Positions 1-64,000 of a stretch of DNA of 64,000 nt are shown here, piece after piece. The DNA comes from Acidobacteriota bacterium (GTDB lineage: Bacteria; Acidobacteriota; Terriglobia; Terriglobales; SCQP01). The notes under the pieces are model-generated. The model searched no databases, was not told the origin of the DNA, and saw nothing but the letters and a program-made list of their open reading frames with translations. Numbering within the stretch: position 1 is the stretch's first letter; each line of letters opens with the position of its first letter. The position numbers and the translations under genes are program-made. The stretch spans positions 213,842 through 277,841 of the forward strand of contig SCQP01000016.1 of the NCBI GenBank assembly GCA_004299485.1. Reading direction: 5' to 3'.

Positions 1-16
1 AGAGCCATAATCCAGA

Positions 17-931
17 TTACCCCTTGGCTTCCCAGAAGCGGTCGCTGAGATATTTGTCGCCGGCGTCGGGGAAAATCGTCACGATGAGCGCGCCCGGCGC
101 GGCGGTGCGCGCTACCGCCAGGGCGCCCACCAGCGCCGCGCCGCTGCTGATGCCGACGAGCAGGCCCTCCTCGCGCGCCAGCCGCCGCACCATCGCGTAG
201 GCAGCTTCGGTGCTCACCGCGCGGTCCTCATCGGCAAGCGCGGGATCATAAATGGGCGGCACAATCGCGGTGGCCATGTGCTTCAAGCCTTCGAGGCCAT
301 GAAAGGGCGAATCGGGCTGCAGCGAGATGCAACGGATGTCGCGTTGCAACTCCTTCAGCCGGCGCGCCGTGCCCATGAAGGTACCGCTGGTGCCGAGCGT
401 CGCGACGAAGTGGGTCACGCGTCCCTGCGTCTGCTTCCAGATTTCTTCGGCCGTACCGTAGTAGTGCGCCTGCCAGTTGTTGGGATTCGCATACTGATCG
501 GCGTAGTAATAGCGTTCCGGCTCGGCTGCAATCAGCGCGCGGGCGGCGCGGATGGCGCCGTCGGATCCCTCGCCCGGATCGGTCAGTTGCAGTTCGGCCC
601 CGTAGGCGGCGAGAATGCGCTTGCGCTCGGGGCTGGCGTTTTCCGGCAGGCACAGCCGCACACGATGGCCGCGCGCCGCGCCCAGCATGGCGTAGGCGAT
701 GCCGGTGTTGCCGCTGGTGGCATCGAGCAAGGTGCGCCCGGCGCGCAGTTCGCCCGCCTGCTCCGCCGCCTGCATAATGCGCCAGGCGGCGCGATCTTTC
801 ACACTGCCGCCTGGGTTGGCCCACTCCGCCTTGGCCACAATCTCGACCGCGGGCGCTTCGGCGCCGATCCGCGCGAACCCAAGCAGCGGCGTGTTGCCAA
901 TGCGCTCGACGATGCCCTGCCCCACGGCCAT
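17..931 (-). CDS. cysM: Cysteine synthase (PLP-dependent, CysK/CysM family)
   Basis: 304-aa ORF. N-terminus 'IGNTPLL' and PLP-lysine region 'NPGGSVKDRAA' are typical of O-acetylserine sulfhydrylases; 'TSGNTGIA' and 'GTSGT' loops are present. The symbol is a best guess between cysM and cysK. Confidence 0.85.
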   Translation of the reverse strand: MAVGQGIVERIGNTPLLGFARIGAEAPAVEIVAKAEWANPGGSVKDRAAWRIMQAAEQAGELRAGRTLLDATSGNTGIAYAMLGAARGHRVRLCLPENASPERKRILAAYGAELQLTDPGEGSDGAIRAARALIAAEPERYYYADQYANPNNWQAHYYGTAEEIWKQTQGRVTHFVATLGTSGTFMGTARRLKELQRDIRCISLQPDSPFHGLEGLKHMATAIVPPIYDPALADEDRAVSTEAAYAMVRRLAREEGLLVGISSGAALVGALAVARTAAPGALIVTIFPDAGDKYLSDRFWEAKG

Positions 932-988
932 GCCCCAAGTCTAGCAACCGGCCTCGGCGGCGCAGCGTGACCCCGGTCGCACTCGCCT

Positions 989-1465
989 CTAAGCCAGCGC
1001 GCGCTCAGCGGCCTCGAGCTGGCTGAGGTGGTTCAGATCGTGCCCGGCGCCGGTTTCGACATAAACCCGGAATGGCATGGTACCGCGCTCGGGATGGGTC
1101 AGCGGCTTTGCCCACTGTTCGGCGCTGAGGGAGCGCAGAAATAGGAGGTTCCACGCGCGCACCGCCGCAAACAGTGCCACCGCCTGGTCGCCGCTATAGA
1201 TCGAGTAGGATTGCGCCCAGCGGTTTTGATCCATGGGCTGGATCACATGGTGATCTTCGGAAACCGCCTGGCGATAGCGGAAGCCGAACACGATTTCCTC
1301 ATCGGCGAGGTGAGCCAAAATTTCCCGCGGGGTCCACTTGCCCGCGGCGGGGCTGTCGTCCAGACGTGGCTGCAGGGTGCGCGCCAGGGCGCGCAATTTT
1401 TCCGGCGTTGCCGCCAGTACCGCCATCGGATCAGCGTCGCCCAGATATACGTCGTAGGGATTCAT
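989..1465 (-). CDS. DinB-family (DinB_2-like) metal-dependent protein
   Basis: 158-aa ORF with spaced His residues ('ILAHLADEE', 'GAGHDLNHL'). Size and pattern are typical of the DinB superfamily four-helix bundle. Confidence 0.6.
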   Translation of the reverse strand: MNPYDVYLGDADPMAVLAATPEKLRALARTLQPRLDDSPAAGKWTPREILAHLADEEIVFGFRYRQAVSEDHHVIQPMDQNRWAQSYSIYSGDQAVALFAAVRAWNLLFLRSLSAEQWAKPLTHPERGTMPFRVYVETGAGHDLNHLSQLEAAERALA

Positions 1466-1525
1466 CTCTCAAGGCTACCGTAACGCGGCCGCCGGGCTGT
1501 TGCTGCGGGCTTATAATGAGACTCC

Positions 1526-1975
1526 ATGACGCGAGTGAAAAATACCCCGCCCACCCTGGCGGCCGCGCAGGAAAAGCTGGCCGCCATGGATTTTCAGTTG
1601 AGTTCCCTGCGTGATGGCAAGGTGCTGGCGCGGAAGAACGGCTGCGCCGCCATTCTCGGCGAGCAGCAGCGTGCGGTCGAAATCGCCGTCCGCCCCGGCC
1701 TGGTGGTGCGCGGGGAGCTCGCCCGGCTGGTAGACCGTGGCTATCAGAAGTTCTTCAAGACCGCCGATGCCGAAATTCCGGCGCTGCCGGAAACGATGAG
1801 CGCGCTGGCGCACTTCGAAGATGAGCTGCGCCTCGCCTGCGGCATCCCCTCGCTTTACAACGAGAGCCTGGGGTCGGTGAGCGACCGCTATCTCTACGAC
1901 CGCATCTGGTATCGCGACGAGGGCCGTCAGCCCAAGCCCTGGGAAGAAGACGCCGCGGCCGTTCTCCAGGCCTGA
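1526..1975 (+). CDS. Hypothetical protein
   Basis: 149-aa ORF with sensible composition. It fills the gap between flanking genes and sits directly upstream of the next gene. No motif recognised. Confidence 0.5.
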   Translation: MTRVKNTPPTLAAAQEKLAAMDFQLSSLRDGKVLARKNGCAAILGEQQRAVEIAVRPGLVVRGELARLVDRGYQKFFKTADAEIPALPETMSALAHFEDELRLACGIPSLYNESLGSVSDRYLYDRIWYRDEGRQPKPWEEDAAAVLQA

Positions 1976-1977
1976 GC

Positions 1978-2997
1978 GTGAGCGCGCCGACGGCCAAAAT
2001 CGTCATTGCCATGCACAGCGTGCGTGGCATCTGGCACTGGCCGGCGACGGCCACAGCGCAGTTGCAGCAGGAATTTCCGCAGGTCGCGTTTTGTACCTAC
2101 CCGCGCGCTGTCGAAGATCCGCTCACCGATACAACCGCGGCGGCCGAGGCGGAACTGTTCGCCGACGCGGATGCGGTCATCGCCTGGCGGCTCGATCCGC
2201 GCTTGTGGCGCGGCGCCAAGCGCCTGCGCTGGATTCACTGCCCCTCGTCGGCAGTGCATCAACTCCTTAGCCCTGAGCTGATCGCCAGTCCCATCGCGGT
2301 GACCAACGGCGCGAGTGTTCATGCCGCCATGGTGGCCGAGCATGGGGTGGCGCTGCTGCTGGCGCTGGCGCGGCGGCTGCCGGAGGCCATGCAGGATCAG
2401 GCCGCGGCGCGCTGGCAGCCGGAACGCTGGCTGGGCCGCATGCGGCGCGTTGCCGGCGCCACCGCCGTGATCGCCGGACTGGGCAACATCGGCCGCGAGT
2501 TGGCGCCGCGGCTGGCCGCGCTAGGCATGAAAGTGCTGGGCGTGCGCCACCATCCCGAGTTGCCGGTTGCCGGTTGTGCCGTGGTCTATGGCGATCAGCA
2601 ACTGGAGGAATTACTGCCGCGAGCGGATTATCTGGTGCTGGCGCTGCCCGCAACCGAGGCCACCGCCGCGCGCGTGGCGGCGCCGCAGTTGGCGCTGCTG
2701 CCGCCGCACGCATTCTTGCTCAATCTCGGCCGCGGGACGGCACTCGACGAAGGCGCCCTGCTGGCGGCGCTGCAGACCGGCCGCCTCGCCGGCGCCGCGC
2801 TCGACGTGTTTGGCCGCGAACCGCTGCCGCCGGACTCCCCGCTTTGGCATTGCCCGCGCCTGCTGATTTCGCCCCACGTAGCGGCTGCGGTGCCCGACAC
2901 CTGGGATCTGCAGGCCGCGCTGGTGGCGCGCCATCTGCGCAATTTCCTCACCGGCCAGCCGCTGTCACCATTGGTCGACAAGGCCCGCGGCTACTGA
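1978..2997 (+). CDS. D-isomer-specific 2-hydroxyacid dehydrogenase family protein
   Basis: NAD-binding 'GLGNIGRELAPRLAALGMKVLGV', then 'LVLALPAT' and 'LLNLGRGTALDEGALLAAL...GAALDVF...SPH', the catalytic R/E/H region pattern. The true start may lie downstream of the GTG given. Confidence 0.8.
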   Translation: MSAPTAKIVIAMHSVRGIWHWPATATAQLQQEFPQVAFCTYPRAVEDPLTDTTAAAEAELFADADAVIAWRLDPRLWRGAKRLRWIHCPSSAVHQLLSPELIASPIAVTNGASVHAAMVAEHGVALLLALARRLPEAMQDQAAARWQPERWLGRMRRVAGATAVIAGLGNIGRELAPRLAALGMKVLGVRHHPELPVAGCAVVYGDQQLEELLPRADYLVLALPATEATAARVAAPQLALLPPHAFLLNLGRGTALDEGALLAALQTGRLAGAALDVFGREPLPPDSPLWHCPRLLISPHVAAAVPDTWDLQAALVARHLRNFLTGQPLSPLVDKARGY

Positions 2998-3046
2998 GTT
3001 CCCGTGGCGGCTACGCCCGCCAATCTCTCCCGCAGGCGCGGCGCGC

Positions 3047-3081
3047 AACTGTAAACTGTAAGCTGTAAACTGTAAACTCAC
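3047..3081. repeat. Tandem heptamer array (AACTGTA x about 5; reverse complement CAGTTTA)
   Basis: aactgta aactgta agctgta aactgta aactcac. The array ends 4 nt before the argD ATG. Confidence 0.9.
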
Positions 3082-3085
3082 TCCC

Positions 3086-4306
3086 ATGGACACTGCGCCT
3101 TCCACCACCACGGCCCTGAAGCGCATTCAGGATCTTGAAGCCCAATATCTGTTTTCCACCTACACCCGCGTGCCGCTGCTGCTGGAGCGCGGCAAGGGCG
3201 TGTTCGTGTACGACAGCACCGGCAAGAAGTATCTCGACTTCATTACCGGCATCGGCGTGAACGCCCTGGGCTACGCGCATCCGCGCCTGCTGGCGGTGAT
3301 CAAGGAACAGAGCAAGCTGCTGATTCACAGCTCGAACATGTATTACAACGCCTACCAGGGGCCGCTGGCGGAGAAGCTGACCAAAGCCAGCCGCATGGAG
3401 CGGGCGTTTTTCACCGTAAGCGGCGCCGAAGCCGCTGAATGCGCGCTCAAGGTGGCGCGCGCGGTGGCGCAGAAAATTTCGCCGGACAAGTATGAGCTGG
3501 TCGCCGTCGATCACTCTTTCCACGGCCGCACCATGGGCGCGCTTTCCGTGACTGGCCAGACCGAATATCGCACCCCCTTCGGGCCGCTGCTCCCGAAAGT
3601 GCACTTCGTGCCTGCCAACGATGTGGCCGCGCTCACGGCGGCCGTAAACGCCAATACCTGCGCCATCATTCTTGAACCGGTGCAGGGCGAAGGCGGCATC
3701 CACGTGCTGGAGACCTCCTTCCTGCGCGCCGCGGCCGATCTGGCGCGACAGCATCAGGCCAGCCTGATCTTTGATGAGATCCAGTGCGGCATGGGCCGCA
3801 CCGGCAAGCTCTTCGCGCACCAGTGGACCGATCTCGTTCCGGATATCCTGATCACCGCCAAGCCCATTGCCAGCGGCTATCCGCTGGGCGCCTGCATGGC
3901 GCGCGGCGCGGCGGCGACGGCGCTGACTTCCCACAGCCACGGAACGACATTCGGCGGTGGGCCGCTTGCATGCCGCCTGGGCATCGAGGTGCTCGATATT
4001 CTCGATCGCGAAGAGATGTACGCCCACATCCGCGCCATGGGTGAGCGTCTGAAGCAGGGCCTGGAAGTTCTGGCGAAGAAGCACAAATTTGTGAAGGAAG
4101 TGCGCGGCAAAGGCCTGATGCTGGGCATGGAGTTCGACCGTCCCGCCAAGCCGGTGTTTGACAGCATGGTCGAGCAGGGCCTGCTCGCCAACGTCACCCA
4201 CACCTACACCATCCGCATGCTGCCGCCCTACATTCTCGAAGAGCAGCACGTCGACAAAGCCCTGCGCATCGTCGGCAAGGCGCTTCGCGCAGCGAAAAAG
4301 GCATAG
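3086..4306 (+). CDS. argD: Acetylornithine aminotransferase (class III aminotransferase)
   Basis: 406 aa. 'LIFDEIQCGMGRTGKLFA' and 'SHGTTFGG' are class III PLP aminotransferase motifs, and the N-terminus resembles ArgD. Confidence 0.85.
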   Translation: MDTAPSTTTALKRIQDLEAQYLFSTYTRVPLLLERGKGVFVYDSTGKKYLDFITGIGVNALGYAHPRLLAVIKEQSKLLIHSSNMYYNAYQGPLAEKLTKASRMERAFFTVSGAEAAECALKVARAVAQKISPDKYELVAVDHSFHGRTMGALSVTGQTEYRTPFGPLLPKVHFVPANDVAALTAAVNANTCAIILEPVQGEGGIHVLETSFLRAAADLARQHQASLIFDEIQCGMGRTGKLFAHQWTDLVPDILITAKPIASGYPLGACMARGAAATALTSHSHGTTFGGGPLACRLGIEVLDILDREEMYAHIRAMGERLKQGLEVLAKKHKFVKEVRGKGLMLGMEFDRPAKPVFDSMVEQGLLANVTHTYTIRMLPPYILEEQHVDKALRIVGKALRAAKKA

Positions 4307-4333
4307 TTAGGTGTTCGCCCGCGGTCGAAAGAT

Positions 4334-5425
4334 TCAATCGACGTAGATCCGCTCGACGCGGGCGGAAATGCCGCACAGGATTTCGTAGGGGATGGTATGC
4401 GCCAGTTGCGCCAGCCCGGCCGCATCGGGAGCGCCGGCGCCCAGCAGCGTGGCCGTATCACCGAGGGCGAGCTGCGGCGCCGCCGAGGCATCGACCGTGG
4501 TCAGATCCATGCTCACCGCGCCGACCACGGGCGCAGGCGCGCCGCCCAGAGCGACCTGGGCGCCGGGGAAAAACTCGCGGCGGTAGCCATCGGCGTAGCC
4601 CGCAGCGAGCGTGGCCACGCGCATGGTGTGTGGCGTATGAAAGCGGGCGCCGTAGCCGATGCCGTGGCCTGCGGGCAATTCCTTTACCCCCACCACGCGC
4701 GTCTTCCAGGTCAGCGCCGGCTGCAGGCGCTGAGCGTGCTCCGGCTGTGCACTGTAACCGTACAGCGCCAGGCCCACGCGCGCCATCGCGCCGCCCCACT
4801 GTGGAAACCGCAGCGCGGCCTCGCTATTGAGCAGGTGCCAGGCGGGCGAGGTAGCGGTGAAGTGGTGCGCGGCCGCCTCGGCCAGCAAGCGCTCGTGCTG
4901 CTGCTCGCTCGGATGGCCGTCAGGCGAATCGGCGCTGGCGAGATGCGAAAAGACGGCCTCGACCTGCACGCCCGGCGCAGCGTGCAAGGCGGCAGCGACT
5001 TCGGCTTCCTGCGCTGCGGTGACTCCGAGCCTCCCCATGCCCGTCTCCAGCTTCAGATGAATGCCTGCGCGGTGGCCATTCATCGCGGCACCCAGCCAGC
5101 GGACCTGAGCGGCGTCCCAAACGGCCGGCGTCAGGTGATGCTGCAACAGATCGGCCGCGTCCTCGGCTTCAAAGCCTCCGAGCACCAGAATGCGCGGCTG
5201 CAAGCCGGCGTGGCGGAGCTTGACGCCTTCCTCGACCGAGGTGACCGCCAGCCATTCCACGCCTGCGGCGGCAAACACCTCGGCGCAAGCGACCGCGCCG
5301 TGGCCGTAGGCGTCGGCCTTCACCACCGCGCAGATGGCGGTTGCGGGCGGCAAGAGCTGGCGGACGTAGGCGAGGTTGCGGCGCAGGGCGCCGCGGGAGA
5401 TTTCCACCCAATTACGCGATTTCAT
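4334..5425 (-). CDS. alr: Alanine racemase
   Basis: 'AVVKADAYGHG' PLP-lysine motif, with the body starting 'MKSRNWVEISRGALRRNL'. The track ORF extends to 5773; I chose the internal ATG at 5425 that precedes the conserved N-terminus. Confidence 0.85.
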   Translation of the reverse strand: MKSRNWVEISRGALRRNLAYVRQLLPPATAICAVVKADAYGHGAVACAEVFAAAGVEWLAVTSVEEGVKLRHAGLQPRILVLGGFEAEDAADLLQHHLTPAVWDAAQVRWLGAAMNGHRAGIHLKLETGMGRLGVTAAQEAEVAAALHAAPGVQVEAVFSHLASADSPDGHPSEQQHERLLAEAAAHHFTATSPAWHLLNSEAALRFPQWGGAMARVGLALYGYSAQPEHAQRLQPALTWKTRVVGVKELPAGHGIGYGARFHTPHTMRVATLAAGYADGYRREFFPGAQVALGGAPAPVVGAVSMDLTTVDASAAPQLALGDTATLLGAGAPDAAGLAQLAHTIPYEILCGISARVERIYVD

Positions 5426-5494
5426 GCGTGGAACGCGGAGAGCTTCCTTCACTTTACCAGAGCTGCCGGCATGGTATGGTGATAGCTTGCCGCT

Positions 5495-5848
5495 ATGTAC
5501 GAGGACTTTACTGCTACCGATCCGCTGACCCACGAGAGCGTGCACTGCGAGTTTCAGTGCCTGATGGTGGGCATTGCCACGCGCCACTCCGACACCGTCG
5601 ATCTCAAGTTTCTGGTCAACGGCGAAGGCGTCTGGCTGGGCCTGCCCCACCCCGCCTGGGTCGAATTCAAGCGCCGCACGGGCGTGCCGCTCAGCGACCG
5701 GATGGCGGTGGATTTGGGCGGCTGCTACCTGAAGCAGGCGATCGAGAGCGGCGTGGGCGCCGAGCGCAATCACTGGAACGATATCAGCGTGGATGATGTC
5801 CTGAAGCTGGCCGCCAGCCTGAACTGGCTCCCCGCGTTGGGGAATTGA
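5495..5848 (+). CDS. Hypothetical protein
   Basis: 117-aa ORF whose stop overlaps the accC start region, suggesting an operon. No motif recognised. Confidence 0.45.
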   Translation: MYEDFTATDPLTHESVHCEFQCLMVGIATRHSDTVDLKFLVNGEGVWLGLPHPAWVEFKRRTGVPLSDRMAVDLGGCYLKQAIESGVGAERNHWNDISVDDVLKLAASLNWLPALGN

Positions 5849-7359
5849 TGTTCCGAAAAGTTCTCATCGCCAACCGGGGTGAGATCGCTGTCCGCCTGAT
5901 CCGGGCCTGCCGTGACCTGGGCATCACCAGCGCTGCCGTGTATTCCGATGTCGACCGCTGCGGGCTGCACGTGCTCGAGGCCGATGAAGCCTACCGGCTG
6001 GGGGAAGCGCCAGCGCATGAGAGCTACCTCAACGTCGAGCGCGTACTCGATGCCGCCCGCCGCTGCGGGGCCGAAGCGATTCACCCCGGCTATGGCTTCC
6101 TGTCCGAGAATGCTGAATTTGCGGCCGCGTGCCGTGATGCCGGACTGAAATTCATTGGCCCGGCGCCCGAGGCGATGGCGGCGCTGGGCAGCAAGACGGC
6201 GGCGCGCAAGCTGGCCAAGGATCACAACATCCCGATTTTGCCGGGCACCGTGGATGCGGTCACGTCGGTCGCAGAGGCACAGCGCGTGGCGGCGCAAATC
6301 GGCTTCCCGGTGATGCTGAAAGCCGCCGCGGGCGGCGGCGGCAAGGGCATGCGTCTGGTGACCCGGGCCGAAGACTTGCCGTCGGCCTACGCGCTGGCCG
6401 GCGCGGAAGCGGGCGCCGCGTTTGGCGATGCCGCCGTCTTTTTGGAACGTGCCGTGTTGGCGCCGCGCCACATCGAAATCCAGATTCTGGGCGATGAGCA
6501 CGGCGCCATGCTTTGGCTGGGCGAGCGCGAGTGCAGTATCCAGCGCCGCCATCAGAAAATCATCGAGGAGAGCCCCTCGCCGCACCTGAGCGAGAAGACC
6601 CGCCGGGCCATGGGCGCCTGCGCCTGCGCCATTGCCAACGCCGCCGGCTACACCAACGCGGGCACGGTCGAGTTTCTGGTGGATGAGCACGAGGGCTTCT
6701 ATTTTCTCGAGGTCAATACGCGGCTGCAGGTTGAACATCCGGTCACAGAATGGTGCACGGGCCTCGACCTGGCCACCTGGCAGATCCGCATCGCCGCGGG
6801 CGAGCCGCTTTCGTTCGGTCAGGACGACATCGTGCGCCGTGGCCACGCCATCGAGTGCCGCATCTACGCCGAAGACCCGGAGCAAAACTTCATGCCCAGC
6901 CCGGGCACGATCCTGCGACTGCGGCCGCCCTCGGGTCCGGGCGTGCGCGAGGACACGGGCGTGTACGAGGGCTGGACGGTGCCGCTCGAATACGATCCGC
7001 TGCTGTCGAAGCTGATTGTCTGGGGCGAAGATCGCCCGCAGGCGCTGGCGCGGATGCGCCGCGCGCTACGCGAATATCAGCTTGCCGGCCTGCGGAACAA
7101 CCTCGAATTTTTCCGGCGCGTGTTCGCCGATGCGGACTTTGAGGCGGGCCGCACCGACACCGGCTTCGTCGCACGCCTGCAGGCCAAGCCCGCCTTGCCC
7201 GCTCCCGATGCTGATGCCTGGTTCGAGGCGGCCAGCGCCTCTGCCGCCGTTGCCGCCACGCTGAGCCTGGGCGACCGGCCGACGGACCGGCAGATCGACG
7301 GACCGAGCAACTGGCAGCGCGCCGCGCGTCTCGCCGTGCTCGGCGGAGGCCGGCCATGA
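5848..7359 (+). CDS. accC: Biotin carboxylase (acetyl/acyl-CoA carboxylase subunit)
   Basis: 'MFRKVLIANRGEIA' N-terminus, ATP-grasp 'AAAGGGGKGMRLV', 'EVNTRLQVEHPVTE'. The track start at 5845 is TTG; the ATG at 5848 is more likely. Confidence 0.9.
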   Translation: MFRKVLIANRGEIAVRLIRACRDLGITSAAVYSDVDRCGLHVLEADEAYRLGEAPAHESYLNVERVLDAARRCGAEAIHPGYGFLSENAEFAAACRDAGLKFIGPAPEAMAALGSKTAARKLAKDHNIPILPGTVDAVTSVAEAQRVAAQIGFPVMLKAAAGGGGKGMRLVTRAEDLPSAYALAGAEAGAAFGDAAVFLERAVLAPRHIEIQILGDEHGAMLWLGERECSIQRRHQKIIEESPSPHLSEKTRRAMGACACAIANAAGYTNAGTVEFLVDEHEGFYFLEVNTRLQVEHPVTEWCTGLDLATWQIRIAAGEPLSFGQDDIVRRGHAIECRIYAEDPEQNFMPSPGTILRLRPPSGPGVREDTGVYEGWTVPLEYDPLLSKLIVWGEDRPQALARMRRALREYQLAGLRNNLEFFRRVFADADFEAGRTDTGFVARLQAKPALPAPDADAWFEAASASAAVAATLSLGDRPTDRQIDGPSNWQRAARLAVLGGGRP

Positions 7360-7850
7360 CGTTCGAGATCGAAATTGCCGGGCAATCGCGGAGGCTGGAA
7401 ATCGCCCGGCGCAATGGCGGCTGGCGCGTGAGCGCTGACGGCGAGGAATTGGCGGTCGAAATCGCGCAGCCGAATGCGGCCACGCTTTCGCTGCTGCTCG
7501 CGGGCCGCAGCTACACGTTCGCCTGGGCGCGCGGCGCCGAGGGCGCGATCTGGATTTCGGGCGCCGGCCGTGGCGCGGCGGCCGCGGTGCGCGATCCGCG
7601 TCAGGCGCTGGCACGCCACCATTTCGAACAATCCGGCCGCGCTCGCCTGACGGCGCCGATGGCGGGCAAAGTCGTGCGGGTGATGGTCGAAGCTGGAGTC
7701 CATGTGGAGAGCGGCCAGGAATTGCTGGTGCTGGAGGCAATGAAGATGCAGAACGAGGTGCGCTCGCCCAAGAGCGGTACGCTGGTGGTTCTTGCGGTAA
7801 CCTCGGGGGAAACGGTCGCTACCGGGCAAGTTCTCGCCGAGGTCGAGTAA
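7356..7850 (+). CDS. Biotin/lipoyl attachment domain protein (BCCP-like)
   Basis: C-terminal 'LEAMKMQNEV' biotinyl-lysine motif. ATGA overlap with accC. Confidence 0.8.
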   Translation: MTFEIEIAGQSRRLEIARRNGGWRVSADGEELAVEIAQPNAATLSLLLAGRSYTFAWARGAEGAIWISGAGRGAAAAVRDPRQALARHHFEQSGRARLTAPMAGKVVRVMVEAGVHVESGQELLVLEAMKMQNEVRSPKSGTLVVLAVTSGETVATGQVLAEVE

Positions 7851-7853
7851 CGA

Positions 7854-8201
7854 ATGCGGGCTGCCGACGGACAAGTCTTCGCGATCACCGGCCTCTGCCG
7901 GCAATCCGATTTTCGCGTGCCGCTTGGGGACTGGAGTTTGGTCCACCTGGGAACCGCCGAGATCGGAGGCGGCGAGGAACCGTACCTGCTGGTGCGCCGA
8001 AGGATGGATAACGGAACCAGTACGGTGGTTTGCCGCATCGATTGGGAGGGCGTGTTTACGGTGCTGGCCGACGACGATACCGCTGCGGAGGCGCTGTTTC
8101 ACGATCTGGTCGATCCGGCGGCGCCGGAAGAAGTCCAGCGCCAGTGGACGGCTGAGGCGGACACGCTCGAGCAATATCGCGGCTGGCGGCAACAAGCATG
8201 A
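7854..8201 (+). CDS. Hypothetical protein
   Basis: 115-aa ORF. Its stop overlaps the start of the next gene (ATGA). Confidence 0.45.
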   Translation: MRAADGQVFAITGLCRQSDFRVPLGDWSLVHLGTAEIGGGEEPYLLVRRRMDNGTSTVVCRIDWEGVFTVLADDDTAAEALFHDLVDPAAPEEVQRQWTAEADTLEQYRGWRQQA

Positions 8202-8953
8202 GCGACTGCTACTTCGAGTTCTGCAACGTCTACAAAAGCTTTGGCTCGAATACGGTCTTGCGGGACGTGAGCTTCGAGGTGTGCCGCGGCGAAACCGTCT
8301 GCATTCTCGGGCGTAGTGGCGTCGGCAAGTCGGTCATGCTGAAGCTGATCATGGGCTTTCTCACGCCCGATAGCGGCCGGATACTGGTGGACGGGCAGTC
8401 GGTTCCGGATATGACCGAGGCCGAACGGAATGCCATGCACAAGAAGGTAACGCTGGTGTTCCAGTCCGGCGCTTTGTTCGATTCGCTCACGGTGGCCGAA
8501 AACGTCGCCTTTCCACTGCGCGAGCGGGGCATGCACGACGAAGAAGAGATCGCGCAGGTGGTGGACGGCCTGCTGGACATGGTCGAGCTGCGCGCCGAGC
8601 GGGAAGACTACCCGGCGAGCCTGTCGACCGGGATGAAGCGCGCCGTGGCCATCGCGCGGGCGCTGGCCGCCAAACCCCAGGCCATCCTCTACGATGAGCC
8701 CACGACCATGGTGGACCCGATCATGGTGCAGAAGATCGCCGCCCTGATCGTGCGCGTGAAACAACAGGTCAAGTTGACGAGCATAGTTGTTACGCACGAC
8801 ACCCGCCTGGCCCGGCGCCTGGCCGATCGCCTGGTGCTGTTGCACGAGGGCGAAGTCCGCTTTTTCGGCACCGTGGCGGAGATGGATGCCACCGCCGATC
8901 CGGTCGTCCGCGAATTCCTGCGGCAGGACGAGTGGGCGCTCAAGGCGGGCTGA
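8198..8953 (+). CDS. ABC transporter ATP-binding protein (MlaF/Ttg2A-like)
   Basis: Walker A 'GRSGVGKS', signature variant 'LSTGMKRAVAIARAL', Walker B 'ILYDEPT', and the Mla-type 'MVDPIM' region. Confidence 0.8.
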   Translation: MSDCYFEFCNVYKSFGSNTVLRDVSFEVCRGETVCILGRSGVGKSVMLKLIMGFLTPDSGRILVDGQSVPDMTEAERNAMHKKVTLVFQSGALFDSLTVAENVAFPLRERGMHDEEEIAQVVDGLLDMVELRAEREDYPASLSTGMKRAVAIARALAAKPQAILYDEPTTMVDPIMVQKIAALIVRVKQQVKLTSIVVTHDTRLARRLADRLVLLHEGEVRFFGTVAEMDATADPVVREFLRQDEWALKAG

Positions 8954-8954
8954 G

Positions 8955-9065
8955 GTGGCTCGCCACTTTTTGCCCCGGTCGCTCCCGTTGGTCGCTCGGA
9001 GTGCGGGCTTCGATTCCCGGCAGAGTCCGCCCGCTGGCGCTCGGGGCTCCTCCAAGCTGCCGCCA
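8955..9065 (+). repeat. 111-bp interspersed repeat, copy 1
   Basis: Begins gtggctcgccactttttg and ends ctccaagctgccgcca. It starts 1 nt after the stop of the ABC ATPase gene. Near-identical copies lie at 29961-30071 and 34374-34484. Confidence 0.95.
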
Positions 9066-9521
9066 CATGTGCGCTTTTGGTCTCGTCCGCTGTTCCCTTT
9101 TTTTACGCTAACTGTACCACTTTGCAACGCAAAGCAGCGTATTTGCTGGGGATCTTGAATGTCTGGAGTGGCACACGCGGAACAGGAAATGGAACAGGCG
9201 CGTACGGGGCGCCGTGGCGGGTGGCGAGTCGCGAGTGGTGAGACAAGGCTGACGGACATGGTTCGAGTGTTGGATCGGCGGTGCGCACCCACGGTATCCC
9301 TGCTTCGCGCTCGCGCTACGCAGGGCAGGGCCGGCGGAGCTGCCCGGTCAAGCTAAGGACGGTTATGAGTAATTAGATGGGCAAAGGGATCATTTGGTTG
9401 GCCGGAAGGGAGAATGCGTGAGCCCTGAAATGGGACGGCGTGACCCCACATGAACGGGGATTGACTGCATCACGGCGTGAGTTGAGGCTGGTAGCTATTC
9501 GGCTCATTTCCGGACGCTGCC

Positions 9522-10847
9522 ATGCAGTTGAGAATCCCGCTCCTCGCCCCCGCCAGCAGGTTAATTGCCATCGCCCTATCGCTGTTCGGCGCTGGCTTGG
9601 CGTACGCGCAAATCCCCAATCTCACGGCTTCGACGGCGACGCCGTTACCCGAGCACGGCCATAGCTACATCAGCGCGCGGCTGCCGCAGGGCGACGATGC
9701 GGTGCAGGTGTTCGGCGGCGGCGTGAGCGAGTTCGTGAACCCGGCGACGGGATCGGTGAGTTGGCGCATTTGCACCACGCCGCCCAAAGGACGGCAGCTT
9801 TCGATCCCGTTCTGCTTCGTGTACGACTTCGCGGGCGTACACCATCTGGAAAACAACGCGCCGGGCAACCCGAGCTGGAATACGGACGCATCCTACCTCG
9901 AGCAGGGCGGCTGGACCTATTCGCTGCCGGAGCTGACGGAGGTGACGCGGCAGGAGGTGAACGGCAGCTATGTGTGCGACTACGCGACCGATTATATGTT
10001 CCGCGACAGCGAGGGCGGGCGGCACGCGATGGGGTTGTCGATTTTTGGTCCGGCGCCGGGCGCGCCCGCGAACTCGTGCTCCCAGGTGCAGCCGGCGCCG
10101 GGCGGGGTGACGACGGGCGGGGAGGGTGCGATTCTGGCGACGACGAGCGAGCCCAGCGGCAGCTTCAGCCTGCAGCCGGTAACGGTCACCGATGCCGACG
10201 GCACCCGCTACATCTTCAACGACCCCGGCAGGCAGGCGCTGGCGAACGGCTTCACGGCCGAGCTGCCCGACGTCATTGAAGACCGCAACGGCAACGAGAT
10301 CACCCTCACGGACAGCGGCAGTGGCAAGGTGACCGCGACCGACACGGTGGGCCGGGCGGCGGTGGCGACCTCGGGGTTTGGGGCAAGCGCGGGCGACAGC
10401 GTGCAGATTGCGGGCGAGAGCGCGGCCTATACGGTAGACTGGGGCACGGCGGCGTCGAGCTACAGCGTAGACAGCACGTCCGAGTCAGGAACGTGTACAG
10501 TGCCGGGAACGGTTTCGGGTTCGCAGCCCGTGGTGACCTCGATTGAGCTGCCGGACGGCGAGAGCTTCACCTTCCAGTACGATGCGACCTATGGGCTGCT
10601 CGACCGGGTGACGTTCCCAACGGGCGGCTACGTGCGCTACGTCTGGGGGATGAACGCGGCCGCCGAAGGCGGGCAGTTCGCCTCGACCAGCGGAACCTGC
10701 CTGGACCGCTACGGCGAGCCGGCGATCACGGCGCGCTACGTCAGCCTCGACGGGTCAAGTGAGGTTCTGGACCAGAGCTTTGCCTACGCGACCACCTGGC
10801 CATCGAGCGGGGCGGCGTGGAGCAGTAACGGTCACCAATCAGGATGA
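9522..10847 (+). CDS. RHS/YD-repeat protein, N-terminal part with Sec signal peptide (probably the 5' portion of a frameshifted gene)
   Basis: Signal-like N-terminus 'MQLRIPLLAPASRLIAIALSLFGAGLAYAQ'. The ORF ends inside the overlap with the next ORF, which continues the same type of sequence in another frame. Confidence 0.7.
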   Translation: MQLRIPLLAPASRLIAIALSLFGAGLAYAQIPNLTASTATPLPEHGHSYISARLPQGDDAVQVFGGGVSEFVNPATGSVSWRICTTPPKGRQLSIPFCFVYDFAGVHHLENNAPGNPSWNTDASYLEQGGWTYSLPELTEVTRQEVNGSYVCDYATDYMFRDSEGGRHAMGLSIFGPAPGAPANSCSQVQPAPGGVTTGGEGAILATTSEPSGSFSLQPVTVTDADGTRYIFNDPGRQALANGFTAELPDVIEDRNGNEITLTDSGSGKVTATDTVGRAAVATSGFGASAGDSVQIAGESAAYTVDWGTAASSYSVDSTSESGTCTVPGTVSGSQPVVTSIELPDGESFTFQYDATYGLLDRVTFPTGGYVRYVWGMNAAAEGGQFASTSGTCLDRYGEPAITARYVSLDGSSEVLDQSFAYATTWPSSGAAWSSNGHQSG

Positions 10848-13800
10848 AGTGCGGGGCGCAAGCGTCGCCACCGTTTACGCCTACTCCGGCTACACGGTGC
10901 CCTTGCAGCCAAACGACGCGACCGTTTCGACGCTGCAAATGCCGGTGGAGGCAACGATTACGGCCAAAGACTGGAACGGGGCGACGCTGCGGACAACGGC
11001 GGAAACGTGGAACAACCCGCGCGAGATGGCGTCGAAGGAAATTACCGAAGATGATGGCAAGGTGAGCGAGCAGACCTACTTTTACGATGCGAACGAACAG
11101 CAAACGGAAAGGGACGAGTACGACTACGGCTCGGGCGCGCCGGGCGCGCTCACCCGGGTGACGCTGCATACCTACGGTTGCGCGCCCGGCGTGCACATCG
11201 TGGACCGGCCGACGGTGGTTGAGATCGAGGGCAGCTCGCGGACGGTGACGGCGGAGACCGAGTACGCCTACGACCAGTCGCCGCTGGTGGCGAGCGGCGC
11301 CACCGATGGGCGCGATCCGGCCTACGGGGCCGGCCGGGGCATCACCGCGCGCTGCAACCTGACCACGTTGACCAAGGTTAACTACACCGGCAACATCAGC
11401 GAATCGTTTACGTATGACGATGCCGGAAATCGGCTCACCCACGCCGACGGCAACGGCAATACCACGAGCTTTGCCTATAGTTCGAGCGATCAGGCAGCCT
11501 ACCTTACCCAGATCACGCTGCCGAACACCACGACCGCGGGCAAGACCGTCCAGCACTCGTTCACCATGGCCTACGACAACACGACGGGTCTTGAGACCTC
11601 GCGCACGGACGTGCAGAACGCGACCACGACCAGCTTCACCTACAGCGATCCGCTCGACCGGCTCACCGGGCAGAACAATCCGGATGGCGGCAAGATCACC
11701 TACGCCTATACGGCCAACTCGGTCGAGACCAAAAAGCTGGCGATAAACTCCGCCTGGACCGACGCATTTGCGCACTGGGGTGGCCTGGGCAGTGCCGACC
11801 GCAAGCTGACGTACAACGGGACCAATTGGGACACGACCGACACGGCGTTCGACGGCGAGCAGATGCCACTGTATGTTTCCTATCCCTATTTTTCGAGCGG
11901 CATCGGCTCGACCAAGGCCACCAGCAACTCCACCGAGCCAGGCGACACGACCGCGTTTGATGGCCTGGGGCGCCCGACGCAGATCCTACACTCCGATGGA
12001 GGTACGATGACCATAGCTTACTCCGGTCCCAACCGGACGGTCACCGACGCCGCCGGACGGGCGCGCGAGGAGTTCTATGATGCACTCGGGCGTCTGGCCG
12101 AAGTGAAGGAGTTCACTGACGCCAGCGGCGACGGCTACGCCACCTACTATGGCTACGGTTCGCTCGATGACTTGAAGGCTGTGACCCAGGGCAGCGAGAC
12201 GCGCACGTTCGATTATGACAATCTCAACCGGCTGGTGGACGCGATCAACCCGGAAGGTGGAACAGTGGACTATACCTACGACAACGACGGCAACTTAATC
12301 AAGCAGCAGGACGCCAACGGCACCATCGAGAACTACACGTATGACGCGCTCAATCGTTTGCGCGCGCGCAGCTACACGGTGAGCGGCAAGACCGCGGCAA
12401 CGCCAGCGGTCGAGATCGACTACGACATCGACTCCACCGGTGCTGCGACCGATTACGCCACTGGCCGCATGACGCGGGTCATCAGCGGTTCAACTTCAAT
12501 TGGCATGGACCAGTACGATGCCATGGGCCGATTGCAGACCTATGACACCGTCGTGAGCAGCCAAACGTATCACACCAGCCTGCGTTACGACTATCTGGGC
12601 GACGCCGAGTGGGAGGAGCTGCCCGATGGGCGCGAGATTGACGCCACCACGGATTACGAAGGGCGGGCGAAGTTTTTGTCGGACCAGACGGCGAAGTACG
12701 ATTTCCTGCACTATCGGACCTACTCGCCGGCGGGCGGGCTGAGCGAAGAGGAGTTTGGCAACGGGCTGGTAGGGTACGTGGACTACAACAGCCGCCTGCA
12801 ACCGGTTCAGATCTCGGTCAAAAACCCCAGCGATCCGAGCGATAATACCTGGAGAATGAACCTCTCGATTGGATATACGGAGGCGGGGGTGCAGACGGCC
12901 GATAACGGCAACGTGGTTTCCCTGACGGATGCGCTCGGCAACGCGAGCCAGAACTACACCATGAATTACGACCATCTCAACCGATTGCTGAGCTGGTCGA
13001 TGGGAGGAGGTACGAGCTGTCAATTTGCGATTGATCAGTACGGCAACCTGGGTTTGTCGAGCGGCAGCGGCTGCGCGATGCTGAGCGGGCTGAGCTTCAA
13101 CGGCAACAATCAGATCGTGGGCTACACGTACGACGCGAGCGGGGATTTGTTGACGGATAACGCCGGGTCGAACTACGCCTGGGACGGCAACAGCCAGTTG
13201 GTGAACTTCTACACCGGGGGCGCAAGCGGCAGCTACGTGTACGACGGCCTGCTGCGGCGGGTGGAAAAGGCGGCGGACTCGGTCACGACCGTCTACGCGC
13301 GGGACGCGCTGGGCAACGTGGTGGCGAGCCTGACGAACGGCGTCTGGACGGACTACGTCTGGGCGAACCCGCCCGGGGCGGGCAACCGGATGGCCGCGGC
13401 GCCGGCGTCGCCGGATGCGGAGCGGATAGCGGCGGTGGTCGGCTCGGGGGTGGGCACGGTGTACTATTTCCACACCGACCAGGTCGGGACCACGCGCGCC
13501 GTAACCGACGAGAACGGCAACAACGTAGCCACGTGCGGGCAGAACGCGACGTACCCGAACGGGAGCTTTCTGACCTATGGCCCGTTCGGCATGCCGACGG
13601 GCTGCACGCAGACGGCGACGCCGATTCTGTTCACCGGGCACGAGCTGGACAGCGAATCGAACCTGAGCCAGTTCCAGTACCGCAAGTACGCGGCGCTGGA
13701 AGCCCGCTGGGCCACGCCCGACCCGGCCGGGGTGAACGGCCCGCCTGCGCCCTCGCCCAACGGCTTTGACCTCGGCCCGGCTGCCGCGGGCGCACCCGGC

Positions 13801-14088
13801 GATCTCGAACCCGAATCGCCCGTCGCGAGCTTGGCGACCCTGCCTGGCTTCGGCCTCCCGCTCGGTGGCGTCGACCCGCTTGAACCGCAGACATGGAACC
13901 CGTATGCGTATGTCGGCAATACGCCCGTAGTTTTCGTCGACCCGTCGGGACGATGGTGGGGCTGCGTAGCAATGAGCGTTGGCGCCCTAGGCTTTGGGCT
14001 TGCCGGCCTGGCCACGGCGGACCCGTTCCTCGGCGCTATTGGGTGGTCCCTCGGCGCCCACGCCCTGGCATGCCACTTTGTGATGTGA
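10759..14088 (+). CDS. RHS/YD-repeat polymorphic toxin, main body plus 44-aa C-terminal tip
   Basis: Many YD repeats (e.g. 'YTYDNDGNLIKQQDANGTIENYTYDALNRL'). RHS core end 'FTGHELDSESNLSQFQYRKYAALEARWATPDP' followed by 'NPYAYVGNTPVVFVDPSGR'. There is no credible start near 10759, so it is probably fused to 9522-10847 by a +1 shift near 10820. Confidence 0.85.
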   Translation: MRFWTRALPTRPPGHRAGRRGAVTVTNQDEVRGASVATVYAYSGYTVPLQPNDATVSTLQMPVEATITAKDWNGATLRTTAETWNNPREMASKEITEDDGKVSEQTYFYDANEQQTERDEYDYGSGAPGALTRVTLHTYGCAPGVHIVDRPTVVEIEGSSRTVTAETEYAYDQSPLVASGATDGRDPAYGAGRGITARCNLTTLTKVNYTGNISESFTYDDAGNRLTHADGNGNTTSFAYSSSDQAAYLTQITLPNTTTAGKTVQHSFTMAYDNTTGLETSRTDVQNATTTSFTYSDPLDRLTGQNNPDGGKITYAYTANSVETKKLAINSAWTDAFAHWGGLGSADRKLTYNGTNWDTTDTAFDGEQMPLYVSYPYFSSGIGSTKATSNSTEPGDTTAFDGLGRPTQILHSDGGTMTIAYSGPNRTVTDAAGRAREEFYDALGRLAEVKEFTDASGDGYATYYGYGSLDDLKAVTQGSETRTFDYDNLNRLVDAINPEGGTVDYTYDNDGNLIKQQDANGTIENYTYDALNRLRARSYTVSGKTAATPAVEIDYDIDSTGAATDYATGRMTRVISGSTSIGMDQYDAMGRLQTYDTVVSSQTYHTSLRYDYLGDAEWEELPDGREIDATTDYEGRAKFLSDQTAKYDFLHYRTYSPAGGLSEEEFGNGLVGYVDYNSRLQPVQISVKNPSDPSDNTWRMNLSIGYTEAGVQTADNGNVVSLTDALGNASQNYTMNYDHLNRLLSWSMGGGTSCQFAIDQYGNLGLSSGSGCAMLSGLSFNGNNQIVGYTYDASGDLLTDNAGSNYAWDGNSQLVNFYTGGASGSYVYDGLLRRVEKAADSVTTVYARDALGNVVASLTNGVWTDYVWANPPGAGNRMAAAPASPDAERIAAVVGSGVGTVYYFHTDQVGTTRAVTDENGNNVATCGQNATYPNGSFLTYGPFGMPTGCTQTATPILFTGHELDSESNLSQFQYRKYAALEARWATPDPAGVNGPPAPSPNGFDLGPAAAGAPGDLEPESPVASLATLPGFGLPLGGVDPLEPQTWNPYAYVGNTPVVFVDPSGRWWGCVAMSVGALGFGLAGLATADPFLGAIGWSLGAHALACHFVM
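12847..13913 (+). repeat. 1,067-bp direct repeat, copy A (inside the main RHS gene)
   Basis: Aligns colinearly with 14952-16018 at a constant offset of 2105 nt with no indels. Differences are scattered single-base substitutions. Confidence 0.9.
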
Positions 14089-14108
14089 TCCGCTCGGAGA
14101 GAGGCAAA

Positions 14109-14441
14109 ATGGAGACTCAATTTGACCCCCGGCGCGAGATCCAGGTTATTTGGGTCATGCTTGGTTTCATGGTCGTGGGTTGCGCTTTTATGGCTTGGTC
14201 CGTGGCTTCCGCATTTGCTGGCCCCGTGATGTGGACGATAGCGGTCGCGGTGGGTGCGCCTGCGGCGGTATTTGCCTTTTATCTGTCGAGCTTCCGTTCC
14301 AGCCTGCGTCGGATGGGCAGCACGGCTAGTTCCCAGGGGCAGCGATCTCTCATGAGGCTAATGGCAGCAGCGGCGTTTTATGTTGGGGCTGTCGGGTTAG
14401 CGGTCGGTGAGGCCATAGGCCGTGTACCAGGAGGACACTGA
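14109..14441 (+). CDS. Small membrane protein, candidate immunity protein for the RHS tip
   Basis: 110 aa from the ATG at 14109, preceded by 'ggagagagg'. Starts 21 nt after the RHS stop. About 3 hydrophobic helices ('VIWVMLGFMVVGCAFMAWSVA', 'VMWTIAVAVGAPAAVFAFYL', 'AAAAFYVGAVGLAVG'). Confidence 0.6.
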   Translation: METQFDPRREIQVIWVMLGFMVVGCAFMAWSVASAFAGPVMWTIAVAVGAPAAVFAFYLSSFRSSLRRMGSTASSQGQRSLMRLMAAAAFYVGAVGLAVGEAIGRVPGGH

Positions 14442-14796
14442 ACAGACAATGCCTGACGCTAAGAGTTCCACCGCCGCGCTGGCCTCCACGCACGTTCGGC
14501 GAACGTTTGCGCTCCTTGGGCTGGTACTGATGTTGGCCTGCACGAGCATATTTGATATAGAGCTGGTTCGGGGGTTTGGTGTACCGTTCGGCCCAGTGTT
14601 CTTGCTGCTGTTCATCGCCATCCAGGTATACGCGATATGGCTCTACATAACTCACGTCGCATCTGCTGGCTACGATCCAGATCCACAGGTTATTGCGACC
14701 TCGATCGGGCTGGAGGGCGCCTTCCTCCTACTGGCTATCACGACGTCAGCTATCTCTATCACCGGAGCCTACGTTCTCAGCCTTATCAAGGCTTAA
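14422..14796 (+). CDS. Small membrane protein (second immunity-like gene)
   Basis: 124-aa ORF (alternative ATG at 14449) with 3-4 hydrophobic helices. The DNA is visibly AT-richer than its surroundings. Confidence 0.55.
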   Translation: MYQEDTEQTMPDAKSSTAALASTHVRRTFALLGLVLMLACTSIFDIELVRGFGVPFGPVFLLLFIAIQVYAIWLYITHVASAGYDPDPQVIATSIGLEGAFLLLAITTSAISITGAYVLSLIKA

Positions 14797-14951
14797 AATG
14801 CGTGATCACCGGATCAATCGGCTTTTTAGTTGGTCCAGGGGCGTCTGCGCGGCGGGTCCCGGCGAGCCGCCGGCAGCGGGCGGGACGGATGGTGCGGGAG
14901 GGGCGGGGGGGCCCGGCGCTTGCGGGATGAGCCCAATCATCGCAGCAGTGC

Positions 14952-16018
14952 ACCTGGAGGATGGACCTGTCGATTGGGTATACGAAGGCGGGGGTGCAGA
15001 CGGCCGATAACGGCAACGTGGTTTCCCTGACGGATGCACTCGGCAACGCGAGCCAGGATTACACCATGAACTACGATCAGCTCAACCGTTTGCTGAGCTG
15101 GTCGACGGGAGGAGGCACGAGCTGTCAATTTGCAATCGATCAGTACGGCAACCTGGGTTTGTCGAGCGGCACGGGCTGCGCGATGCTGAGCGGGCTGAGC
15201 TTCAACAGCAACAATCAGATCGTCGGCTACAGCTACGACCCAAGCGGCAATTTGCTGACCGACAGCGCCGGGTCGAACTACACCTGGGACGGCAACAGCC
15301 AGTTGGTGAACTTCTACACCGAAGGCGCCAGCGGCAGCTACGTCTACGACGGTCTACTGCGGCGGGTGGAAAAGACGGCGGACTCGGTGACAACCGTCTA
15401 CGCGCGCGATGCGCTGGGCAACATGGTTGCGAGCCTGACGAACGGCGTCTGGACAGACTACATCTGGTCGAACCCGCCGAAAGCGGGCAACCGCGTGGCC
15501 GCAGCGCCGGCATCGCCTGAGGCCGAGCGGATCGCCGCGGTGGTTGGATCCGGGGTGGGCACGGTGTACTACTTCCATACCGACCAGGTCGGGACGACGC
15601 GCGCCGTGACCGACGAAAACGGCAATAACGTGGCCACGTGTGGGCAGAACGCGACGTACCCGAATGGGAGCTTTCTGACGTATGGTCCGTTCGGCATGCC
15701 GACGGGCTGCACGCAGACGGCGACGCCGATTCTGTTTACCGGCCACGAGCTGGACAGCGAATCGAACCTGAGCCAGTTCCAGTACCGCAAGTACGCCGCG
15801 CTGGAAGCCCGCTGGGCCACGCCCGACCCGGCAGGCGTGAACGGCCCGCCGGCGCCATCGCCCAACGGCTTTGATCTGGGCATAACCGCCGCGGGCGCGC
15901 CCGGCGACCTCGAACCCGAATCGCCCGTCGCCAGCCTGGCGACCCTGCCCGGCTTTGGCTTGCCGCTCGGTGGCGTCGACCCGCTCGAGCCGCAGACCTG
16001 GAACCCCTATGCATACGT
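14952..16018 (+). repeat. 1,067-bp direct repeat, copy B (orphan RHS cassette)
   Basis: Homologous to 12847-13913. Homology starts at acctggag and decays after tatgc(a/g)ta(c/t)gt. Confidence 0.9.
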
Positions 16019-16187
16019 GGATGGCGACCCGGCGTCTGGTTTCGATCCCGACGGCCGCTGGAACTGGTGCCTCACCGGAACAGTCGTGTCTATCGGCCTG
16101 AAGGTCTGGGGTATGACAGGGAACCCAATCGCCTTCGCCGCCGGTTGGTACCTCGGCGGCTATGTCGCTTTTGCGTGCCTCAAATGA
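14961..16187 (+). CDS. Orphan RHS C-terminal fragment with alternative 42-aa tip
   Basis: The 408-aa ORF duplicates the last ~355 aa of the RHS shell and core ('MDLSIGYTKAGVQTADNGN...FTGHELDSESNL...'). It then diverges to 'FDPDGRWNWCLTGTVVSIGLKVWGMTGNPIAFAAGWYLGGYVAFACLK'. The ATG at 14961 corresponds to an internal Met of the main gene, so independent translation is uncertain. Confidence 0.75.
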   Translation: MDLSIGYTKAGVQTADNGNVVSLTDALGNASQDYTMNYDQLNRLLSWSTGGGTSCQFAIDQYGNLGLSSGTGCAMLSGLSFNSNNQIVGYSYDPSGNLLTDSAGSNYTWDGNSQLVNFYTEGASGSYVYDGLLRRVEKTADSVTTVYARDALGNMVASLTNGVWTDYIWSNPPKAGNRVAAAPASPEAERIAAVVGSGVGTVYYFHTDQVGTTRAVTDENGNNVATCGQNATYPNGSFLTYGPFGMPTGCTQTATPILFTGHELDSESNLSQFQYRKYAALEARWATPDPAGVNGPPAPSPNGFDLGITAAGAPGDLEPESPVASLATLPGFGLPLGGVDPLEPQTWNPYAYVDGDPASGFDPDGRWNWCLTGTVVSIGLKVWGMTGNPIAFAAGWYLGGYVAFACLK

Positions 16188-17653
16188 GCGGAGCCGAGCG
16201 GCGGTCCGCGAGCGCGCTGGCCTCCTTTTGGTTCTTAGTAGGCGCGCTGCTGGGCGGGCGGTGGCGCAGGACTCAGGCTCGCGGGGGTGCGCTGCCGCTT
16301 CTGGTGGGGTTGGCAGCCGGGATCACGCTGGGAGTTTCGCTGATTGCTCGCTTGCACGCGAACCTCAGCCCGGCGGCGTTCGATGGACGCATGGGCGAGT
16401 TGGGGCTGGGGTTGTGGGGCGCGTGGCTGGCGTCGGCGGCAATCCTGCGTGTGGACTTCGGGTGGCACGTGCCGCTGCGCCCGTGGGCCATCCGGCCTGG
16501 GTTCTGGGCTGGTTATACGGCCGCGGTTGCGCTGGCGCCGCTCACCGCTGTGGTCGCCGGCGGGTTTGTGGTCACTTTGGTCGCCGCGGTGCTTGCGTTG
16601 CGGCCTTCTGCAGGTGGGGCGCTGCTGCTGGTGGCGGCGCTTTCGCTATTGTTCTTTGCTACGCTGCGCGTGACGCATTTGGCGCTGGTGCTACTCCGAC
16701 CGGGCGGAGCCGTCGTTGAGCGCATGGCCGGGCTCGCCATTGCCCTTGGGCTGGCAACCTGGAACTGGCTGGCAGGAGGCCTGGTGCCGCTGCATTGGGT
16801 GGGACAGCGTGCGGGCGGCGTGGCGGAACTGCTCGGATTGCTTTTGGCGGTTTGTGCTGCGGACGGCTGGCTCACGCGACGCGTCCTGCTGCAAGGACTG
16901 GCAGGGCGGCAGCGGGAAGTGATTCGCACCGGAGCGTTGGGTGCAGGCGCGGGTCCGGCTGCGGCCCTCCGCCGCGCGGCGCTGATTGGCTGGTTGCGGC
17001 ATGCCAACATCGACTTCGCGTTAGCCTTCGGCGCGCTTTGGCTCCCGATATTCGCCCTGCTCGCGCCCGGTACAATGCAGCCGGGGATGCCGATTGCCTT
17101 CTGCGGCTTTGCGCTGCTTTTCCTTTCGCTAGTGCGCGGGAATCTGCTTGGCATTGACGGCGCCGGAACCTGGCGCCATGCGTCGGCCGCGGTGGCGCCA
17201 TGGCAAGTGCTTTTGCAGCGCGGGCGGGTGCTGGATTGGATCGAAATTGTCGTCCTTGCGCCGACGCTGGCTCTTTCGGTGGCCCAGCGGCCCGGGGGCT
17301 GGACGGGGATCGTGGCGACAGTCGCGTTCGCGGTGAGCACTATTTCCTCGCAAGGCGCGGCGGGGTTGTTGCTGTCGTGCGCCTACCCGGAGCCGGTAGA
17401 GCGCTCGGATTTCCGCTCCGGAATGAATGCGACCGGAGGGAATTGGATTCTGCTGGGCACCATGATCTGGACGGTAGGCTTCCTGCTTGCATTTCTGCGC
17501 ACCTGGCCCGGCGCCGCGGCGTGGATCTGGCCGGCAGCGCTTGCCGGGGTCTGCCTGCTGATCCGGGAGGCGGTGGTCCGGCGTTTAAAGAGTCAGCTTG
17601 CGACTACCTGGCCGGCGCGGGTGCTGGCGCGGATGGGAGCGGTGCTGTCGTGA
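16184..17653 (+). CDS. Large polytopic membrane protein (putative ABC-exporter permease)
   Basis: About 490 aa from the ATG at 16184, which overlaps the orphan RHS stop (ATGA). At least 10 hydrophobic segments. Followed by an ABC ATPase with a GTGA overlap. The track ORF begins at 16067 inside the RHS fragment. Confidence 0.65.
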   Translation: MSGAERRSASALASFWFLVGALLGGRWRRTQARGGALPLLVGLAAGITLGVSLIARLHANLSPAAFDGRMGELGLGLWGAWLASAAILRVDFGWHVPLRPWAIRPGFWAGYTAAVALAPLTAVVAGGFVVTLVAAVLALRPSAGGALLLVAALSLLFFATLRVTHLALVLLRPGGAVVERMAGLAIALGLATWNWLAGGLVPLHWVGQRAGGVAELLGLLLAVCAADGWLTRRVLLQGLAGRQREVIRTGALGAGAGPAAALRRAALIGWLRHANIDFALAFGALWLPIFALLAPGTMQPGMPIAFCGFALLFLSLVRGNLLGIDGAGTWRHASAAVAPWQVLLQRGRVLDWIEIVVLAPTLALSVAQRPGGWTGIVATVAFAVSTISSQGAAGLLLSCAYPEPVERSDFRSGMNATGGNWILLGTMIWTVGFLLAFLRTWPGAAAWIWPAALAGVCLLIREAVVRRLKSQLATTWPARVLARMGAVLS

Positions 17654-18465
17654 GCGCGGCGATCGAGTTGCGGGAGGCGAGCAAGCGCTACGGCGATTGG
17701 GGGCGCTTTGCGGTTGAAGCGCTGTCGTTCGCGGTCGAGACGGGTACAGTGCTGGGCCTCGTGGGCCCGAATGGCGCCGGCAAGACGACGACTATATTTA
17801 TGCTTGCGGGCTTGCTGGAGCCGAGCGCGGGAACGCTACGGGTGCTGGGGCGTGAGGTGCGGCCGGGGCTCGGCGACCCGCGCGTGGGGCTGGTATCCGG
17901 CTCGCTCGAGGAATTCGACTATTTGACGGGGACGGAGTCAGTGATCCTGGTGGGACGTCTGCTGGGGCTGCCGGGCCGGGAGGCGGCGCGGCGGGCGGAG
18001 GCGCTGCTGAAGCTATTCGATCTTGGTGGGGCGGAGAACGGCCTGTTGCCGACTTATTCTTCCGGGATGAAGCAGAAAATCCGGGTTGCATGCGCGCTCG
18101 TGGGCACTCCGGAGGTGCTGCTGCTGGATGAGCCGTTCGAGGCACTGGATATTACGGCGAGCGCGATTTTGGCCGAAATCATCCGGCGGTTTGCAGCGGG
18201 CGGGGGAACGGTGCTGCTCGCCAGTCATGATCTGCGGCTGGTGGAGCGGGTGGCGACACATTACGCGATCCTGAAAGCCGGGCGGCTGGTCGAGACCGGC
18301 AGCCTGAGCGCGCTCGCCAGCGGCACGGCCGACGGGGGCGGAGGGCACCCGGCGCTGGAGCAGCGGTTCTGGGAGCTGACTGGGCCGCCTGCGGTTCCCG
18401 AACTTGACTGGCTGCGGCAAGGGAGTGAGGGCTCCGCCTGTGCCGGCGAGCCCGCGGGAAGCTGA
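17650..18465 (+). CDS. ABC transporter ATP-binding protein (ABC-2/DrrA-like)
   Basis: Walker A 'GPNGAGKTT', signature 'YSSGMKQKIRVA', Walker B 'LLLDEPFEALD', H-loop 'LASHD'. The GTG at 17650 overlaps the upstream stop; the track ORF starts at 17200. Confidence 0.8.
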   Translation: MSAAIELREASKRYGDWGRFAVEALSFAVETGTVLGLVGPNGAGKTTTIFMLAGLLEPSAGTLRVLGREVRPGLGDPRVGLVSGSLEEFDYLTGTESVILVGRLLGLPGREAARRAEALLKLFDLGGAENGLLPTYSSGMKQKIRVACALVGTPEVLLLDEPFEALDITASAILAEIIRRFAAGGGTVLLASHDLRLVERVATHYAILKAGRLVETGSLSALASGTADGGGGHPALEQRFWELTGPPAVPELDWLRQGSEGSACAGEPAGS

Positions 18466-18516
18466 AGGCATGAGAGTGGCTCGACCCTGGCGGCGCGGGG
18501 CGCTTATGATTAGGTT

Positions 18517-19392
18517 GTGAACTCAATTCATGCTTTTGCCTGGCACAACGGCCAGCTGGTTCCCACTGCGGAGCTGCGGGTCTCGCCGCTGCAGACGGGG
18601 CTGCTGAGCGGCTGGGGGCTGTTCAGTACGCTGCGGATTTACCAGGGCGTGCCGTTTGCTCTGGAAGATCACTGGCAGCGACTGGCGACCGATGGGGCCA
18701 AGCTGCTGATGGATATGAGTGGGCTGGAAGAGGAGATGCAGCGCGCGCTGGCGGCCGTCATCGCCCGGAATGACGCGCAGGAGGCGGTAGCGCGGGTGTA
18801 CTTCATCCGCAACGGCGGCGGATTGCTGGACTGCCCGCATGAGCGCGCGACCGACGTGCTGGTGTTTACGCGGGCGCTGCGGAGCTGGGGCGAGGCGGCA
18901 AAGCTGCTGTTGCAGCCACATGGGCGCGACCCGGAAGCGCCGCTGGCGGGCACCAAGACGCTGACCTGGTCGCATAACCTGGTGCAGGTGGAGCAGGCGC
19001 ATGCGCGCGGCTACGACGACGTGCTGCTGCTGAATCCGCGCGGGGAAGTGGCCGAATGCACTTCGGCGAACATTTTTGTGGCGCGCAACGGGCGGCTGCG
19101 CACGCCGCCGCTGAGCTCGGGCGCGTTGCCGGGCATCAGCCGCAAGCTGTTGCTGGCGGCCGCGCCCAAGCACGGACTGAAAATTGAGGAAGCGGCGCTG
19201 ACCGAGGCCGATTTGTACACGGCCGAGGAGATTTTCATCACCTCGAGCACGCGCGAGGTGCAGGCGGTGGAGCGGATTGAAGCCCGGGACATTCCGCGCG
19301 GGCCGCTGACCGCGCGCGCCCAAGCTATCTTCAAGGAACTGGTGGGGGGTTACGTGGCATCGCACAAGGAGCTCGCGGCAAAACAGGTATGA
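18517..19392 (+). CDS. Class IV aminotransferase (branched-chain aminotransferase / aminodeoxychorismate lyase family)
   Basis: 291 aa with fold-type IV pattern ('ECTSANIFVARNGRLRTPP', 'LPGISR', 'EIFITSSTREV'). Confidence 0.75.
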   Translation: MNSIHAFAWHNGQLVPTAELRVSPLQTGLLSGWGLFSTLRIYQGVPFALEDHWQRLATDGAKLLMDMSGLEEEMQRALAAVIARNDAQEAVARVYFIRNGGGLLDCPHERATDVLVFTRALRSWGEAAKLLLQPHGRDPEAPLAGTKTLTWSHNLVQVEQAHARGYDDVLLLNPRGEVAECTSANIFVARNGRLRTPPLSSGALPGISRKLLLAAAPKHGLKIEEAALTEADLYTAEEIFITSSTREVQAVERIEARDIPRGPLTARAQAIFKELVGGYVASHKELAAKQV

Positions 19393-20006
19393 GCGCGGGG
19401 CGGCCCATCCTGATCGTGGAAGACGAAGACCTGATCCGGGATACCTATGCCCGGCGGCTGGAGCATGAAGGCTATGCGGTGCGTCAAGCGGCGAGCGGGC
19501 GCGAGGCACTGCAGAGCGTGCGCCAGGCGGCGCCGCAGTTGATCCTGCTGGATGTGATGCTGCCCGACATCAGCGGCCTGGAGGTGCTGAAGTCGCTGCG
19601 CGCCGACCGCCGCTTCCTGTCCACGCCGGTGGTGCTGTTCACCAACCTCAGCCAGCACATGGACAAGCATCAGGCGGCGCGGCTGGGCGCGACGGACTAT
19701 CTGGTGAAATCGGAAGTCGCGCCCGCCGACGTGGTGGCGCGGGTGCGGCAACTGCTGGAATCGAATCCCGGCCGGCGGCCGATTGCCAGCTTCCGGCTGA
19801 GCGTGGATCCGGCGCAGGGGGATGCTGGGGCGCTGGCGTCGCTGCTAGGCTATGAGCGGGATTACCGCTGCCGCCAGTGCGGCGGGCGGATGGAATTGCA
19901 GTTGGATGGTGATTTCTCCGATCCCTGGTCGCGCAACTTCCGGGTGCGCCTGCGCTGTCCGGCCTGCCTGGAGAACCTGCGCGCGCCGGTAGAGAGCCCG
20001 AACTGA
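19389..20006 (+). CDS. Response regulator receiver protein with C-terminal Cys4 zinc-ribbon-like tail
   Basis: 'ILIVEDEDLIRD', acceptor region 'LILLDVMLPDISG', 'TNL...K'. The C-terminus carries 'CRQCGG...CPAC'. ATGA overlap with the upstream gene. Confidence 0.8.
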   Translation: MSAGRPILIVEDEDLIRDTYARRLEHEGYAVRQAASGREALQSVRQAAPQLILLDVMLPDISGLEVLKSLRADRRFLSTPVVLFTNLSQHMDKHQAARLGATDYLVKSEVAPADVVARVRQLLESNPGRRPIASFRLSVDPAQGDAGALASLLGYERDYRCRQCGGRMELQLDGDFSDPWSRNFRVRLRCPACLENLRAPVESPN

Positions 20007-22303
20007 TGTGGTCGGCGCTGCGCAAGGCGATCTCGAATCAAGCCGAGGCGCTGTTGCGCTGGCTGACCGCCTCGGTCATCCGTTCCACCGCCATTTTCGT
20101 CATCCTCACCTTCGTTCCGATTCTGCTGCTGACCTACTACATTGTGGCCACCAGCATCCGCAACACCAAAGCGGCGCAGTCGGGCGCCGACCAGCAGGTG
20201 GCCCAGTTCTCGGTATCGCTGCTCAAAGCCAACTTTGGCGGGGAGCGGGAAGCGCTGGCGGGCGCGGCGGATGAGAGCTCGCTGGAGCAATTGCTGCGGG
20301 AGAGCCTGCAGCCGGAGTCGCGCTCGGCGCGGACGCAGCGGAAGCAAGAACAAGACCTCGCCCGCGCGCAGCAGAGCGCGCGGCAAAATCTGTCGCGCCT
20401 GCGCGCCCGGCGCGCGGAATTCATGGCGATTGCGCTCTACCGCGGCGATGGCGCCCTGCTGGCGGCGGCGCCGGAGGAGAGCAGCCAAGTTCCGGACTTC
20501 ACGGTTGCGGCCACGGATCTGTCCCCGCCGCCGGCTGCTCTGGTTCCGGTGCTGACCGCGGCGGTGTTGCCCCTCTGGTTTCAGCAGGCCCAGGCAGGCC
20601 GGTCCGTAACCTCGGCGGCGCTGCCGGCCCGGGCGCATTGGCCGCGGCGGCTGGCGTTTGCGGTGCCGGTCAGCTTCAACCCGCCGGCGCACCGCCCGGG
20701 CGCAGCGGGCAGCACCGGCGTGCTGGTGGGCTTTCTGCCCACGGCGGTAGTCGGGGACTGGGTGAACCACCTCAGCGCCGGCCCCAACCGCTATTTATAC
20801 GTCGTGGACCGCGACCATCAGATTGTTTCGGGTCCGGTGAATGGCCCGTTCACGCCCGCGATTATCGCGCAGCTCCCCGGGACCGCCAGGGCGTTGACCG
20901 GTCACAGCGGCAGCGGCGAATTTGTCAGCGCCATTCAGCTCGAGAGCCACGCCATTACCTATGCGCCGCTGCCGGAAGAACAGATGGCGCTGGTGCTGGT
21001 GCGGCCGGTGCGCTTCAGCTTTTATATCTACCGCGTCTTTTACGACAAGCTGGCGCTGATCGCGCTGGTGATCTTTCTGCTGGCCGTGGCCACCGGCCTG
21101 CTGTTACGCGCCGCCTTCCGCTATTACCAGCGCTACAGCCGCGAGGTGGAGAGCGGACGCGCCAAGACCGAAGCGCTGCTGGGGAGCATGGGCGACGGCG
21201 TGTTTGCCGTGGATGGCGAAGGCCGCATCATCGAGTTCAATCGCGCCGCGGCGGCGCTGACGGGCGAGACTGCGGCGCAGGCGCTGCATCGTCCCTATAC
21301 CGAAGTCATCCAGCTCAGCGAAGAGCATCCAGGCCAGCTTCCGCAGCATCCCGACCCTGTGCGCCGCGCCATGGCGCAGGGCCGGACCTTCCGCCTGCTG
21401 CGCGACCTGACGCTGCTGCGCGCCGACGGCACGCGGCTGCCGGTGACGTTCAGCGCCGCGCCGGTACGGGACGAGCAGGGCGGGGTGCAGGGCTGCATTG
21501 TGGTGTTCAGCGACGCCAGCCAGGAGCGGGAAGTCGACCGCATGAAGAATGAGTTCATCAGCATCGCCAGCCACCAGTTGCGCACGCCCATGAGCGGCGT
21601 GAAAGGCGTGCTGGCGCTGCTGATTGAGGAAGTGCTGGGGCCGCTGAACATCGAACAGAAGCACTACTTGCAGCGCGCCTATGAATCGAATGAGCGCCTG
21701 ATCGCGCTGGTGAACGATCTGCTGAACGTGAGCCGTCTGGAACAGGGCAGCCTGCTGCTGCGCACCGAGGCGGTGGATCTACCGGCGCTGCTGCGCACGC
21801 TGGCGAGCGAGTTTCAACCGCGCGCCGCGCGCTACCATCAGAACTTGCTGCTCACGGAGGCGGCCAGTCCGGGCGACAGCCGCGCGGGGCTGGTGCAGGG
21901 TGATCCGGTGCGGCTGCGCGAGGTGTTCGCCAATCTCGTCGATAACGCTATCAAGTACACGCCGGAAGGCGGAACGGTGCGGCTTGCCTGGAGTCCGACG
22001 CCCGACCAGGTCGTGGTGGAGGTCAGCGACAACGGCGTGGGCATTCCCGCCGACAAGCTTTCCAGTCTGTTCCTGAAGTTCAACCGCATTCAGAACCCGC
22101 TCAGTGGCCGGGAGTTCGGCACCGGCCTGGGCCTCTATTTCGCGCGCTCGGTAGTGGAGCTGCACCAGGGCCGCATTGAAGTGGCGAGCGAACCGGGTCA
22201 GGGGACGACGTTCCGCGTCTTTCTACCGCGTCAGCCCGCGCCTGCCGCCGACGGAAGCGCGACCCCGCTAGTGGACGCCACCACCGCGGCTCCGGCACAC
22301 TAA
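20006..22303 (+). CDS. Sensor histidine kinase (TM, sensor region, PAS, HisKA, HATPase_c)
   Basis: H-box 'SHQLRTPMSGV', N-box 'NLVDNAIKYT', 'DNGVGI', 'GTGLGL'. PAS-like 'GDGVFAVDGEGRIIEFNRAAAALTG'. Confidence 0.9.
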   Translation: MWSALRKAISNQAEALLRWLTASVIRSTAIFVILTFVPILLLTYYIVATSIRNTKAAQSGADQQVAQFSVSLLKANFGGEREALAGAADESSLEQLLRESLQPESRSARTQRKQEQDLARAQQSARQNLSRLRARRAEFMAIALYRGDGALLAAAPEESSQVPDFTVAATDLSPPPAALVPVLTAAVLPLWFQQAQAGRSVTSAALPARAHWPRRLAFAVPVSFNPPAHRPGAAGSTGVLVGFLPTAVVGDWVNHLSAGPNRYLYVVDRDHQIVSGPVNGPFTPAIIAQLPGTARALTGHSGSGEFVSAIQLESHAITYAPLPEEQMALVLVRPVRFSFYIYRVFYDKLALIALVIFLLAVATGLLLRAAFRYYQRYSREVESGRAKTEALLGSMGDGVFAVDGEGRIIEFNRAAAALTGETAAQALHRPYTEVIQLSEEHPGQLPQHPDPVRRAMAQGRTFRLLRDLTLLRADGTRLPVTFSAAPVRDEQGGVQGCIVVFSDASQEREVDRMKNEFISIASHQLRTPMSGVKGVLALLIEEVLGPLNIEQKHYLQRAYESNERLIALVNDLLNVSRLEQGSLLLRTEAVDLPALLRTLASEFQPRAARYHQNLLLTEAASPGDSRAGLVQGDPVRLREVFANLVDNAIKYTPEGGTVRLAWSPTPDQVVVEVSDNGVGIPADKLSSLFLKFNRIQNPLSGREFGTGLGLYFARSVVELHQGRIEVASEPGQGTTFRVFLPRQPAPAADGSATPLVDATTAAPAH

Positions 22304-22309
22304 AGAAGC

Positions 22310-24037
22310 ATGAGTACGTCTGCCGCTCCCGCCCCGTCCTTGTGGTTCAAAAACGCCGTCATCTACGAAGTGCCGGTGCGTGCTTTTGCCGACTGGAACG
22401 GCGACGGCATCGGCGATTTTCGCGGCCTGATCGACAAGCTCGATTACCTGCAATGGCTGGGGGTGGACTGTCTCTGGCTGCTGCCCTTTTATCCTTCGCC
22501 GCTGCGCGACGACGGCTACGACATCGCCGACTTTCACGACGTGGATCCCGATTACGGCACACTGGAGGACTTCCGGGAACTGCTGGAGGAGGCGCACGCG
22601 CGGGGCATGCGTGTGCTCGCAGATCTGGTGCTCAACCATACCTCGGACCAGCATCCCTGGTTTCAGCAGGCGCGCAGTTCCGCCGATTCCCCCTATCGCA
22701 ACTGGTACGTCTGGAGTTCCGACCCGCACCGCTACGCGCAGGCGCGGATCATCTTCACCGATACCGAAGTCAGCAACTGGACCTGGGATCCGGTCGCCAA
22801 CGCCTATTTCTGGCACCGGTTTTACAGTCATCAGCCGGATTTGAACTACGAGGAACCGGCGGTGCGGAAGGCGATGATCGAGACCGTCTTTTACTGGCTG
22901 GATCTCGGCCTGGACGGCTTCCGCTGCGACGCCGTGCCGTATTTGTTCGAACGCGAGCAGACCATCTGCGAGAATCTGCCCCAAACGCATGCGTTTTTGC
23001 AAGAGTTGCGCCGTCAGGTGGACGCCCGCTACGGCGGGGACCGCATTCTGCTGGCGGAAGCCAATCAATGGCCGAGCGACGTGGTACGGTATTTCGGGCA
23101 GTCACAGCCGGGCGAGCCGGCGGAATTTCATATGGCGTTTCACTTTCCGCTGATGCCACGGCTGTTTATGGCGGTACGTCAGGAAACGCGCCGGCCCATC
23201 GTGGACATTCTCGCGCAGACACCGCCCATCCCGGAGAACTGCCAGTGGGGCCTGTTTCTGCGCAACCATGATGAGCTGACGCTGGAGATGTGCACGGACG
23301 AGGAGCGCGATTACATGTACTACGAGTACGCGCGCGAACCCCGCATGAAGCTCAATCTCGGCATCCGCCGCCGGCTGGCGCCGATTGTGGACAACAGCCG
23401 CCGCGAAATTGAGCTGATGAACGTGATTCTCTTCTCCATGCCGGGCACGCCGATTCTCTATTACGGTGATGAAATCGGCATGGGCGACAATATTTATCTC
23501 TCCGACCGCAACGGCGTGCGCACGCCCATGCAGTGGAACATCGACCGCAACGGCGGCTTTTCCAAGGCGCCCACCGAACGCCTGTATGCGCCCCTCATTC
23601 AGAACCCCATCTACAGCTTTCAGGCGGTCAATGTGGAGCGGCAGTTTCAGGACCCCAATTCCCTGCTCAACTGGATGAAATCGCTGCTGAAGCTGCGGCA
23701 CAACAACCCGCTGTTCGGCTGGGGCGGAATCTCTTTCCTGACCCCGGGCAATGAGCGCGTGCTGGTCTACCTGCGCCGGCTGGCGAAGCAGTCCTCGCAC
23801 TCCTGGGGAGAGATGCCGGGCGCGCGCTGCGTGCTGGTGGTGGCCAACCTGTCGCGGCATTCGCAGGCGGTCGAATTGGATCTGTCGAGCTTTGCCGGCT
23901 GGACGCCGCATGAAATGTTCGGCGAGACGGTGTTTCCGGCAATCGCCACCGCGCCCTACCAGCTCAGTCTGGGCGCCTACGGCTATTATTGGTTCCGTTT
24001 AGAACCCCCGGGCGGCAGCGACGTGCCTGCGTTGTGA
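22310..24037 (+). CDS. treS: Trehalose synthase / maltose alpha-D-glucosyltransferase (GH13)
   Basis: '[10 protein letters not shown]', '[41 protein letters not shown]', '[14 protein letters not shown]', '[10 protein letters not shown]', '[11 protein letters not shown]'. Confidence 0.85.
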
Positions 24038-24717
24038 ACTACTTCAACTACTTCACCGAAATCGAAGAGCATTTTCAGCACAAGCGGGGCGCGCAGATTC
24101 TGCTCTCGCCGGTCGATTGGGCGCTGATTGCGTCCTGGCGCGAAGCCGGCATTCCGCTGGCGGCAGTGCTGGCCGGCATTGATGCCGCCTTTGAGAAATT
24201 CGATTCCGGCCGCCGCCGCGATACGCAGCGGCATCGCTCGCTAATGTATTGCGCCGCAGCAGTGCTGGACGCAGCCGAAGCGGCGCGGGCGGCAGCGGTG
24301 GGCGCGCCCTCGACGCCTGAACCTCCATCGCCGGAAGAGGATACCTTTAGTCCGGGCCGCATCCGCGCGCATCTGGAAAACGCCGCCGCACGGCTTGCTG
24401 CGGCATTGCCTGACGGGACGGCCAGCGATGTCGTCGATACCGTGCGGCGCCTGGCGGCCGCTGATCCGATGGGGCCGCTCGAGCAACTTGACCGAGTTTT
24501 GACGGTATGCGATGAGAAGCTGCTGGCGGCACTCACGGCCGCAACGCCGGTGGAAGTCATGGTCGCGCTGCGCGCGGATATGGACCGCGATCTGGCCGCT
24601 TACCGGCGCCGGCTGCGACCGGAGCAGCTCGCCATGATCGAGCGGCAATTCGTGCAGCGCCGGCTGCTGGAGCATTGGAAAGCACCGCGCCTGAGCCTGT
24701 TCTACCTAGATGTATAA
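24034..24717 (+). CDS. Hypothetical protein translationally coupled to treS
   Basis: The GTG at 24034 overlaps the treS stop (GTGA). About 227 aa beginning '[19 protein letters not shown]'. No motif recognised. Confidence 0.5.
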
Positions 24718-24988
24718 TCTAGATGAAATGGATGCGATGAAGACCGTGGGCCTATTTGAAGCCAAGCAAAAGCTCTCCGAGCTGGTGGAGCGCGCCCGCA
24801 CGGGCGAGGAAATCGGCATCACCCGGCATGGCAAACTTGTAGCCAAGGTCGTTCCTGCGGCGGAAGTGCCCAAGCGCACCTGGAAGGAGATCTTTGCTGA
24901 CCTCGACGAGTACCGGAAGCACTTCAGCCCTGGCACGCGGCCGGTGAGCGACGAAGAAATCGTAGCCATGATCCACGAAGGCCATTAG
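24710..24988 (+). CDS. Type II antitoxin, Phd/YefM family
   Basis: 'MKTVGLFEAKQKLSELVERARTGEEIGITRHGKLVAKVV' is a classic Phd/YefM N-terminus. Lies directly upstream of a PIN gene. Confidence 0.8.
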   Translation: MYNLDEMDAMKTVGLFEAKQKLSELVERARTGEEIGITRHGKLVAKVVPAAEVPKRTWKEIFADLDEYRKHFSPGTRPVSDEEIVAMIHEGH

Positions 24989-25404
24989 TGAAAGGCCTTG
25001 TGCTGGATGCTTCCGTGCTGCTCCGCTGGGTACTGGAGGGCGAGATTCCCGTGCTCGCAGTGTCGGTGCGAGAGCTGATCCAGCAGCAATACGAGGCGCT
25101 AGCGCCTGACCTGTTGCCGTGGGAAGTCATGAATGCGATTGTGATGTCCGACCGCAACAACACCTTGGGACATCCTTTCGACTACGCTTGTCAGCAGGCT
25201 GCGGCGTGGCTAGCGCTCGTTCATATCGAACCGGGAGCGCAAACCCCTCTCGCGGCGAGCGCGGCGCTGGCGCGGCAATATCGCTTGACTGCGTACGATG
25301 CGGGATACCTCGAGTTGGCGCTGCGCCAGAATCTTCCGCTGGCGACTCTGGATCAGCAACTGTACCGTGCGGCGGTGGCGGCGGGCGTGGCGGTGGATTT
25401 CTAG
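24988..25404 (+). CDS. vapC: PIN-domain toxin (VapC family)
   Basis: 138 aa. 'LVLDASVLL' (first acidic residue), 'AYDAGYLELA', C-terminal 'LATLD'. Its start overlaps the antitoxin stop. Confidence 0.8.
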   Translation: MKGLVLDASVLLRWVLEGEIPVLAVSVRELIQQQYEALAPDLLPWEVMNAIVMSDRNNTLGHPFDYACQQAAAWLALVHIEPGAQTPLAASAALARQYRLTAYDAGYLELALRQNLPLATLDQQLYRAAVAAGVAVDF

Positions 25405-26537
25405 TGGTAGAGACGCTCGAAGTCACCATTGAAAAGCTGGTGAACGGCGGGGAGGGACTGGCGCGGCTGCCGGCAGATGCGGCTGGGCGCCGCGAGGTAG
25501 TCTTCGTGCCCTTTACCCTGCCGGGCGAGCGCGTGCGCATAGAACGCGAGGGCCGGCGGGTGCGGCTGCTCGAGATTCTGGAACCTTCGCCGGAACGGAT
25601 TGCGCCGGGCTGCGAGTACTTCGGCCGCTGCGGCGGCTGCCAGCTCCAGCACACCAGCGCGGCGCAGCAGCTTGCGCTCAAGCGCGCCATCCTGCTTGAA
25701 ACATTGCAGCGGACCGGAGGCGTGGTGTGGGAGGGGGAAGTGCAGGAACATGCCGCCGAGCCGTGGGGCTATCGCAATCGCGTCCGCTTGCAGGCGCAGC
25801 CGGGCGTGGGTACGGGTTATTACGAGGCGGCGAGCCACCGCGTGCTGGCCATCACTCACTGTCCGATTGCATCAGAGGCGATTAACCAGGGCATTGCCGA
25901 GCTTGCCGCCGCCGACGTCAGCGGGCGAGCGGAACTCGAACTGGCCGTCGATAATCAGGATGGTGGTCTGCACGACGATGCCCCACTCTCGTTTGCGGTC
26001 GCGGGCCGGAGCTATCGCGTCAGTCCCGGCGCATTCTTTCAGGTAAACCGCTACTTGGCGGAAGTGATCGTAACAGCGGTGACCGCGGGCGAGCAGGGCG
26101 AGGCGGCGCTCGACTTGTTCAGCGGGGTGGGATTGTTTGCCCTGCCTCTAACTGCGGCGTTTGCACGAGTGGAGGCCGTGGAGGCCAACCCGGTTGCGGC
26201 AAAAGACCTGCGCCACAATCTCGCCACGACCCGTACCGCCGGGGTGACGATCGCGGCCATGCCGGCGTTGGCGTACCTGCGCCGCCGTACTCCTGAGCCG
26301 GTTGATCTGCTGGTCGCGGATCCGCCGCGCGCCGGACTCGGCCCGGAGCTGACGGCGGCCATCGTGGCGCTGGCGCCCGTGCACCTGCATCTGGTGTCGT
26401 GCGACCCCGCCACGCTGGGGCGCGACCTGCGGCAGCTTCTGTCGGCGGGTTACCGCATCATGGAGATGCACCTGCTGGATCTGTTCCCGCAGACGGCGCA
26501 CATCGAGACGGCCGTCAAGCTGCACCGCGAAACTTAG
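25404..26537 (+). CDS. 23S rRNA (uracil-C5)-methyltransferase, RlmD/RumA family (TRAM + SAM MTase)
   Basis: TRAM-like 'VTIEKLVNGGEGLARL', Fe-S cysteines 'CEYFGRCGGCQLQH', 'DLFSGVGLFALPL', 'DPPRAG', 'VSCDP'. The GTG at 25404 was chosen; the track ORF begins at 25119 inside vapC. Confidence 0.8.
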   Translation: MVETLEVTIEKLVNGGEGLARLPADAAGRREVVFVPFTLPGERVRIEREGRRVRLLEILEPSPERIAPGCEYFGRCGGCQLQHTSAAQQLALKRAILLETLQRTGGVVWEGEVQEHAAEPWGYRNRVRLQAQPGVGTGYYEAASHRVLAITHCPIASEAINQGIAELAAADVSGRAELELAVDNQDGGLHDDAPLSFAVAGRSYRVSPGAFFQVNRYLAEVIVTAVTAGEQGEAALDLFSGVGLFALPLTAAFARVEAVEANPVAAKDLRHNLATTRTAGVTIAAMPALAYLRRRTPEPVDLLVADPPRAGLGPELTAAIVALAPVHLHLVSCDPATLGRDLRQLLSAGYRIMEMHLLDLFPQTAHIETAVKLHRET

Positions 26538-26869
26538 TTGCCGAAGTGCCTAGCGAGGTAGGCGACGAGCGCGGGCTCATCCTGTGCGGAAACTTGTGCG
26601 CCGAGGCCGACCATCTCGTTGACGGTCCTGGTCCAGCCGGTGGCGTCCTGCGGATGCTGCGTAAGGGTGTTGAGTCCATGGCAGCCGCCGCAGCGCGCCA
26701 GCACCATCTGCCCGATGGCAGCATCGGCTTCTTCCGGCACGGGCGCGCTCGCGGCGGCCGCTTCTGGATTCAACGCAGGCCGCTGGCCAACGTTGGTAAG
26801 CGCGACAAGTAACGCCAAGCCAACTGCCAGGCCCAGCAGGACGAGAGGAGCTTTTACGGCAGACTTCAC
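26534..26869 (-). CDS. Secreted c-type cytochrome domain protein
   Basis: Signal peptide 'MKSAVKAPLVLLGLAVGLALLVAL' and heme-binding 'CGGCH'. Confidence 0.7.
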   Translation of the reverse strand: MKSAVKAPLVLLGLAVGLALLVALTNVGQRPALNPEAAAASAPVPEEADAAIGQMVLARCGGCHGLNTLTQHPQDATGWTRTVNEMVGLGAQVSAQDEPALVAYLARHFGN

Positions 26870-26880
26870 GCTCCCTTATT

Positions 26881-27330
26881 TTAAAACGATTTGCTGATGC
26901 CAATGGTGAAGCGGGCCAGGCCGTGATCGGCGGCACGCGCTTCGGGTACGATCCAGATGTCGTGGCCAATGGGGAAGCGAATGCCGGCGCCGATAATCGC
27001 CGAACCGTGCGTGGCCGAACCCCATTGCGACAGGCCGACGCCACCGAGAATGTACGGGATGAAGGCTTCATTGTCGGGGTGGAACTCATAGCGAAAAGTA
27101 CCATCTAGCGTAAAAAGTCCCGTATGACCGCTGCGGCCGAGCGCGGCGCTGGGCACAAAAGCAATGTGGCTGTTGATGGGAAAAATCAACTCGCCGCCGC
27201 CCACAAATCCGCTGGGCGAGCCTAACAGCGCGCCGCCAAAGATGTTAAAGCGCGTGGGACCTTGCGCCAGAGCCGGCAGAGAAGCGAGCAGCAGGCCCAC
27301 GAGCGCAATCCAACCGCAGTACTTTCGCAT
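26881..27330 (-). CDS. Outer-membrane beta-barrel protein
   Basis: Signal peptide ending 'ALAQG', alternating Gly/aromatic beta-strand pattern, and a C-terminal Phe. Confidence 0.7.
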   Translation of the reverse strand: MRKYCGWIALVGLLLASLPALAQGPTRFNIFGGALLGSPSGFVGGGELIFPINSHIAFVPSAALGRSGHTGLFTLDGTFRYEFHPDNEAFIPYILGGVGLSQWGSATHGSAIIGAGIRFPIGHDIWIVPEARAADHGLARFTIGISKSF

Positions 27331-27377
27331 GGAAAATCCTCCTGCTCTGGAACTTGCAAGTGGAAGGCCAAAGTGGG

Positions 27378-27410
27378 CAGTTATCAGTTGTCAGTCATCA
27401 GTTTTCAGTA
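27378..27410. repeat. Tandem heptamer array (CAGTTNT x about 5), left arm of an inverted pair
   Basis: cagttat cagttgt cagtcat cagtttt cag. Confidence 0.9.
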
Positions 27411-27453
27411 AAGGCTCGTCGAGATGGGCGCACGCTGGGACGGCGGCGGCAGG

Positions 27454-27488
27454 ACTGAGAACTGAAAACTGAGAACTGAAAACTTCAG
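27454..27488. repeat. Tandem heptamer array (ACTGARA x 5), right arm of an inverted pair
   Basis: actgaga actgaaa actgaga actgaaa acttcag. This is the reverse complement of the CAGTTNT family. It overlaps the DUF420 stop codon. Confidence 0.9.
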
Positions 27489-27898
27489 CGGTAGAGCATC
27501 CAGTAGACGGCGACGCCGGTCACCGAGACATACATCCAGATGGGCCAGGTCCAGCGCGCCCACTGACGGTGGCGGCGAAATCGGCCGCGCAGCGCCAGCA
27601 CCAGGGTGATAATCGCCAGAACCGGCACCGCGGAGGCGAGCAGCGAGTGCGTGCTGAGGATGGCGAAATAGGTAAGCCGGAGCCAGCCGACGCCGGTGTA
27701 GTAAACGATGCCGTTGTGAAAATGATCGGCGAGATAAACCGCCAGGAATACGGCCGAGGTGGCAAAGGCGGAAAGCATGAAGGCACGGTGCGCGCGCACG
27801 CGCTTGCGCTTGATGCAAACCAGGCCGCAGACCAGCAGCGCCGCGCTCACCAGGTTGAGGGTGGCGATCCAGACAGGCAATGAACTCCAGCCAAACAT
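27485..27898 (-). CDS. DUF420-family membrane protein (cytochrome-oxidase-associated)
   Basis: 137 aa with 4 TM segments. The pattern 'LNLVSAALLVCGLVCIKRKRVRAHRAFMLSAF' and the position next to ctaB fit DUF420. Confidence 0.6.
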   Translation of the reverse strand: MFGWSSLPVWIATLNLVSAALLVCGLVCIKRKRVRAHRAFMLSAFATSAVFLAVYLADHFHNGIVYYTGVGWLRLTYFAILSTHSLLASAVPVLAIITLVLALRGRFRRHRQWARWTWPIWMYVSVTGVAVYWMLYR

Positions 27899-27907
27899 GA
27901 TGCCCGA

Positions 27908-28864
27908 TCAGGGATGGAAGAGCCGGTCGTAAGCCATGAGGCCGAACAGCAGCGGCAAATAGATCACGCTGGCCCGCAATAGCGACAGATAACTCTTGCG
28001 CGTTTTGGCGCGCACACTCTGAAGGCTGGCATAGAGCAGGCCGCAGCCCAGCACCAGCGCGCCCGCAAAGTAGAGCGGTCCGGTGAGGCCGATCAGGCTG
28101 GGCAGCAGGCTGACGGGAATGAGGGCGAGCGAATAGAGCAGCACCTGGCGCGAGGTCTCGCTGCCATTTTCATCGACCACGGGCAACATGCGGATGCCGG
28201 CGCGTTCGTACTGCTCTTTGTAGAGCCAGGCAATGGCGAGGAAGTGCGGAAACTGCCACAAGAATTGAATGCCGAACAGAATCCAGGCGGCGGTGTCGAG
28301 GCCACCCCGCGCCGCAGCCCAGCCCATCAGGATGGGTCCGGCGCCGGGCAGCGCGCCAATGAGCGTGCTGATGGGGGAACGGAACTTCAGCGGCGTGTAC
28401 GCCAGCAGGTAGACGGCGCTGGTCGCCAGCCCCCAATAGGCGCAGGGCCCATTGATACCCCAGGCGAGCAGTGCTGTACCGGCGGCGATGGTCACGCCGC
28501 CAAAGAGAGCGGCCGGCGGCGGCTGAATTTTTCCCGCCGGCAGCGGGCGCGCCATGGTGCGGGACATGAGGGCGTCGGTACGCCGCTCCCAAAGCTGATT
28601 GAGCGCCGCGGTGCCGCCGGCCAGGAGGGCGGTGCCCACAGCGAGTTTGAGCAATAGCGCCCAACCCAGCGCCGTGTCGGCGCCGACGTAGCAGGCGGCG
28701 ACGGCGGTCAGCACGACCAGGAGGGTGACGCGCGGCTTGGTCAGCGCCAGACAGCTTCCGGCCCACTCGCCCAGCGTATGCGCGGGAGCCGCGGGCGGAA
28801 GCGTCCGTGGCCTGACGGGTCTTGCTGTCAGCGAGGGCGCAGAAGTGTGCTGCAATTCGGGCAA
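27908..28864 (-). CDS. ctaB: Protoheme IX farnesyltransferase (heme O synthase)
   Basis: UbiA-family polytopic protein. 'LTKPRVTLLVVLTA', 'ALNQLWERRTDALMSRTMARPLPAG', 'FLWQFPHFLAIAW'. Confidence 0.85.
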   Translation of the reverse strand: MPELQHTSAPSLTARPVRPRTLPPAAPAHTLGEWAGSCLALTKPRVTLLVVLTAVAACYVGADTALGWALLLKLAVGTALLAGGTAALNQLWERRTDALMSRTMARPLPAGKIQPPPAALFGGVTIAAGTALLAWGINGPCAYWGLATSAVYLLAYTPLKFRSPISTLIGALPGAGPILMGWAAARGGLDTAAWILFGIQFLWQFPHFLAIAWLYKEQYERAGIRMLPVVDENGSETSRQVLLYSLALIPVSLLPSLIGLTGPLYFAGALVLGCGLLYASLQSVRAKTRKSYLSLLRASVIYLPLLFGLMAYDRLFHP

Positions 28865-28868
28865 GTTC

Positions 28869-29057
28869 CTATTTTGGCAGAGTACGCCAGAGCAGCGCGA
28901 CCAAAATGGCGACCGGCACTACGGTCCAGATCCATTCGTTGATGAGCCGCCCGCGGCTGGGCATAGGATTGGCTCGCAAATGCCGCAGCCGCCAGAGCAC
29001 CAGCGCCAACACGGCGGCGGTGCAGGCGATCAAAACGATGACATAAATCGTATGCAT
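28869..29057 (-). CDS. Small two-TM membrane protein (hypothetical)
   Basis: 62 aa from the ATG at 29057 ('MHTIYVIVLIACTAAVLALVLW...WIWTVVPVAILVALLW'). It is the tail of a longer, otherwise implausible track ORF. Confidence 0.35.
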   Translation of the reverse strand: MHTIYVIVLIACTAAVLALVLWRLRHLRANPMPSRGRLINEWIWTVVPVAILVALLWRTLPK

Positions 29058-29062
29058 GGCGG

Positions 29063-29497
29063 CTAGAAGGGCCGGATCAGCACCATGATCAGGATCAGGA
29101 AAAATACCAGGGCAATGGAGCCGTGGAAGATGCCCAATTGCCTGGGCGCCAGGTCCTGCTCGGGCATGCGGCGCAGGCGGACCGTCAGCAGGATGTCCAA
29201 GATAATCAGGATCACGACCAGCAGCAGTTTGGCGTGCAGCCAGGGCGCCATGCGAATGCCGGGCAGGAGGTAAAACAAAATCAGCCCCGCCAGGATGGTG
29301 ATGGCAGCGCCGGGATGCGCGATGGCGCGCATGGCCTTTTGCGCCAGCTCCGCCCGCTGCTGGCGCAGCGGCAGCGCATCGCCGCTGCGGCCGCTGCGCG
29401 CCACCGAGAGAGCGTAAAACAAGCCACCGATCCAAAGCACGATACCGGCGATGTGAAACAGCAACACCCAGCTCAGCAGGTTCGTCCAGGGATTCAT
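29063..29497 (-). CDS. HemJ-like membrane protein (putative protoporphyrinogen IX oxidase family, UPF0093)
   Basis: 144 aa with 4 TM segments. 'LLFHIAGIVLWIGGLF' and 'WLHAKLLLVVILIILD' resemble HemJ. Lies in a heme-related neighbourhood. Confidence 0.5.
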   Translation of the reverse strand: MNPWTNLLSWVLLFHIAGIVLWIGGLFYALSVARSGRSGDALPLRQQRAELAQKAMRAIAHPGAAITILAGLILFYLLPGIRMAPWLHAKLLLVVILIILDILLTVRLRRMPEQDLAPRQLGIFHGSIALVFFLILIMVLIRPF

Positions 29498-29934
29498 GAT
29501 TGCGGCACCGCTTCTGGGCGCACAAAGCGTCCGTGGGCTTTCAGCAGGCAGGCGTCGGACACAACTTGCATGCCGGCTTGGTGCGCCCGCGCTTCGGCGC
29601 CGGCATGGGATACACCTTCCTGCAGCCAGAGCAGCCGCGCGCCCAGACCGATCGCCTGCTCCACGATATCCGGCACAAACTGGCTGCGGCGAAAGACGTC
29701 GACGATATCTACCGGCCGCAGGGTGTCCGGAATCGCATCCAGCGAGGGGAAGGCCGTTTCTCCCAGCACCGTGCGCTCGCCCGGGTTTACCGGAATAATG
29801 CGGTAGCCTTGGGACTGCAAATATCGAGCCACCCCATAGCTGGGCCGCGCGGGATTGCTCGAAAGGCCGACGACAGCGATGGTGTGCGCGGTACGGATGG
29901 TTTCCAGGATTTCTGGCTTCAGTTTCATGAGCAA
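29494..29934 (-). CDS. CoA-binding domain protein (YccU/YneT-like)
   Basis: 'IAVVGLSSNPARPSYGVARYLQSQGYRIIPVNP' and 'VDIVDVFR'. The track start is TTG at 29934; the ATG at 29928 is more likely. Confidence 0.75.
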   Translation of the reverse strand: MLMKLKPEILETIRTAHTIAVVGLSSNPARPSYGVARYLQSQGYRIIPVNPGERTVLGETAFPSLDAIPDTLRPVDIVDVFRRSQFVPDIVEQAIGLGARLLWLQEGVSHAGAEARAHQAGMQVVSDACLLKAHGRFVRPEAVPQS

Positions 29935-29952
29935 ATCGGTAGCGATTGGCGA

Positions 29953-30885
29953 TTAGCTATGTGGCTCGCCACTTTTTGCTTTGGTCGCTCCCGTTGGTCG
30001 CTTGGAGTGCGGGCTTCGATTCCCGGCAGGATCCGCCCGCTGGCGCTCGGGGCTCCTCCAAGCTGCCGCCAAGGGCGGCGCGCCCGCCTTACCTCGCGCC
30101 CTTGGTTGGCGTGGGGTTGCTTTTTGCAGGCCGAACATTTCGGCTTCGGTCAGGGGACGCATCTTTCCTGATTGTAGCTGGCCAATGGTCAATTTGCCGA
30201 TGGCCACGCGTTTCAGCTTTTCCACCGGGTGACCGACGAGCTGGAACATTTTGCGGATTTGATGATAGCGGCCTTCGACCAGCACCACCTCGAGCCAGGG
30301 ATTTTCGCGCGAGGTGCGGTAAACGCCTGCCTGCTGGCGGGCGCGGCCGCTGGCGCCGGCGTCGCGCAGCCAGCGGATTTGCGCCGGCGCGGTGCGCCGG
30401 CCATCGATCGTGACGCCGCGCCGGAGCCGTTCGAGATGTTCTTCGCTGGGCCGGCCGCTGACTTTCACCCAGTAGGTCTTGGGCAGCGCCGTGCTGGCTT
30501 TCAGTACATGGTTGGCGAGCTCGCCGTCGTTGGTAAGCAGGATCAGGCCCTCGGAGTGAAAATCCAGCCGCCCGACGGGATAGAGACGCTCCTTGATGCC
30601 CCGCAGCAGGCGAGTGTAATCGCTGATGCTGGGGCGGCCCTCTGGATCCCTGAGGGTGCTGACCACACCTTTGGGCTTGTAAAACAGCAGGTAGCGCAGG
30701 TTCCGTTCGCGCTGGAGCGGCTTGCCGGCTACGGCAATCCGGTCCGTGTCCCAGTCGGCTTTGCTGCCCAGCTCGGTCACAATGCGGCCGTTGACGCTCA
30801 CCTGGCCGGTGGTGATCAGTGTTTCCGCTTGCCGGCGGGAGGCATACCCCGCCTGGGCGATGAGCTTTTGCAGCCGGCTTTTCAT
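29953..30885 (-). CDS. rluB: 23S rRNA pseudouridine synthase (RluB/RsuA family) with repeat-derived C-terminal tail
   Basis: S4 domain 'MKSRLQKLIAQAGYASRRQAETLI' and catalytic 'GRLDFHSEGLILLTNDG'. ATG at 30885 chosen; the track ORF begins at 31155. The last ~39 aa are 'LAAAWRSPERQRADPAGNRSPHSKRPTGATKAKSGEPHS'. Confidence 0.85.
   Translation of the reverse strand: MKSRLQKLIAQAGYASRRQAETLITTGQVSVNGRIVTELGSKADWDTDRIAVAGKPLQRERNLRYLLFYKPKGVVSTLRDPEGRPSISDYTRLLRGIKERLYPVGRLDFHSEGLILLTNDGELANHVLKASTALPKTYWVKVSGRPSEEHLERLRRGVTIDGRRTAPAQIRWLRDAGASGRARQQAGVYRTSRENPWLEVVLVEGRYHQIRKMFQLVGHPVEKLKRVAIGKLTIGQLQSGKMRPLTEAEMFGLQKATPRQPRARGKAGAPPLAAAWRSPERQRADPAGNRSPHSKRPTGATKAKSGEPHS
29961..30071 (+). repeat. 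111-bp interspersed repeat, copy 2
   Basis: Same element as 8955-9065. Read on the minus strand, it supplies the last ~37 codons of the rluB ORF. Confidence 0.95.
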
Positions 30886-31024
30886 TGATCGCGGGCACCC
30901 AGCCGTGCTTCGCCCGGCGGCCCGTTCTCCGCGTCTGCGGGGGAGCGGCGGCGGGGGCCCCCGTGCCCCACCGCCGCCCGCATAACTGTCAGGAGCTTTG
31001 CCAGTGCCATGCCCATCTAGGGTA

Positions 31025-31513
31025 TCAGGGCAGCGAGGCGAGTTGGGTGGCGTTGGGCGACGCGGTGACGCCGAGGGGGCCTTTGCGGGCAAGAATGTCG
31101 ATACGAACCGGCGCCAGGCCCTGACCGCTGAAATGCAGCGCCCGGGCGGCGCCATAGCTCAGGTCAATAATGCGGGAGTCAGGCACCGGACCGCGGTCGT
31201 TGATCCGCAAAATGACGGCCAGATTGTTTGCGAGGTTGGTGACGCGGACGCGCGTGCCCAACGGCAGGGTGCGGTGGGCGGCGGTCATGGCCCACATATT
31301 GAACGGATGGCCGCTGGTGGTCTCTTTTCCCTGGAAAAATGAGCCATACCAGCTCGCGATACCCACCTGGTAGGGGAGCTTGACCGGAGGAATGGGGGCG
31401 GCAGGACTAAAGTCCTCAGGCTGGCCTGCCGATGATGCGTTAGGAACCCGCACGGCCAAAGGCGCGCTGAGGAGCGACATGGTCAAAAGGAGGAAGGCAA
31501 AGATTCGTCTCAT
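31025..31513 (-). CDS. rlpA: Septal ring lytic transglycosylase RlpA family protein (DPBB domain)
   Basis: Signal peptide, then 'GIASWYGSFFQGKETTSGHPFN...TAAHRTLPLGTRVRVTNLANN...VILRINDRGP'. Confidence 0.85.
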   Translation of the reverse strand: MRRIFAFLLLTMSLLSAPLAVRVPNASSAGQPEDFSPAAPIPPVKLPYQVGIASWYGSFFQGKETTSGHPFNMWAMTAAHRTLPLGTRVRVTNLANNLAVILRINDRGPVPDSRIIDLSYGAARALHFSGQGLAPVRIDILARKGPLGVTASPNATQLASLP

Positions 31514-31643
31514 GAGCAGCTAGGGAACAAATGGTGCTGTTCGGGTACGGCTGTGGCGTTAAACTCCTTTGCTTGGGGATGCTTCCTCGAGGGTGCCGGA
31601 TGGCTCTCGTAGTGGAAGTAAGATGCCCTAATTATAGCTTAGG

Positions 31644-33221
31644 TTGCCTCGAAAGTCCACAATGCCGAGCCGAACTGTCCGTCTGACCCGAATCGCCCTG
31701 ATTGCCTTACTTTTGCCCGCGGTGGCAGCGGCGGCGGGCGTGCCGCCGAAGACCGATCCTCCCTTGACGCCGGTCGAGAAGGTGTTGCAGCGACGGCTGG
31801 GGCAGATACTGCGCGGGCCTGGATTTCAGCACGGCTTCTGGGGCGTGTACGTTTACGACGCCAGCCGGCGGCGGGTGCTGTTCGACCATAACGGCGAGCG
31901 CTGGTTTACGCCGGCGTCGAACGCCAAGCTGTTCACGCTGGCGACTGCGCTCAGCCTGCTGGGCAGCAACTTCCGGTTTCACACAGTGGTGCAATCGACC
32001 GCCGCGCCGGATGCCCAGGGGGTGATTGCCGGCAACGTGGTTCTAGTGGGCGCCGGCGACCCGAGTTTGTCGGGGCGGTCCTACCCCTACGAGGTGCCGC
32101 CGCCGGAGCCTGCGCTGCCGTACGATCCGAGTGCCATCCCCTTGCTGCTGGCGCGGTCGCTGGCCGGGCGTGGCGTGACGCAGATCAAAGGCAACATCGT
32201 CGGGGACGACAGCTATTTCACCGATGATCCCTATCCCGTCGGTTGGGCCATCGACGACATGCTCTGGGATTACGGCGCCCCGGTGTCGGCGCTGACGCTG
32301 AACGACAACACCCGCTTCCTGCAGATTTACCCTGGACCGCGGCCGGGCGCGTTGCCGCGGCTGGTCTGGACGCCGGCACTGAATCCGCCCGCTACGGAAA
32401 ATCTGATCCGCACCGGCGCAGCCGGCAGCGCCACGCGCGTGGACCTCAATCTGGACCCGGCCACAGGCGCGCTGCGGCTGACCGGCATGATGGCACTGGA
32501 TAACCCTGGGGTGCTGGAAGCTCTGGCGGTGCGCCATCCGGCGCTGTACGCTGGGCAACTGCTCAAGCAGGCACTAGAGGCGCAGGGGATCAAAGTCGAG
32601 GGCAAAGTCATTGCCTGCCATAGCAACTGCCTGTCCGGCCCACCCTACCAGCTCACCGCATGGCAATCGCCGCCGCTGGCCGAAATCGAACAGGTCACGG
32701 CCAAGGTCAGCCAGAATCTGGAAGCGGAGCTGCTCTTGCGCGTGCTGGGAAAACTGCTGGGCAATAGCGCCTCGCCAGCCCATGATCCCAGCCCGGATGC
32801 GGAGACGCGCGCGGGCGAGGCGGTCGTCCATGGCTTCTTGTATCAGGCGGGGTTGAATGCCACCGACACGGCGCTGATCGATGGCTCCGGTCTGGCGCGC
32901 AGCGATCTGGTCACACCCGCGGGCATCGTGCGCCTGCTGCTCTATATGGACCGGGGCCAAGAGGCGAAAGCGTGGCACGCCCTGTTACCTGTGGCCGGTG
33001 AGGACGGCACCCTGCAGCACCGCTTTCTGCACGAAGCGGCCACGGGGCGGCTCGACGCCAAAACCGGCTCGCTGAGCCACGTCAACTCGCTCAGCGGCTA
33101 CGTGCAGGCGCGCGAGGGCGACACGCTGGTATTTTCGATCCTAAGCAACAACGTCAACCGGCCGAATGCTGCCGTGCGCAAGCAGATCGACCAGATCGCC
33201 AACCTGCTCGCCGCGTGGTAG
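31644..33221 (+). CDS. dacB: D-alanyl-D-alanine carboxypeptidase/endopeptidase (PBP4, peptidase S13)
   Basis: 'FTPASNAKLFT' (SxxK), 'DGSGL', 'KTGSL'. The track start is TTG; the ATG at 31662 is a likely alternative. Confidence 0.85.
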   Translation: MPRKSTMPSRTVRLTRIALIALLLPAVAAAAGVPPKTDPPLTPVEKVLQRRLGQILRGPGFQHGFWGVYVYDASRRRVLFDHNGERWFTPASNAKLFTLATALSLLGSNFRFHTVVQSTAAPDAQGVIAGNVVLVGAGDPSLSGRSYPYEVPPPEPALPYDPSAIPLLLARSLAGRGVTQIKGNIVGDDSYFTDDPYPVGWAIDDMLWDYGAPVSALTLNDNTRFLQIYPGPRPGALPRLVWTPALNPPATENLIRTGAAGSATRVDLNLDPATGALRLTGMMALDNPGVLEALAVRHPALYAGQLLKQALEAQGIKVEGKVIACHSNCLSGPPYQLTAWQSPPLAEIEQVTAKVSQNLEAELLLRVLGKLLGNSASPAHDPSPDAETRAGEAVVHGFLYQAGLNATDTALIDGSGLARSDLVTPAGIVRLLLYMDRGQEAKAWHALLPVAGEDGTLQHRFLHEAATGRLDAKTGSLSHVNSLSGYVQAREGDTLVFSILSNNVNRPNAAVRKQIDQIANLLAAW

Positions 33222-33243
33222 CGAAGCCGGGCGGCGGCTCGCA

Positions 33244-34674
33244 TCAATTGCCGAAGACCGCGCCATGCGGGATGGCGCTGCCGGTCCAGCCGTTCGGCCA
33301 GCGGCGGGTGAGGTTGAGCTTGTAAGGCAGCAGACGGAGTTGGCCGGTGCTGCGGTTGATGGCGGCAAACAAAACTTCGGTTTCCATGGCGCCATACCCC
33401 GTAATCACCAGGCGATCGCCTCCAGGTTCGGCGGCAATCCAGTGCGGGTCATTGCTTGGCGGCAGCAGGATGCGGCTGACCTCATGCGGGTGTTCGGGGT
33501 CGTGCATATCGATGCTGAGGATGGCGTGGCCGCTTTGGGTATTCCAGATGAGGTATTGTCCCTCAACGACGGGAACTTCGCAAAAGCGGTAGCCGGGGTC
33601 GTAGATAGCGCGCAGCGTGGGATTATTGCCGGCGAGGCCGTCGACCCGGTACAGGCCGCAGTAGAAGTCGGGTACGACGACGGTGCGGCCATCGGCAAGC
33701 ACGCGCGGCTCGGAAGAATCGGCAACGTCGGGGAGCGTGCGCGGATCCGAGCCGGGCAGAACCATGGTCTTGAGCAGTGTGAGATCGGAGAGACGCCAGA
33801 CCTGCGCAACGCGGCTGGGCTGCGCGCCCATCATGTCGGCGCTGCTGGAGACGACGCGGTCGAGCGCGGGCACGACGGCCAGGCTATAGGGGCGAATATT
33901 CGGGTAGCCGGCGACCGCAGCGGAGACGGAGCGGACGACATGCCCGTCGGGCGCGAACTCGACCAGCCCGCCGGTGGCGTGATTGAAGCCGCCGGAGTAT
34001 TGAAACGTCGCCAGGGTGTTGCCGTTCGGCAAATAGATGAACGAGTGCGGGTAGCTGAAGTTGCCCACACTGCCAAACTGCCGCAGCAGGCGCGGGTGCA
34101 GGGGGTTGTGAAGATTGAAAACGTAGGTCTGGTTGCCGAGCCAGTCGTTGGCGTACAAATGACCATCCGGCGGCAGAGCGTAGCTGGTGTGGTGGGCCAT
34201 GCTCGCCTGGCCCACGGGCAGCATGGCGACGAGCTTGCCGAAGGGCTTGGCGCCGGGCGCGACGTTGAACACGGCCAGAAAATCGCGGCCCAGGCCTTGC
34301 GGCGAGCGGACGCCGGGTTTCATCTCCATAGCGGCATGCGGATGCCGTGACTCCATGGCCCAAACAAAAAGATGTGGCTCGCCACTTTTTGCTTTGGTCG
34401 CTCCCGATGGTCGCTTGGGGTGCGGACTTCGATTCCCGGCAGGGTCCGCCCGCTGGCGCTCGGGGCTCCTCCAAGCTGCCGCCAAATGACTTTGACTGGC
34501 ACGGGGCCTGGCGTGGCTGCGCCACGCCACCCGCTTGACGCTCGGCCGGGCCGAGGGCCCCGGGAGCCCCGGCCCGGCCTTCGCGTTAGGCTGCGGCGGG
34601 CGGGTTGCGGCCAGCAGCAGCGGCAGCGCGGCGGCGAGCGCGGCCAACAGGCAAGCGAGGGGGAGGCGCTTCAT
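33244..34674 (-). CDS. Selenium-binding-protein-like beta-propeller protein (SBP56/methanethiol-oxidase-like); N-terminal region contains repeat copy 3
   Basis: 'LFVWA...DFLAVFNVAPGAKPFGKLVAMLPVGQASMAHHTSY' resembles the SBP56-family N-terminus. 'MKRLPLACLLAALAAALPLLLAA' looks like a signal peptide. The true start is uncertain; internal Mets lie at about 34356 and 34329. Confidence 0.6.
   Translation of the reverse strand: MKRLPLACLLAALAAALPLLLAATRPPQPNAKAGPGLPGPSARPSVKRVAWRSHARPRASQSHLAAAWRSPERQRADPAGNRSPHPKRPSGATKAKSGEPHLFVWAMESRHPHAAMEMKPGVRSPQGLGRDFLAVFNVAPGAKPFGKLVAMLPVGQASMAHHTSYALPPDGHLYANDWLGNQTYVFNLHNPLHPRLLRQFGSVGNFSYPHSFIYLPNGNTLATFQYSGGFNHATGGLVEFAPDGHVVRSVSAAVAGYPNIRPYSLAVVPALDRVVSSSADMMGAQPSRVAQVWRLSDLTLLKTMVLPGSDPRTLPDVADSSEPRVLADGRTVVVPDFYCGLYRVDGLAGNNPTLRAIYDPGYRFCEVPVVEGQYLIWNTQSGHAILSIDMHDPEHPHEVSRILLPPSNDPHWIAAEPGGDRLVITGYGAMETEVLFAAINRSTGQLRLLPYKLNLTRRWPNGWTGSAIPHGAVFGN
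34374..34484 (+). repeat. 111-bp interspersed repeat, copy 3
   Basis: Same element. It lies in frame inside ORF 33244-34674, between the signal-like N-terminus and the conserved 'LFVWA' block. Confidence 0.95.
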
Positions 34675-34869
34675 GGGGTACAGTATGCACTGGGTTGCAC
34701 CCGGAGGTGGCGCTGGGCCTTTTGCGCCAACGGCGCAGGGTGACCCTAGTGGAAAAACCTCTACTGGGGGGCGGGAGTTCCATGCTATCCTGTGCGGCGT
34801 GTTCGGAGTGGCTGCGGGAGAGACAGCATCCAGTCCCAGCGCGTATTCTTTATCTCCGAGAGGTAGTCA

Positions 34870-35073
34870 GTGAAAGAGCAGGGAACTGTCAAGTGGTTCA
34901 ACAATGCCAAGGGCTATGGCTTCATCACCCGCATGAGCGGTGAGGATGTCTTTGTGCATTACACAGCGATTCAGGGCGAAGGGTATCGTTCCCTGGCCGA
35001 GGGCCAGGCGGTGGAGTTCGAGGTCAAGCAGGGCCCCAAGGGTCTGCTGGCCGAAGATGTGACGGTACTGTAG
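34870..35073 (+). CDS. cspA: Cold-shock protein (CspA family)
   Basis: '[15 protein letters not shown]' and 'VFVHYTAI' RNP motifs. 67 aa, GTG start, with a ~190-nt upstream non-coding leader. Confidence 0.9.
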
Positions 35074-35113
35074 AGCTCCCGACCGACAACTCAATCCGAC
35101 CCCGGGCCTAGGG

Positions 35114-37756
35114 ATGCGCGCGGGGTATAATCGCCACTACCAGTCTATGCAGGCGGGAGTCACTCTCGGACCGTATGAGATCGTGGCGCCGCTGGGCGCG
35201 GGCGGAATGGGCGAAGTCTATCGTGCCCGCGACCGGCGCCTGAACCGCGACGTGGCGATCAAGGTGCTGCCGGCGGCGGTGACAAGCGATCCCACGCGGC
35301 TGCGGCGCTTTGAGACCGAAGCGCGCTCGGCGGGTCAGCTCAGTCATCCCAATATTCTTGCCGTGTTCGACTTCGGCGTGGCCGAGGGCGCGCCTTATCT
35401 GGTGACGGAGCTGCTGGAGGGCGAGACGCTGCGCGCGCGGCTCACGCCGGCGATCGCGTTGCCGCCGCGGAAAGCGATTGAGATAGCGCAGCAGGTGGCG
35501 CGCGGGCTGGCGGCGGCGCACGCCAAGGGCATCATTCACCGCGACCTCAAGCCGGAAAATATCTTTCTCACGCGCGACGGCCAAGCCAAGATTCTGGATT
35601 TCGGCCTGGCCAAAGTGGCTGAGACGGTCAGTGACGACGCCGAGACCGTAGCCGCCGGTCAGGTGACCAGTGCCGGGCAGGTGCTGGGCACGGCGGGCTA
35701 CATGTCGCCGGAGCAGGTGCGCGGCCAGGCGGCGGACGCACGCTCGGATCTGTTTGCCCTGGGCGCGATTCTGTACGAAATGCTGACCGGCCGGCGCGCC
35801 TTCCAGCGTGACACTGCCGCGGAAACTATGACCGCGGTGCTCAAAGAGGAACCGGCGGAGATCACGGCGGCACCGGATACGCTGGCACCGGCGCTGCAGC
35901 GGGTGGTCGATCATTGCCTGGAAAAAGATCCGGCCGCGCGCTTTCAATCGGCGCGCGACCTCGAGTTTGCGCTGGCGGCGCTCACCGGCAGTTCCTCGAC
36001 CCGCACCGCGGCGCTCGCCGCGCTGCCTGCCCCGCGCCGTCAGGTTCCGATGCTCGCCGCGGTGGCCCTCACCGCGGTGGTTGTGGGCCTGGCTGTGTTT
36101 TTCGCGATGCGCCCGGCGCCGTCGGCGCACTGGCATTTTACGGCGGTGACCAACTTTCCGGGCGTGCAGGCGCAGCCGGTGTTTTCGCCCGACGGCCGCT
36201 CGGTCGCCTTTACCTCGAACGAAGACGGCCATTACAACATCTACGTGGCGCTGCTGAGTGGTGGCACACCGGCGGAGGTCACGCACGGGCCGAACGCGAA
36301 GCAACATCCCGCCTGGTCGCCGGATGGCGCAACGCTCGCCTACGCGCGGCTGAACCACAGCGGCCTCTCGGATATCTGGGAAGTTCCGGCGCTGGGCGGC
36401 ACGCCGCGCCGCGTGGTGCCCGATGCTGCCGAGCCCAGCTTCACGCGCGACGGCGACCTGGTGTACGAGCACGACGGCGCGGTGTGGGAGGCGAGCAGCG
36501 GCGGAGAAAATCCACACCAGATCGTGGGCATTCCTCCGGGCGATACCGAGGTGGTATACCCGCGCCTTTCCCCCGATGGCCGCTATGTCGCGTTTTCCAC
36601 GGCCAACTATACCAGCGGACCCTACCGCGATCTTGCGGTGGCCAATCTGGCGAGCGGCAAAATCCGCGTGCTGACGACTACGGGGTTGGCCACCTCGCCC
36701 GTCTGGACACCCGACAGCCACACCATTTACTTCGCGTACAACGGCTCCGGGGCGATGAACCTTTGGAAGATCCACGTCGACGGCTCGGGCTTGCAGCAGA
36801 TTACTTCCGGCGAAGGCGACGACGCCGACCTCGATATCTCCGCTGACGGAAAGCGGATCATCTTCGACACGATGCACGTCGGCATCGGGCTGGCCGAGGT
36901 CAATCTGCAAACGCCGGTCAATCAGCAAACGCCACAGATGCTGCACGTGGATCCCGCGCGCTGGCTGTGGGGCCCGCAGTATTCGCCCGACGGCAAGCGT
37001 TTGGCCTATTTCGCCGCACTTAAAGGAGTGGTCAGCGAGAGCATCGGCGTCGCCAATGCGGACGGATCGGGCGCAGTGCCGTTGGTCGAGGATCAGCGGG
37101 AAGATATCTTTCCGGTATGGAGCCAGGACGGCCAGAGCTTGTACTTTGTCTCCATGTACCCCCACGCCATTCGCACAGTCCCCGTTGCGGGCGGATCGCC
37201 GCGCACGTTGTATCGCTTACCGACGACAGCATCGTATTACCTGTCGGTTGGGCGTGATGGCAGGATTCTCTTCCAGAATGGCAACACCCTGGATGTACTG
37301 AACCCAGATGGCAAGGTTCAGGCGATCGGTGCTCTTCCCGCGGGTGCGGACCTGTTGGCCTGGTCGCCGGATCAGCGGCAGGTGGCCTATCGCCTTACGG
37401 CCCGCAGGGCGAATGATCCCGCTGCCGGCCTCTGGGTGACGGACTTGCATGCGCCGCCGCGGCAGATATTCCAGGGCTCAGTCAACCGTGCCGTGTCCGC
37501 CGCAGGCAGCCTGTACGTGCTGCAGGCGCAAGCTGACCTGGGCACCGTCCTGTGGAAGCTCTCCTGGGATGGCCGGGGCCGGACGCAGGTCTCAACCCGC
37601 ATTGTGCCGCTCTGGGACGCGAATTACAATGACGTGGGCGTCGTGAATTACGTCGCAGTATCGCCGGATGGCAACCAGGCCGTCTTTCAGGACGAGCCCG
37701 GGCTGTCGGAAAACATTGGCCTGCTTACGCTAGCGTCTCCAAAGAGTCGGCAATAA
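35114..37756 (+). CDS. Serine/threonine protein kinase with TM segment and C-terminal TolB-like beta-propeller repeats
   Basis: 'LGAGGMGEVYRARD', 'AIKVL', 'HRDLKPENI', 'DFGLAK', 'GTAGYMSPEQ'. The C-terminal half has repeated 'SPDG...AF/Y' WD40-like TolB motifs. The start may be the ATG at 35147. Confidence 0.9.
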   Translation: MRAGYNRHYQSMQAGVTLGPYEIVAPLGAGGMGEVYRARDRRLNRDVAIKVLPAAVTSDPTRLRRFETEARSAGQLSHPNILAVFDFGVAEGAPYLVTELLEGETLRARLTPAIALPPRKAIEIAQQVARGLAAAHAKGIIHRDLKPENIFLTRDGQAKILDFGLAKVAETVSDDAETVAAGQVTSAGQVLGTAGYMSPEQVRGQAADARSDLFALGAILYEMLTGRRAFQRDTAAETMTAVLKEEPAEITAAPDTLAPALQRVVDHCLEKDPAARFQSARDLEFALAALTGSSSTRTAALAALPAPRRQVPMLAAVALTAVVVGLAVFFAMRPAPSAHWHFTAVTNFPGVQAQPVFSPDGRSVAFTSNEDGHYNIYVALLSGGTPAEVTHGPNAKQHPAWSPDGATLAYARLNHSGLSDIWEVPALGGTPRRVVPDAAEPSFTRDGDLVYEHDGAVWEASSGGENPHQIVGIPPGDTEVVYPRLSPDGRYVAFSTANYTSGPYRDLAVANLASGKIRVLTTTGLATSPVWTPDSHTIYFAYNGSGAMNLWKIHVDGSGLQQITSGEGDDADLDISADGKRIIFDTMHVGIGLAEVNLQTPVNQQTPQMLHVDPARWLWGPQYSPDGKRLAYFAALKGVVSESIGVANADGSGAVPLVEDQREDIFPVWSQDGQSLYFVSMYPHAIRTVPVAGGSPRTLYRLPTTASYYLSVGRDGRILFQNGNTLDVLNPDGKVQAIGALPAGADLLAWSPDQRQVAYRLTARRANDPAAGLWVTDLHAPPRQIFQGSVNRAVSAAGSLYVLQAQADLGTVLWKLSWDGRGRTQVSTRIVPLWDANYNDVGVVNYVAVSPDGNQAVFQDEPGLSENIGLLTLASPKSRQ

Positions 37757-38984
37757 CGTCCCAGACCCACTCGAGCTCGCTGGGCTGAATGCGGTACGGC
37801 GGGAGGACGTAGACCACCGGACCCAGAGGCCGCAGCAGGACGCTTTCTTTTTCGTAGTGACGGCGAAGGTGCAGGCCAGCTTCGGAGAGATAGCCGCGGC
37901 CATCGTCGCGGAGCTCAATCGCGGCGACCGTGCCTGTCTGGCGGACGGCGGCTACGCGCGGATGGGTGCGCAGGCGGTCCAGCGCGCGTGCATGGGTCGC
38001 GGCAATGGCGGCGATGCGCTGCATGACCGGCTCGGTGCGGAAGATTTCGAGCGAGGCTAAGGCAGCCGCGCAGCCCAGCGGATTGCCGGTGTAGGAGTGA
38101 CCGTGGAAGAGCGTGCGCTCGCGGTCGGCGGATAAGAAGGCCTCGAAGACGGCGTCGGTGCAGAGCGTGGCCGCGAGCGGCAGGGCGCCGCCGGTCAGGC
38201 CCTTCGAGAGGCACAGGATGTCGGGAGAGATGCCGGCCTGCTCGCAGGCGAACATGGTTCCGGTGCGGCCGAAGCCGGTGAGGACTTCGTCGGCAATGAG
38301 CAATACGTGATGCTGATCGCAGAGCTGGCGCACGCTGCGCAGAAATTCCGGCGGTTGGACGCGCATGCCGCCCACGCCTTGCAGCAGCGGCTCGACGATG
38401 AGGGCCGCAATTTCGTGGCTGTGATCGGCGAGCAGCCCGGCGAGGGGTTCGGGGCGTTCTGCGGAAACGCGCTCGACCGGGAACATCCATTCTTGAAAGG
38501 GCGCCGTGAATGCGGTCGCCTCGCTCACCGACATCGCAGCCAGGGTGTCGCCGTGATAGGCGTTTTCGAGAGCGACGATGCGGCGCCGCTGCGGCTGGCC
38601 GCGCTGCTGCCAGCATTGCAGCGCCATTTTCAGCGCGACTTCGACGGCGGTCGAGCCGTCGTCGGAGTAAAAGACGTGATTGAGGCCGGCCGGGGTAATG
38701 GCAACGAGTTTTTCGGCCAGCTCCTCGGCCAGGGGGTGAGTGTAGTCGGCGAGGATCACCTGCTCCAGTGTCCGCGCCTGGCGCGCGATGGCTTCGGCGA
38801 TGCGCGGCTCGGCGTGGCCGTGCAGCGTCACCCACCAGGAGCTGATGGCATCGAGGGTGCGGCTGCCGTCGCGGGCGTAGAGCCAGACGCCTTCGCCGCG
38901 CACAATTTCGAGCGGCGCGGCGAGGCCCTGCATTTGCGTATAGGGAAACCAGATGCGACCACGATAGGGATTAGAAGAGGCCAC
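37725..38984 (-). CDS. bioA: Adenosylmethionine-8-amino-7-oxononanoate aminotransferase
   Basis: 'LIADEVLTGFGRTGTMFA' and 'HGHSYTGNPL'. Lies in an operon with bioD and bioB/F. Confidence 0.85.
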   Translation of the reverse strand: MASSNPYRGRIWFPYTQMQGLAAPLEIVRGEGVWLYARDGSRTLDAISSWWVTLHGHAEPRIAEAIARQARTLEQVILADYTHPLAEELAEKLVAITPAGLNHVFYSDDGSTAVEVALKMALQCWQQRGQPQRRRIVALENAYHGDTLAAMSVSEATAFTAPFQEWMFPVERVSAERPEPLAGLLADHSHEIAALIVEPLLQGVGGMRVQPPEFLRSVRQLCDQHHVLLIADEVLTGFGRTGTMFACEQAGISPDILCLSKGLTGGALPLAATLCTDAVFEAFLSADRERTLFHGHSYTGNPLGCAAALASLEIFRTEPVMQRIAAIAATHARALDRLRTHPRVAAVRQTGTVAAIELRDDGRGYLSEAGLHLRRHYEKESVLLRPLGPVVYVLPPYRIQPSELEWVWDVIADSLETLA

Positions 38985-39576
38985 GCAGCGCCTCCGGATT
39001 GAGCACAGGCAACGGCCGCAGTTCGATCAGGCGCTCGGGCTTGCCCCAGCGGCGCAGGGTTTCCCTCGTCGTAGGCACGGGCTCGCCGTTCAGCACCAGC
39101 GCATGCAGCGCGAGGCCGCGGCGGCGGAGCGCTTCGAGGCTCAGCAGGGTGTGATTGATGGTGCCGAGAGCGGTGCGCGCCACCAGCACGACGGGCAGCG
39201 CCAGCCAGACCATTAGATCCAGCATGGTGGCGTCGTCGTTGATCGGGACCATTAACCCTCCCGCGCCTTCGACGATGATGGGTGCGGGCGCTGGCGGCAG
39301 GCCGAGCCGCTCGCGGCGGATGGCGACGCCTTCGGCGGCAGCGGAAACATGCGGCGAGGCGGGCAGCTTGAGGCGATAGGCTTCGGGCAGAATGCGCGCG
39401 GGCGGAAGGCCGGTCCAGCGGGCGACGGCCTCGGTGTCGGTCGCCGGATCGCCCGCGACGCCACTTTGGATGGGCTTCCAGTAGTAGGCGCCGGGCGTGG
39501 CCAGCGTCAGCGCTGCCGCTACCACGGTTTTACCGACGCCCGTATCCGTGCCGGTGACGAACCAACCGTTAGGCAT
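38971..39576 (-). CDS. bioD: Dethiobiotin synthase
   Basis: P-loop 'GTDTGVGKT' and '[10 protein letters not shown]'. Confidence 0.85.
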
Positions 39577-41713
39577 GCGCCGCCAGCACGCGCACCAGGC
39601 GGCTGCACGCGGCCGGGCTTTGGCCGGCGTGGGCGGTGATGCGCAGCCGCGCCGTGCCCTCGGGCACGGTGGGCGGCCGAATGGCGCGGACGTCCAGGCC
39701 TTCGGCGGCGAGGGCAGCTTCGAGCTTCAGCGCCGCCGCGTCGCTGCCGGCAATCACGGGGATGATGGGCGAAGCGGGAGCGCCGAGCGTCGCCAGGCCG
39801 GCGTCGGCCAGCTCGGTGCGGATTTGGCACGCGCGCGCGAGCACCTGCTCGCGCCGCTGGGGCTCGCGCCGCACCGCATTCAGCGCGGCGGTGAGTTGCA
39901 CCGCCAGCAGCGGCGCCGGCGCGGTCGAGTAAATGAAGCTGCGGCTCTGATTCACGAGGTGCTCGATGAGGCGCCGCGAGCCGGTCACCAGCGCGCCGCT
40001 GGCGCCCATAGCTTTGCCGCAGGGATGCAACACGGCCGCGGCGGCGTTGGCAACCGCCTCGCCCGCGGCGGCGACGCGGCCGGCGCCTTCAGGGCCATAC
40101 AAGCCCAGGGCGTGGGCTTCATCCACGATCAGGCCGGCGTGGTGCTGGCGGCACAATTCCGCGATGGCTTCGAGCGGCGCGAAGTCGCCATCCATGCTGT
40201 AGACCGACTCGATCACCACCCAGCGGCGCTGCTTGCCGACGGCGGGATAGCGGCGCAACCGTTCGGCCAGCGCATCGGCGCTGACGTGGGGCACGAGCAC
40301 CCGCCGCGCGCCTGCGGCGCGGATGCCTTCAATCAGGCTGGCGTGGTTGCGCTCATCGGAAAATACAATGTCGCCACGGCCGACCAGCGCGGTGATCACA
40401 CCCAGTCCGGCGGTGTAACCGGAGCTATACAGCAGCGCCGCCTCGCGGTTTTGCCAGGCGGCGAACTCGGCTTCGAGCTCGACGATGGCGGCGTGGTTGC
40501 CGCGCACGAGGCGCGAACTGGTGGAACCCAGTTCCAGGCCCTGATCCAGGGCCTCGACCATCGCCGCCCGAATGCCCGGATGCTGGCTCAGGCCGAGATA
40601 GTCGTTGGAGCAAAAATCCTCGCCCTCGGCGGCCCGCAGCCGGCGGCGGCGCTGGCGTTGTTCGCGCTCGGCGAGTTCTTCATCCCAGGCCCGCTCCAGT
40701 TCCGCGAGGCCGGAGGAGAGGGAAGAGGGAAGAGGGAAAAGGGAAGTCGCAACGGGCGCCGGTTCCGGGTCCAGCCCGAGCTTCGCCAGCAGCGCGTGAT
40801 CGTGATCCTCGCCGGGATTCGGCGTGGTGAGCAGCTTCTCGCCTACGAAGATCGAATTGGCGCCAGCGTAGAAGCAGAGCGCTTGCGCTTCGTCGCTGAG
40901 CGCCAGCCGGCCGGCGCTGAGGCGCACGCGCGAATCGGGCATCAGCATGCGCGCGGTGGCGATGGCGCGCACCAGCTCGAAGCAATCGACCGGCATGTTT
41001 TCCGCCAGCGGCGTGCCTTCGACCGCGACCAGCGCGTTAATCGGCACGCTCTCGGGCGGCGGATTCATATTCGCCAGCGTGAACAGCAGCCGCACGCGGT
41101 CGGCGTCGGCTTCGCCCAGACCCAGAATGCCGCCGCAGCAAACCGAAATGCCGGCGCCGCGGACGTGTTCGAGCGTGCGCAGGCGATCTTCATAGGTGCG
41201 CGTAGTGATGATGTGGCCGTAGAACTCGGGTGAGGTGTCGAGGTTGTGGTTGTAGGCGGTGAGGCCGGCGTCGGCGAGCTGCTGCGCCTGCTCGGCGTTG
41301 AGCATGCCGAGGGTACAGCAGACTTCCATGCCTAAGCCGGCCACGCCGCGCACCATCTCCAGTACGCGATCAAAGTCGGCGCCCTCTTTGACCTGCCGCC
41401 AGGCCGCGCCCATGCAGAAGCGGCTGGAACCGCCCGCGCGCGCCTGCTCGGCCGATTGCATCACGGTTTCCAGGTCGAGCAGTTTGCCGGCTTCGACGCC
41501 GGTGTGATAGCGGGCGCTCTGCGGGCAATAGGAACAATCCTCCGGACAGCCGCCCGTCTTGATGGACAGCAGATGACACATCTGGACGGAGTGGTGGCGC
41601 TGGTGCTGGCGGTGGACTTCGTGGGCTTGCTCAATCAGCTCCAGGAGGGGTTGATTGTAGATATTGGATACATCTTCTACGGTCCATTTCGGAGCAGTGG
41701 TCGCAGTAGCCAT
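39569..41713 (-). CDS. Fused biotin synthase / 8-amino-7-oxononanoate synthase (BioB-BioF)
   Basis: The N-terminal half carries radical-SAM '[11 protein letters not shown]' and '[11 protein letters not shown]'. The C-terminal half carries '[14 protein letters not shown]' and a BioF-like PLP region. It is a single uninterrupted 714-aa ORF; the junction '[13 protein letters not shown]' is encoded by a heptamer array. Confidence 0.8.
40712..40746. repeat. Tandem heptamer array (AGGGAAG x 5) inside the bioB-bioF junction
   Basis: ggaggag agggaag agggaag agggaaa agggaag on the + strand, which is the template strand of the gene. Confidence 0.85.
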
Positions 41714-41799
41714 GGTTCGTAGACCATGATACCGCCTGGAAACGGCGGTGGTGTAACCGTGTCTTTGGCCGGGGCGTTCTCAGAAGTGAAGGCAGAGAA

Positions 41800-43218
41800 A
41801 TGGCAACCGAAAAGCACCCACGCTCCTTGCTGCATGCGCGCAGCTTCCAGGTTCTGGCAGCGGTAGTGGTGGTGATTATCGTGGCCATTGTACTGGTCGC
41901 CAACCGCTCATCGGCGCCGACGTATTTCACGGCGGCGGTGCGGACCGGCAACATTACTTCCGTAGTGCAGGCAACTGGGGTGGTCAACCCGATCAACACC
42001 GTCTCGATTGGCGCGCAGGTGTCGGGCCGGATCACCAAGATCAACGTGGACTTCAACTCCAGGGTCAAGAAGGGCGAGTTGATCGCGCAGATCGACCCGA
42101 CGCCCTACGAGAATGCGCTGGCGGCCGCCAAGGCCGATCTCGCCAACGCCCAAGCGCAGGTAGGCGTGGCGCAGGCCAACGTACAGGATGCCAAGGCCAA
42201 AATCGAGCAAGCCCAGGCCGCGCTGCAGCAGGCGACGTTGCAGCGCGACCGCAGCGTGAGCCTGTACCAACAGGGCATTGTGTCCGCGGCCCAGCGTGAT
42301 ACCGATGTCGCCACCTTTCAGACCGATCAGGCCGCGCACTCCAGCGCGCAGGCGGGCCTGGCGCAGACGGAAGCGGCGCTCAAGTCCGCTCAGGCTGCGG
42401 CCAAAGGCAAACAAAGCCAGGTCACCACCGCGGAAACCAATCTCGGTTACTGCAATATTTACGCCCCGGTCGACGGCGTGATCATCAACCGCGCGGTCGA
42501 TGCCGGCCAGACGGTCGCCAGCTCGTTTTCGGCGCCGCTGCTGTTCAGCGAAGCGACCGATCTGGATACGATGTGGGTCTACATGCAGACCGACGAGAGC
42601 GACGAAGGCCGCCTCAAAGTTGGCGACCCGGCGACGTTCACGGTGGATGCTTATCCGGATACCTCGTATCGCGGCGTGGTGAAGCAATTGCGCATGAACG
42701 CCACCACGGTGCAGAACGTGGTCGAGTACGACACCATTATTGAGTTCAAGAATTCCGGCCAGAAGCTGTTCCCCGGCATGACCGCCTACGTGAACATTCC
42801 CGTGGCCAGCGCCCTGAACACGCTGGAAGTGCCCAATTCGGCGCTGCGCTTCAAGCCCAGCCTGACGCCGGTTCAATTGCGCACGCTGCTGGGGCAGTAC
42901 GGCATGCAGGATAGCGGCAACGGCGCGCCGCAGGCGAAACCCGCGGCGGGGGCGCACGCGCCAGGCCAGCACGCCACGCATCCGCAGGTGGCCGGTGGAC
43001 AGACTAACCGTCCCACCACGGCGATTCTCTGGACGCTGGACGCCAACCACAAGCTGGTTCCGGTCAAGGTGCGCACCGGAATCACCGATTTCACCCACAC
43101 CGCCGTCACGCAGGTGCTGCAAGGACAACTGAAAGCCGGCGACAAGGTGGTGACCGGCGAGCTGGCGAAGACGGCCAGCGGCCTGCCGGGCGCGGGCGGC
43201 GGACGCCCGGGCCGCTAA
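41800..43218 (+). CDS. Efflux transporter periplasmic adaptor (HlyD/MacA family)
   Basis: N-terminal TM, long coiled coil rich in A/Q, and beta-barrel region '[20 protein letters not shown]'. Confidence 0.85.
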
Positions 43219-43232
43219 CGGAGGGTAAGACC

Positions 43233-44048
43233 GTGAACGAAGTCCTGACCAGCACGGAAGTGATATTCGCCGGCGAGGCGCAGGCGATTCCTGTGATTGC
43301 GGTGGCCGGCGTCCACAAGATCTACGATCTCGGCGAGGTGCAGGTGCCCGCGCTGCGCGGGGTGGATATTGTGATCCACAAGGGCGAGTTCGTGGCCATC
43401 ATGGGCGCGTCCGGCGGCGGCAAAAGCACGTTCATGAATGTCATCGGCGGTCTGGATCGACCCACGCGCGGCTCATACAAGCTCGACGGTGTCGATGTCT
43501 CGACCCTCGACAAGACCGAGATGGCCCATATCCGCAACCGCAAGATCGGCTTTGTCTTTCAGGGCTTCAATCTGCTGAGTCGCACGACGGCGCTCGAGAA
43601 CGTCGAGCTGCCGGCGCTCTACGCCCGCATGCCTCTTGCCGAGCGCAAGGAGCGCGCGCGCGAGGTGTTGCGCATCGTCGGCCTGGCGGAGCGCGAGGAC
43701 CACTACCCCAGCCAGCTCTCCGGCGGACAGCAGCAGCGCGTGGCCATTGCCCGGGCGCTGATGAATGGGCCTTCGCTGCTGCTGGCCGACGAGCCTACGG
43801 GCAATCTCGACAGCCGCACCAGCATCGAGATCATGGCCATTTTCCAGAAGCTCAACCGCGAGCACGGCATCACCATCGTGCTGGTGACGCACGAGCCTGA
43901 CATCGCCCAATTCGCCGCGCGCATTGTGTATTTCAAAGATGGCCGTATCCGCCGCGATGAGCCGGTGGCGCATCCCGCCGATGCCGCAGAAGAACTCCAG
44001 AAGCTGCCGGAAAATGGCGCCGAAGAGGAGGGGGAAGCCGAGGACTGA
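43233..44048 (+). CDS. MacB-type ABC transporter ATP-binding protein
   Basis: 'GASGGGKST', '[15 protein letters not shown]', '[11 protein letters not shown]', 'VTHEP'. Confidence 0.9.
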
Positions 44049-44051
44049 ATT

Positions 44052-45272
44052 ATGGATCTCGTCTCCGTACTGCGCGTCGCCCTGGTGGCGCTGACACGCA
44101 ACAAAATGCGCTCCATCCTCACCATGCTGGGCATCATCATCGGCGTGGGGGCGGTGATCGCCATGGTGGGCGTGGGTCAGGGCGCCAGCGAACAGGTGCA
44201 GGCCCGTATCCAGGCCATGGGCAGCAATTTGCTCTACGTGCAGTCGGGCAGCCGCCAGGCGGGAGCGGTGCATTTGGGCTGGGGGCAGACCAAGACCCTG
44301 ACCTATGCGGATGAACAAGCCATTCTGGCGCAGGTGCCGGCGGTGCGGGCGGCGGCCGCGGGCGCGACCGCCAGCGAGCAAGTGGTGTACAACGCCAACA
44401 ACTGGGGCACGCACATCACCGGCACCGAGCCCAGCTACTTCGACATCCGCGCCTGGCAGTTCGATCAGGGCTCGACCTTCACCGAACCGGACGTTACCGA
44501 CGCCAACAACGTGGCTGTGCTGGGCGCGACGGTGGTGAACAATCTGTTCCCCGACGGCGCCGACCCGGTGGGCAAAGCCATCCGCATCAAGAACTTGCCT
44601 TTCAAGGTCGTGGGCACGCTCATCGCCAAAGGTCAAAGCGGCATGGGGCAGGACCAGGACGACAACGTCTACGTGCCCTACACCACGCTCAACCGGAAAA
44701 TCACCGGCAATTACTGGCTGAGCAACATTGCTGTCTCGGCGGTCTCCAACCAGGCGACCGCGGCGGCGCAGCAGCAGATCACCGACCTGCTGCGCAGCCG
44801 GCACCGCATCCGTCCCGGCCAGCCAGATGATTTCGCGGTGATGAATCTCGCCGCTTATGCGGATGTCGCCAACGAGAGCGCGCAGATCATGACCATCCTG
44901 CTGGCTTCGATCGCCAGCGTGTCGCTGCTGGTCGGCGGCATCGGGATCATGAACATCATGCTGGTATCGGTTACCGAGCGCACGCGCGAAATTGGCATTC
45001 GCATGGCCGTGGGCGCGACGGAAGCCGACGTGCAGCGGCAGTTTTTGATCGAGGCGCTGGTGCTGGCGCTGGCGGGCGGCGCGATTGGGATCTTTTTTGG
45101 CCTGGGCACCTCGTGGGTGATCTCGGCCATCGCCCAGTGGCCGGTGGATATTTCGCCGGCCTCGATTGTTGTGGCGGCGGTATTTTCCGCAGGCATTGGC
45201 ATCTTCTTCGGCTTCTACCCGGCGAAAAAGGCTGCCCGCCTCGACCCCATCGAGGCGCTACGATTCGAATAG
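44052..45272 (+). CDS. MacB/FtsX-type ABC transporter permease
   Basis: MacB_PCD-like periplasmic domain followed by the FtsX region 'GGIGIMNIMLVSVTERTREIGIRMAVGA'. Confidence 0.9.
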   Translation: MDLVSVLRVALVALTRNKMRSILTMLGIIIGVGAVIAMVGVGQGASEQVQARIQAMGSNLLYVQSGSRQAGAVHLGWGQTKTLTYADEQAILAQVPAVRAAAAGATASEQVVYNANNWGTHITGTEPSYFDIRAWQFDQGSTFTEPDVTDANNVAVLGATVVNNLFPDGADPVGKAIRIKNLPFKVVGTLIAKGQSGMGQDQDDNVYVPYTTLNRKITGNYWLSNIAVSAVSNQATAAAQQQITDLLRSRHRIRPGQPDDFAVMNLAAYADVANESAQIMTILLASIASVSLLVGGIGIMNIMLVSVTERTREIGIRMAVGATEADVQRQFLIEALVLALAGGAIGIFFGLGTSWVISAIAQWPVDISPASIVVAAVFSAGIGIFFGFYPAKKAARLDPIEALRFE

Positions 45273-45605
45273 TCAGCGGTGTATGCCCAAGTGCAGCAAA
45301 ATCGCTTGCTCCACGCCACGGAGATCCGCGTTTTCCAGGCGACCGAGCCGTAGCAACCGCGTTTTTGCGGCGGAGGTTATCTGGTCGGCCATGGCTTTGG
45401 CCTCGACTCCAGCGGCATTGACTTTGGCCTCGCTGGGATAAATCTTTTCGGTTTGGCGGCTCAGCGGGACCACCACCACCCGGTTGAGAATTGTGTTGCT
45501 TATATTGTTGCTGATAACCACGGCCGGACGCGTCTTGCGCACCCCACCGCCCTGCGCGGCATCGAAGCTGACCCACCAGATGTCACCGCGCCTGACGGGT
45601 ACCAT
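45273..45605 (-). CDS. mazF: Type II toxin, MazF/PemK family endoribonuclease
   Basis: 'RRGDIWWVSFD...KTRPAVVISNN...VVVVPLS'. Confidence 0.85.
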   Translation of the reverse strand: MVPVRRGDIWWVSFDAAQGGGVRKTRPAVVISNNISNTILNRVVVVPLSRQTEKIYPSEAKVNAAGVEAKAMADQITSAAKTRLLRLGRLENADLRGVEQAILLHLGIHR

Positions 45606-45611
45606 CGCCGA

Positions 45612-45995
45612 TTAATCCCTCGGTCCATTCCCAAGCCTCGGCTTCGCGCTCCGGATCTGCCGCCATGGCGCGATAGCCCGCCGCCAGCGCGGTATTGCGG
45701 TATTGTTCTGTTCAGCCAGATCGATCGCCGGTTGGGCCATCTCGCGCGGCAGCAGAAACCAGGTCGGGCGAGCGCGGGACTGCGGATTGCCCATACCGGG
45801 TTCGCCCGGCGACCCGTTCCACCGGATTCCGACTTCTTCTTCACCGTCCCAAACGAGCCGTGCCAGCGCGTACCCGCCCGGTCCTCCGTCGTAGAGCACC
45901 TCGACGGCAGAAATATGGCGCTGGGGAGCCACGACGCTATGCGGATCTATGCACGCCATAGCTTCTAGCGTAGCTATGCGCATAGCTAGTCTCAA
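45612..45995 (-). CDS. Hypothetical protein in the antitoxin position upstream of mazF (non-canonical)
   Basis: The ORF ends 7 nt before the mazF ATG. It contains 'LLPREMAQPAIDLAEQ' but no recognisable AbrB/MazE or clear RHH fold. The start is uncertain, with internal Mets available. Confidence 0.4.
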   Translation of the reverse strand: MRLAMRIATLEAMACIDPHSVVAPQRHISAVEVLYDGGPGGYALARLVWDGEEEVGIRWNGSPGEPGMGNPQSRARPTWFLLPREMAQPAIDLAEQNNTAIPRWRRAIAPWRQIRSAKPRLGNGPRD

Positions 45996-47254
45996 ACCGG
46001 CCAGGAGTGGGGATCTACCAGCAGCTCTTCGCGGCTGCGGTCGGGCAACAACAGGATGGAAACGGCGGCGAGCAGAGCCGCAAAGATCAGGTAAGCCGCA
46101 GCCGCCATCGGGGTTCCGACGCCGTGAGTGAGGGCGACGGCAACCAGCGGCGCGGTCCCGCCTGCCATGCCAATGCCCACGTTAAACGCCACGGCATGAC
46201 CGGAAACACGGAACTCGGGCGCAAATTGTTCTGCCAGCATGGCCGGTCCGGCACCCATCACCAGAGCCAGCAGGCCGGCGAACAGCAGTTGTGCTAGCCA
46301 GAGCTCGGCCGGACCCTGGCGTGCGAGCGCAAAGGCGCTCCAGGCGATGGCCGCCTCGAGGAAGAAGGCTGCGGCCAGCAACGTGCGGCGGCGCAAGGCC
46401 CAGTCAGTCAGCCAGCCTGCCAGCGGCACCACGGCGAGCGCCAAGGCTTGCCCGGCGGTGTTGACGCGCAGCACGAAGGCCTGCGACAGGTGTCCAAATG
46501 TGTGGGCGTAGGTAGGCAGATAAACCATCGTCAGGTAATCGGCGATGCCGTAGCCGGAACTGAACAAAGTGGCCAGCAGCATGGTCCGCGGCGCGCGGCG
46601 CAGCGCCTGCGCCAGGGGAGCGGCGGCAGGTTTGTTCTGCTTGCTGGCTGCGGGAAGCATCTCCGGCAGACCGCGACGGAGCCAATAGCCGGCGAGCGCC
46701 AGCACGCCGCCGGCAATAAACGGAGCCCGCCAGGCCCAGGCCGCGAGTACCACGGGACCAGCCCAGCTCGCCGCCAGCGCGGCAACGCCTGCGGCGAGCA
46801 GCATACCGCCAGTCGAGCCCAGATTGGCGATACTGCCGGCCCAGCCACGCCGGCGCGGTGCGGCCGCTTCGACGAGGTAGGTGACGGAGCCGACAAATTC
46901 GCCGCCAACCGAGAACCCCTGAAACAGCCGAATGGTAATCAACAGGATCGGCGCCCAGACGCCAATGGCCGCATAGGTGGGCACCAGGCCCATCGCCACG
47001 GTGGCGGCGCCCATCAGGAGCACCGAGGCGACCATGACGTAGCGCCGTCCGCGCCGGTCGCCCCAATGGCCCAGCACCCAGGCGCCCAGGGGCCGCATGG
47101 CAAAGCCTGCGGCGAAGCCGCCGTACACCTCCAGCAGTCCCACCCAGGCGCTTTGCGAGGGGAAAAACAGCGCCGCCAGCACCGGCGCCAGCAGGCCGTA
47201 GAGGCCGAAGTCGTACCACTCCAGCACATTGCCGATGCCACCGGCCCAAGCCAC
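45992..47254 (-). CDS. MFS transporter (metabolite:H+ symporter, ProP/KgtP-like)
   Basis: 'GNVLEWYDFGLYG', 'GHWGDRRGRR' (MFS loop 2-3 motif) and 12 TM segments. GTG at 47254 chosen; the track ORF extends to 47422. Confidence 0.75.
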   Translation of the reverse strand: MAWAGGIGNVLEWYDFGLYGLLAPVLAALFFPSQSAWVGLLEVYGGFAAGFAMRPLGAWVLGHWGDRRGRRYVMVASVLLMGAATVAMGLVPTYAAIGVWAPILLITIRLFQGFSVGGEFVGSVTYLVEAAAPRRRGWAGSIANLGSTGGMLLAAGVAALAASWAGPVVLAAWAWRAPFIAGGVLALAGYWLRRGLPEMLPAASKQNKPAAAPLAQALRRAPRTMLLATLFSSGYGIADYLTMVYLPTYAHTFGHLSQAFVLRVNTAGQALALAVVPLAGWLTDWALRRRTLLAAAFFLEAAIAWSAFALARQGPAELWLAQLLFAGLLALVMGAGPAMLAEQFAPEFRVSGHAVAFNVGIGMAGGTAPLVAVALTHGVGTPMAAAAYLIFAALLAAVSILLLPDRSREELLVDPHSWPV

Positions 47255-47500
47255 GCGCCGGGAACGGAATATATCATGCTGGTGCCTACTCGGCTGTAGA
47301 GATGGAGTCAATTTTCGCCGTGGCACAGGCCGCCCTCCGGTACGACAAGCTGCGTAAAGCCCCCACGCGCGACGATGCCCGGGCGATCCTTCATGATGTG
47401 CCCAGTGTAGCCGCCGTTGCACCCAGTGAGGCCCTACGCTTTGAGAAGGCGCGGCGCGACGCTGTTTGACTTATTTAAGTCGGGCAGCCAAAATAATGGA

Positions 47501-47752
47501 ATGAAGCCCGAGACCGTACGCACCTCGCTAGACTTGCCCTTCGACCTCCACCGGCGCATTCGGGAAGCGGCGGCACGGCGTGGCTGCTCGGCGCGTGAAT
47601 TAATCCTGGCCGGCGTAGAACGCGCCGTGGACGAAGCGCGGCCGGCTCGCCCAGCGCACCGTCTGCGACTCGATCCTCCATTGATCCGTCCCGCTGGCCG
47701 GCGCATCGGGCTGAGCAACCAGGATGCCTATGAGCTCGTTGAGCTTCCCTGA
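47501..47752 (+). CDS. Ribbon-helix-helix antitoxin (VapB-like)
   Basis: 'RTSLDLPFDLHRRIREAAARRGCSARELILAGVERAV' is an RHH pattern. Directly upstream of, and overlapping, a PIN gene. Confidence 0.7.
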   Translation: MKPETVRTSLDLPFDLHRRIREAAARRGCSARELILAGVERAVDEARPARPAHRLRLDPPLIRPAGRRIGLSNQDAYELVELP

Positions 47753-48158
47753 TCTAAACGTCTGGTTGGCAATTGCCACACCGGAGCATGTCCACGCGGC
47801 TGTCGCGCGGAACTGGTGGGAGCGTGAGCGCGGCACCATTGCCTTCTGCCGGCTTTCGCAGCTCGGATTTCTACGCCTCACAACGACGGCGGCCGCCATG
47901 GACGGCAAACCGCTCACCATGCGGGAAGCCTGGCGCGTGTACGACCGATTTTATTCCGATGACCGGGTGGCATTTATTGCCGAACCCCGATTGGTGGAGC
48001 GGCAGTTCCGGCAACACACCCGCGACCGATCCGCCTCGCCAAAGATGTGGGCTGATGCCTGGATGCTTGCCACAGCGGATGCGGCAGACGGACTGGTCGT
48101 AACCCTCGACCGAGCGCTCGCAGCGCGCGGCGCTCTCTGCCTGCTCGCCGGTTCGTAA
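47724..48158 (+). CDS. vapC: PIN-domain toxin (VapC family)
   Basis: 'PDLNVWLA...' N-terminus, 'FCRLSQLGFLRLTT', 'ADAWMLATA', 'LVTLD'. Confidence 0.7.
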   Translation: MPMSSLSFPDLNVWLAIATPEHVHAAVARNWWERERGTIAFCRLSQLGFLRLTTTAAAMDGKPLTMREAWRVYDRFYSDDRVAFIAEPRLVERQFRQHTRDRSASPKMWADAWMLATADAADGLVVTLDRALAARGALCLLAGS

Positions 48159-48160
48159 CT

Positions 48161-48709
48161 TTAGCGCTGGCTGGTTTCGCCGGACTGGACGCGGCGGGTG
48201 AAGTCGGCGGATTTGCCGCGCGGGATGCTCAGGCTCTGCCAGGCGGCGCCCTGCAAGTGCTTGGCGAGAAACACGATTTGGCCGACGTGGTAGGCGTAGT
48301 GGGCAAGCTGGCGATGGACGGCCTGGGTGATGGAGTGCTTTTCGCCGCGGATGGTGACGGCGCGCGCCATATCGCCATCGGTGAGCGGGGTCAGGGCGTC
48401 GAAGACATAATTCCAGCCTGTCTCCCACAGGGCGATCATCGCGGCGCGGGTTTGCGGCGGCGCTTCAAACTCGCTGTCGCGGTTGCGGTCGGGTTTTTCG
48501 CCGTCCGCGTCGGGAAAGCCTTGCCAGCGGGAGCGCATATTGCCGGCCAGGTGCTTCACGATCTGGGCGATGGAGTTCATCTCCGGGTCGAGCGCCGCGG
48601 TGAGCTGTGCGTCGCTGAGCTGGGCGAAGGCGCGCTCGCCCATGGTTTTGTAGTAATGGAACAGGCTGGTGGCGTCGGCAAGGCAGGAGGCGGTGAATTC
48701 GAGAGCCAT
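48161..48709 (-). CDS. DinB/DUF1572-family protein
   Basis: 'IVKHLAGNMRSRW' and 'HRQLAHYAYHVGQIVFLAK', a His-triad pattern of the DinB superfamily. Confidence 0.65.
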   Translation of the reverse strand: MALEFTASCLADATSLFHYYKTMGERAFAQLSDAQLTAALDPEMNSIAQIVKHLAGNMRSRWQGFPDADGEKPDRNRDSEFEAPPQTRAAMIALWETGWNYVFDALTPLTDGDMARAVTIRGEKHSITQAVHRQLAHYAYHVGQIVFLAKHLQGAAWQSLSIPRGKSADFTRRVQSGETSQR

Positions 48710-48735
48710 GCTTTCATTGTAGAATTTGTGTTTCC

Positions 48736-49764
48736 ATGCCTCGCCAAACCTACGCCGCTGCGGGTGTTTCCATCGCTGCCGCTGATCGCGCTAAAAAGCA
48801 GATTGCCCGGCTGGCACGCGCCACCTTCAACCGGCAGGTGCTGGCCGAGATTGGCAGCTTCGGCGGCCTGTTCCAGCTTCCGCGCGGCCTGCGCGAACCG
48901 GTGCTGGTGGCGAGCATGGATGGAGTCGGGACCAAGCTCAAGCTGGCTTTTCAAACCGGCATTCACAATACCGTCGGCCGTGATCTGGTGAACCATTGCG
49001 TCAACGACATTCTGGTGCAGGGCGCGCGGCCGCTGTTTTTCCTGGACTACATCGCGCTGGGCCGCATGCAGCCGTCGACCGTGGCTGCACTGGTCGAAGG
49101 GCTAAGCCGTGGCTGCCGCGAAAATGGCTGCGTGCTGCTGGGCGGCGAAACTGCCGAAATGCCCGGCTTCTACGCGGCGAACGAATATGACCTGGCCGGC
49201 TGCATCGTAGGTGTGGCCGAAAGACGCACGCTGTTGACCGGCGCCGCCATTCGGCCCGGCGACATCCTGTTCGGGCTGCGCTCGGCCGGCCTGCACACCA
49301 ACGGCTATGCGCTAGCGCGGAAAATTCTGTTCGAGCAAGCGGGGTATCGCCCGAGCACGCGGCTCAAAGAGGTGGGCAGAGCGAGCCTGGGCGAGGTGCT
49401 GCTGGCGGAGCACCGCAGTTACTTGCCGCTGTTGCGGCCCTGGCTGCCACGGCTGCGTGGCCTGGCCCACATTACCGGCGGTGGGATTCCGGGCAACTTA
49501 CCCCGCATTCTGCCCAAGATCTGCGCCGCAGAAATCGACGCCGCGAGCTGGACGTGGCCGCCCCTGTTTCAGCTTTTGCAGCGGCTCGGCGAGGTGCCGC
49601 TGGCGGACATGCGACGGACCTTCAATCTCGGTATCGGCATGATCGCGGTAGTGCGCGCAGCGGATGCTGCGGCCTTTGCGCGTTACCTCCAGCGCAAGGG
49701 CGAGCCGGTGCTGCGCATTGGGCGCATCGTTACTGGCGGCCGGCGGGTGGTGTGGAAGGCATGA
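48736..49764 (+). CDS. purM: Phosphoribosylformylglycinamidine cyclo-ligase
   Basis: 'YAAAGVSIAAADRAK', 'DGVGTKLK', 'VNDILVQGARPLFFLDY', 'GGETAEMPG'. Confidence 0.9.
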   Translation: MPRQTYAAAGVSIAAADRAKKQIARLARATFNRQVLAEIGSFGGLFQLPRGLREPVLVASMDGVGTKLKLAFQTGIHNTVGRDLVNHCVNDILVQGARPLFFLDYIALGRMQPSTVAALVEGLSRGCRENGCVLLGGETAEMPGFYAANEYDLAGCIVGVAERRTLLTGAAIRPGDILFGLRSAGLHTNGYALARKILFEQAGYRPSTRLKEVGRASLGEVLLAEHRSYLPLLRPWLPRLRGLAHITGGGIPGNLPRILPKICAAEIDAASWTWPPLFQLLQRLGEVPLADMRRTFNLGIGMIAVVRAADAAAFARYLQRKGEPVLRIGRIVTGGRRVVWKA

Positions 49765-50342
49765 AGCTTGGGGTGCTGATTTCCGGACGCGGATCGAATC
49801 TGCAGGCGATTGCGGCGGCGTTTCCGGAGCAGATTGCGCTGGTGCTGAGTAACCGCCCGCAGGCGCCGGGGCTGATCTGGGCGCGCGAGCAAGGCCTGGC
49901 GACCTGCGCGCTGGCGAGCGCCGGCCGCGAGCGCGAGGAGTACGACCGCGAGGTGGTGGCCAAGCTCCGCGAGGCGGGCGTCGAGCTGGTATGTCTGGCG
50001 GGCTACATGCGCCTGCTGAGCGGCTATTTTCTGCGGGCCTTTCCCAACCGCATTCTCAACATCCATCCTTCGCTGCTGCCGTCATTTCCGGGACTAGATG
50101 CCCAACAGCAGGCCATCGATGGCGGCGTAAAGTTTTCCGGCTGCACCGTGCACTTCGTCGATGAGACGCTCGACGGCGGGCCAATTATTCTGCAGGCGGT
50201 CGTCCCGGTGCTCGATACCGACGACGCCGCTTCGCTCGCGGCACGCATTCTCGTCGAAGAGCACAAGCTCTACCCCGCAGCCATTCGCCGCGTCGCCATC
50301 GGCACCTATCGTCTCCAGGATCGCCGCGTGGTGGCTATTTAG
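49761..50342 (+). CDS. purN: Phosphoribosylglycinamide formyltransferase
   Basis: 'MKLGVLISGRGSNLQAI', 'NIHPSLLPSFPG', 'GCTVHFVDETLDGGPII'. ATGA overlap with purM; the track ORF starts at 49554. Confidence 0.9.
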   Translation: MKLGVLISGRGSNLQAIAAAFPEQIALVLSNRPQAPGLIWAREQGLATCALASAGREREEYDREVVAKLREAGVELVCLAGYMRLLSGYFLRAFPNRILNIHPSLLPSFPGLDAQQQAIDGGVKFSGCTVHFVDETLDGGPIILQAVVPVLDTDDAASLAARILVEEHKLYPAAIRRVAIGTYRLQDRRVVAI

Positions 50343-50420
50343 CGGCTTGCTCGCAGAGCCGGCGGCGCTCTCGGTTTTGGACGCGGTGCGGGAGTGTCGG
50401 CGTAATTGTAGGGTTGCGAT

Positions 50421-51319
50421 GTGCCGAAAGTTCGGAGCGGGAGCTTGCCAGAGCCTGCCGCCCAGCCCGCCAACTCGCTCATTATGGCGGTCTATAATGC
50501 GTGGATGGCCGATCTAATCGCGAGTGCAATTGACGAGTGCGCTCAATACATCGCACGAGCGGGAACCGGCATCGACATCGAAGCTTTCTGGAATGCAAAG
50601 TCACCGGAGACCAACTCCACCGTCATCGCCTGTCTTGTCCCCAACGCACGAATCGCGGGTCTGCCAATTGACAATGACCAGTCGAACTACATCGCTGCCT
50701 ACTTGGGCGATCTGGGCCAATGCCTGCCTGAATCAGAACGCGGGCACTGGCAAACCTTCGATATCGCCCCGCCGGGCCCAATGAGCGGCACGGCCATCAA
50801 ACGCAGTTTCCTGGCCGAGTTCGCACAACCCACGATGCCAGACCTGGTATTTAGGCAAGAGTTCGAAGCGTTTCAGAAGGAGTGGCATAAGAATAACGGC
50901 TGGGACCTGTTCAGGCCGCTGGCCCATGCCGACCAGCACTGCCTGACATCTCTGCACATCCCGGCGACGGAAGAGCAGAGCGAATTTGACGAGCAGGTGG
51001 GTTATCTCACAAAAGTGCTCATCGATTCGCTAAACGAGAGCAAGCTGGCTGAATTCATTCCCAAGGTCGAGGAACAGAAAAGCATCGGCAAGCTGGAGGC
51101 GTTTCTGAAGTGCAAGAAAATTGCTGATCCAGCGATGCACATCCAGTTCCTCCGCGATCTCCAAGCGCTCCGCTCCACAGGCGTCGCGCATGCAAAGGCG
51201 AGAATTTTCTGAAGGTCGCTGAGCGACTTGGAATGAACGACCATAGCCGCCAACAAGTGTTTGCACGGCTTTTCGCGAGCGCTACCGAGTTGCTTAGGGC
51301 GGTGCGGGCAGCCTGTTGA
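50421..51319 (+). pseudogene. Hypothetical protein, apparently frameshifted near 51197
   Basis: ORF 50421-51212 stops at '...GVAHAKARIF*'. A -1 shift at aaaggcg gives '...GVAHAKGENFLKVAERLGMNDHSRQQVFARLFASATELLRAVRAAC*', ending at 51319. The DNA is AT-richer than its neighbours. Confidence 0.5.
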
Positions 51320-51347
51320 GCCTGCTGTTTGCCGCCGTCCTGTCCCC

Positions 51348-51797
51348 TCAGGCAACCTGGAAGCCGAGGGCGAGCGCGTTGGCGCGGACGCGACGATCAC
51401 GGGTCAGAATCCGCACCAGTTGCGGTGGCAAACCCAACGTCTGCGCCGTAACCAAGTGGATCGCATCCAGGGTTCGAACCGGCTCTGCCGGAAAAGGCGC
51501 CCCGACTCTGCCGAGGATGAGCTGGCTCACGGGCATCATGGAACAGCGTTGTGAAAAATCCCAGAGAGCCAGTGCGAATTCCGCCTCTTCGCCGGAGGTG
51601 ATGCGTCCGGTGGTTTTGGCGCGAGTGAGCGCGCGTTCGGCCTCTGCCAAGGTCAGTGATGACGAGATAATTTGCCCTGACCCGAAAATGATGGAGCGGG
51701 CCTGCGCGTCGCCCTCTAGAAAGGCAGCGACGAGAGCACTGCTCTCGATGTAATCGGTCCGGTGCTGTGGCTCAGCGCTCATCTCGATCTTCGTCAA
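51348..51797 (-). CDS. vapC: PIN-domain toxin (VapC family)
   Basis: 'YIESSALVAAFLEGD', 'LDAIHLVTA', 'ILTRDRRV'. Overlaps the upstream antitoxin gene. Confidence 0.75.
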   Translation of the reverse strand: MTKIEMSAEPQHRTDYIESSALVAAFLEGDAQARSIIFGSGQIISSSLTLAEAERALTRAKTTGRITSGEEAEFALALWDFSQRCSMMPVSQLILGRVGAPFPAEPVRTLDAIHLVTAQTLGLPPQLVRILTRDRRVRANALALGFQVA

Positions 51798-52056
51798 TCA
51801 GGGCTGCCGCGGTTCCTGGCGGAAGGTGAATGTTTGGCCAGCGAATCCTTGCATGGGGATCGCGCGGCGGGATGATTTGGCCGGCCGCCACTAGCGCGTC
51901 GTAACCCATGCCGGGAGCCTGCGCAGAGGCGGGCGGAAAGAGGCGCGCTACGGTTCGGCCATGAGCCGTAATTTCGATGATTTCACCCGCCTCGCTGCGG
52001 CGCACGTAGGCGCTGAGCTTGTTTTTCAATTCCCGGATACCGACCGAGGTGGCCAT
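51772..52056 (-). CDS. Type II antitoxin (Phd/YefM-like)
   Basis: 'VGIRELKNKLSAYVRRSEAGEIIEITAHGRTVARL'. Confidence 0.75.
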   Translation of the reverse strand: MATSVGIRELKNKLSAYVRRSEAGEIIEITAHGRTVARLFPPASAQAPGMGYDALVAAGQIIPPRDPHARIRWPNIHLPPGTAAALIDEDRDER

Positions 52057-52119
52057 AGGGCTATTGTACCCTCATGCAGCCACTTGTAGCTGCAATGCGG
52101 TTTCGCCTACACTGCGCGC

Positions 52120-53844
52120 ATGCGGTCTCTATTTCGCCTTTTCCTGATGCTGGTGGCGGCAGCCGGTTTGTTGCTGGCGCAAATTCCGAACAATCCTAAG
52201 CTCCCGGGCCGTAAGCAGGCGCGCTCGATGGTGATCAGCCGCCTGGGCATCGTCGCGGCCAGCCAGTCACTGGCAGCGCAAGCCGGCGCGCAAATTCTTG
52301 CCGAGGGCGGCTCGGCCGCCGACGCCGCGATCGCGGCCAACGCCACACTGGGGGTGGTCGAACCCATGATGAACGGCATGGGCGGCGACCTGTTCGCCAT
52401 GGTGTGGAACGCGAAAACGGGCAAGCTCGCAGGTCTGAACGCCAGCGGCTGGTCGCCGGAAAAACTTACGCCCGCCTATCTCGAATCCAAAGGCGACCAG
52501 CGCATGCCCATGTCCGGGATCGACGCGGTCACGGTGCCAGGTGCGGTGCGCGGCTGGGAGGCGCTGCATGCGCGTTACGGCAAGCTGCCCTGGAAAGCGC
52601 TGTTTCAGCCGGCGATTTACTATGCCGAGCACGGCTACCCGGTCACGGAGTGGATCGCCAGCGCATGGAAACCGCAGCAGCGCAAGCTCGCCGCGGACGT
52701 GAATGGCCGGCGCGTCTTTTTGATCGACGGTCAGACGCCGCAGGTGGGCCAGGTTTTCCGCAATCCCGAATATGCCCGGGCGCTGCGCCTGGTCGCCGAC
52801 GAGGGACCGGACGCCTTTTATGATGGCCCGATCGCCAAGGCGATTCTGGCAACGTCGAAGCGGCTGGGCGGCGTGATGAGCGCGGCGGATCTGTCCACTT
52901 TTCGCCCGGAGTGGGTCGCGCCGATTTCGACTACCTACCATGGCTGGCAGGTCTACGAGCTTCCGCCCAACACGCAGGGCTTTGGCGCACTCGAAATGCT
53001 CAACATTTTCGGCCAGTTTCCGCTGGCGCAATGGGGCTTTGCCAATCCCAAGACCTGGTACGTCAAAACAGAAGCGATGAAGCTGGCCTATTCCGACCTG
53101 CGGCGCTATGACGGCGACCCACGCTTCGCCAAAATTCCGGTTTCCGGGCTGATCTCCAAAGTCTACGGCGCGCAGCGCGCCAAGCTCATCCACATGAATC
53201 AGGCGAACTGCAGCTATCCTCCCGGCGATGCCGCGCGCTTCAACGCCGACACCGTCTATCTGACCGCGATTGACGCGCAGGGCAATATCGTCTCGCTGAT
53301 TCAGAGCTTGTACGATGAGTTTGGCTCCGGCGTGGTGGTCGATCATTACGGCATCATGCTGCAGGATCGCGGTGCCTTATTCGTGCTCACGCCCGGTCAT
53401 CCGGATGAGCTCGCCGGCCATAAACGTCCCTTCCACACGTTGATTCCGGCGTTCATGCAAAAAGGAGACCTGCACATTGGCTTCGGCATCATGGGCGGCC
53501 TGAACCAGGCTCAGGCGCATGCGCAGTACGTCAGCGACATTGCCGACTACGGCATGAACATTCAGGCCGCAATGGAAGCACCGCGCTTCACGAACCACAC
53601 CTTTGGCGGCTGTCATTTCTTCATCGAAGACCGCGCACCCAAGAGCGTGATCGATACCCTTACGGCCAAGGGCGACCATATTACCGTCGGCAACGAGTAC
53701 AGCGATCGCGTGGGCGGCGGTCAAGCGGTCATGTTCGATTCGACAACCGGAGTAAAATACGGCGCCTCGGATCCGCGCAAAGACGGCGAAGCGATCCCGC
53801 AACCGCCGCTGGCAGTAGTGAAAGGTGGGGGCGCCAGCCGTTAA
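52120..53844 (+). CDS. ggt: Gamma-glutamyltransferase
   Basis: Signal peptide, 'GGSAADAAIAANATLGVVEPMMNGMGGD', nucleophile region 'DTVYLTAIDAQGN', 'GGLNQAQAH'. Confidence 0.9.
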   Translation: MRSLFRLFLMLVAAAGLLLAQIPNNPKLPGRKQARSMVISRLGIVAASQSLAAQAGAQILAEGGSAADAAIAANATLGVVEPMMNGMGGDLFAMVWNAKTGKLAGLNASGWSPEKLTPAYLESKGDQRMPMSGIDAVTVPGAVRGWEALHARYGKLPWKALFQPAIYYAEHGYPVTEWIASAWKPQQRKLAADVNGRRVFLIDGQTPQVGQVFRNPEYARALRLVADEGPDAFYDGPIAKAILATSKRLGGVMSAADLSTFRPEWVAPISTTYHGWQVYELPPNTQGFGALEMLNIFGQFPLAQWGFANPKTWYVKTEAMKLAYSDLRRYDGDPRFAKIPVSGLISKVYGAQRAKLIHMNQANCSYPPGDAARFNADTVYLTAIDAQGNIVSLIQSLYDEFGSGVVVDHYGIMLQDRGALFVLTPGHPDELAGHKRPFHTLIPAFMQKGDLHIGFGIMGGLNQAQAHAQYVSDIADYGMNIQAAMEAPRFTNHTFGGCHFFIEDRAPKSVIDTLTAKGDHITVGNEYSDRVGGGQAVMFDSTTGVKYGASDPRKDGEAIPQPPLAVVKGGGASR

Positions 53845-53854
53845 GATATAACCC

Positions 53855-54901
53855 ATGCAATATGACGCGGTGGTACTGGTTTCCTTCGGCGGGCCGGAGA
53901 AGCTCGAAGACGTGCTGCCGTTCCTGGAAAACGTTCTGCGCGGCCGGAATGTGCCCGCGCAGCGGCGGCAGGAAATTGCCGAGCACTATTGCGCCATGGG
54001 CGGCCGCAGCCCGATCGTGGAAGCCACGCGCGCCATGGCGGCGCATCTGCAAAACGAGCTGGACCTGAAAGGTCCGCGCCTGCCGGTTTACATCGGTAAC
54101 CGCAACTGGCATCCGATGCTGGAAGCCACGCTGCGCAAGATGGCGCAGGACGGAATCGGGCGCGCGCTGGCGGTGGTGACTTCGGCGTTCGGCTCTTATT
54201 CCGGCTGCCAGCAGTACCGCGAGGATATCGAGCGCGCACGGGGCATAGTCGCGGCGGCACTGGGCAAGGCCGCACCGCAGATCGACAAAATCCGGCTGTT
54301 CTACAATCACCCCGAATACCTGGCGATCTGGATCGAACGCGTGCAGGACGCGCTGGAGCAGCTCCCCTCAGGCAGTGAAATCATCTTCACGGCGCATAGC
54401 ATTCCGGAAACCATGGCGGCGGTCGCGCCCTATAGGGAGCAGTTGCAGGAAGCGGCGCGGCTGATTGCCACCGCCAATGGCCAGGCGCGCTACCATCTCG
54501 CCTTTCAGAGCCGCAGCGGCCGGCCGGAAGATCCCTGGCTGGAACCCACGGTGGAATCCGTGTTGATCGCTTGCGCCAAGCGCGCCGTGCCAGGCGTGGC
54601 CGTCGTGCCGCTGGGCTTTCTTTCCGACCACATGGAAGTGGTCTACGACTTGGACCGCGAGGTACGGCAAAAGGCGGATACGCTGGGCGTGCCGATGGTG
54701 CGCGTGAAGACGCCGGGAGACCATCCGGCGTTTGCCAGTCTGCTGCGGGAACTCATTCTCGAGCGGTGTGATCCCGAGCGCGTGCGCCGAGGGGTTGGGC
54801 GCTGCGGTGTTTGGCCCGATGGCTGCTATGAGGGCTGCTGTCTGACGAAGAAGCCGCCAGTTGTCAGCTATCAACCATCCGTGGTGACTAGCGGCCGGTA
54901 G
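53855..54901 (+). CDS. hemH: Ferrochelatase
   Basis: 'VVLVSFGGPE', 'GGRSPI', 'FTAHSIPE', 'GFLSDHMEV'. The C-terminal ~15 aa run into a heptamer array. Confidence 0.85.
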   Translation: MQYDAVVLVSFGGPEKLEDVLPFLENVLRGRNVPAQRRQEIAEHYCAMGGRSPIVEATRAMAAHLQNELDLKGPRLPVYIGNRNWHPMLEATLRKMAQDGIGRALAVVTSAFGSYSGCQQYREDIERARGIVAAALGKAAPQIDKIRLFYNHPEYLAIWIERVQDALEQLPSGSEIIFTAHSIPETMAAVAPYREQLQEAARLIATANGQARYHLAFQSRSGRPEDPWLEPTVESVLIACAKRAVPGVAVVPLGFLSDHMEVVYDLDREVRQKADTLGVPMVRVKTPGDHPAFASLLRELILERCDPERVRRGVGRCGVWPDGCYEGCCLTKKPPVVSYQPSVVTSGR

Positions 54902-54955
54902 TTTGCTGGGGGCGCCGAGGGGTTCGCTGACGGTTGGCCATCAGCTATCAGCCGC
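54858..54955. repeat. Two short direct CAG-N4 heptamer arrays flanking a ~56-bp GC-rich spacer
   Basis: cagttgt cagctat caaccat at 54858-54878, and tggccat cagctat cagccgc at 54935-54955. They lie between convergent hemH and gltP. Confidence 0.7.
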
Positions 54956-56198
54956 GAGTGGCGGCGGCTAGTTCGGTGGGGGCGGCGAGGGTTTCGCCTT
55001 CCCAGCGGGCCACTACTGCCGCGGCCAGGCAGTTGCCGATTACATTGACGGCGGTGCGGCCCATGTCCAGAAACTGATCGACGCCCAGCAGCAGCGCCAC
55101 GCCCGACAGTGGCAAGCCAAAGGTCGCAGCGGTGGCGGCCAGCACCACAATCGCCGCGCGCGATACGCCGGCGACGCCTTTGCTGGTCAGCATCAGCGTC
55201 AGCAGCATGAAGATTTGCTGGCCCAGGCTCATGTGCATGTGCGCCGCCTGGGCGATGAACATCGCCGCCAGGCTCAGGTACAGGGTCGTTCCCGTCAGGT
55301 TGAAGCTGTAGCCGGTCGGAATCACGAAGCCGACGATACGGCGGGAAACGCCCATGGCTTCCATGTTCTCGAGTGCGCTGGGCAGTGCCGCTTCTGAACT
55401 CGAAGTGGAAAAGCCAATCAGCGTCGGCTCCTTGATGGCGGCCCAGAAGCGGGCCAAGGGTACCCGGAAAAGCACGATGGTCGCACCGAACACGACCACC
55501 AGGAACACCGCCAGCGCCCCGTAGAGCGTAGCTACCAGCTCGGCCAGTGGCACCAGCACCCCCAGCCCTTGCTTGCCGATACTGGCGGCGACGGCGCCCA
55601 ACACGCCGAAGGGCGCCGTCCACATCACGATTTCGGTGAGCTTGAACATGATCTTCATCAAGCCCTCGCAAAAGCGCAGCACCACGTGCGCGGGCTGGCC
55701 TTCTTCGGCGCCCGCCATCACCAGCGCAATGGCAAACAGCACGCTGAACACCACTACCTGCAGGACTTCGCCGTTGGCCAGCGCCTGGGCGAAGCTTTGC
55801 GGGAAGGTATGCAGAATCAGGCTGTCCAGCAGGCCGGGATGCACGCCCCCGCCCCCCAGTACGGTTCCGCTCGCGGCCGCGCCGCCGAGCGTGGCGCCGG
55901 CGCCGGGCTTGAGCCAGTTCACCGCCAGCAATCCCAGCACCAGCGCGCAGGTGGTGACCACCTCAAAAAAAACAATGGCTTTGACGGCGATGCGGCCCAG
56001 GCCCTTGAGTTCGCCATGTCCGGCGATGCCGACTACCAGCGTGGCGAAGATCAGCGGGCCCACGATCATCTTGATCAGCCGGAGAAAAATCACCTCCAGC
56101 GGGCTCAACGCCATACCGAAGTGCGGCCACAAAGCGCCGATCCCCACCCCCCCGACCAGCGCGATGAAAATCCAATGCGTAAGCGTCAGACGGCGCAT
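54948..56198 (-). CDS. Dicarboxylate/amino acid:cation symporter (GltP/DctA family)
   Basis: 416 aa. 'IKMIVGPLIF', 'STSSSEAALP', 'GYSFNLTGTTLY', 'DMGRTAVNVIGN'. Confidence 0.9.
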   Translation of the reverse strand: MRRLTLTHWIFIALVGGVGIGALWPHFGMALSPLEVIFLRLIKMIVGPLIFATLVVGIAGHGELKGLGRIAVKAIVFFEVVTTCALVLGLLAVNWLKPGAGATLGGAAASGTVLGGGGVHPGLLDSLILHTFPQSFAQALANGEVLQVVVFSVLFAIALVMAGAEEGQPAHVVLRFCEGLMKIMFKLTEIVMWTAPFGVLGAVAASIGKQGLGVLVPLAELVATLYGALAVFLVVVFGATIVLFRVPLARFWAAIKEPTLIGFSTSSSEAALPSALENMEAMGVSRRIVGFVIPTGYSFNLTGTTLYLSLAAMFIAQAAHMHMSLGQQIFMLLTLMLTSKGVAGVSRAAIVVLAATAATFGLPLSGVALLLGVDQFLDMGRTAVNVIGNCLAAAVVARWEGETLAAPTELAAATRG

Positions 56199-56219
56199 GG
56201 GCCTAGGGTACAGGGAACC

Positions 56220-56277
56220 GGGGCCAGGGGCCAGGGGTCAGGGGCCAGGAGTCAGGGGCCAGGGCCAGTGCTATGCT
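56220..56277. repeat. Tandem heptamer array (YCAGGGG x about 7); G-quadruplex-type motif on the + strand
   Basis: ccagggg ccagggg tcagggg ccaggag tcagggg ccagggc in the divergent gltP/thrC intergenic region. Confidence 0.9.
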
Positions 56278-56283
56278 GCTGTG

Positions 56284-57450
56284 GTGACCTACGTTACCCA
56301 CCTGGAATGCAGCCGCTGCGGAGAGCATGCCGCGGCGGACCGGCCGCAAACCGTCTGTCCCAAATGCCAGGGATCATTGTATGTTCGCTATGACCTGGCG
56401 GCCGTGGGCAAGGTACTCAATCCCGAAAAGCTGCAGGCGCGGTCGCAGGCGGAACGCTCGATGTGGAAGTATCAGGAGCTGATGCCCTCGGATACGCCGG
56501 TCACGCTGGGCGAAGGCCAGACGCCGCTGCTGCACGCGCGCCGGCTGGGTGAGAAAATGGGCGCGCAGAACTTGTACGTCAAGGATGAAGGCCTGAATCC
56601 GACGGGCAGCTTCAAGGCGCGCGGCCTGGGCTGTGCCGTCACCATGCTCAAGCAGTTCGGCGTCAAGAAGATTGCCATCCCGACGGCCGGCAATGCGGGC
56701 AGCGCACTGGCCGCCTATGCGGCCCAGGCCGGCCTGGAAGCCCACATTTTTGCGCCCAAGGATGTGCCCAAAGGCAACTTAGCCGAGTACAACTTTTATG
56801 GAGCGCATGTCACCCTCGTGGACGGATTGATCAGCGACTGCGCCCGGCTGGTGAAAGAGGGGCAGGAGCGCGAAGGTTGGTACGACGTCAGCACCATGAA
56901 AGAGCCCTATCGCGTCGAGGGCAAAAAGACCATGGGCTACGAGGTGGTGGAGCAGCTCGGCTGGAAAGTGCCGGATGTGATCTTTTATCCCACCGGCGGC
57001 GGCGTGGGCCTGATTGGCATGTGGAAAGGCTTTGGCGAACTGGAGCAATTGGGCTGGATGGGCGCCAAGCGTCCGCGCATGGTCGCGGTGCAATCCACCG
57101 GCTGCGCGCCGGTGGTGAAAGCCTTTAGCCGCGGCACCGAGGCCATCGATGCCTGGAAGGGCGCGGTAACGCTGGCTGCGGGCCTGCGTGTGCCCAAGCC
57201 CTACGCGGACAAGATTGTGCTCGATATTCTGCGCGACAGCCACGGAACCGCGGTGGCCGTAACCGACGAAGCGATTCTGGAAGCGGTGCACGAACTGGCG
57301 GCGACAGAAGGCATCTTTGCCGCGCCGGAAGGCGCCGCGACCGTGGCGGCGGCGCGCCAGCTTTACGCTTCCGGCTGGATGCAGCCGCACGAGACGGTGG
57401 TGCTCTACAACACCGGCGGCGCACTGAAATATCTCGACGTTCTACAGTAA
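56284..57450 (+). CDS. thrC: Threonine synthase (with N-terminal zinc-ribbon)
   Basis: 'THLECSRCG...CPKC' then 'NPTGSFKARG' (PLP lysine) and 'PTAGNAGSALAAYA'. GTG at 56284 chosen; the track ORF begins at 55573. Confidence 0.8.
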   Translation: MTYVTHLECSRCGEHAAADRPQTVCPKCQGSLYVRYDLAAVGKVLNPEKLQARSQAERSMWKYQELMPSDTPVTLGEGQTPLLHARRLGEKMGAQNLYVKDEGLNPTGSFKARGLGCAVTMLKQFGVKKIAIPTAGNAGSALAAYAAQAGLEAHIFAPKDVPKGNLAEYNFYGAHVTLVDGLISDCARLVKEGQEREGWYDVSTMKEPYRVEGKKTMGYEVVEQLGWKVPDVIFYPTGGGVGLIGMWKGFGELEQLGWMGAKRPRMVAVQSTGCAPVVKAFSRGTEAIDAWKGAVTLAAGLRVPKPYADKIVLDILRDSHGTAVAVTDEAILEAVHELAATEGIFAAPEGAATVAAARQLYASGWMQPHETVVLYNTGGALKYLDVLQ

Positions 57451-57480
57451 AACAAAAAGAGCGGCTCGGTGAGCCGCTCT
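57451..57480 (-). terminator. Rho-independent terminator (strong for the minus-strand RRM gene; possibly bidirectional)
   Basis: Perfect 10-bp stem AGAGCGGCTC/GAGCCGCTCT with a 3-nt loop. On the minus strand it is followed by TTTTTGTTTT. Confidence 0.8.
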
Positions 57481-57505
57481 TGATGATGAATGAAACGCGA
57501 GGCCC

Positions 57506-57826
57506 CTACCAGCGCTGTTCGCGCCGGCCGCCGCCGCCAAAGCCGCCGCGTCCACCGCGGGCGCCGTTGCCGGCGCGTTCCGGACGGGGACGGGCAACGT
57601 TCACATTCAGAGCCCGGCCGTCGATTTCACTGCCGTTCAGCGCCGCGATGGCGGCGTCGCCCTGCTGATCGTCTTCCATTTCCACGAAACCGAAACCACG
57701 GGAACGGCCGGTGTCGCGGTCGGTCATGATGCTGACCCGGCTAACAGCCCCGTGCGGTTCGAACGCGGTACGCAAATCTGCTTCTGTCGTGTGAAACGAC
57801 AGATTTCCAACAAAAATATTCTTCAA
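57506..57826 (-). CDS. RRM-type RNA-binding protein with Gly/Arg-rich tail
   Basis: RNP2 'IFVGNL', RNP1 'RGFGFVEM', C-terminal 'GGRGGFGGGGRR'. Confidence 0.9.
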   Translation of the reverse strand: MKNIFVGNLSFHTTEADLRTAFEPHGAVSRVSIMTDRDTGRSRGFGFVEMEDDQQGDAAIAALNGSEIDGRALNVNVARPRPERAGNGARGGRGGFGGGGRREQRW

Positions 57827-57994
57827 GGGAATTCCTTCAACGAGAGAGCTATTTGACTTGGCTGGTCTATAGCGAATAGGCGAGCGGAACAGGTTCGTAC
57901 CGGCGGTCTACAGGCATCGAGCAGAAGACAAACGCATAGTCAATATACCACGGTTTCCGGGTGCGTTGCGGGCACCCCAATGGGGGGAACCCGG

Positions 57995-58300
57995 TTACGC
58001 ACCGGCGCTATGGGCACGCAGCACGGTCAGGTTCAGGGCGTCGCGCAACTCGGGGCTGACGGCAAAGTGGACGGAGTTGCAGGGGGCAATCTCCAGCCGT
58101 GTGCCGGTGCGCGGATCGCGCCCGATGCGCGCCTTGCGGGCTACTGGCTTGAAGGTGCCAAAACCGGCCAGGGTGACACGCTGGCCGCGCGTCAGCTCCT
58201 CGGCCATCGCCGCCAGTGCCGCATTCAGTGCCCGCTCCGCGGTCATGCGCGGAATGCCGCTGGCACTCGCCATCGCCAAGCTCAGGTCACTACGGTTCAT
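57995..58300 (-). CDS. hup: HU/IHF-family DNA-binding protein
   Basis: 'LAGFGTFKPVARKARIGRDPRTG'. Confidence 0.85.
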   Translation of the reverse strand: MNRSDLSLAMASASGIPRMTAERALNAALAAMAEELTRGQRVTLAGFGTFKPVARKARIGRDPRTGTRLEIAPCNSVHFAVSPELRDALNLTVLRAHSAGA

Positions 58301-58351
58301 GATGCCCTCCAGGGGGAGACTGACCCGGTTTATAGCAGAATATTAGGCAGC

Positions 58352-58639
58352 ATGCAATCTTCTATGGCCGAAAATCCAGAATCGCCAGCCGCCCGGCATT
58401 CCCTCTCATGGAGACGCAGTCTGTGGCAGGCGGTTCTGGTGGTGTTCACCATCGAAGTCGGTCTGGTTCTGCTGACCCTGCCCTGGACACCGATTTGGAC
58501 CAATACCATCGCGGTCATCAGCGGAGCGAGTTCCTGGCGGCTGGTGCTGCTGAGCTCCTGGGTGCGCGGGATCGTCAGCGGACTGGGTTTGTTGAATTTA
58601 TGGGCAGCGGCAAGCGAAATCACGCACTTCGATCGTTAG
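58352..58639 (+). CDS. Small membrane protein (hypothetical)
   Basis: 95 aa from the ATG at 58352 with two hydrophobic helices ('AVLVVFTIEVGLVLLTL', 'GIVSGLGLLNLWAAA'). Confidence 0.4.
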   Translation: MQSSMAENPESPAARHSLSWRRSLWQAVLVVFTIEVGLVLLTLPWTPIWTNTIAVISGASSWRLVLLSSWVRGIVSGLGLLNLWAAASEITHFDR

Positions 58640-59289
58640 ATCACCCTTGGCTATACTGCATCAGCAATGGCTCCGGCTGGGAGGGATTCGAGCGGCTGGT
58701 GGAGGTGGCGCGGGCGGGTGTAGATTTTATCCAAGTTCGCGAAAAGCAGCTTAGTGGGAGAGAATTACTGGCCTTTTGCCGCAAGCTGCGTGCGGCCATT
58801 CCGCCGGGCCGCCCCAAACTGCTGGTAAACAGCCGTTTGGATGTAGCACTGGCGGCCGGCTTTGATGGCGTCCACTGCCCGGCGGACGGCCTGCCGCCGT
58901 CCCGGCTGCGGCCGCTCGTACCGCCCGAGTTTCTTATTGTGCAGAGCTGCCATAGCGCCGTCGAGGTGGTGACTGCTGAAGGTGCCGACTTTTGCGTCTT
59001 CGGGCCGGTTTTCACCACTCCGTCCAAGCTGGCCTTTGGGCCGCCGCTGGGTCTGGAGGCGTTGGGTGCAGCAACCCAGTGCGGTAGACCGGTGCTGGCA
59101 CTGGGTGGCGTAAACCCCGGCAACGCCGCGCAGTGCCTTGCCCAGGGCGCGGCGGGGATCGCCGGCATCCGGCTGTTCGCCACCGGGAACATGGCGGCCG
59201 ATTTGCGCGTAGTATTGACAGGCGCGGGGCCCGGCCCGGTTGTGCCGATCGACCCGCTTGCGCCGCAGCGAGGTCCCCAACCATCATGA
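58600..59289 (+). CDS. thiE: Thiamine-phosphate synthase family protein
   Basis: 'VDFIQVREKQLSGRELL', 'LLVNSRLDVALAAGFDGVH', 'DFCVFGPVFTTPSK', 'LALGGV'. The start is uncertain; the ATG at 58600 was chosen. Confidence 0.65.
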   Translation: MGSGKRNHALRSLDHPWLYCISNGSGWEGFERLVEVARAGVDFIQVREKQLSGRELLAFCRKLRAAIPPGRPKLLVNSRLDVALAAGFDGVHCPADGLPPSRLRPLVPPEFLIVQSCHSAVEVVTAEGADFCVFGPVFTTPSKLAFGPPLGLEALGAATQCGRPVLALGGVNPGNAAQCLAQGAAGIAGIRLFATGNMAADLRVVLTGAGPGPVVPIDPLAPQRGPQPS

Positions 59290-59981
59290 GCACCTCTTAC
59301 CCCCCGCCTTCCGCTCCCCGGCCGCCCCAGCGCAACAATGCCTGGCTGGCGGTCATTGCCGGCATCCTGATTGTGCTGGTGGTGATCGTCGGCTTTGGCG
59401 TGTTCGTCATCAGCCGCTTTGTGCACAACACCCACATTGTGACCAGCGGCAGCGGCGCCAATCAGGTCACCAATATTCAATCGCCCCTCGGCAACCTCCA
59501 TGTGCAAGGCGACGGCAAAAATGCCCGGGTGAGCATACAATCGCCATTCGGCGATATCAAGGTCGTGCCGCAGCCCGATCTCGCCCAACTGGACATGACG
59601 ATTTATCCGGGGGCGACCGAGGTGCTGTCCCCCGCCGATTCGCCGTTCCACGACAACAGCGCTGACTTCAGTGAGATCGATGGCATCCGCGGAGTCCACT
59701 TCGACAGCCCCGGCGCCGAGGTCACGCTGCGCGGCGGCGGCGGCGCCATGCTGGTGAACGTCGCTGAGTTCCGGGCCCCCGCCTCGACCGCGCAGGTGCT
59801 GCACTATTACCAGCAGCAGCTCAGCCGGCTGGGTGCGGTGCAGCAGCGCTGGGAAAACGGCACGCAAGGCCTGCAGCTCCGGCGGTCAAAAGACGATGTG
59901 CGCTATGTGGCGGTGCGCACCGGAAGCGACGGCACCCATTTTGTGCTGGTGCGAGTGAAGGCCGGCGACGCAGCCCGTTAA
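59286..59981 (+). CDS. Membrane-anchored hypothetical protein
   Basis: The ATG at 59286 overlaps the thiE stop (ATGA). Pro-rich N-terminus, one TM ('AWLAVIAGILIVLVVIVGFGVFVI'), then a soluble domain. Confidence 0.5.
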   Translation: MSTSYPPPSAPRPPQRNNAWLAVIAGILIVLVVIVGFGVFVISRFVHNTHIVTSGSGANQVTNIQSPLGNLHVQGDGKNARVSIQSPFGDIKVVPQPDLAQLDMTIYPGATEVLSPADSPFHDNSADFSEIDGIRGVHFDSPGAEVTLRGGGGAMLVNVAEFRAPASTAQVLHYYQQQLSRLGAVQQRWENGTQGLQLRRSKDDVRYVAVRTGSDGTHFVLVRVKAGDAAR

Positions 59982-59986
59982 CCCCG

Positions 59987-61285
59987 CTATTCCTGCGCCA
60001 GCGCCCGGTCCAGAATCGCATCCACGTTGCGGAGGTGATGTTTGAGGTCGAAGGCCGCCGCAATGGTCTCCGGCTTCACCTGCGCCCGGATCTCCGGATC
60101 GGCTTCAATGGCGGTGCGGAAATCGGCCCCTGTCCGCCAACTCTCCATCGCATGCCGCTGCACCCAGCGGTAGGCCTGCTCGCGGCTGATGCCGCTCTCG
60201 ACCAGCTCCAGCAAGAGCTGGCCGCTGAAGACCAGGCCGAACGAGGACTCCAGATTCTTTTGCATCCGTTCGGGATAGACCAGCAGCTTATCGATCAGGT
60301 TCGTGGTCTTGGCGAGCATGTAGTCGAGCAGAATGCAGGAATCCGGCAACACGACCCGCTCGACGGAACTGTGGCTGATATCGCGCTCATGCCAGAGCGC
60401 CACGTTTTCGAGCTCCGCCAGCGCGTTCGAGCGCAGCAGCCGCGCCAGACCGCAGATCTGCTCGCTGGTGACGGGATTGCGCTTGTGCGGCATGGCGGAA
60501 GACCCTTTTTGCTTTTCTGAAAAGAACTCCTCGGCCTCGCGCACTTCCGTGCGCTGCAGGTGCCGGACTTCGAGCGCAATTTTTTCGAGCGAGGCGCCGC
60601 ACACGGCGATGGCGCACAGAAAGGCGGCATGCTCTTCCCGTTGGATCACCTGATTGGCGATGGGCGCGGGTTTCAGCCCGAGCCGTTGACAGATGCGCGC
60701 CTCGACCTCCGGGTCCAAGTGGGCAAAGGTTCCGACCGCGCCACTCAACTTGCCCAGGCGCAGGTCTTCGGCCGCGGCGCGCAAACGGTGGATGTTGCGC
60801 ACATTTTCGCTATACCAAAGCGCGAGCTTGAGTCCGAAGGTGATCGGCTCGGCATGCACGCCATGGGTGCGGCCGACCTGGACGGTGTGGGCAAACTCCC
60901 GGGCCCGCCGCCGCAATACCGCGCCCAGAGCATCGAGGTCTTCGAGCAGCAGCCGGGCGGCCTGTTGCATCTGGAGCGCCTGGGCGGTGTCGATGGTGTC
61001 GTTGGAGGTCAGGCCGTAGTGAAAATAGCGCGCGGCCGGGCCCACGTGCTCGGCGACGTTGGTGGTGAAGGCGATCAAGTCGTGCTTGACCTCGGCCTCA
61101 ATCTCCGCGATGCGCTCCGGTTCGCAGGCGGCCTTGGCCTCGATTTCCCGTGCCGCCTCGGCGGGAATGATGCCCATTTCCGCCTCGACGGCAGCGGTGG
61201 CCTTTTCCACCGCCAGCCACTGCGCAAAGCGGTTTTCGTCGCTCCAGATGCGGCCCATCGCCGCGCGTGTATACCTTGCGATCAT
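59987..61285 (-). CDS. purB: Adenylosuccinate lyase
   Basis: 'MIARYTRAAMGRIWSDENRF', 'GLTSNDTIDT', signature 'SSAMPHKRNP'. ATG at 61285 chosen; the track ORF extends to 61957. Confidence 0.9.
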   Translation of the reverse strand: MIARYTRAAMGRIWSDENRFAQWLAVEKATAAVEAEMGIIPAEAAREIEAKAACEPERIAEIEAEVKHDLIAFTTNVAEHVGPAARYFHYGLTSNDTIDTAQALQMQQAARLLLEDLDALGAVLRRRAREFAHTVQVGRTHGVHAEPITFGLKLALWYSENVRNIHRLRAAAEDLRLGKLSGAVGTFAHLDPEVEARICQRLGLKPAPIANQVIQREEHAAFLCAIAVCGASLEKIALEVRHLQRTEVREAEEFFSEKQKGSSAMPHKRNPVTSEQICGLARLLRSNALAELENVALWHERDISHSSVERVVLPDSCILLDYMLAKTTNLIDKLLVYPERMQKNLESSFGLVFSGQLLLELVESGISREQAYRWVQRHAMESWRTGADFRTAIEADPEIRAQVKPETIAAAFDLKHHLRNVDAILDRALAQE

Positions 61286-61295
61286 GTTGTTTTGC

Positions 61296-61330
61296 CTGGC
61301 CCCTGTCCCCTGGCCCCTGTCCCCTGTTAG
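61296..61330. repeat. Tandem heptamer array (CTGKCCC x 5); G-quadruplex-type motif on the minus strand
   Basis: ctggccc ctgtccc ctggccc ctgtccc ctgttag in the divergent purB/pyrR intergenic region. It is the reverse complement of the CAGGGGN family at 56220-56277. Confidence 0.9.
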
Positions 61331-61342
61331 AATAACCTCGCT

Positions 61343-61903
61343 ATGGCTGACTCCATGCCTCTGTTGCGCGAGAAAGCGCAACTCATGTCTGCCTCCGAGA
61401 TTGAGCGCACCCTGGTGCGGCTGGCGCATGAAATTGTGGAAAAGAACAATGGCGTGGAGGGGCTGGCGCTGGTGGGCATCCGGCGCCGGGGCGAGCCGCT
61501 GGCGCGCCGCCTGGCCGCTCTTGCGGGCCGCATCGAGAACAAGCCGGTGCCGGTCGGCACGCTCGACATCACGCTGTACCGGGACGACCTGTCGCCGGTG
61601 GGCGTCAAGCCCGAAGTCAAACCCTCGCAGATCGACTTTGACATCAATGGCCTGAACGTGATTCTGGTGGATGACGTGCTCTACACCGGCCGCACCATCC
61701 GTGCCGCGCTCGACGCGCTGTTTGATCACGGCCGTCCGCGCCGGGTGCAGTTGTGCGCGCTGATCGACCGCGGCCACCGCGAGCTGCCCATTGAGGCCAG
61801 CTTCGTGGGCAAATACGTGCAAACCACGGCGCGCGAAATGGTGGAAGTGAAGCTGAAGGAGATGGACGGCACCGAACGGGTGCTCCTGGTCGAACCGGTC
61901 TAA
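61343..61903 (+). CDS. pyrR: Bifunctional pyr operon regulator / uracil phosphoribosyltransferase
   Basis: 'VILVDDVLYTGRTIRAAL' PRPP motif. The N-terminus 'LMSASEIERTLVRLAHEIVE' resembles PyrR. Lies upstream of pyrB-pyrC. Confidence 0.85.
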   Translation: MADSMPLLREKAQLMSASEIERTLVRLAHEIVEKNNGVEGLALVGIRRRGEPLARRLAALAGRIENKPVPVGTLDITLYRDDLSPVGVKPEVKPSQIDFDINGLNVILVDDVLYTGRTIRAALDALFDHGRPRRVQLCALIDRGHRELPIEASFVGKYVQTTAREMVEVKLKEMDGTERVLLVEPV

Positions 61904-61905
61904 GC

Positions 61906-62826
61906 ATGAACGCTCATCCCGAACCAGCGCACGTTCTCGGCATCGAGGGCTTGCCATTGGCTCGCATCGAGCAGTTTCTCAGCCTCGCCGCCGCGTTCCA
62001 GAAAACGCCACCGCCGCGAATGCTCACCGGCAAGCGGCTGCTGCTGCTGTTCTACGAAGCCTCGACGCGCACCCGCACCTCGTTTGAAGTCGCGGCGCGG
62101 CGGCTGGGGGCCGAGACCGTCTCCGTCAGCGCCCAGGCCAGCAGCATTGAAAAAGGCGAGTCGCTGCTGGATACCGTTTACACCTTGCGCGCCATGGCGA
62201 TTGACGGCATCGTGATGCGCCACGCCTCCAGCGGCGCGCCCCGGCTGGTGGCCGATCACGCCGATGTGCCGGTGATCAACGCCGGCGACGGCATGCACGA
62301 GCATCCCACCCAGGCGCTGCTCGACGGCTTCACGATTCTGCGCCACCGCGGCAGCATCGCCGGCCTGAAGGTGGCCATCATCGGCGACATTCTGCACAGC
62401 CGCGTGGCGCGCTCGAACATTCTGCTGCTGTCACGGCTGGGAGCCGAGCTGCGCCTCTGTGGCCCGCGCACGCTGCTGCCGCCGGAGTTTGCCGCCTATG
62501 GCAAAAACGTTCGCCTCTACGGCGAGCTTGAGCCCGCGCTCGACGGCGCCGATGTGGTGATGGTGTTGCGCATTCAGATGGAGCGCATGCATGAGAGCTT
62601 TTTCCCCAGCGAAGCCGAATACGTCAGCCGCTTTTCCGTCACCGCCGAACGGCTGCGCGCCGCCCGCCCGGATGCGCTGGTGATGCACCCCGGGCCGGTG
62701 ATCCGCGGGGTGGAGATCAGCGCCGAAGTGGCGGATTCGCCGCAGTCGGTGATCCGCGAGCAGGTGGAAAATGGCGTGCTCATCCGCATGGCGGTGCTGC
62801 ACACGGTCCTCGGTGCAAAACGATGA
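61906..62826 (+). CDS. pyrB: Aspartate carbamoyltransferase catalytic subunit
   Basis: 'EASTRTRTSFEVAA', 'HPTQALLD', 'HPGP'. Confidence 0.9.
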   Translation: MNAHPEPAHVLGIEGLPLARIEQFLSLAAAFQKTPPPRMLTGKRLLLLFYEASTRTRTSFEVAARRLGAETVSVSAQASSIEKGESLLDTVYTLRAMAIDGIVMRHASSGAPRLVADHADVPVINAGDGMHEHPTQALLDGFTILRHRGSIAGLKVAIIGDILHSRVARSNILLLSRLGAELRLCGPRTLLPPEFAAYGKNVRLYGELEPALDGADVVMVLRIQMERMHESFFPSEAEYVSRFSVTAERLRAARPDALVMHPGPVIRGVEISAEVADSPQSVIREQVENGVLIRMAVLHTVLGAKR

Positions 62827-64000
62827 ACCTGATCCTCAAGAACGGCCGGCTGTTCGATCCTGCGCAAGGGCTGGACCAGACCGGCGATGTGGTCGTGCAG
62901 GGAGATCGCGTCCGCGATCTGGGCACAGACATTGCCGCCGCCGGCCCGGGAGTGCTGGACTGCACGGGGCTGATCATCGCGCCCGGCTTCATTGACCTGC
63001 ACGTGCATCTGCGCGAGCCCGGCTTTGCCTACAAGGAAACCATCGCCAGCGGCACCCGCGCCGCCGCCGCGGGCGGCTTTACCGCCGTGTGCGCCATGCC
63101 CAACACCAATCCGGTGAATGATGATGCGGGCGGCACGGCCTATCTGCTGCAGCGGGCGCGCGAGTCCGGGCACGCGCGCGTGTATCCCATCGGCGCCGTC
63201 ACCGCGGGGAGCGAAGGCGAGCACCTGGCGGGCCTGGGCGCCATGCGCGAGGCGGGTGCGGTGGCGTTTTCCGACGATGGCCGGCCGGTGATGAACGCCC
63301 AGATTCTGCGGCGGGCGCTGGAATATGCCAGCATGCTGGGGGTGCCGGTGATTGAGCATGCCGAAGACCTGCACTTGTCCGCCGGCGGCTCGATGCACGC
63401 CGGCGCGGTGGCGCTGCGGCTGGGACTGCGCGGCATCAGCAGCGCCAGCGAAGCCACCATGGTGGCGCGCGATCTGTTGCTGGCGGAAGAAACCGGCGCG
63501 CACATCCACATCGCCCACGTTTCGACGGCGGCCTCGGTCCGGCTGCTGCGCGAAGCCAAAACGCGGGGCGTGCGCGTCACCGCCGAAGTCACACCGCATC
63601 ACTGCATCCTGTGCGATGAGGATGCGACGCCTTACGACACCAACTTCAAGATGAACCCGCCGCTGCGCACCGCCGCCGACCGCGCCGCGGTGGTGGCCGG
63701 CCTGGCCGATGGCACGCTCGACGCCTTCGCCACCGATCATGCGCCCCACGCCGCGCACGAGAAGCTGCAGGAGTTCGACCGCGCGCCGTTCGGCATCATC
63801 GGCCTGGAAACCGCGCTGCCGCTCGGCCTGCGCCTGGTCGAAACCGGCCAGCTGTCGCTGGCGCGCCTGGTCGCATCTCTCACCAGCGCGCCGGCGCGTG
63901 CCTTCGGCCTTCCCGGAGGCACGCTCGCCAGCGGAAGCCTCGCCGACCTCACCGTGTTCGATCCCGCGGCGGCGTGGACCTATGACCCGGCGCAGGGCGC
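62823..64000 (+). CDS. pyrC: Dihydroorotase (partial, runs off the window end)
   Basis: The ATG at 62823 overlaps the pyrB stop (ATGA). 'GFIDLHVHLREPG', 'CAMPNTNP' and 'ATDHAPH' follow in this frame. It is absent from the ORF track because there is no stop within the window. Confidence 0.85.
   Translation, partial: MNLILKNGRLFDPAQGLDQTGDVVVQGDRVRDLGTDIAAAGPGVLDCTGLIIAPGFIDLHVHLREPGFAYKETIASGTRAAAAGGFTAVCAMPNTNPVNDDAGGTAYLLQRARESGHARVYPIGAVTAGSEGEHLAGLGAMREAGAVAFSDDGRPVMNAQILRRALEYASMLGVPVIEHAEDLHLSAGGSMHAGAVALRLGLRGISSASEATMVARDLLLAEETGAHIHIAHVSTAASVRLLREAKTRGVRVTAEVTPHHCILCDEDATPYDTNFKMNPPLRTAADRAAVVAGLADGTLDAFATDHAPHAAHEKLQEFDRAPFGIIGLETALPLGLRLVETGQLSLARLVASLTSAPARAFGLPGGTLASGSLADLTVFDPAAAWTYDPAQG

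Follow-up and report, generated by a model that had tools for sequence, protein, structure and literature searches.

The heptameric STRR arrays of heterocystous cyanobacteria are built from units that we take to be CCCCAGT, TTGGTCA and CAACAGT. Such heptamers have been reported for Calothrix PCC 7601 (PMC4692102). Among the long SSRs (LSSRs, 5-11-nt class; Mrázek, Guo and Shah 2007) of many genomes that are large and GC-rich, heptanucleotide units are also the most frequent, and polymerase slippage is the cause put forward for them, as relayed in PMC4679880 and PMC4692102; in the account given there the ten genomes richest in 5-11-nt repeats are those of Burkholderia, cyanobacteria, actinobacteria and Xanthomonas, and Acidobacteria are not among them. 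In marine Beggiatoaceae, some cyanobacteria and Bacteroidetes, TAACTGA direct repeats occur as 2-6 units per set, mostly a few nt upstream of starts, in sense orientation and without a Shine-Dalgarno (SD) sequence, and the genes downstream have no functional theme (MacGregor 2015, PMC4679880). Moreover, G-quadruplex (G4)-forming heptamers have been described, i.e. GGGAATC in Xanthomonas and GGGGA(C/T)T in Nostoc (Rehm et al. 2015, PMC4692102). Finally, in Haemophilus influenzae the 7-nt unit of (ATCTTTC)n lies between promoter and start codon of hmw1A and hmw2A, where it is transcribed and the repeats form part of a hairpin (PMC12721329, PMC8262952).

We report that heptamer arrays are present in a 64-kb stretch of DNA (the window, i.e. 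the whole stretch analysed; 65% GC) whose closest relatives are Terriglobales (Acidobacteriota) MAGs, several of them from soil or peat by name. The arrays match the heptanucleotide LSSR class, which was known before, and their acidobacterial occurrence is added here. The original prediction knew of no functional description; this stands for Acidobacteria, for which we found no description of heptamer arrays in the searchable literature, and it does not stand for the class as such, which had been described (PMC4679880, PMC4692102). The arrays of the window, with the results of Tandem Repeats Finder (TRF), are:

3047-3081, plus strand: (AACTGTA)x4.6 upstream of argD; TRF 3047-3078, 92% matches
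9214-9242, plus strand: weak (GTGGCGA)x4.1, without CAG; TRF 81% matches, score 37
27378-27410, plus strand: (CAGTTNT)x4.6, left arm of an inverted pair; TRF 27378-27409, consensus CAGTTAT
27454-27488, plus strand: (ACTGARA)x4.4-5, right arm of the inverted pair; TRF 27454-27484, ACTGAAA, 4.4 copies
29942-29962, plus strand: unit pair, ~2 copies (GCGATTG GCGATTA); not reported by TRF at score 30
40712-40746, minus strand: (CTTCCCT)x~4.5, BioB-BioF linker; TRF 40717-40746, AGAGGGA, 4.3 copies
54858-54955, plus strand: two decayed (CAGCYAT/CATCAGC) half-arrays; repeat search and translations
56220-56277, plus strand: (GGGGYCA)x~7, dctA-like/thrC spacer; TRF 56220-56268, GGGGCCA, 7.1 copies
61296-61330, plus strand: (CCCCTGK)x4.7, purB/pyrR spacer; TRF 61295-61327, CCTGTCC, 4.7 copies

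The likeness to STRR arrays that had been pointed out holds as far as the class goes: both are tandem, of period 7 and mostly non-coding, and CAGT/ACTG is present in two of the three STRR units as it is in many window units. The arrays are nevertheless not members of the STRR families, since the units differ (AACTGTA, CAGTTNT, ACTGARA, CTTCCCT, CAGGGGY/M and GTGGCGA in the window, which bears out the earlier statement that units differ between loci) and the host belongs to another phylum, its closest relatives being Terriglobales and not cyanobacteria. STRR arrays are also far more numerous and often longer, and the G-rich strand of CAGGGGM carries CAG where STRR1 carries CTG. The omega repressor of plasmid pSM19035, a ribbon-helix-helix protein, binds (WATCACW)n heptad arrays that act as operator and centromere; these are likewise contiguous 7-bp units, direct or inverted, in promoter regions, but they consist of one conserved, plasmid-borne unit bound by one protein, whereas the window units are heterogeneous and the arrays unconserved.

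With LSSRs, as described in the account relayed by the papers cited above, the arrays share head-to-tail copies beyond chance, the dominance of period 7, an intergenic bias, unit numbers that vary among relatives and slippage as the proposed cause. LSSR hosts are non-pathogens with large, high-GC genomes, and the 65% GC of the window and the relatives from soil or peat would be in keeping with this; that account mentions neither the CAG/CTGA anchor nor a link to leaderless-type promoters. The TAACTGA repeats resemble the window arrays in placement, sense orientation, absence of an SD sequence, unit count and downstream genes without a theme. Reverse-complemented and rotated, TAACTGA gives the 27378-27410 consensus CAGTTAT (one unit is exact, the rest are CAGTTGT, CAGTCAT and CAGTTTT), and AACTGTA and ACTGARA contain the AACTG core. 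The placement typical of TAACTGA is found for the argD array and for (AACTGTA)n in metagenomes (15:2, see below), but not for the 27378/27454 pair, which is located at a 3' end. Further differences are the many coexisting units here versus one dominant unit there, the presence of window arrays also at 3' ends and in coding linkers, the acidobacterial host, and a local origin that can be demonstrated here via relatives, against the horizontal transfer proposed there (PMC4679880).

The heptamers of Rehm et al. are similar in having a 7-nt unit with G-tracts, a non-coding location, a length that varies among close relatives at one intergenic site and an association with metabolic genes; the purB array also has four tracts. 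The unit here is CAGGGGY/M, only two such arrays occur in the window, their G4 is predicted, and they lie between divergent genes, a position under-represented there (PMC4692102). Relative to hmw1A/hmw2A, where at least 11 units precede a surface adhesin gene of a host-adapted pathogen and an expression gradient has been demonstrated (PMC12721329, PMC8262952), the window arrays have 4-7 units and lie beside housekeeping genes.

Excess of period 7 over chance and over other periods

TRF detected period-7 arrays at six of the sites listed in the original prediction, with 4.3-7.1 copies and coordinates that agree. In our own strict scan of the window (threshold ≥18/21 period matches) five period-7 arrays were found, compared to none in 50 dinucleotide-preserving shuffles, which rules out a chance origin and gives, for the window, the excess over shuffled controls whose genome-wide absence had been named as a refutation. 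At periods 4-6, 8-13 and 15 the same scan gave no arrays, and only period 14 (2x7) scored besides 7. Period 7 was also the commonest in 1.5 Mb of Terriglobales loci, with 22 arrays versus 0-7 at periods 4-6 and 8-13; period 14 (2x7) gave 12 arrays and period 15 gave 11. Hence, as for LSSRs, head-to-tail copies of a 5-11-nt unit exceed chance (TRF; shuffles) and period 7 is over-represented versus neighbouring periods (window; 1.5 Mb of relatives). Specifically, the genome from which the window derives is richer in heptamer arrays than its relatives, i.e. there has been a lineage-specific burst, with five arrays per 64 kb where the density in 143 kb of close relatives would predict 0.45 (P=1e-4).

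Period-7 runs of two exact units abound (156 in 1.66 Mb), and the site at 29942-29962, which had been taken as a weak 3-unit array, has ~2 units and is at chance level. The 9214-9242 array was absent from the earlier list; it is located in a 568-bp intergenic region (8954-9521). Array length is not a constant ~35 bp as had been proposed, but varies between 21 and 86 bp in relatives and between 3 and 22 units in metagenomes. An Rfam scan at gathering thresholds and ARAGORN gave no hits over the window, and known RNA families and tRNA-linked repeats were rejected as the identity of the arrays.

Sites of the arrays and their turnover among relatives

In the window and its relatives ~19/27 arrays are intergenic, compared to 18% intergenic DNA (p=4e-9; crude ORF calls were corrected by hand for the purB/pyrR shadow ORF, L007 and L021/L041/L047). 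Like LSSRs, the arrays are thus under-represented in coding DNA except where a change in length keeps the reading frame. Window sites comprise DNA between back-to-back promoters, a 5' leader, a hairpin pair past a stop codon, a C-terminal tail and the BioB-BioF linker; four arrays lie 4-21 nt from start codons, within or beside core promoters, and the neighbours are housekeeping genes (argD, thrC, purB, pyrR, bioBF and hemH). The predicted siting at gene boundaries is only partly right, since 40712 (BioB-BioF linker) and 54858 (HemH tail) are coding.

At argD the (AACTGTA) array ends 4 nt upstream of the ATG (3086), without an SD sequence; its last unit gives TAAACT (3073-3078), followed by 7 nt and the ATG. 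The spacer is 88 bp in the window versus 24-30 bp in four relatives, and in the relatives with ArgD identities of 97%, 86% and 84% it carries TGnTAGSCT and no array. In this clade TAnnnT peaks 6-7 nt upstream of start codons. We infer that the argD array displaced the ancestral promoter and that TAAACT is -10-like, with the spacing usual for leaderless genes. The inverted pair adjoins a minus-strand gene (27485-27880): its right arm (27454-27488) starts at that gene's stop codon (27485-27487), and the pair is predicted to form a long hairpin on the minus-strand transcript (-39 kcal/mol, z=-5.05).

The two G-rich arrays separate divergent genes. The array at 56220-56277 is positioned between a candidate -10 of the dctA-like gene (TACCCT, minus strand, 56205-56210) and a candidate extended -10 of thrC (TGCTATGCT, 56269-56277). 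With conserved flanks, the spacer is 82 bp long in the window and 48, 51 and 45 bp in L084 (ThrC 96% identical), L085 and L087, respectively, and ~7 units in the window compare with 2 (GAGGTCA GGGGCCA) in L084 and 0 in L085 and L087. The array at 61296-61330, which reads CAGGGGM on the purB sense strand, is found between the purB ATG (61285, minus strand) and a candidate extended -10 of pyrR (TGTTAGAAT, 61325-61333; pyrR ATG at 61343) and directly adjoins the conserved CTGTTAGAAT. Here the spacer measures 57 bp in the window; L087 has 21 bp (ATCTGTTAGAATAACCTCGCT), and L001 has 75 bp and no array. The purB gene, probably a leaderless or short-leader gene, appears to have been given a ~43-nt G-rich leader by the array.

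The array at 40712-40746 codes for the linker between the two domains in a fusion of BioB and BioF (39569-41713, minus strand; NCBIfam: BioB aa 9-314, BioF aa 353-710). This fusion is conserved in Terriglobales, where fused proteins of 700-750 aa are the rule; this, together with the lack of a separate bioF start codon, led us to reject a bioB/bioF frameshift or assembly error at 40712. The linker array has ~3 units in L081 (94% identical) and is degenerate in L082, and in L083 (84%) the linker falls short of the window's by precisely 7 aa (21 nt = 3 units). The repeats at 54858-54878 and 54935-54955, noted before as two arrays, are present as such, but are copies, both decayed, of a single array that belongs to a 61-nt direct repeat (54867-54927 and 54937-54997; 70-bp spacing). 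The region 54858-54955 spans the coding C-terminal tail of hemH and the end of the convergent dctA-like gene; L084 and L085 have a single (CATCAGC)x4 array at this site.

The arrays are not conserved elements, and the number of units changes fast between relatives. Close relatives lack the array or have 2-3 units at the array sites, contrary to the notion of conserved elements at gene boundaries; relatives with flanking proteins 92-97% identical have 0-2 units versus 5-7 in the window, with identical flanks. Unit numbers thus differ between relatives at one site, as for LSSRs, both at dctA-thrC and for (CAGTTCT)n at one orthologous site, where n is 3 (L019), 5 (L021) and 3 (L041); the comparison of unit numbers that had been suggested was run between related species. 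Among the indels that distinguish the window from relatives (few, noisy alignments) only the array sites are conspicuous (34, 36 and 70 bp), and at purB-pyrR and dctA-thrC the array has grown out of sequence already present in relatives at the matching site. Three species (L021, L041 and L047) share one 33-bp array letter for letter, with flanks that are ~15% different.

Origin of the arrays and the alternatives weighed

We consider it likely that the heptamer arrays are fast-evolving microsatellites that are born in place and kept only where a 7n-base change in length is harmless. Short local proto-repeats would seed arrays, and strand slippage, or some comparable fault of replication or repair that favours 7-nt units, would expand the seeds, with units gained and lost quickly. 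Arrays would persist solely where such changes do no harm and are nearly neutral, i.e. in spacers upstream of extended -10 promoters, in 5' leaders, in DNA just past stop codons, in dispensable C-terminal tails and, inside coding sequence, only in steps of three units (21 nt). Effects on neighbouring genes would then be side effects filtered by selection: at argD the ancestral promoter may have been replaced and the -10-like TAAACT supplied, at purB a ~43-nt G-rich leader may have been added, and at 27378/27454 two inverted arrays may have created the hairpin at the 3' end of a gene. The arrays are neither a conserved regulatory element nor mobile.

The units are not a random sample of heptamers. 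In the window and 1.5 Mb of relatives CAG/CTG is present in 19/26 arrays of at least 3 units (73%) versus 24% of intergenic 7-mers (p=2e-7), in line with the predicted anchor, and CTGA/TCAG in 16/27 arrays (59%) versus 5% in the background, where some arrays are orthologous and counts not fully independent; the bias rises with array length. The ACTG/CTGA core is also seen in cyanobacterial STRR units and in the Beggiatoaceae TAACTGA repeats, and units of a similar kind (TAACTGA/CAGTTAT, AACTGTA) turn up in phyla that are not related and in numerous contigs from metagenomes, with 26-64% GC. Where a metagenomic (AACTGTA)n array has an ATG-ORF beginning no more than 40 nt away, the ORF runs in the AACTGTA sense in 15 cases and in the opposite direction in 2 (p=0.002). 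A strand consistent relative to transcription was not found for the arrays as a whole, orientations being mixed except for arrays abutting start codons; both orientations of CTG are present within the 64-kb window, which speaks against a primase- or replication-strand cause.

Slippage alone does not predict the unit bias, the orientation bias of (AACTGTA)n or the identity of the 33-bp array, and these suggest either that some arrays are under selection or that a step in their making is sequence-specific; the core shared across phyla and the 15:2 bias near start codons hint at selection. It is conceivable, if unlikely, that the ACTG/CTGA heptads are one cross-phylum class shaped by conserved molecular recognition and not by neutral slippage, to which the heptads described here, two of the three STRR units and the TAACTGA repeats known from Beggiatoaceae, cyanobacteria and Bacteroidetes may belong. 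The repeats could then be produced by a sequence-specific step, or their A-rich strand could be selected as a self-contained expression module for SD-less or leaderless genes, possibly offering a -10-like TAAACT every 7 bp, stops in three frames and either a leader free of structure or a binding site for a protein that covers 7 nt. At argD, the array could in that case be a recently arisen promoter and leader in place of the ancestral one.

We think it quite unlikely that the arrays are tuning knobs, i.e. phase-variable promoters or leaders in which 7-bp unit changes would alter promoter geometry or 5'-UTR structure and thereby expression of the adjacent gene, by analogy with (ATCTTTC)n upstream of hmw1A. 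The four arrays at 4-21 nt from start codons and the variable unit number are consistent with this; in H. influenzae the level of HMW1A is inverse to the number of units in the 5'-UTR heptameric SSR, an effect that works through an RNA hairpin and RNase III (PMC12721329), and a long hairpin is likewise predicted for the 27378/27454 pair. The flanking genes, however, are core biosynthetic and not surface or contingency genes, arrays are also found in a protein linker, a C-terminal tail and 3' regions, relatives thrive without them, and the differences in unit number seen here are between species.

For the arrays at 56220 and 61296 regulation of thrC, the dctA-like gene, purB and pyrR by G4 elements, analogous to GGGAATC in Xanthomonas and GGGGAYT in Nostoc, is improbable in our view. 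Both contain the required sequence (≥4 tracts of ≥3 G; here at least four GGGG tracts with 3-nt loops), and when folding allows for G4 the predicted energy drops from -7.0 to -31.2 kcal/mol for the purB leader and from -29.7 to -49.9 kcal/mol upstream of thrC; the purB array has exactly four tracts, the G4 minimum, and four units were preferred in Rehm et al. (PMC4692102). Against this, the position between divergent genes is under-represented for the Xanthomonas and Nostoc repeats, and no regulatory role was found for these (PMC4692102); close relatives have neither array, and only 2 of ~8 arrays would be accounted for.

We have strong doubts that ACTG/CTGA heptads are bound by a single-stranded nucleic-acid or translation factor with a ~7-nt footprint, putatively a cold-shock domain (CSD) protein, ribosomal protein S1 or an RRM protein, or that they act as leaders for SD-independent initiation, as proposed for the Beggiatoaceae TAACTGA repeats, which have a matching placement (MacGregor 2015, PMC4679880). 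The SD-less argD array 4 nt upstream of its ATG and the 15:2 sense orientation would fit, as would the L007, L028 and L021/L041/L047 arrays, also in sense orientation 23-30 nt upstream of starts, and the array that three species share without a difference; the window also encodes a CSD protein (34870-35073) and an RRM protein (57506-57826), which adds weakly to this, such genes being common. Yet the units are diverse (AACTGTA, CAGTTNT, CAGGGGY, CTTCCCT, GTGGCGA), arrays run both ways relative to transcription and close relatives lack them at the corresponding genes. Moreover, a tolerance filter explains the orientation bias equally well, because only the AACTGTA strand has the -10-like hexamer TAAACT and stops in three frames.

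An origin as parts of mobile elements (MITE/REP-like) or by horizontal acquisition, which the similar units in unrelated phyla and in contigs of 26-64% GC might suggest (see also PMC4679880), is largely refuted and highly improbable, because the 80-bp flanks of the window arrays share only chance 11-14-mers, and flanks or termini common to copies, as in MITE/REP, are lacking; no terminal inverted repeats or target duplications were found at the arrays, which arise from sequence that relatives already carry at the matching site.

If the arrays are indeed microsatellites born in place, a little-studied class of heptanucleotide microsatellites extends to Acidobacteria, with unusually clean before/after cases in which one spacer has 0, 2 or 7 units among close relatives. 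These cases would show that arrays are born locally and that they can overwrite core metabolic promoters and leaders or extend a protein linker by exactly three units. The arrays would be useful as strain markers and call for caution in the annotation of gene starts and promoters. Finally, the shared CTGA/ACTG core and the 15:2 bias make the old question of why 7, and why these units, directly testable.

Heptamer arrays in the window

Period-7 arrays were detected in the window by Tandem Repeats Finder at 3047, 27378, 27454, 40717, 56220 and 61295, together with a weaker one at 9214 that was absent from the original prediction. When periods 4-15 were scanned strictly (at least 18/21 period matches), the window gave five arrays at period 7 and none at any other period apart from 14 (2x7), and 50 dinucleotide-preserving shuffles of the window gave none at period 7; the predicted heptamer arrays are therefore real and period-7-specific. 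Two entries did not stand as listed. The case at 29942 has approximately two units, which is chance level because 156 exact two-unit runs are present in 1.66 Mb, and 54858 and 54935 do carry heptamer repeats, but as two decayed copies of one array and not as separate arrays.

Arrays and associated genes in the window
3047-3081: argD array, flanked by a 2-hydroxyacid dehydrogenase gene and argD; reads AACTGTA AACTGTA AGCTGTA AACTGTA AACTCAC, then TCCC, then ATG
3086-4306: argD, acetylornithine-type aminotransferase gene
9214-9242: weak array (GTGGCGA)x4.1, without CAG, in the 568-bp intergenic region 8954-9521
27378 and 27454: mutually inverted arrays that start from the stop codon of gene 27485-27880 (minus strand)
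39569-41713, minus strand: BioB-BioF fusion gene, 714 aa (BioB aa 9-314, BioF aa 353-710)
40712: array within the 714-aa BioB-BioF ORF, encoding linker (12 residues)
54858: array encoding the HemH C-terminal tail; hemH is convergent with a dctA-like gene
56220: array occupying the whole spacer of the divergent pair dctA-like gene/thrC
61296: array occupying the whole spacer of the divergent pair purB/pyrR

The intergenic region 8954-9521 is unusually long with nothing annotated, and Rfam gave no match in it. At the convergent hemH/dctA-like ends a 61-nt direct repeat (54867-54927 and 54937-54997; 70-bp spacing, 75% identity) encloses the 54858/54935 copies, so that the heptamer array is present twice, as is the dctA-like 3' end; the region 54867-54997 is single copy in L084 and L085, two relatives compared at dctA-thrC.

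Distribution and turnover in Terriglobales

The best matches of PurB, BioB-BioF, ThrC and ArgD are all metagenome-assembled genomes of Terriglobales (Acidobacteriota; 86-97% identity), and the GC content of the window is 65%. Across 80 Terriglobales species, the 1.5 Mb of DNA surrounding purB had period 7 as its commonest tandem period (22 arrays), with 0-7 arrays for each of periods 4-6 and 8-13. Next commonest in these loci were periods 14 (12 arrays), which are heptamer variants in alternation, and 15 (11 arrays), which may be coding 5-aa repeats. Approximately 19 of the 27 arrays with at least three units were intergenic, as counted after manual correction of crude ORF calls, compared with 18% of the DNA (p=4e-9). 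The five strict arrays in the 64 kb of the window compare with 0.45 expected from 143 kb of close relatives (P=1e-4) and 0.96 expected from 1.46 Mb of distant relatives (P=3e-3). Heptamer arrays are thus a clade trait that is amplified in the genome of the window.

Sequence comparison with relatives directly shows that the arrays are young and arise in place. The dctA-thrC spacer has conserved flanks, GGGCNTAGGGTACAGGGAAC and CAGTGCTATGCTGCT, in the window and its relatives; it holds approximately seven units in the window (82 bp), two in L084 (GAGGTCA GGGGCCA, 48 bp; ThrC 96% identical) and none in L085 (94%) and L087 (86%). The purB-pyrR spacer is 57 bp in the window, where (CCCCTGK)n directly abuts the conserved CTGTTAGAAT, 21 bp in L087 (ATCTGTTAGAATAACCTCGCT), and 75 bp with the array absent in the purB locus L001. 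Similarly, the argD spacer is 88 bp in the window, 30 bp (TTCCGCTTGTGTTAGCCTGAGATTATCCCC) in four contigs whose ArgD shares 97% identity (92.7% for the nucleotide sequence), and 28 and 24 bp in two more distant relatives, and at one orthologous site of more distant Terriglobales (CAGTTCT)n has n = 3, 5 and 3. That the arrays are mobile-element copies is ruled out, since their 80-bp flanks have nothing in common past chance 11-14-mers. Upstream of purB in L001 (9930-9975), a 12-nt direct repeat (AATAGAAAGGGT AATAGAAAGGAG) that carries the Shine-Dalgarno sequence occupies the site of the window's array, and the distance from the presumed purB -10 element to the ATG varies from 7 to approximately 59 nt across relatives.

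Fusion proteins of BioB and BioF (700-750 aa) occur in many Terriglobales and sporadically elsewhere, and no separate BioF start codon is available within 39569-41713 on the minus strand; the fusion is ancestral, with the array located in its linker. Compared with the window, a 94%-identical relative has approximately three units at unchanged total length, the array is degenerate in a 92% relative, and an 84% relative has a linker shorter by exactly three units (7 aa, 21 nt), the outcome expected if coding DNA keeps only frame-preserving expansions.

The original interpretation is supported in part: the family of period-7 arrays stands, and the constant length does not, as outside the window the arrays of relatives measure 21-86 bp and those of metagenomes have 3-22 units (among the matches listed).

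Putative promoters and leaders, and predicted structures

Hexamers of the form TAnnnT cluster 6-7 nt before starts in the clade (13/130 genes vs approximately 1-2 at each other offset), which suggests that leaderless or near-leaderless transcription is frequent in these Terriglobales. Such hexamers, often with a preceding TGn, are found in the window at 56205-56210, 56269-56277, 61325-61333 and 3073-3078, and also 6-7 nt before the genes at 931, 1465, 18517, 48709, 50421, 52056 and 53855.

Conserved putative -10 elements
Before thrC: TGCTATGCT
Before the dctA-like gene: TACCCT
Before pyrR: TGTTAGAAT
Before purB in L087: TATTCT, 7 nt, ATG
Before argD in relatives: TGnTAGSCT

Judged by these motifs, the thrC/dctA array would sit exactly between two back-to-back putative -10 elements, and the purB/pyrR array upstream of the pyrR extended -10 and downstream of the presumed purB -10, thereby giving purB a G-rich leader of approximately 43 nt. 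At argD the ancestral -10-type element is apparently gone and the last unit would supply TAAACT (3073-3078), followed by 7 nt and ATG, an arrangement that fits other genes in the window, e.g. CTGTACCCT before the dctA-like gene.

The minus-strand transcript of the inverted pair 27378/27454 is predicted to fold into a hairpin with five segments of 5-6 bp each (-39 kcal/mol; z=-5.05, none of the shuffles being as stable). The hairpin begins at the stop codon and lacks a clear U-tract. The CAGGGGY/M arrays (56220 and 61296) contain at least four GGGG tracts, and with G4-aware folding the predicted energy of the purB leader drops from -7.0 to -31.2 kcal/mol and that of the thrC upstream region from -29.7 to -49.9 kcal/mol.

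Unit sequence, orientation and origin of the arrays

The unit sequences are not arbitrary. The share with CAG/CTG rises from 24% among intergenic 7-mers through 46% among exact two-unit intergenic runs to 73% among arrays of three or more units (p=2e-7), and the four-base core CTGA/TCAG is present in 16/27 arrays vs 5% of the background, the effective sample being smaller because some arrays are orthologous. AACTGTA occurs at non-orthologous sites, preceding argD in the window and purB in L007, and CAGTTCT, CTGAAAT and ACGACTG each recur across several species. The 27378 consensus, CAGTTAT, is the reverse-complement rotation of TAACTGA; repeats of TAACTGA precede start codons in marine Beggiatoaceae and in some members of the cyanobacteria and Bacteroidetes (PMC4679880).

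An exact search of metagenomes for (AACTGTA)3 gave at least 120 stretches, and contig GC of 26%-64% among the matches listed implies many taxa. On two contigs (L141:1568-1623, L153:776-796) (AACTGTA)n passes directly into the telomere-type repeat (AACCCTA)n, so that some of the matches listed are probably eukaryotic chromosome ends. Among the matches listed, 59 arrays were flanked by 350 nt or more on each side; starts of ATG-ORFs (at least 100 codons, start within 40 nt) were in the AACTGTA sense in 15 cases vs 2 opposite (p=0.002), ORF ends adjoining these arrays had no significant orientation bias (18 vs 11), and a stop-free TACAGTT frame read through 9/59. Arrays touching a start codon are therefore orientated, as MacGregor found for TAACTGA (PMC4679880). 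Moreover, three species (L021:5737-5769, L041:4661-4693, L047:7482-7514) share an identical 33-bp (CAGTTCT/AACTGAG) array down to its one variant unit, placed in sense orientation 23 nt before a start codon, with flanks that differ at approximately 15% of positions; this may reflect purifying selection on an array.

The best-supported reading is that the arrays are products of a heptanucleotide microsatellite process. They would start from local seed sequences, gain and lose units fast, and remain only where changes of 7n bp are tolerated; any influence on promoters, leaders and one protein linker would be a side effect. Slippage accounts neither for the CTGA/ACTG core, nor for the biased orientation at start codons, nor for the array that is perfectly conserved, and these three results keep three other readings in play: the arrays may be expression tuning knobs, on the model of (ATCTTTC)n of hmw1A (PMC12721329), they may be translation or protein-binding elements (PMC4679880), or two of them may be G-quadruplex elements. 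Genes for small nucleic-acid-binding proteins lie near the arrays, assigned by synteny with called genes in L084, L085 and L082 (the last a relative compared at BioB-BioF), and their products are speculative candidates for heptad binders:
34870-35073, plus strand: cold-shock-domain protein
57506-57826, minus strand: RRM_1-domain protein
57995-58300, minus strand: HU-like protein

A real cross-phylum function behind the shared core and the polarity is a minority possibility. The arrays of the window belong with the long SSRs of 5-11-nt units, of which, according to summaries of Mrázek 2007 (in PMC4679880, PMC4692102), heptamers are the prevailing kind in large, high-GC genomes, with polymerase slippage proposed as the cause. 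Like them, heptamers of Xanthomonas and Nostoc vary in length at a given intergenic site and are associated with metabolic genes (PMC4692102). The arrays of the window are not a new kind of element; they add to a known repeat class.

Follow-up and report, generated by a model that had tools for sequence, protein, structure and literature searches.

The DNA analysed here, hereafter the window, is a 64-kb stretch from a member of the Acidobacteriota, in which a 111-nt element occurs three times. One copy lies between genes, directly behind an ABC transporter gene, and the other two lie antisense within open reading frames. The copies, the short host motifs that follow them on the 3′ side and the genes concerned are the following.

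8955..9065, plus strand: copy 1 of the 111-nt element, intergenic, separated by 1 nt from the TGA (8951-8953) that ends the MlaF-like ABC ATPase gene
29961..30071, plus strand: copy 2, antisense in the ORF of the RluB-type pseudouridine synthase, at its 3′ end, two codons ahead of the stop
34374..34484, plus strand: copy 3, antisense in the SBP56/YncE-like (methanethiol-oxidase-like) gene, frame a2, at the junction of signal peptide and mature domain
9066..9069, plus strand: 3′-flank target motif of copy 1, catg
30072-30075: 3′-flank target motif of copy 2, aggg
34485-34488: 3′-flank target motif of copy 3, aatg
8198..8953, plus strand: ABC transporter ATPase gene (MlaF-like) on the host side of copy 1, uninterrupted; PF00005 is recorded for the identical product
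29953..31155, minus strand: RluB-type pseudouridine synthase ORF reading through copy 2, with the Pfam domains S4 and PseudoU_synth_2
33244..34674, minus strand: SBP56/YncE-like gene with copy 3, 476 aa, with a second, unrelated 96-nt in-frame insertion

Boundaries of the element and its hosts in the window

The first-pass annotation had placed three near-identical 111-bp copies at these positions, all on the plus strand, and both alignment and a repeat search bear this out, the latter returning one family of three copies, of which two are 93% and 96% identical to the reference one. When the copies were aligned with 30-nt flanks (171 nt), similarity extended from GTGGCTCGCCAC to ...GCTGCCGCCA, that is over 111 nt, and the flanks were unrelated. 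The unit can thus be written 5′-GTGGCTCGCCAC ... GCTGCCGCC(A/G)-3′. No fourth copy, full or partial, was found in the 64-kb window by nhmmer with an HMM built from the copies. The motif GTGGCNNGCCAC is confined to the three copies, with three occurrences observed in the window against 0.27 expected; chance is excluded because of this enrichment and because the 111-nt unit recurs in other genomes. The palindrome that had been described at the 5′ end consists of two 5-nt arms, GTGGC/GCCAC, around TC, and is not a perfect one. The two ends of the element share an inverted match of 4 bp (TGGC/GCCA), as had been noted before.

Both occupied genes of the window can be read without the element. Copy 2 is translated in frame a2 as LAAAWRSPERQRADPAGNRSPHSKRPTGATKAKSGEPH, and subtraction of its 111 nt leaves ...CCG CCC TAT AGC TAA (PPYS*); the true start of this ORF is probably near 30885, at MKSRLQKLIAQAG. 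For copy 3 a real empty site is available in the orthologue P0023/L017, which is 94% identical at the amino acid level and 69 residues shorter; SBP56/YncE-like orthologues have 401-412 aa, compared with 476 aa in the window. The window reads AGT CAT T[111 nt]AT CTT TTT where L017 reads AGC CAC TTT CTT TTT, and removal of exactly 111 nt from the window gene gives AGT CAT TAT CTT TTT, i.e., SHYLF, matching the SHYLFVWAME motif of homologues. Since this removal restores SHYLFVW, the net insertion was 111 nt, and the target was neither duplicated nor shortened. The flanking target bases of copy 3 are host codons (CAT T.., His and Tyr) that are conserved in L017. A longer element of 114-115 nt, including three variable bases and a G, was considered and rejected, since SHYLFVW would then lose a conserved residue.

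The empty site therefore agrees with the earlier statement that target-site duplication is absent, and throughout the 17-copy set the flanking 3-mers differ at every copy. With a terminal inverted match of only 4 bp and an empty site lacking a duplication, the view that this is no classical MITE holds as well. The remaining 32 extra codons of the copy 3 gene belong to a separate 96-nt palindromic insertion, a double hairpin that adjoins copy 3 in frame and has relatives in another MAG. The length of 37 codons had been given correctly, yet it was not followed up, and the in-frame occupancy of genes, including those with copies 2 and 3, was missed.

Distribution of the family

The family extends well beyond the window. 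There are 21 distinct DNA copies, drawn from the window and at least three other assemblies or lineages, all of exactly 111 nt, with no indels, a mean column identity of 95%, sharp ends and unrelated flanks; 13 further copies are known from predicted proteins only. A scan of one genome per GTDB species with a strict 23-base exact pattern matched a single MAG, Terriglobales bacterium TC-S bin.137 (contigs L001-L005), where the HMM then yielded seven copies, and additional ones were gained from the contigs of element-bearing proteins. Hence further copies are present in related Terriglobales MAGs, which was one of the checks suggested by the first-pass annotation. The window itself is 100% identical to Logan contig L008 (SRR8426591), which breaks inside copy 1, and contig L009 of GCA_040961365.1, 98.7% identical to the window, has copy 1 at the same site (L009 2208-2318). 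Two matches of the metagenome scan, L006 and L007, were set aside as chance, having only the 24-nt pattern in common and lying in unrelated genes. Scans of viral sequences for the element gave 0 hits and then one chance hit (L018), and blastn against plasmids left it without match. A full-text literature search found no description of a 111-nt family or of an acidobacterial equivalent; together with the lack of an Rfam match, this upholds the claim of a novel interspersed family as far as the literature searched is concerned.

Window copy 1, the one in L005 and L011a are intergenic. All three window copies are open in all six reading frames, a property of 1.75% of 111-nt segments of this DNA. 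Stop-freeness is not universal in the family, 11 of 17 copies having four or five open frames.

Occupancy of host genes

About three quarters of the copies that were found by DNA alone (7-8 of 10) lie inside ORFs, and these ORFs are intact. When six-frame translations of the consensus were used as query against 5.8 billion protein clusters, 22 element-bearing proteins were recovered. The hosts include ThiE, YjbQ, NirA/Sir, peptidase M24, RibA, HycI, a PIN toxin, VOC/PhnB and CobA, and further HigB, FkbM, ArsR, SDR and alpha/beta hydrolases. Contig L002 has the element in a row of three adjacent genes, each time in the same reading frame:

NirA/Sir sulfite/nitrite reductase: within the gene
CobA: behind codon 3
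VOC/PhnB-like gene: within the gene, a paralogue of which on the same contig is without the element

The two VOC/PhnB paralogues of L002 provide a direct comparison, as SCRTQQEIDYYW in one corresponds to SCRD[37 aa]QEEIDYYW in the other. For five hosts the extra residues were also counted against solved homologues, as the gap between two collinear blocks in the alignment:

YjbQ: +37 residues
peptidase M24: +37 residues
ThiE: +36 residues
NirA/Sir: +39 residues
RibA: +35 residues

Eight contigs from JGI, ENA and NCBI samples have one and the same YjbQ allele with the insertion, an allele that is therefore stable and intact. The same YjbQ also carries a 126-nt insertion built of roughly 47-nt modules, which are abundant in that lineage and adjoin an IS110 gene. 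Several insertions of the 111-nt element are found at gene ends or directly past signal peptides. Antisense orientation to the host gene prevails (25 of 34 insertions), and frame selection could be the cause of this excess. In practice, such elements lengthen gene calls and shift their starts, break short-read assemblies (L008 ends in a copy) and give protein databases "conserved peptides" that are spurious.

Reading frame and tolerance by the host protein

The frames in which the element is translated are not used equally. Their mean hydropathy (GRAVY) and the number of protein hits among the 22 proteins are as follows:

frame a2: GRAVY -1.59, 8 protein hits
frame a1: GRAVY -1.23, 2 protein hits
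frame a0: GRAVY -0.96, 7 protein hits
frame s0: GRAVY -0.24, 5 protein hits
frame s1: GRAVY -0.09, 0 protein hits
frame s2: GRAVY +0.34, 0 protein hits

Frame usage thus tracks hydropathy, the hydrophilic frames being used and s1 and s2 never. Substitutions among the copies fall on s0 codon positions 1, 2 and 3 in the numbers 11, 10 and 5, and since they are not concentrated at position 3, selection does not act on a particular peptide sequence.

The insert-bearing ThiE was modelled with AF2 (mean pLDDT 91.7, pTM 0.85). The barrel is predicted with confidence, and the insert, with pLDDT of 50-73, is modelled as a low-confidence loop between helix 87-99 and strand 134-139. In a TIM barrel the catalytic beta-alpha loops and the alpha-beta loops lie on opposite faces; the model makes the ThiE insert an alpha-beta loop and so puts it on the non-catalytic face.

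From these data a course of events can be proposed. The element would persist in genes because it is 37 codons long (3 × 37 nt) and free of stop codons, and it would be transcribed and translated within the host protein. Selection would purge insertions unless the frame that is read is hydrophilic and flexible (a2, a0, a1, s0), and the sites that survive it would be a surface loop, a linker or the end of a gene.

Folding of the element and alternative explanations

The first-pass annotation had likened the element to a REP/BIME or a structured RNA. Neither likeness is supported, in view of a folding like that of shuffled sequence, the lack of covariation on either strand, the lack of a GTAG or CGTC tag and the mostly intragenic location. 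A structured non-coding RNA, be it an sRNA or a cis-regulatory element, would be multicopy and act through nested stems, and the nested complementary segments that had been described do exist. Among 17 copies the stem 40-47/96-103 is paired at 91% and the stem 49-54/75-80 at 96%, the pairs that result from C/T variation at position 43 are G-U and not C-A on the minus strand, and in the L013/L019 subfamily the changes T72G, C73A, T94G and C95T turn the 72-78/90-96 stem from 4 bp into 7 bp. However, the MFE z-scores of the element as RNA lie between -1.09 and +0.28 over six strands, and the 17 copies contain no compensatory changes in the first two stems. RNAalifold covariation terms (17 and 21 copies) are +0.53 for the plus and +0.05 for the minus strand, with 0-1 compensatory pairs, and observed counts equal shuffled ones for the stems proposed earlier, for the RNAalifold structure and for the subfamily-specific stem, these tests being low in power at 95% identity among the copies. 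In the divergent copy L013, three of the eight outer-stem pairs are lost without compensation, and the gcggac/gtccgc pairing in copy 3, which had been presented as an alternative pairing, is a register shift onto a GTCCGC found in most copies, not a compensatory substitution. The Rfam search of the window gave no match at gathering score, and in a permissive scan of copy 2 only noise was seen (DnaX at 16.6 bits and E 0.16 as the best match, then mir-4488 at E 4.8). As copies occur in both orientations relative to genes and at unrelated coding positions, one RNA function is a poor fit, and a structured RNA is considered very unlikely. A tRNA or tmRNA origin, to which a T-loop-like GGCTTCGATTCC and a CCA end had drawn attention, was rejected: ARAGORN reported 0 tRNA/tmRNA genes in the element, and the T-loop-like segment, which would form a loop of 8 nt, does not lie where the putative acceptor pairing requires it. 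A REP/BIME-type repeat that is spread by a RAYT and domesticated by the host, as terminator, mRNA stabiliser or gyrase/IHF site, agrees with a short, GC-rich, interspersed unit that begins with the hairpin-like GTGGC..GCCAC, with T5 behind it. REPs inside genes of other phyla have been described, as have RAYT-like genes of Acidobacteria (PMC3733652), and true REP-like palindromes are present in these very genomes, one of them adjoining copy 3. That neighbour also shows the difference: in the same folding test the 96-nt REP-like insertion has z of -4.4/-4.9, whereas the consensus of the 111-nt element as ssDNA has +0.74/+0.32 and is non-palindromic. Moreover, 111 nt is set against 20-40 nt for REPs, neither strand of the consensus has GTAG or CGTC, all copies are single with no dimers or clusters, most DNA-found copies are within ORFs, and placement relative to gene ends is inconsistent. 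Such a repeat is thus quite unlikely.

It may also be asked whether the host proteins contain the insert at all, i.e., whether it is an intervening sequence that is removed or skipped by an intron-like process, translational bypass or frameshifting. The minus strand does carry GGGAGCGACCA(A/G)(A/G)GCAAAAAG followed by the hairpin GUGGCGAGCCAC, which resembles the dnaX -1 frameshift cassette (RF00382), but the match of 16.6 bits is far under the gathering score of 35, and a1, the frame that has AAA AAG in phase, is the least frequent one and contains a TGA stop in most copies. A length of 3n, a stop-free host frame and frames linked to hydropathy are what translation predicts; these properties would be needless if the insert were removed, and removal is accordingly disfavoured. 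Besides, 111 nt is far too short for a group I/II intron and 37 aa far too short for an intein, which makes an intervening sequence highly improbable. The least probable explanation, to which we assign next to nothing, is a conserved peptide module maintained at the protein level or an artefact of assembly or binning. The peptide recurs in many proteins, and several sources are short-read MAGs. Yet hosts read one and the same DNA in four frames and in either orientation, its substitutions have no third-position bias and intergenic copies exist, while identical sites recur in the independent NCBI, Logan, JGI and ENA assemblies. By this diversity of frame and orientation and by these assemblies the module and the artefact are both effectively refuted.

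Target and mode of movement

In the right flank of the element, 20 of the 21 copies have a G at +4 and 13 of the 21 have an A at +2 (17/17 and 12/17, respectively, in the 17-copy set), which gives the host pattern N-A-N-G directly on the 3′ side; the left flank shows no conservation. Four of the five multi-copy contigs have all their copies in one orientation, i.e., the window (3), L002 (3), L011 (3) and L010 (2), and L019 has two copies of opposite orientation; the estimated p of about 0.05 makes this co-orientation marginally significant. By GC skew, 7 of 10 contigs have the plus strand of the element on their G-rich strand; skew is an unreliable proxy for the replication strand, because some loci are extreme (-0.27). 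From presence or absence between relatives and from the many insertion sites we infer that the element is probably transposed actively.

How is the element mobilised? The 43 ORFs of the window include no transposase or autonomous partner by Pfam, only housekeeping and Rhs genes. Sharp ends, a 4-bp match and the lack of a duplication exclude cut-and-paste DDE elements and agree with an enzyme working on single strands or by a point crossover. The best guess, itself doubtful, is that an enzyme making no staggered double-strand cuts mobilises the element in trans; the likeliest kind would be an HUH single-strand transposase (Y1, RAYT/TIRYT-like). According to this model the minus strand would be the active one, with a flank reading 5′-CNTN and 5′-CCAC as the last four bases of the element. 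One terminus has the 5-bp GTGGC/GCCAC arms, and the other is without a convincing hairpin; the weak hairpin potential and the degenerate target motif argue against an IS200/IS605-like model. An IS608-like model meets a conflict, since the target side would make the minus strand active and the skew favours the plus strand as the G-rich one.

Several other candidates were examined and rejected. The left flank matches the 3′ end of the element over 9 nt (AGCTGCCGC) in L002c and over 7 nt in L005, but such homology is not significant over 17 copies (p = 0.195). A bridge-RNA link was considered on account of an IS110 gene at a distance of 1.2 kb from the copy in L013, but this gene adjoins a different repeat family, and the flanks of the 111-nt element are unconserved. 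Integron attC sites, DGR template/variable repeats and CRISPR were dismissed on the location in conserved enzymes, on substitutions that are not adenine-specific and on the lack of arrays.

Comparison with known repeat families

The closest parallel in behaviour is provided by the RPE families (RPE-1 and related), which are described as palindromic repeats that lie in frame in genes (Ogata et al., 2000/2002, as presented in PMC10969869 and PMC3733652). By these accounts, the two have in common a short repeat (about 100-150 bp) that is found in frame in many unrelated housekeeping genes, which stay intact, an encoded peptide placed where the fold tolerates it, and no associated transposase. The hosts differ, as a free-living high-GC soil acidobacterium stands against an AT-rich obligate intracellular alphaproteobacterium. 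The 111-nt element is non-palindromic (z about 0) and, unlike RPE-4 and RPE-6 as these sources present them, has no CGTC tag. It also uses four frames and both orientations and has a one-sided NANG flank preference, RPE being compared here by description. Sequence homology to RPE families is implausible, given 70% GC here and AT-rich DNA in Rickettsia.

Intragenic REPs, tagged by GTAG or CGTC, occur in several phyla and add 20-30 residues (Di Nocera et al., 2013; PMC3733652); they have been argued to be neutral in loops and linkers, a link to Y1 (RAYT/TIRYT) has been proposed, and the RAYT-like Y1 transposases include a distinct acidobacterial TIRYT group (PMC3733652). Like them, the 111-nt element is a small repeat in known genes that adds residues. 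REPs, however, are tagged stem-loops of 20-40 bp, often dimers and mostly extragenic, whereas the 111-bp element is untagged, single, non-palindromic and mostly intragenic. MITEs with in-frame fusions are represented by intragenic ERIC/RU, QMITE1 of Coxiella and the Anabaena MITEs (PMC10969869; PMC2759123). They are likewise small and non-autonomous, and their internal ORFs can fuse with host ORFs (PMC10969869; PMC2759123), but they have TIRs of 15-30 bp and a TSD, both of which were tested for and are absent from the 111-nt element.

With respect to its ends, the element is similar to the IS200/IS605-derived PATEs in having no TIR and no TSD; the short one-sided target and the strand-biased orientation of PATEs may have counterparts in it as well. 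PATEs are mobilised by the HUH Y1 TnpA, and ends of the IS200/IS605 type normally carry clear hairpins. In PATEs the subterminal hairpins are conspicuous, and all four or five nucleotides of the target are specified; the 111-nt element, in contrast, has weak hairpin potential, one near-invariant target position and a second that is partly conserved, and the search of the window yielded no TnpA gene.

Concluding remarks

We consider it likely that the 111-bp repeat is a non-autonomous selfish mobile DNA element of Terriglobales (Acidobacteriota), RPE-like in its behaviour. A bolder proposal, which we hold to be rather unlikely, is that it represents a new kind of bacterial non-autonomous element, of which it would be the first to be recognised. 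Such an element would lack hairpins, inverted repeats and target-site duplication, would move to a one-sided NANG by a mechanism undescribed for miniature elements, would be selected for translatability in any frame, would have coding sequence as its main habitat and would be one of at least three in-frame repeat families of Terriglobales. The other in-frame repeats that are found in the same genes suggest that colonisation of coding sequence is general in these genomes, or so it seems.

In-frame repeat colonisation of housekeeping genes has been held to be peculiar to Rickettsia, apart from scattered intragenic REPs, and the same behaviour is now seen in a free-living, high-GC soil phylum and with a non-palindromic element. 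As this element is non-palindromic and nevertheless tolerated by genes, being "tolerated in coding sequence" is separable from being "palindromic". A unit with sharp edges, no TSD and an asymmetric target is a tractable handle on the enzyme that mobilises it, and, as a natural experiment, the family as a whole can tell which insertions of 37 residues an enzyme is able to accommodate.

Structural Features within the Element

The minus strand of the 111-nt element carries a stretch that nearly reproduces the −1 frameshift cassette of E. coli dnaX, with its SD-like box, spacer, slippery run and stem, and that holds a position common to every copy. In copy 2 it reads:

Window 29952-29996, minus strand: GGGAGCGACCAAAGCAAAAAG followed by the hairpin GUGGCGAGCCAC

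Rfam model RF00382 scores this stretch at 16.6 bits (E 0.16), whereas its gathering score is 35. In a1, one of the three antisense reading frames of the element, the stretch encodes GSDQSKK, as compared with GSNQSKK in DnaX.

A second likeness, to the T-arm of tRNA, is found in GGCTTCGATTCC, and the element itself ends in CCA.

Window 9006-9017, 30012-30023 and 34425-34436: GGCTTCGATTCC in copies 1, 2 and 3

ARAGORN found nothing for this T-arm-like, CCA-ending element, and its geometry is at odds with a tRNA-like fold.

Copies of a divergent subfamily, located on two further element-bearing contigs, have four linked substitutions (T72G, C73A, T94G and C95T), which together turn the 4-bp complementarity between 72-78 and 90-96 into a perfect 7-bp stem.

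L013 10154-10264: divergent copy
L019 9571-9681: divergent copy
L019 12143-12253: divergent copy

Either selection favouring a hairpin in that lineage or templated repair acting inside a quasi-palindrome could account for the extended stem.

Gene Boundaries and Flanking Sequences

Several copies lie within 0–4 nt of start or stop codons, on L005 (a locus of the Terriglobales bacterium TC-S bin.137 MAG), on the element-bearing contig L011 and in the window.

L005 3766-3768: junction of a copy with a start or stop codon
L011 4459-4463: the same
L011 418-421: the same
Window 8951-8954: the same, copy 1

One copy directly abuts the ATG of queE, another stands four bases ahead of the stop codon of higB, itself overlapping the start of higA, and copy 1 begins one base past the stop of the ABC ATPase gene. 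Such placement may result from an A-rich NAN|NANG target or from survivorship at gene boundaries.

In the VOC/PhnB insertion of the same MAG, the host sequence immediately 5′ of the element, AGCTGCCGC, is identical to the 3′ end of the element.

L002 5958-5978 versus L002 5847-5858: AGCTGCCGC comparison

It forms the codons S-C-R, which are found in the uninterrupted VOC/PhnB paralogue too. L005 shows the same kind of match over 7 nt; over 17 copies the identity between upstream flank and 3′ end was not significant (p = 0.195).

Other Repeats at the Same Loci

The YjbQ gene on L013, which bears the element, contains a second insertion of 42 residues, at a site that falls between positions 119 and 120 in PDB 2p6c. 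This second insertion is a member of a third family, of ~47-nt palindromic modules occurring many times on this contig, tandem arrays included; an IS110-family transposase gene (L013 11856-13133) adjoins one module.

L013 10469-10594: 42-residue insertion in YjbQ
L013 13263-13360, 14639-14730 and 18562-19021: further module sites

Whole-contig GC skew on the locus plus strand is unusually strong for L013 (−0.27), L005 (−0.20) and L002 (−0.19), and far weaker for the window (+0.04); coding-sequence strand composition or lineage-specific asymmetry may be its source.

Two adjacent Rhs-family genes of the window (ORFs 10759-14088 and 14961-16187), in which RHS_repeat and RHS core domains are present, hold a direct repeat that probably derives from Rhs core/tip duplication.

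Window 12847-13146 and 14952-15251: 300-nt direct repeat, 91% identity

The SBP56/YncE-like gene interrupted by copy 3 carries, 7 nt from that copy, another insertion that is unrelated to the element and missing from the orthologue L017.

Window 34492-34587: 96-nt (32-codon) in-frame insertion

It forms a pair of strong hairpins rich in GC (ssDNA z = −4.4/−4.9), has CGTC three bases past the first palindrome on its minus strand, and has relatives in the TC-S bin.137 MAG at L001 6508-6569 (93.5% over 62 nt) and L005 1-27. This insertion looks like a true REP/BIME-type family, likewise sitting in frame.

What the first reader, a model, noticed from the sequence alone, without database searches (positions are those of the whole stretch)
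9522..18465. Sec-dependent RHS polymorphic-toxin locus with an orphan tip cassette, small membrane immunity candidates and a coupled ABC exporter
In order, the locus contains:
- an RHS/YD-repeat protein of roughly 1,500 aa with a classical signal peptide rather than a PAAR or T6SS-type N-terminus;
- two small polytopic membrane proteins in AT-richer DNA;
- a duplicated 3' RHS fragment carrying a different but homologous tip;
- a ~490-aa polytopic membrane protein and an ABC ATPase, joined to the orphan tip and to each other by ATGA and GTGA start/stop overlaps.
I saw no T6SS, T7SS or Tc-toxin partner genes in the window. An RHS shell combined with a peptide-sized hydrophobic payload and transporter-type putative immunity is not a textbook arrangement. 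I consider this the best candidate here for an undescribed toxin/immunity system.
Basis: partly seen in the sequence, partly recalled or inferred. Interest (0 to 1): 0.8.

Follow-up and report, generated by a model that had tools for sequence, protein, structure and literature searches.

The report
Acidobacterial RHS toxin with bacteriocin-like tips
A soil acidobacterium carries a secreted RHS "cocoon" toxin locus whose swappable payloads are tiny hydrophobic hairpin peptides. One payload type always travels with an undescribed ABC pump that elsewhere sits beside free bacteriocin-like peptides, so this is probably a new toxin/immunity variant.

Summary
The ~1,520-aa RHS gene is not intact here: an 8-bp deletion at 10827/10828 splits it into 441-aa and ~1,087-aa reading frames, whereas a 97.8%-identical sister strain has it intact.

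The locus is a Sec-signal RHS/YD polymorphic-toxin locus in an Acidobacteriota (Terriglobales-like) MAG. It has a main tip, two small three-helix membrane proteins, and an orphan 3' cassette.

Both tips are 42-44-aa Gly/Ala-rich peptides bracketed by two Cys and match no Pfam or NCBIfam family. AlphaFold2 predicts the orphan tip as a helix-turn-helix (pLDDT 82).

The decisive finding is comparative. Tips with the "GWYLGG...C" motif are immediately followed by homologues of the 489-aa permease and the DrrA-type ATPase in four independent lineages with different flanks. More distant permease homologues, all in Acidobacteriota, follow free four-Cys peptide precursors next to a C39 peptidase. The ABC pair is therefore tip-linked, not housekeeping, and is most likely an immunity pump.

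The concept is partly known (Tox-WTIP, Tse5, orphan modules, Sec-type RHS). The tip family, the permease family and pump-type immunity are new. Nothing has been tested experimentally.

The parts
9522..10847 (+). RHS gene, frame A (441 aa). Holds the Sec-type signal peptide (9522-9608, cleavage predicted after AYA) and the conserved N-terminal domain. It ends at a premature TGA caused by the upstream frameshift.
   Evidence: Annotated in the MAG as EPN33_12315. Homologues P0003-P0031 share this N-terminal region.
10820..10835 (+). Frameshift site. There is an 8-bp deletion between 10827 and 10828 relative to the sister strain.
   Evidence: BLASTN alignment to L076 (97.8% identity over 10530-15253), which reads through as ...AAWSSKTTTVTNQDEV....
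10828..14088 (+). RHS gene, frame B. Holds the YD-repeat shell, the RHS-associated core (about 13576-13953, ending ...VFVDPSGR) and tip 1.
   Evidence: P0002 (EPN33_12320) is 100% identical.
13954..14088 (+). Tip 1 (44 aa): WWGCVAMSVGALGFGLAGLATADPFLGAIGWSLGAHALACHFVM. Hydrophobic and Gly/Ala-rich, with Cys4 and Cys40.
   Evidence: The Rhs_assc_core model ends at DPSG immediately before it. No Pfam or NCBIfam hit.
14109..14441 (+). Small membrane protein sm1 (110 aa, about 3 TM). Immunity candidate for tip 1. GAGAGAGG lies 6 nt upstream of its ATG.
   Evidence: Conserved with sm2 in the sister strain (L076/L077). Not annotated in the NCBI record.
14422..14796 (+). Small membrane protein sm2 (124 aa from GTG, or 115 aa from ATG 14449; about 3 TM). 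Second immunity candidate for tip 1.
   Evidence: (EPN33_12325).
14952..16187 (+). Orphan RHS 3' cassette (ORF from ATG 14961, 408 aa). It duplicates 12856-13907 at about 90% DNA identity. It has no signal peptide, no shell N-terminus and no convincing ribosome-binding site.
   Evidence: Pfam and NCBIfam RHS core hits. EPN33_12330.
16059..16187 (+). Tip 2 (42 aa): WNWCLTGTVVSIGLKVWGMTGNPIAFAAGWYLGGYVAFACLK. Predicted helix(2-19)-turn-helix(23-41), with Cys4 and Cys40.
   Evidence: AlphaFold2 pLDDT 82. The same 'GWYLGG...C' tip type occurs in L003, L006 and L074.
16184..17653 (+). Polytopic membrane protein (489 aa). Permease partner of the ATPase and member of a rare Acidobacteriota-only family with no Pfam, NCBIfam or PDB relative. 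Its ATG overlaps the orphan stop codon (ATGA).
17650..18465 (+). ABC ATPase (271 aa), DrrA/ABC-2-type. Its GTG overlaps the permease stop codon (GTGA).
   Evidence: 68% identical to the L003 partner. Annotated too long (421 aa) in the NCBI record.

Best explanation
This is a Sec-exported RHS/YD-shell polymorphic-toxin locus of a Terriglobales-like acidobacterium. Its exchangeable payloads are about 42-44-residue membrane-active helical-hairpin peptides rather than enzymes.

Shown:
- The RHS architecture and the orphan duplication.
- The 8-bp frameshift in the main gene.
- The lack of any known family for the tips and for the permease.
- Conserved tip-permease-ATPase synteny in four lineages.
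- Distant permease homologues lying next to free Cys-bracketed peptide precursors and a C39 peptidase.

Inferred:
- The signal peptide takes the RHS to the periplasm, and an unknown route takes it beyond.
- The RHS core aspartyl autoprotease cuts after DPxGR and frees the tip inside the shell.
- The two Cys at the open end of the hairpin form a disulfide.
- The released hairpin inserts into the cytoplasmic membrane of a competitor and dissipates its potential. This would be direct, or via a membrane-protein receptor as for class II bacteriocins and microcins.
- The producer is protected by membrane-embedded immunity. The small 3-TM proteins sm1 and sm2 would serve tip 1. For tip 2, a two-gene ABC pump (12-TM-class permease plus DrrA-like ATPase) would expel or sequester the peptide, in the manner of LanFEG or DrrAB.
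- The orphan cassette is a stored alternative tip with its immunity genes, able to replace tip 1 by recombination across the about 1-kb, 90%-identical repeat.

In this particular genome the main gene is frameshifted. The locus may therefore currently provide only immunity.
For: RHS identity:
- Family matches.
- The core model ends exactly at DPSG/DPDG before each tip.

Polymorphism:
- Close relatives (59-76% identity) carry different small tips. Where downstream sequence is available (P0004, P0005) these are followed by unrelated small membrane proteins.
- The sister strain has an extra orphan module, with a Cys-rich tip and a soluble 159-aa protein, between sm2 and the tip-2 cassette.

Linkage of the ABC pair to the tip:
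- L003: full-length 1,519-aa RHS, permease 38% and ATPase 68% identical, different neighbours.
- L006.
- L074.
- Window, L001 and L002.

Permease family:
- Only 23 cluster representatives among 1.84 billion proteins score E<=1e-3.
- All 8 genome hits to its motif that are true permeases are Acidobacteriota.
- About 17 distinct loci have one to three free four-Cys hydrophobic peptide precursors directly upstream.
- One such locus has a C39 peptidase at E=3e-28 and a thioredoxin-like gene.

Other support:
- The ATPase's best matches are DrrA (4e-53). It also matches the lantibiotic-protection ATPase model at 2e-32.
- The tip is predicted as a helical hairpin.
- The tip-1 immunity candidates (sm1, sm2) have lower GC3, as expected of a mobile cassette; the tips are slightly lower.
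- Precedents exist for membrane-active polymorphic tips: Tox-WTIP (and present in paralogue P0019), Tse5 and the CDI ionophores.
Against: - There are no experimental data on toxicity, cleavage, export or immunity.
- The main gene is broken here and the orphan has no evident translation start, so no toxin may be made in this strain.
- The route across the outer membrane and into a target cell is unknown.
- Homology between RHS tips and the free peptides is not established. hhalign gives probability 1.7%. HMM-versus-shuffle tests give p of about 0.005 for one tip but 0.1-0.9 for the other three.
- ATPase scores are below the curated cut-offs of every named subfamily.
- The permease has no recognisable ABC-2 membrane domain, no internal repeat and no structural match, so its assignment as the transmembrane partner rests on synteny and gene overlap.
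- A pump could equally be an exporter.
Confidence: 0.6

Rival explanations
1. The locus is a decaying remnant in this genome. No RHS toxin is produced because the main gene is frameshifted and the orphan is untranslated. The small membrane proteins and the ABC pump persist only as 'orphan immunity' against toxins fired by relatives. This reading changes the locus's current activity, not what kind of system it is.
For: - An 8-bp deletion relative to the intact sister allele.
- The truncated 441-aa product was recovered in a second assembly.
- The orphan ATG is an internal Met of the ancestral gene, with GGAGG abutting it.
- L018 shows an RHS fragment fused to a permease remnant, so such loci do decay.
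Against: - Apart from the deletion, both frames keep strong coding bias (GC3 0.82-0.85) and are 97.8% identical to the intact allele, so the lesion is recent.
- It could be a minority variant or a MAG consensus artefact.
- A single recombination or reversion would restore function.
Confidence: 0.3
2. The permease and ATPase form a dedicated exporter or maturation pump for the hairpin peptide, as in bacteriocin ABC exporters, rather than an immunity device. Immunity would then be provided by something else.
For: - Strict adjacency to the peptide-encoding 3' ends.
- In the free-peptide clusters a C39 peptidase is present and precursors have GG motifs, which recalls bacteriocin export loci.
- No other immunity candidate follows tip 2 in the window.
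Against: - The RHS has its own Sec signal and encapsulates its tip.
- The free precursors also start with signal-peptide-like hydrophobic segments.
- The C39 domain is a separate protein, not fused to the transporter.
- The ATPase is of the DrrA/ABC-2 resistance type with a separate permease, not the fused ABC_membrane exporter type.
- In polymorphic-toxin loci the gene directly after the tip is, by rule, the immunity gene (PMC3150448, PMC3482391).
Confidence: 0.15
3. The hydrophobic C-terminal hairpins are not toxins but membrane anchors or targeting segments of a surface or periplasmic YD-shell protein with some other role. The downstream membrane proteins would be its partners.
For: - The tips are only two helices long and have no catalytic features.
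- No toxicity data exist.
Against: - The tips sit after the conserved DPxG autoprocessing boundary.
- They vary between close relatives while the shell is conserved.
- They are duplicated as orphan cassettes together with their downstream genes.
- Paralogues in the same RHS family carry HNH (PF01844), Tox-WTIP and other C-terminal domains at the same position.
Confidence: 0.05

Closest known systems
Sec-dependent ('T2SS-type') RHS polymorphic toxins, e.g. Bacillus subtilis WapA; class defined in Zhang et al. 2012 (PMC3482391)
   Same: - N-terminal signal peptide instead of PAAR, VgrG or LXG.
- YD-repeat shell and RHS core ending in DPxG.
- Variable C-terminal tip with the immunity gene immediately downstream.
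- Acidobacteria are listed among the carriers.
   Different: - The known examples carry enzymatic tips (tRNases, nucleases, deaminases) neutralised by small soluble binding proteins.
- Here the tips are 42-44-aa hydrophobic hairpins.
- The immunity candidates are membrane proteins or an ABC pump.
Tox-WTIP (PF15654), a predicted two-TM-helix pore-forming tip of RHS/PVC toxins
   Same: - A small, highly hydrophobic two-helix domain at the C-terminus of Sec-type RHS proteins.
- A paralogue of this RHS family (P0019) carries it.
   Different: - The window tips lack the RxxR and Wx[ST]IP motifs and do not hit PF15654 even at E<=10.
- They are bracketed by two Cys.
- Tox-WTIP had no assigned immunity family (PMC3482391).
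Tse5 (PA2684), the T6SS Rhs pore-forming effector of Pseudomonas aeruginosa (PMC9637101, PMC10684867)
   Same: An Rhs cocoon encapsulating a hydrophobic, membrane-depolarising C-terminal fragment.
   Different: - Tse5 is T6SS-delivered.
- By recollection rather than anything checked here, Tse5 also has a PAAR-type N-terminus, a much larger toxin fragment, and the small protein Tsi5 as immunity.
- There are no T6SS genes or domains here.
rhs/cdi orphan toxin-immunity modules (Poole et al. 2011, PMC3150448)
   Same: - A promoterless 3' fragment shares about 1 kb of homology with the main gene.
- It is followed by a distinct tip and its own immunity gene(s).
- The array varies between sister strains.
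   Different: The immunity part of the orphan is a two-gene ABC transporter.
ABC-type bacteriocin self-protection pumps (LanFEG of lantibiotic producers; DrrAB-type ABC-2 resistance pumps)
   Same: - A separate ATPase whose best matches are DrrA and the lantibiotic-protection ATPase.
- It is encoded with a polytopic permease right next to a membrane-active peptide gene.
- A pump mechanism is plausible for a peptide that acts from within the membrane.
   Different: - ATPase scores are below all curated cut-offs.
- The permease is a single 489-aa protein with no ABC2_membrane domain, no internal repeat and no PDB fold match.
- Such pumps have not, to my knowledge, been described as immunity for RHS or other polymorphic toxins.
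CDI ionophore toxins (CdiA-CT; PMC11630599)
   Same: Polymorphic C-terminal toxins that act by inserting helices into the target membrane.
   Different: - They are five-helix bundles with entry domains, delivered by CdiA/CdiB.
- Their sequences are unrelated.

Membership tests
RHS/YD-repeat polymorphic toxin | YD/RHS repeats forming the shell | tested here: met
   PF05593 E=9.4e-20 and TIGR01643 E=2.8e-11 on frame B. Also present in the orphan.
RHS/YD-repeat polymorphic toxin | RHS-associated core domain ending in the DPxG boundary motif | tested here: met
   TIGR03696 scores 51.7 and 54.1 bits against a cut-off of 32.5. The model's last positions align to ...VFVDPSG and ...GFDPDG directly before the tips. 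A roughly 50-aa Pro-rich insert splits the domain.
RHS/YD-repeat polymorphic toxin | Catalytic Asp pair for C-terminal autoproteolysis | tested here: inconclusive
   Asp residues are present in ...HELDSES... and ...TPDPAG..., read from the sequence. Their equivalence to the TcC/Rhs catalytic Asps was judged by eye only. Cleavage itself cannot be tested with these tools.
RHS/YD-repeat polymorphic toxin | Variable C-terminal tip with a cognate gene immediately downstream, differing between close relatives | tested here: met
RHS/YD-repeat polymorphic toxin | Intact full-length reading frame | tested here: not met
   An 8-bp deletion at 10827/10828 relative to L076. The gene is intact in the sister strain and in P0003.
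T6SS Rhs effector | PAAR/VgrG-linked N-terminus, or T6SS, EagR or VgrG genes nearby | tested here: not met
   No such Pfam hit on the N-terminal 434-441 aa. No T6SS gene among 30 other ORFs of the 64-kb window.
Tc toxin BC component (TcB/TcC) | TcA partner and SpvB/TcdB N-terminal and middle domains | tested here: not met
   No SpvB or TcdB hit on the window protein and no TcA-like gene in the window. Only distant database hits (P0061, P0063 and others) carry PF03534 or PF12256.
Tox-WTIP (PF15654) | RxxR in helix 1 and Wx[ST]IP in helix 2, with a match to the Pfam model | tested here: not met
   No hit at E<=10 for tips 1 and 2 and four related tips. The positive control, the P0019 C-terminus, hits at 4.6e-12.
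Lantibiotic/bacteriocin protection ABC transporter (LanFEG-like) or DrrAB | ATPase reaching the curated subfamily threshold | tested here: not met
   TIGR01188 drrA scores 180.7 bits against a cut-off of 312. TIGR03740 scores 113 against 310. This shows resemblance, not membership.
Lantibiotic/bacteriocin protection ABC transporter (LanFEG-like) or DrrAB | ABC-2-type membrane domain in the permease | tested here: not met
   None of 17 family members hits any Pfam family at E<=1. No PDB sequence match or fold match.
Lantibiotic/bacteriocin protection ABC transporter (LanFEG-like) or DrrAB | Confers producer self-protection against the adjacent peptide | not testable with these tools
   Only conserved synteny supports this.
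Double-glycine-leader bacteriocins / class II microcins | Leader peptide with a GG cleavage site processed by a C39 peptidase | tested here: not met
   The RHS tips have no leader and are preceded by DPxGR. The free peptides next to distant permease homologues do have ...VGG motifs and a separate C39 peptidase, but they also have signal-peptide-like N-termini.

The most novel reading that the evidence does not exclude
Acidobacteriota possess a lineage-specific class of Cys-bracketed (presumably disulfide-stapled) helical-hairpin membrane toxins deployed in two formats. One format is free one- or two-peptide bacteriocins, matured with a stand-alone C39 peptidase and a thioredoxin-like protein. 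The other is the encapsulated payload of a Sec-exported RHS cocoon. Both formats would be countered by the same previously undescribed ABC immunity pump, whose 489-aa permease represents a new membrane fold. RHS shells would then be a delivery vehicle for bacteriocin-class peptides, and pump-based immunity would join binding-protein immunity in polymorphic toxin systems.
Probability: 0.35. Interest if true: 0.75.

Novelty: new variant of a known kind. Interest (0 to 1): 0.6.

Why it matters
Polymorphic toxins and peptide bacteriocins are usually treated as separate arsenals. Polymorphic-toxin immunity is almost always a small protein that binds its toxin.

Here a rare Acidobacteriota-only transporter family follows RHS tips in four lineages and free Cys-bracketed peptides in about seventeen others. 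This suggests that one immunity machine, and perhaps one kind of peptide, is shared between the two arsenals.

If confirmed, the finding would provide:
- a new family of membrane-active peptides;
- a new ABC permease family and possibly a new fold;
- the first pump-type immunity for an RHS toxin;
- an entry point into interbacterial competition in Acidobacteriota, an abundant but experimentally neglected soil phylum.

It also shows that public annotation misses the key genes. The permease and sm1 are unannotated in the source record.

Tried and rejected
- Word-index homology searches found only the permease itself and nothing for a two-tip alignment. The exhaustive HMMER search was needed to find relatives.
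It was replaced by a back-translated motif scan for RGNLLG[IV]DxxGxW.
- Six of 14 genome hits, and 25 of the 50 metagenome hits that did not score as permease, were false positives or not the family. The six genome hits share the antisense-looking ORF '...NVRGRGNLLGVDGDAVWNAGEIC...'.
- Homology of RHS tips to the free peptides was tested three ways. hhalign gave probability 1.7%. HMM-versus-5,000-shuffle tests supported only the L006 tip (26/5000). I therefore claim a resemblance in size, hydrophobicity, Cys bracket (35-36 residues apart) and the AWY-x9-C motif, not homology. One of these runs silently reused old output and was discarded.
- No internal duplication was found in the permease.
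- Fold searches found no significant match for the permease (best E=0.02, TM 0.27). Only generic hairpins matched the tip.
- sm1, sm2 and the small membrane proteins of L004 and L005 show no mutual similarity.
- My initial reading that the sister strain had 'swapped' tip 1 was wrong. L076 shows it keeps tip 1, sm1 and sm2 and has an additional orphan module.
- The promoter and terminator consensus scan was uninformative.

Full report
**Source and anatomy**

The window comes from an Acidobacteriota MAG. The C-terminal RHS ORF is 100% identical to NCBI 'EPN33_12320 [Acidobacteria bacterium]' on a 408-kb contig.

On the + strand the region 9522-18465 contains, in order:
- An RHS/YD gene in two frames, 9522-10847 and about 10828-14088. 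Family matches: PF05593 9e-20, PF03527 8e-7, TIGR03696 1e-13.
- Two small hydrophobic ORFs, 14109-14441 and 14422-14796, each with about three TM helices.
- A 3' RHS duplicate, 14952/14961-16187.
- A 489-aa polytopic membrane protein, 16184-17653.
- An ABC ATPase, 17650-18465.

The last three are chained by ATGA and GTGA overlaps. The N-terminus MQLR...LFGAGLAYA|QIP reads as a Sec signal peptide, and the homologues have equivalent N-termini.

The two small ORFs are compositionally foreign, with GC 59% and 55.5% and GC3 0.60 and 0.66, against about 0.8 in neighbouring genes. Thirty other ORFs across the window are housekeeping-type genes, such as AccC, aminotransferases, a histidine kinase, a MacAB-type pump and ferrochelatase. 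None is a T6SS, T7SS or Tc gene.

**Correction to the observation**

The RHS is not one ORF. Frame A stops at 10847 and the homologous reading continues in another frame.

A sister-strain contig (L076, GCA_040961365.1, 97.8% identical over window 10530-15253) reads straight through as '...AAWSSKTTTVTNQDEV...'. The window lacks 8 bp between 10827 and 10828. The truncated 441-aa product is also on record from a Logan assembly. The lesion is therefore probably real rather than an artefact of one assembler, although I could not inspect reads.

Both frames retain strong codon bias, so the lesion is recent.

**Orphan cassette and strain variation**

DNA from 12856-13907 is repeated at about 90% identity at 14952-16012. 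The two copies then diverge into different tips.

The orphan ATG corresponds to an internal Met of the main gene and has no properly spaced ribosome-binding site. This is the classical rhs orphan-module layout (PMC3150448).

The sister MAG has the same arrangement of main tip, sm1, sm2 and orphan start on L076. On a second contig (L001) it has an extra module between them. That module has a Cys-rich tip (LYRCICWLSLEVDYEGG...) and a soluble 159-aa protein, followed by the tip-2 orphan, the permease, the ATPase and the same aminotransferase. The array is therefore actively gaining or losing modules.

**The tips**

The Rhs_assc_core model ends at ...DPSG/...DPDG. The sequences that follow are:
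- Tip 1: R|WWGCVAMSVGALGFGLAGLATADPFLGAIGWSLGAHALACHFVM
- Tip 2: R|WNWCLTGTVVSIGLKVWGMTGNPIAFAAGWYLGGYVAFACLK

They are about 35% identical, and each has Cys at positions 4 and 40. Neither tip, nor four related tips, matches any Pfam or NCBIfam family at E<=10.

AlphaFold2 on a three-sequence alignment predicts tip 2 as helix 2-19, a turn, then helix 23-41, with mean pLDDT 82. That geometry would bring the two Cys together. The disulfide is an inference.

Close relatives of the RHS (59-76% identity; P0003-P0006) that retain a C-terminus (P0003-P0005) also end in small hydrophobic, Cys-containing tips. More distant relatives (about 31-39% identity, for example P0015, P0019, P0022, P0026; all with signal-peptide-like N-termini) carry larger C-terminal regions, with Pfam hits to HNH (PF01844), PF14436 and Tox-WTIP in some.

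**Is the ABC pair housekeeping? No.**

The permease has no Pfam, NCBIfam or PDB relative. An exhaustive HMMER search of 1.84 billion representatives finds only 23 proteins at E<=1e-3.

The closest members (37-46% identity) were traced to their contigs:

| Locus | What it shows |
|---|---|
| L003 | Intact 1,519-aa Sec-RHS ending ...DPDGRMRACVAG...AAGWYLGGALDLACGWK. It abuts or overlaps a permease homologue (38% identity), followed by an ATPase (68% identity). Flanking genes are unrelated. |
| L006 | RHS C-terminus ...DPDGRSRCGWARG...IAAWYAGGVISVACFSE, then permease, then ATPase. |
| L074 | ...DPDGTIEWCVVG...IGGWYLGGYLDLECNW, then permease 5 nt later, then ATPase. |

Together with the window lineage, that makes four independent occurrences of the order [GWYLGG-type tip][permease][ATPase].

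By contrast, RHS relatives with other small tips are followed by unrelated small membrane proteins (L004, L005). In the window, the divergent tip 1 is followed by sm1 and sm2.

**The wider permease family**

A back-translated motif scan recovered 8 genuine members in species-representative genomes. All are Acidobacteriota: Acidobacteriaceae, Terriglobia, Blastocatellia and Thermoanaerobaculia. It also recovered about 25 more in metagenomes.

In about 17 distinct loci where upstream sequence exists, the permease and ATPase are preceded by free precursor peptides rather than an RHS. Each precursor has a signal-peptide-like N-terminus, a GG motif and a mature part of about 40 residues with four Cys. 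There are two recurring types:
- Type A: ...VGG-x-C-x17-SPCxxxCA..AWY-x9-C
- Type B: ...GGSDCSDFxDGFAVGMGI..LFGCxWC...C

These loci also carry a tiny TM peptide. Nearby genes include a stand-alone C39 peptidase (3e-28), a thioredoxin-like protein, and often a Yip1-like membrane protein downstream.

The RHS tips resemble type A in length, hydrophobicity, first-to-last Cys spacing (35-36 residues) and the (A/G)WY-x9-C ending. Statistical support for homology is weak. hhalign gives probability 1.7%. In shuffle tests only the L006 tip stands out (26 of 5,000), while the others give p of 0.1-0.9. I therefore treat the link as functional and positional, not as demonstrated common descent.

**Mechanism**

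The best-supported reading is a Sec-exported RHS cocoon that autoproteolytically frees a membrane-active hairpin peptide. Producer protection would come from membrane-embedded immunity: small TM proteins for tip 1 and an ABC pump for tip 2.

I favour immunity over export for the pump for four reasons:
- Both the RHS and the free precursors carry their own export signals.
- The C39 domain is not fused to the transporter.
- The ATPase is of the DrrA/ABC-2 resistance type, and it also resembles lantibiotic-protection ATPases.
- The gene immediately after a polymorphic tip is, by rule, the immunity gene.

These are inferences, and nothing has been tested experimentally. How the shell crosses the producer's outer membrane, and how the peptide reaches a target's inner membrane, are both unknown.

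The permease model is confident (pLDDT 82, pTM 0.74). It has no significant PDB fold match and no internal repeat. Its role as the ATPase's membrane partner rests on gene overlap and invariant co-occurrence.

**Comparison with known systems**

Several elements are already known:
- Sec-type RHS toxins, including acidobacterial ones, and a two-TM-helix RHS tip (Tox-WTIP) were catalogued by Zhang et al. 2012 (PMC3482391).
- Tse5 is an experimentally characterised Rhs pore-former (PMC9637101, PMC10684867).
- CDI ionophores are another polymorphic membrane-toxin class (PMC11630599).
- Orphan modules are classical (PMC3150448).

Three things are new here: the tip family, the permease family, and a transporter as the tip-linked partner that is shared with free peptide clusters. 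A full-text search found no report of ABC-pump immunity for an RHS toxin. That library is incomplete, so this absence is only indicative.

**Verdict**

The feature is real.

It is a new variant of a known kind of system. It is of moderate to high interest because it links the RHS and bacteriocin arsenals and exposes an uncharacterised, phylum-specific transporter family.

Noticed in passing
L009, L012, L015, L016, L020, L023, L026, L031, L036, L037, L042, L050, L065, L069 (upstream of the permease homologue in each): An apparently undescribed Acidobacteriota gene cluster. It holds one to three small precursors with a signal-like N-terminus, a GG motif and a four-Cys hydrophobic mature peptide (two recurring types). 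It also holds a roughly 45-aa TM peptide, a stand-alone C39 peptidase, a thioredoxin-like protein, the permease and ATPase, and a Yip1-like membrane protein. It looks like a two-peptide bacteriocin system. None of the peptides hits Pfam or NCBIfam.
   Followed up: partly
window 16184-17653 and 14109-14441; 17200-18465: In the deposited MAG annotation the permease and sm1 are not called as genes. The ABC ATPase is annotated as a 421-aa protein that starts inside the permease gene (TAN21404.1). The homologue-supported start is the GTG at 17650.
   Followed up: yes
L076 and L001 (GCA_040961365.1) versus window 14797-14960: The sister strain carries an additional orphan module between sm2 and the tip-2 cassette. 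It has a Cys-rich 55-aa tip (LYRCICWLSLEVDYEGGFSDCIYGCFC...) and a soluble 159-aa protein. The window lineage lacks it, presumably through recombination between orphan repeats.
   Followed up: partly
window ~13745-13900 (protein ...PDPAGVNGPPAPSPNGFDLGPAAAGAPGDLEPESPVASLATLPGFGLPLGGVDPLEPQTW...): A Pro/Gly-rich insertion of about 50 aa splits the RHS-associated core domain between the PDPAG motif and the NPYAYV...DPxG boundary. It is conserved in the close Terriglobales relatives (P0003, P0004, P0005, L006, L074) and absent from the more distant homologues read. Its function is unknown.
   Followed up: no
L010, L011, L013, L014, L017, L021: Six acidobacterial genomes matched the permease motif by chance. 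The match lies in a shared ORF '...NVRGRGNLLGVDGDAVWNAGEICSHL...LKALIEHFLQIIVLPP...', which looks like the antisense translation of a conserved gene. It is not related to the permease family.
   Followed up: no
L018 (JBOGKJ010000325.1, Terriglobales MAG), oriented positions 1-1070: A mid-RHS fragment (...LGRLAEVREYTDSDGDHYSTYYGYGLLDDLKAVTQ...) lies directly next to a permease homologue that is split over two frames. This looks like a decayed remnant of the same kind of locus.
   Followed up: no
L007 3366-5186: Downstream of a free-peptide, permease and ATPase cluster lies a 606-aa protein with a weak PqqD/RRE-like match (E=0.0035) and a DDD motif. It may be a peptide-modifying enzyme, which would make some of these peptides RiPP-like.
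   Followed up: no
L003 1-1818: Immediately upstream of the intact RHS in L003 is a fused ABC exporter (ABC_membrane plus ABC_tran, 605 aa). It is not conserved upstream of the window's RHS, where a MlaF-like ATPase (8198-8953) lies instead. Any relevance to RHS export is unknown.
   Followed up: no
window 41710-45272: A HlyD-type adaptor, an ABC ATPase and a MacB/FtsX permease form a MacAB-like tripartite efflux operon about 23 kb from the locus. There is no evidence of a connection.
   Followed up: no
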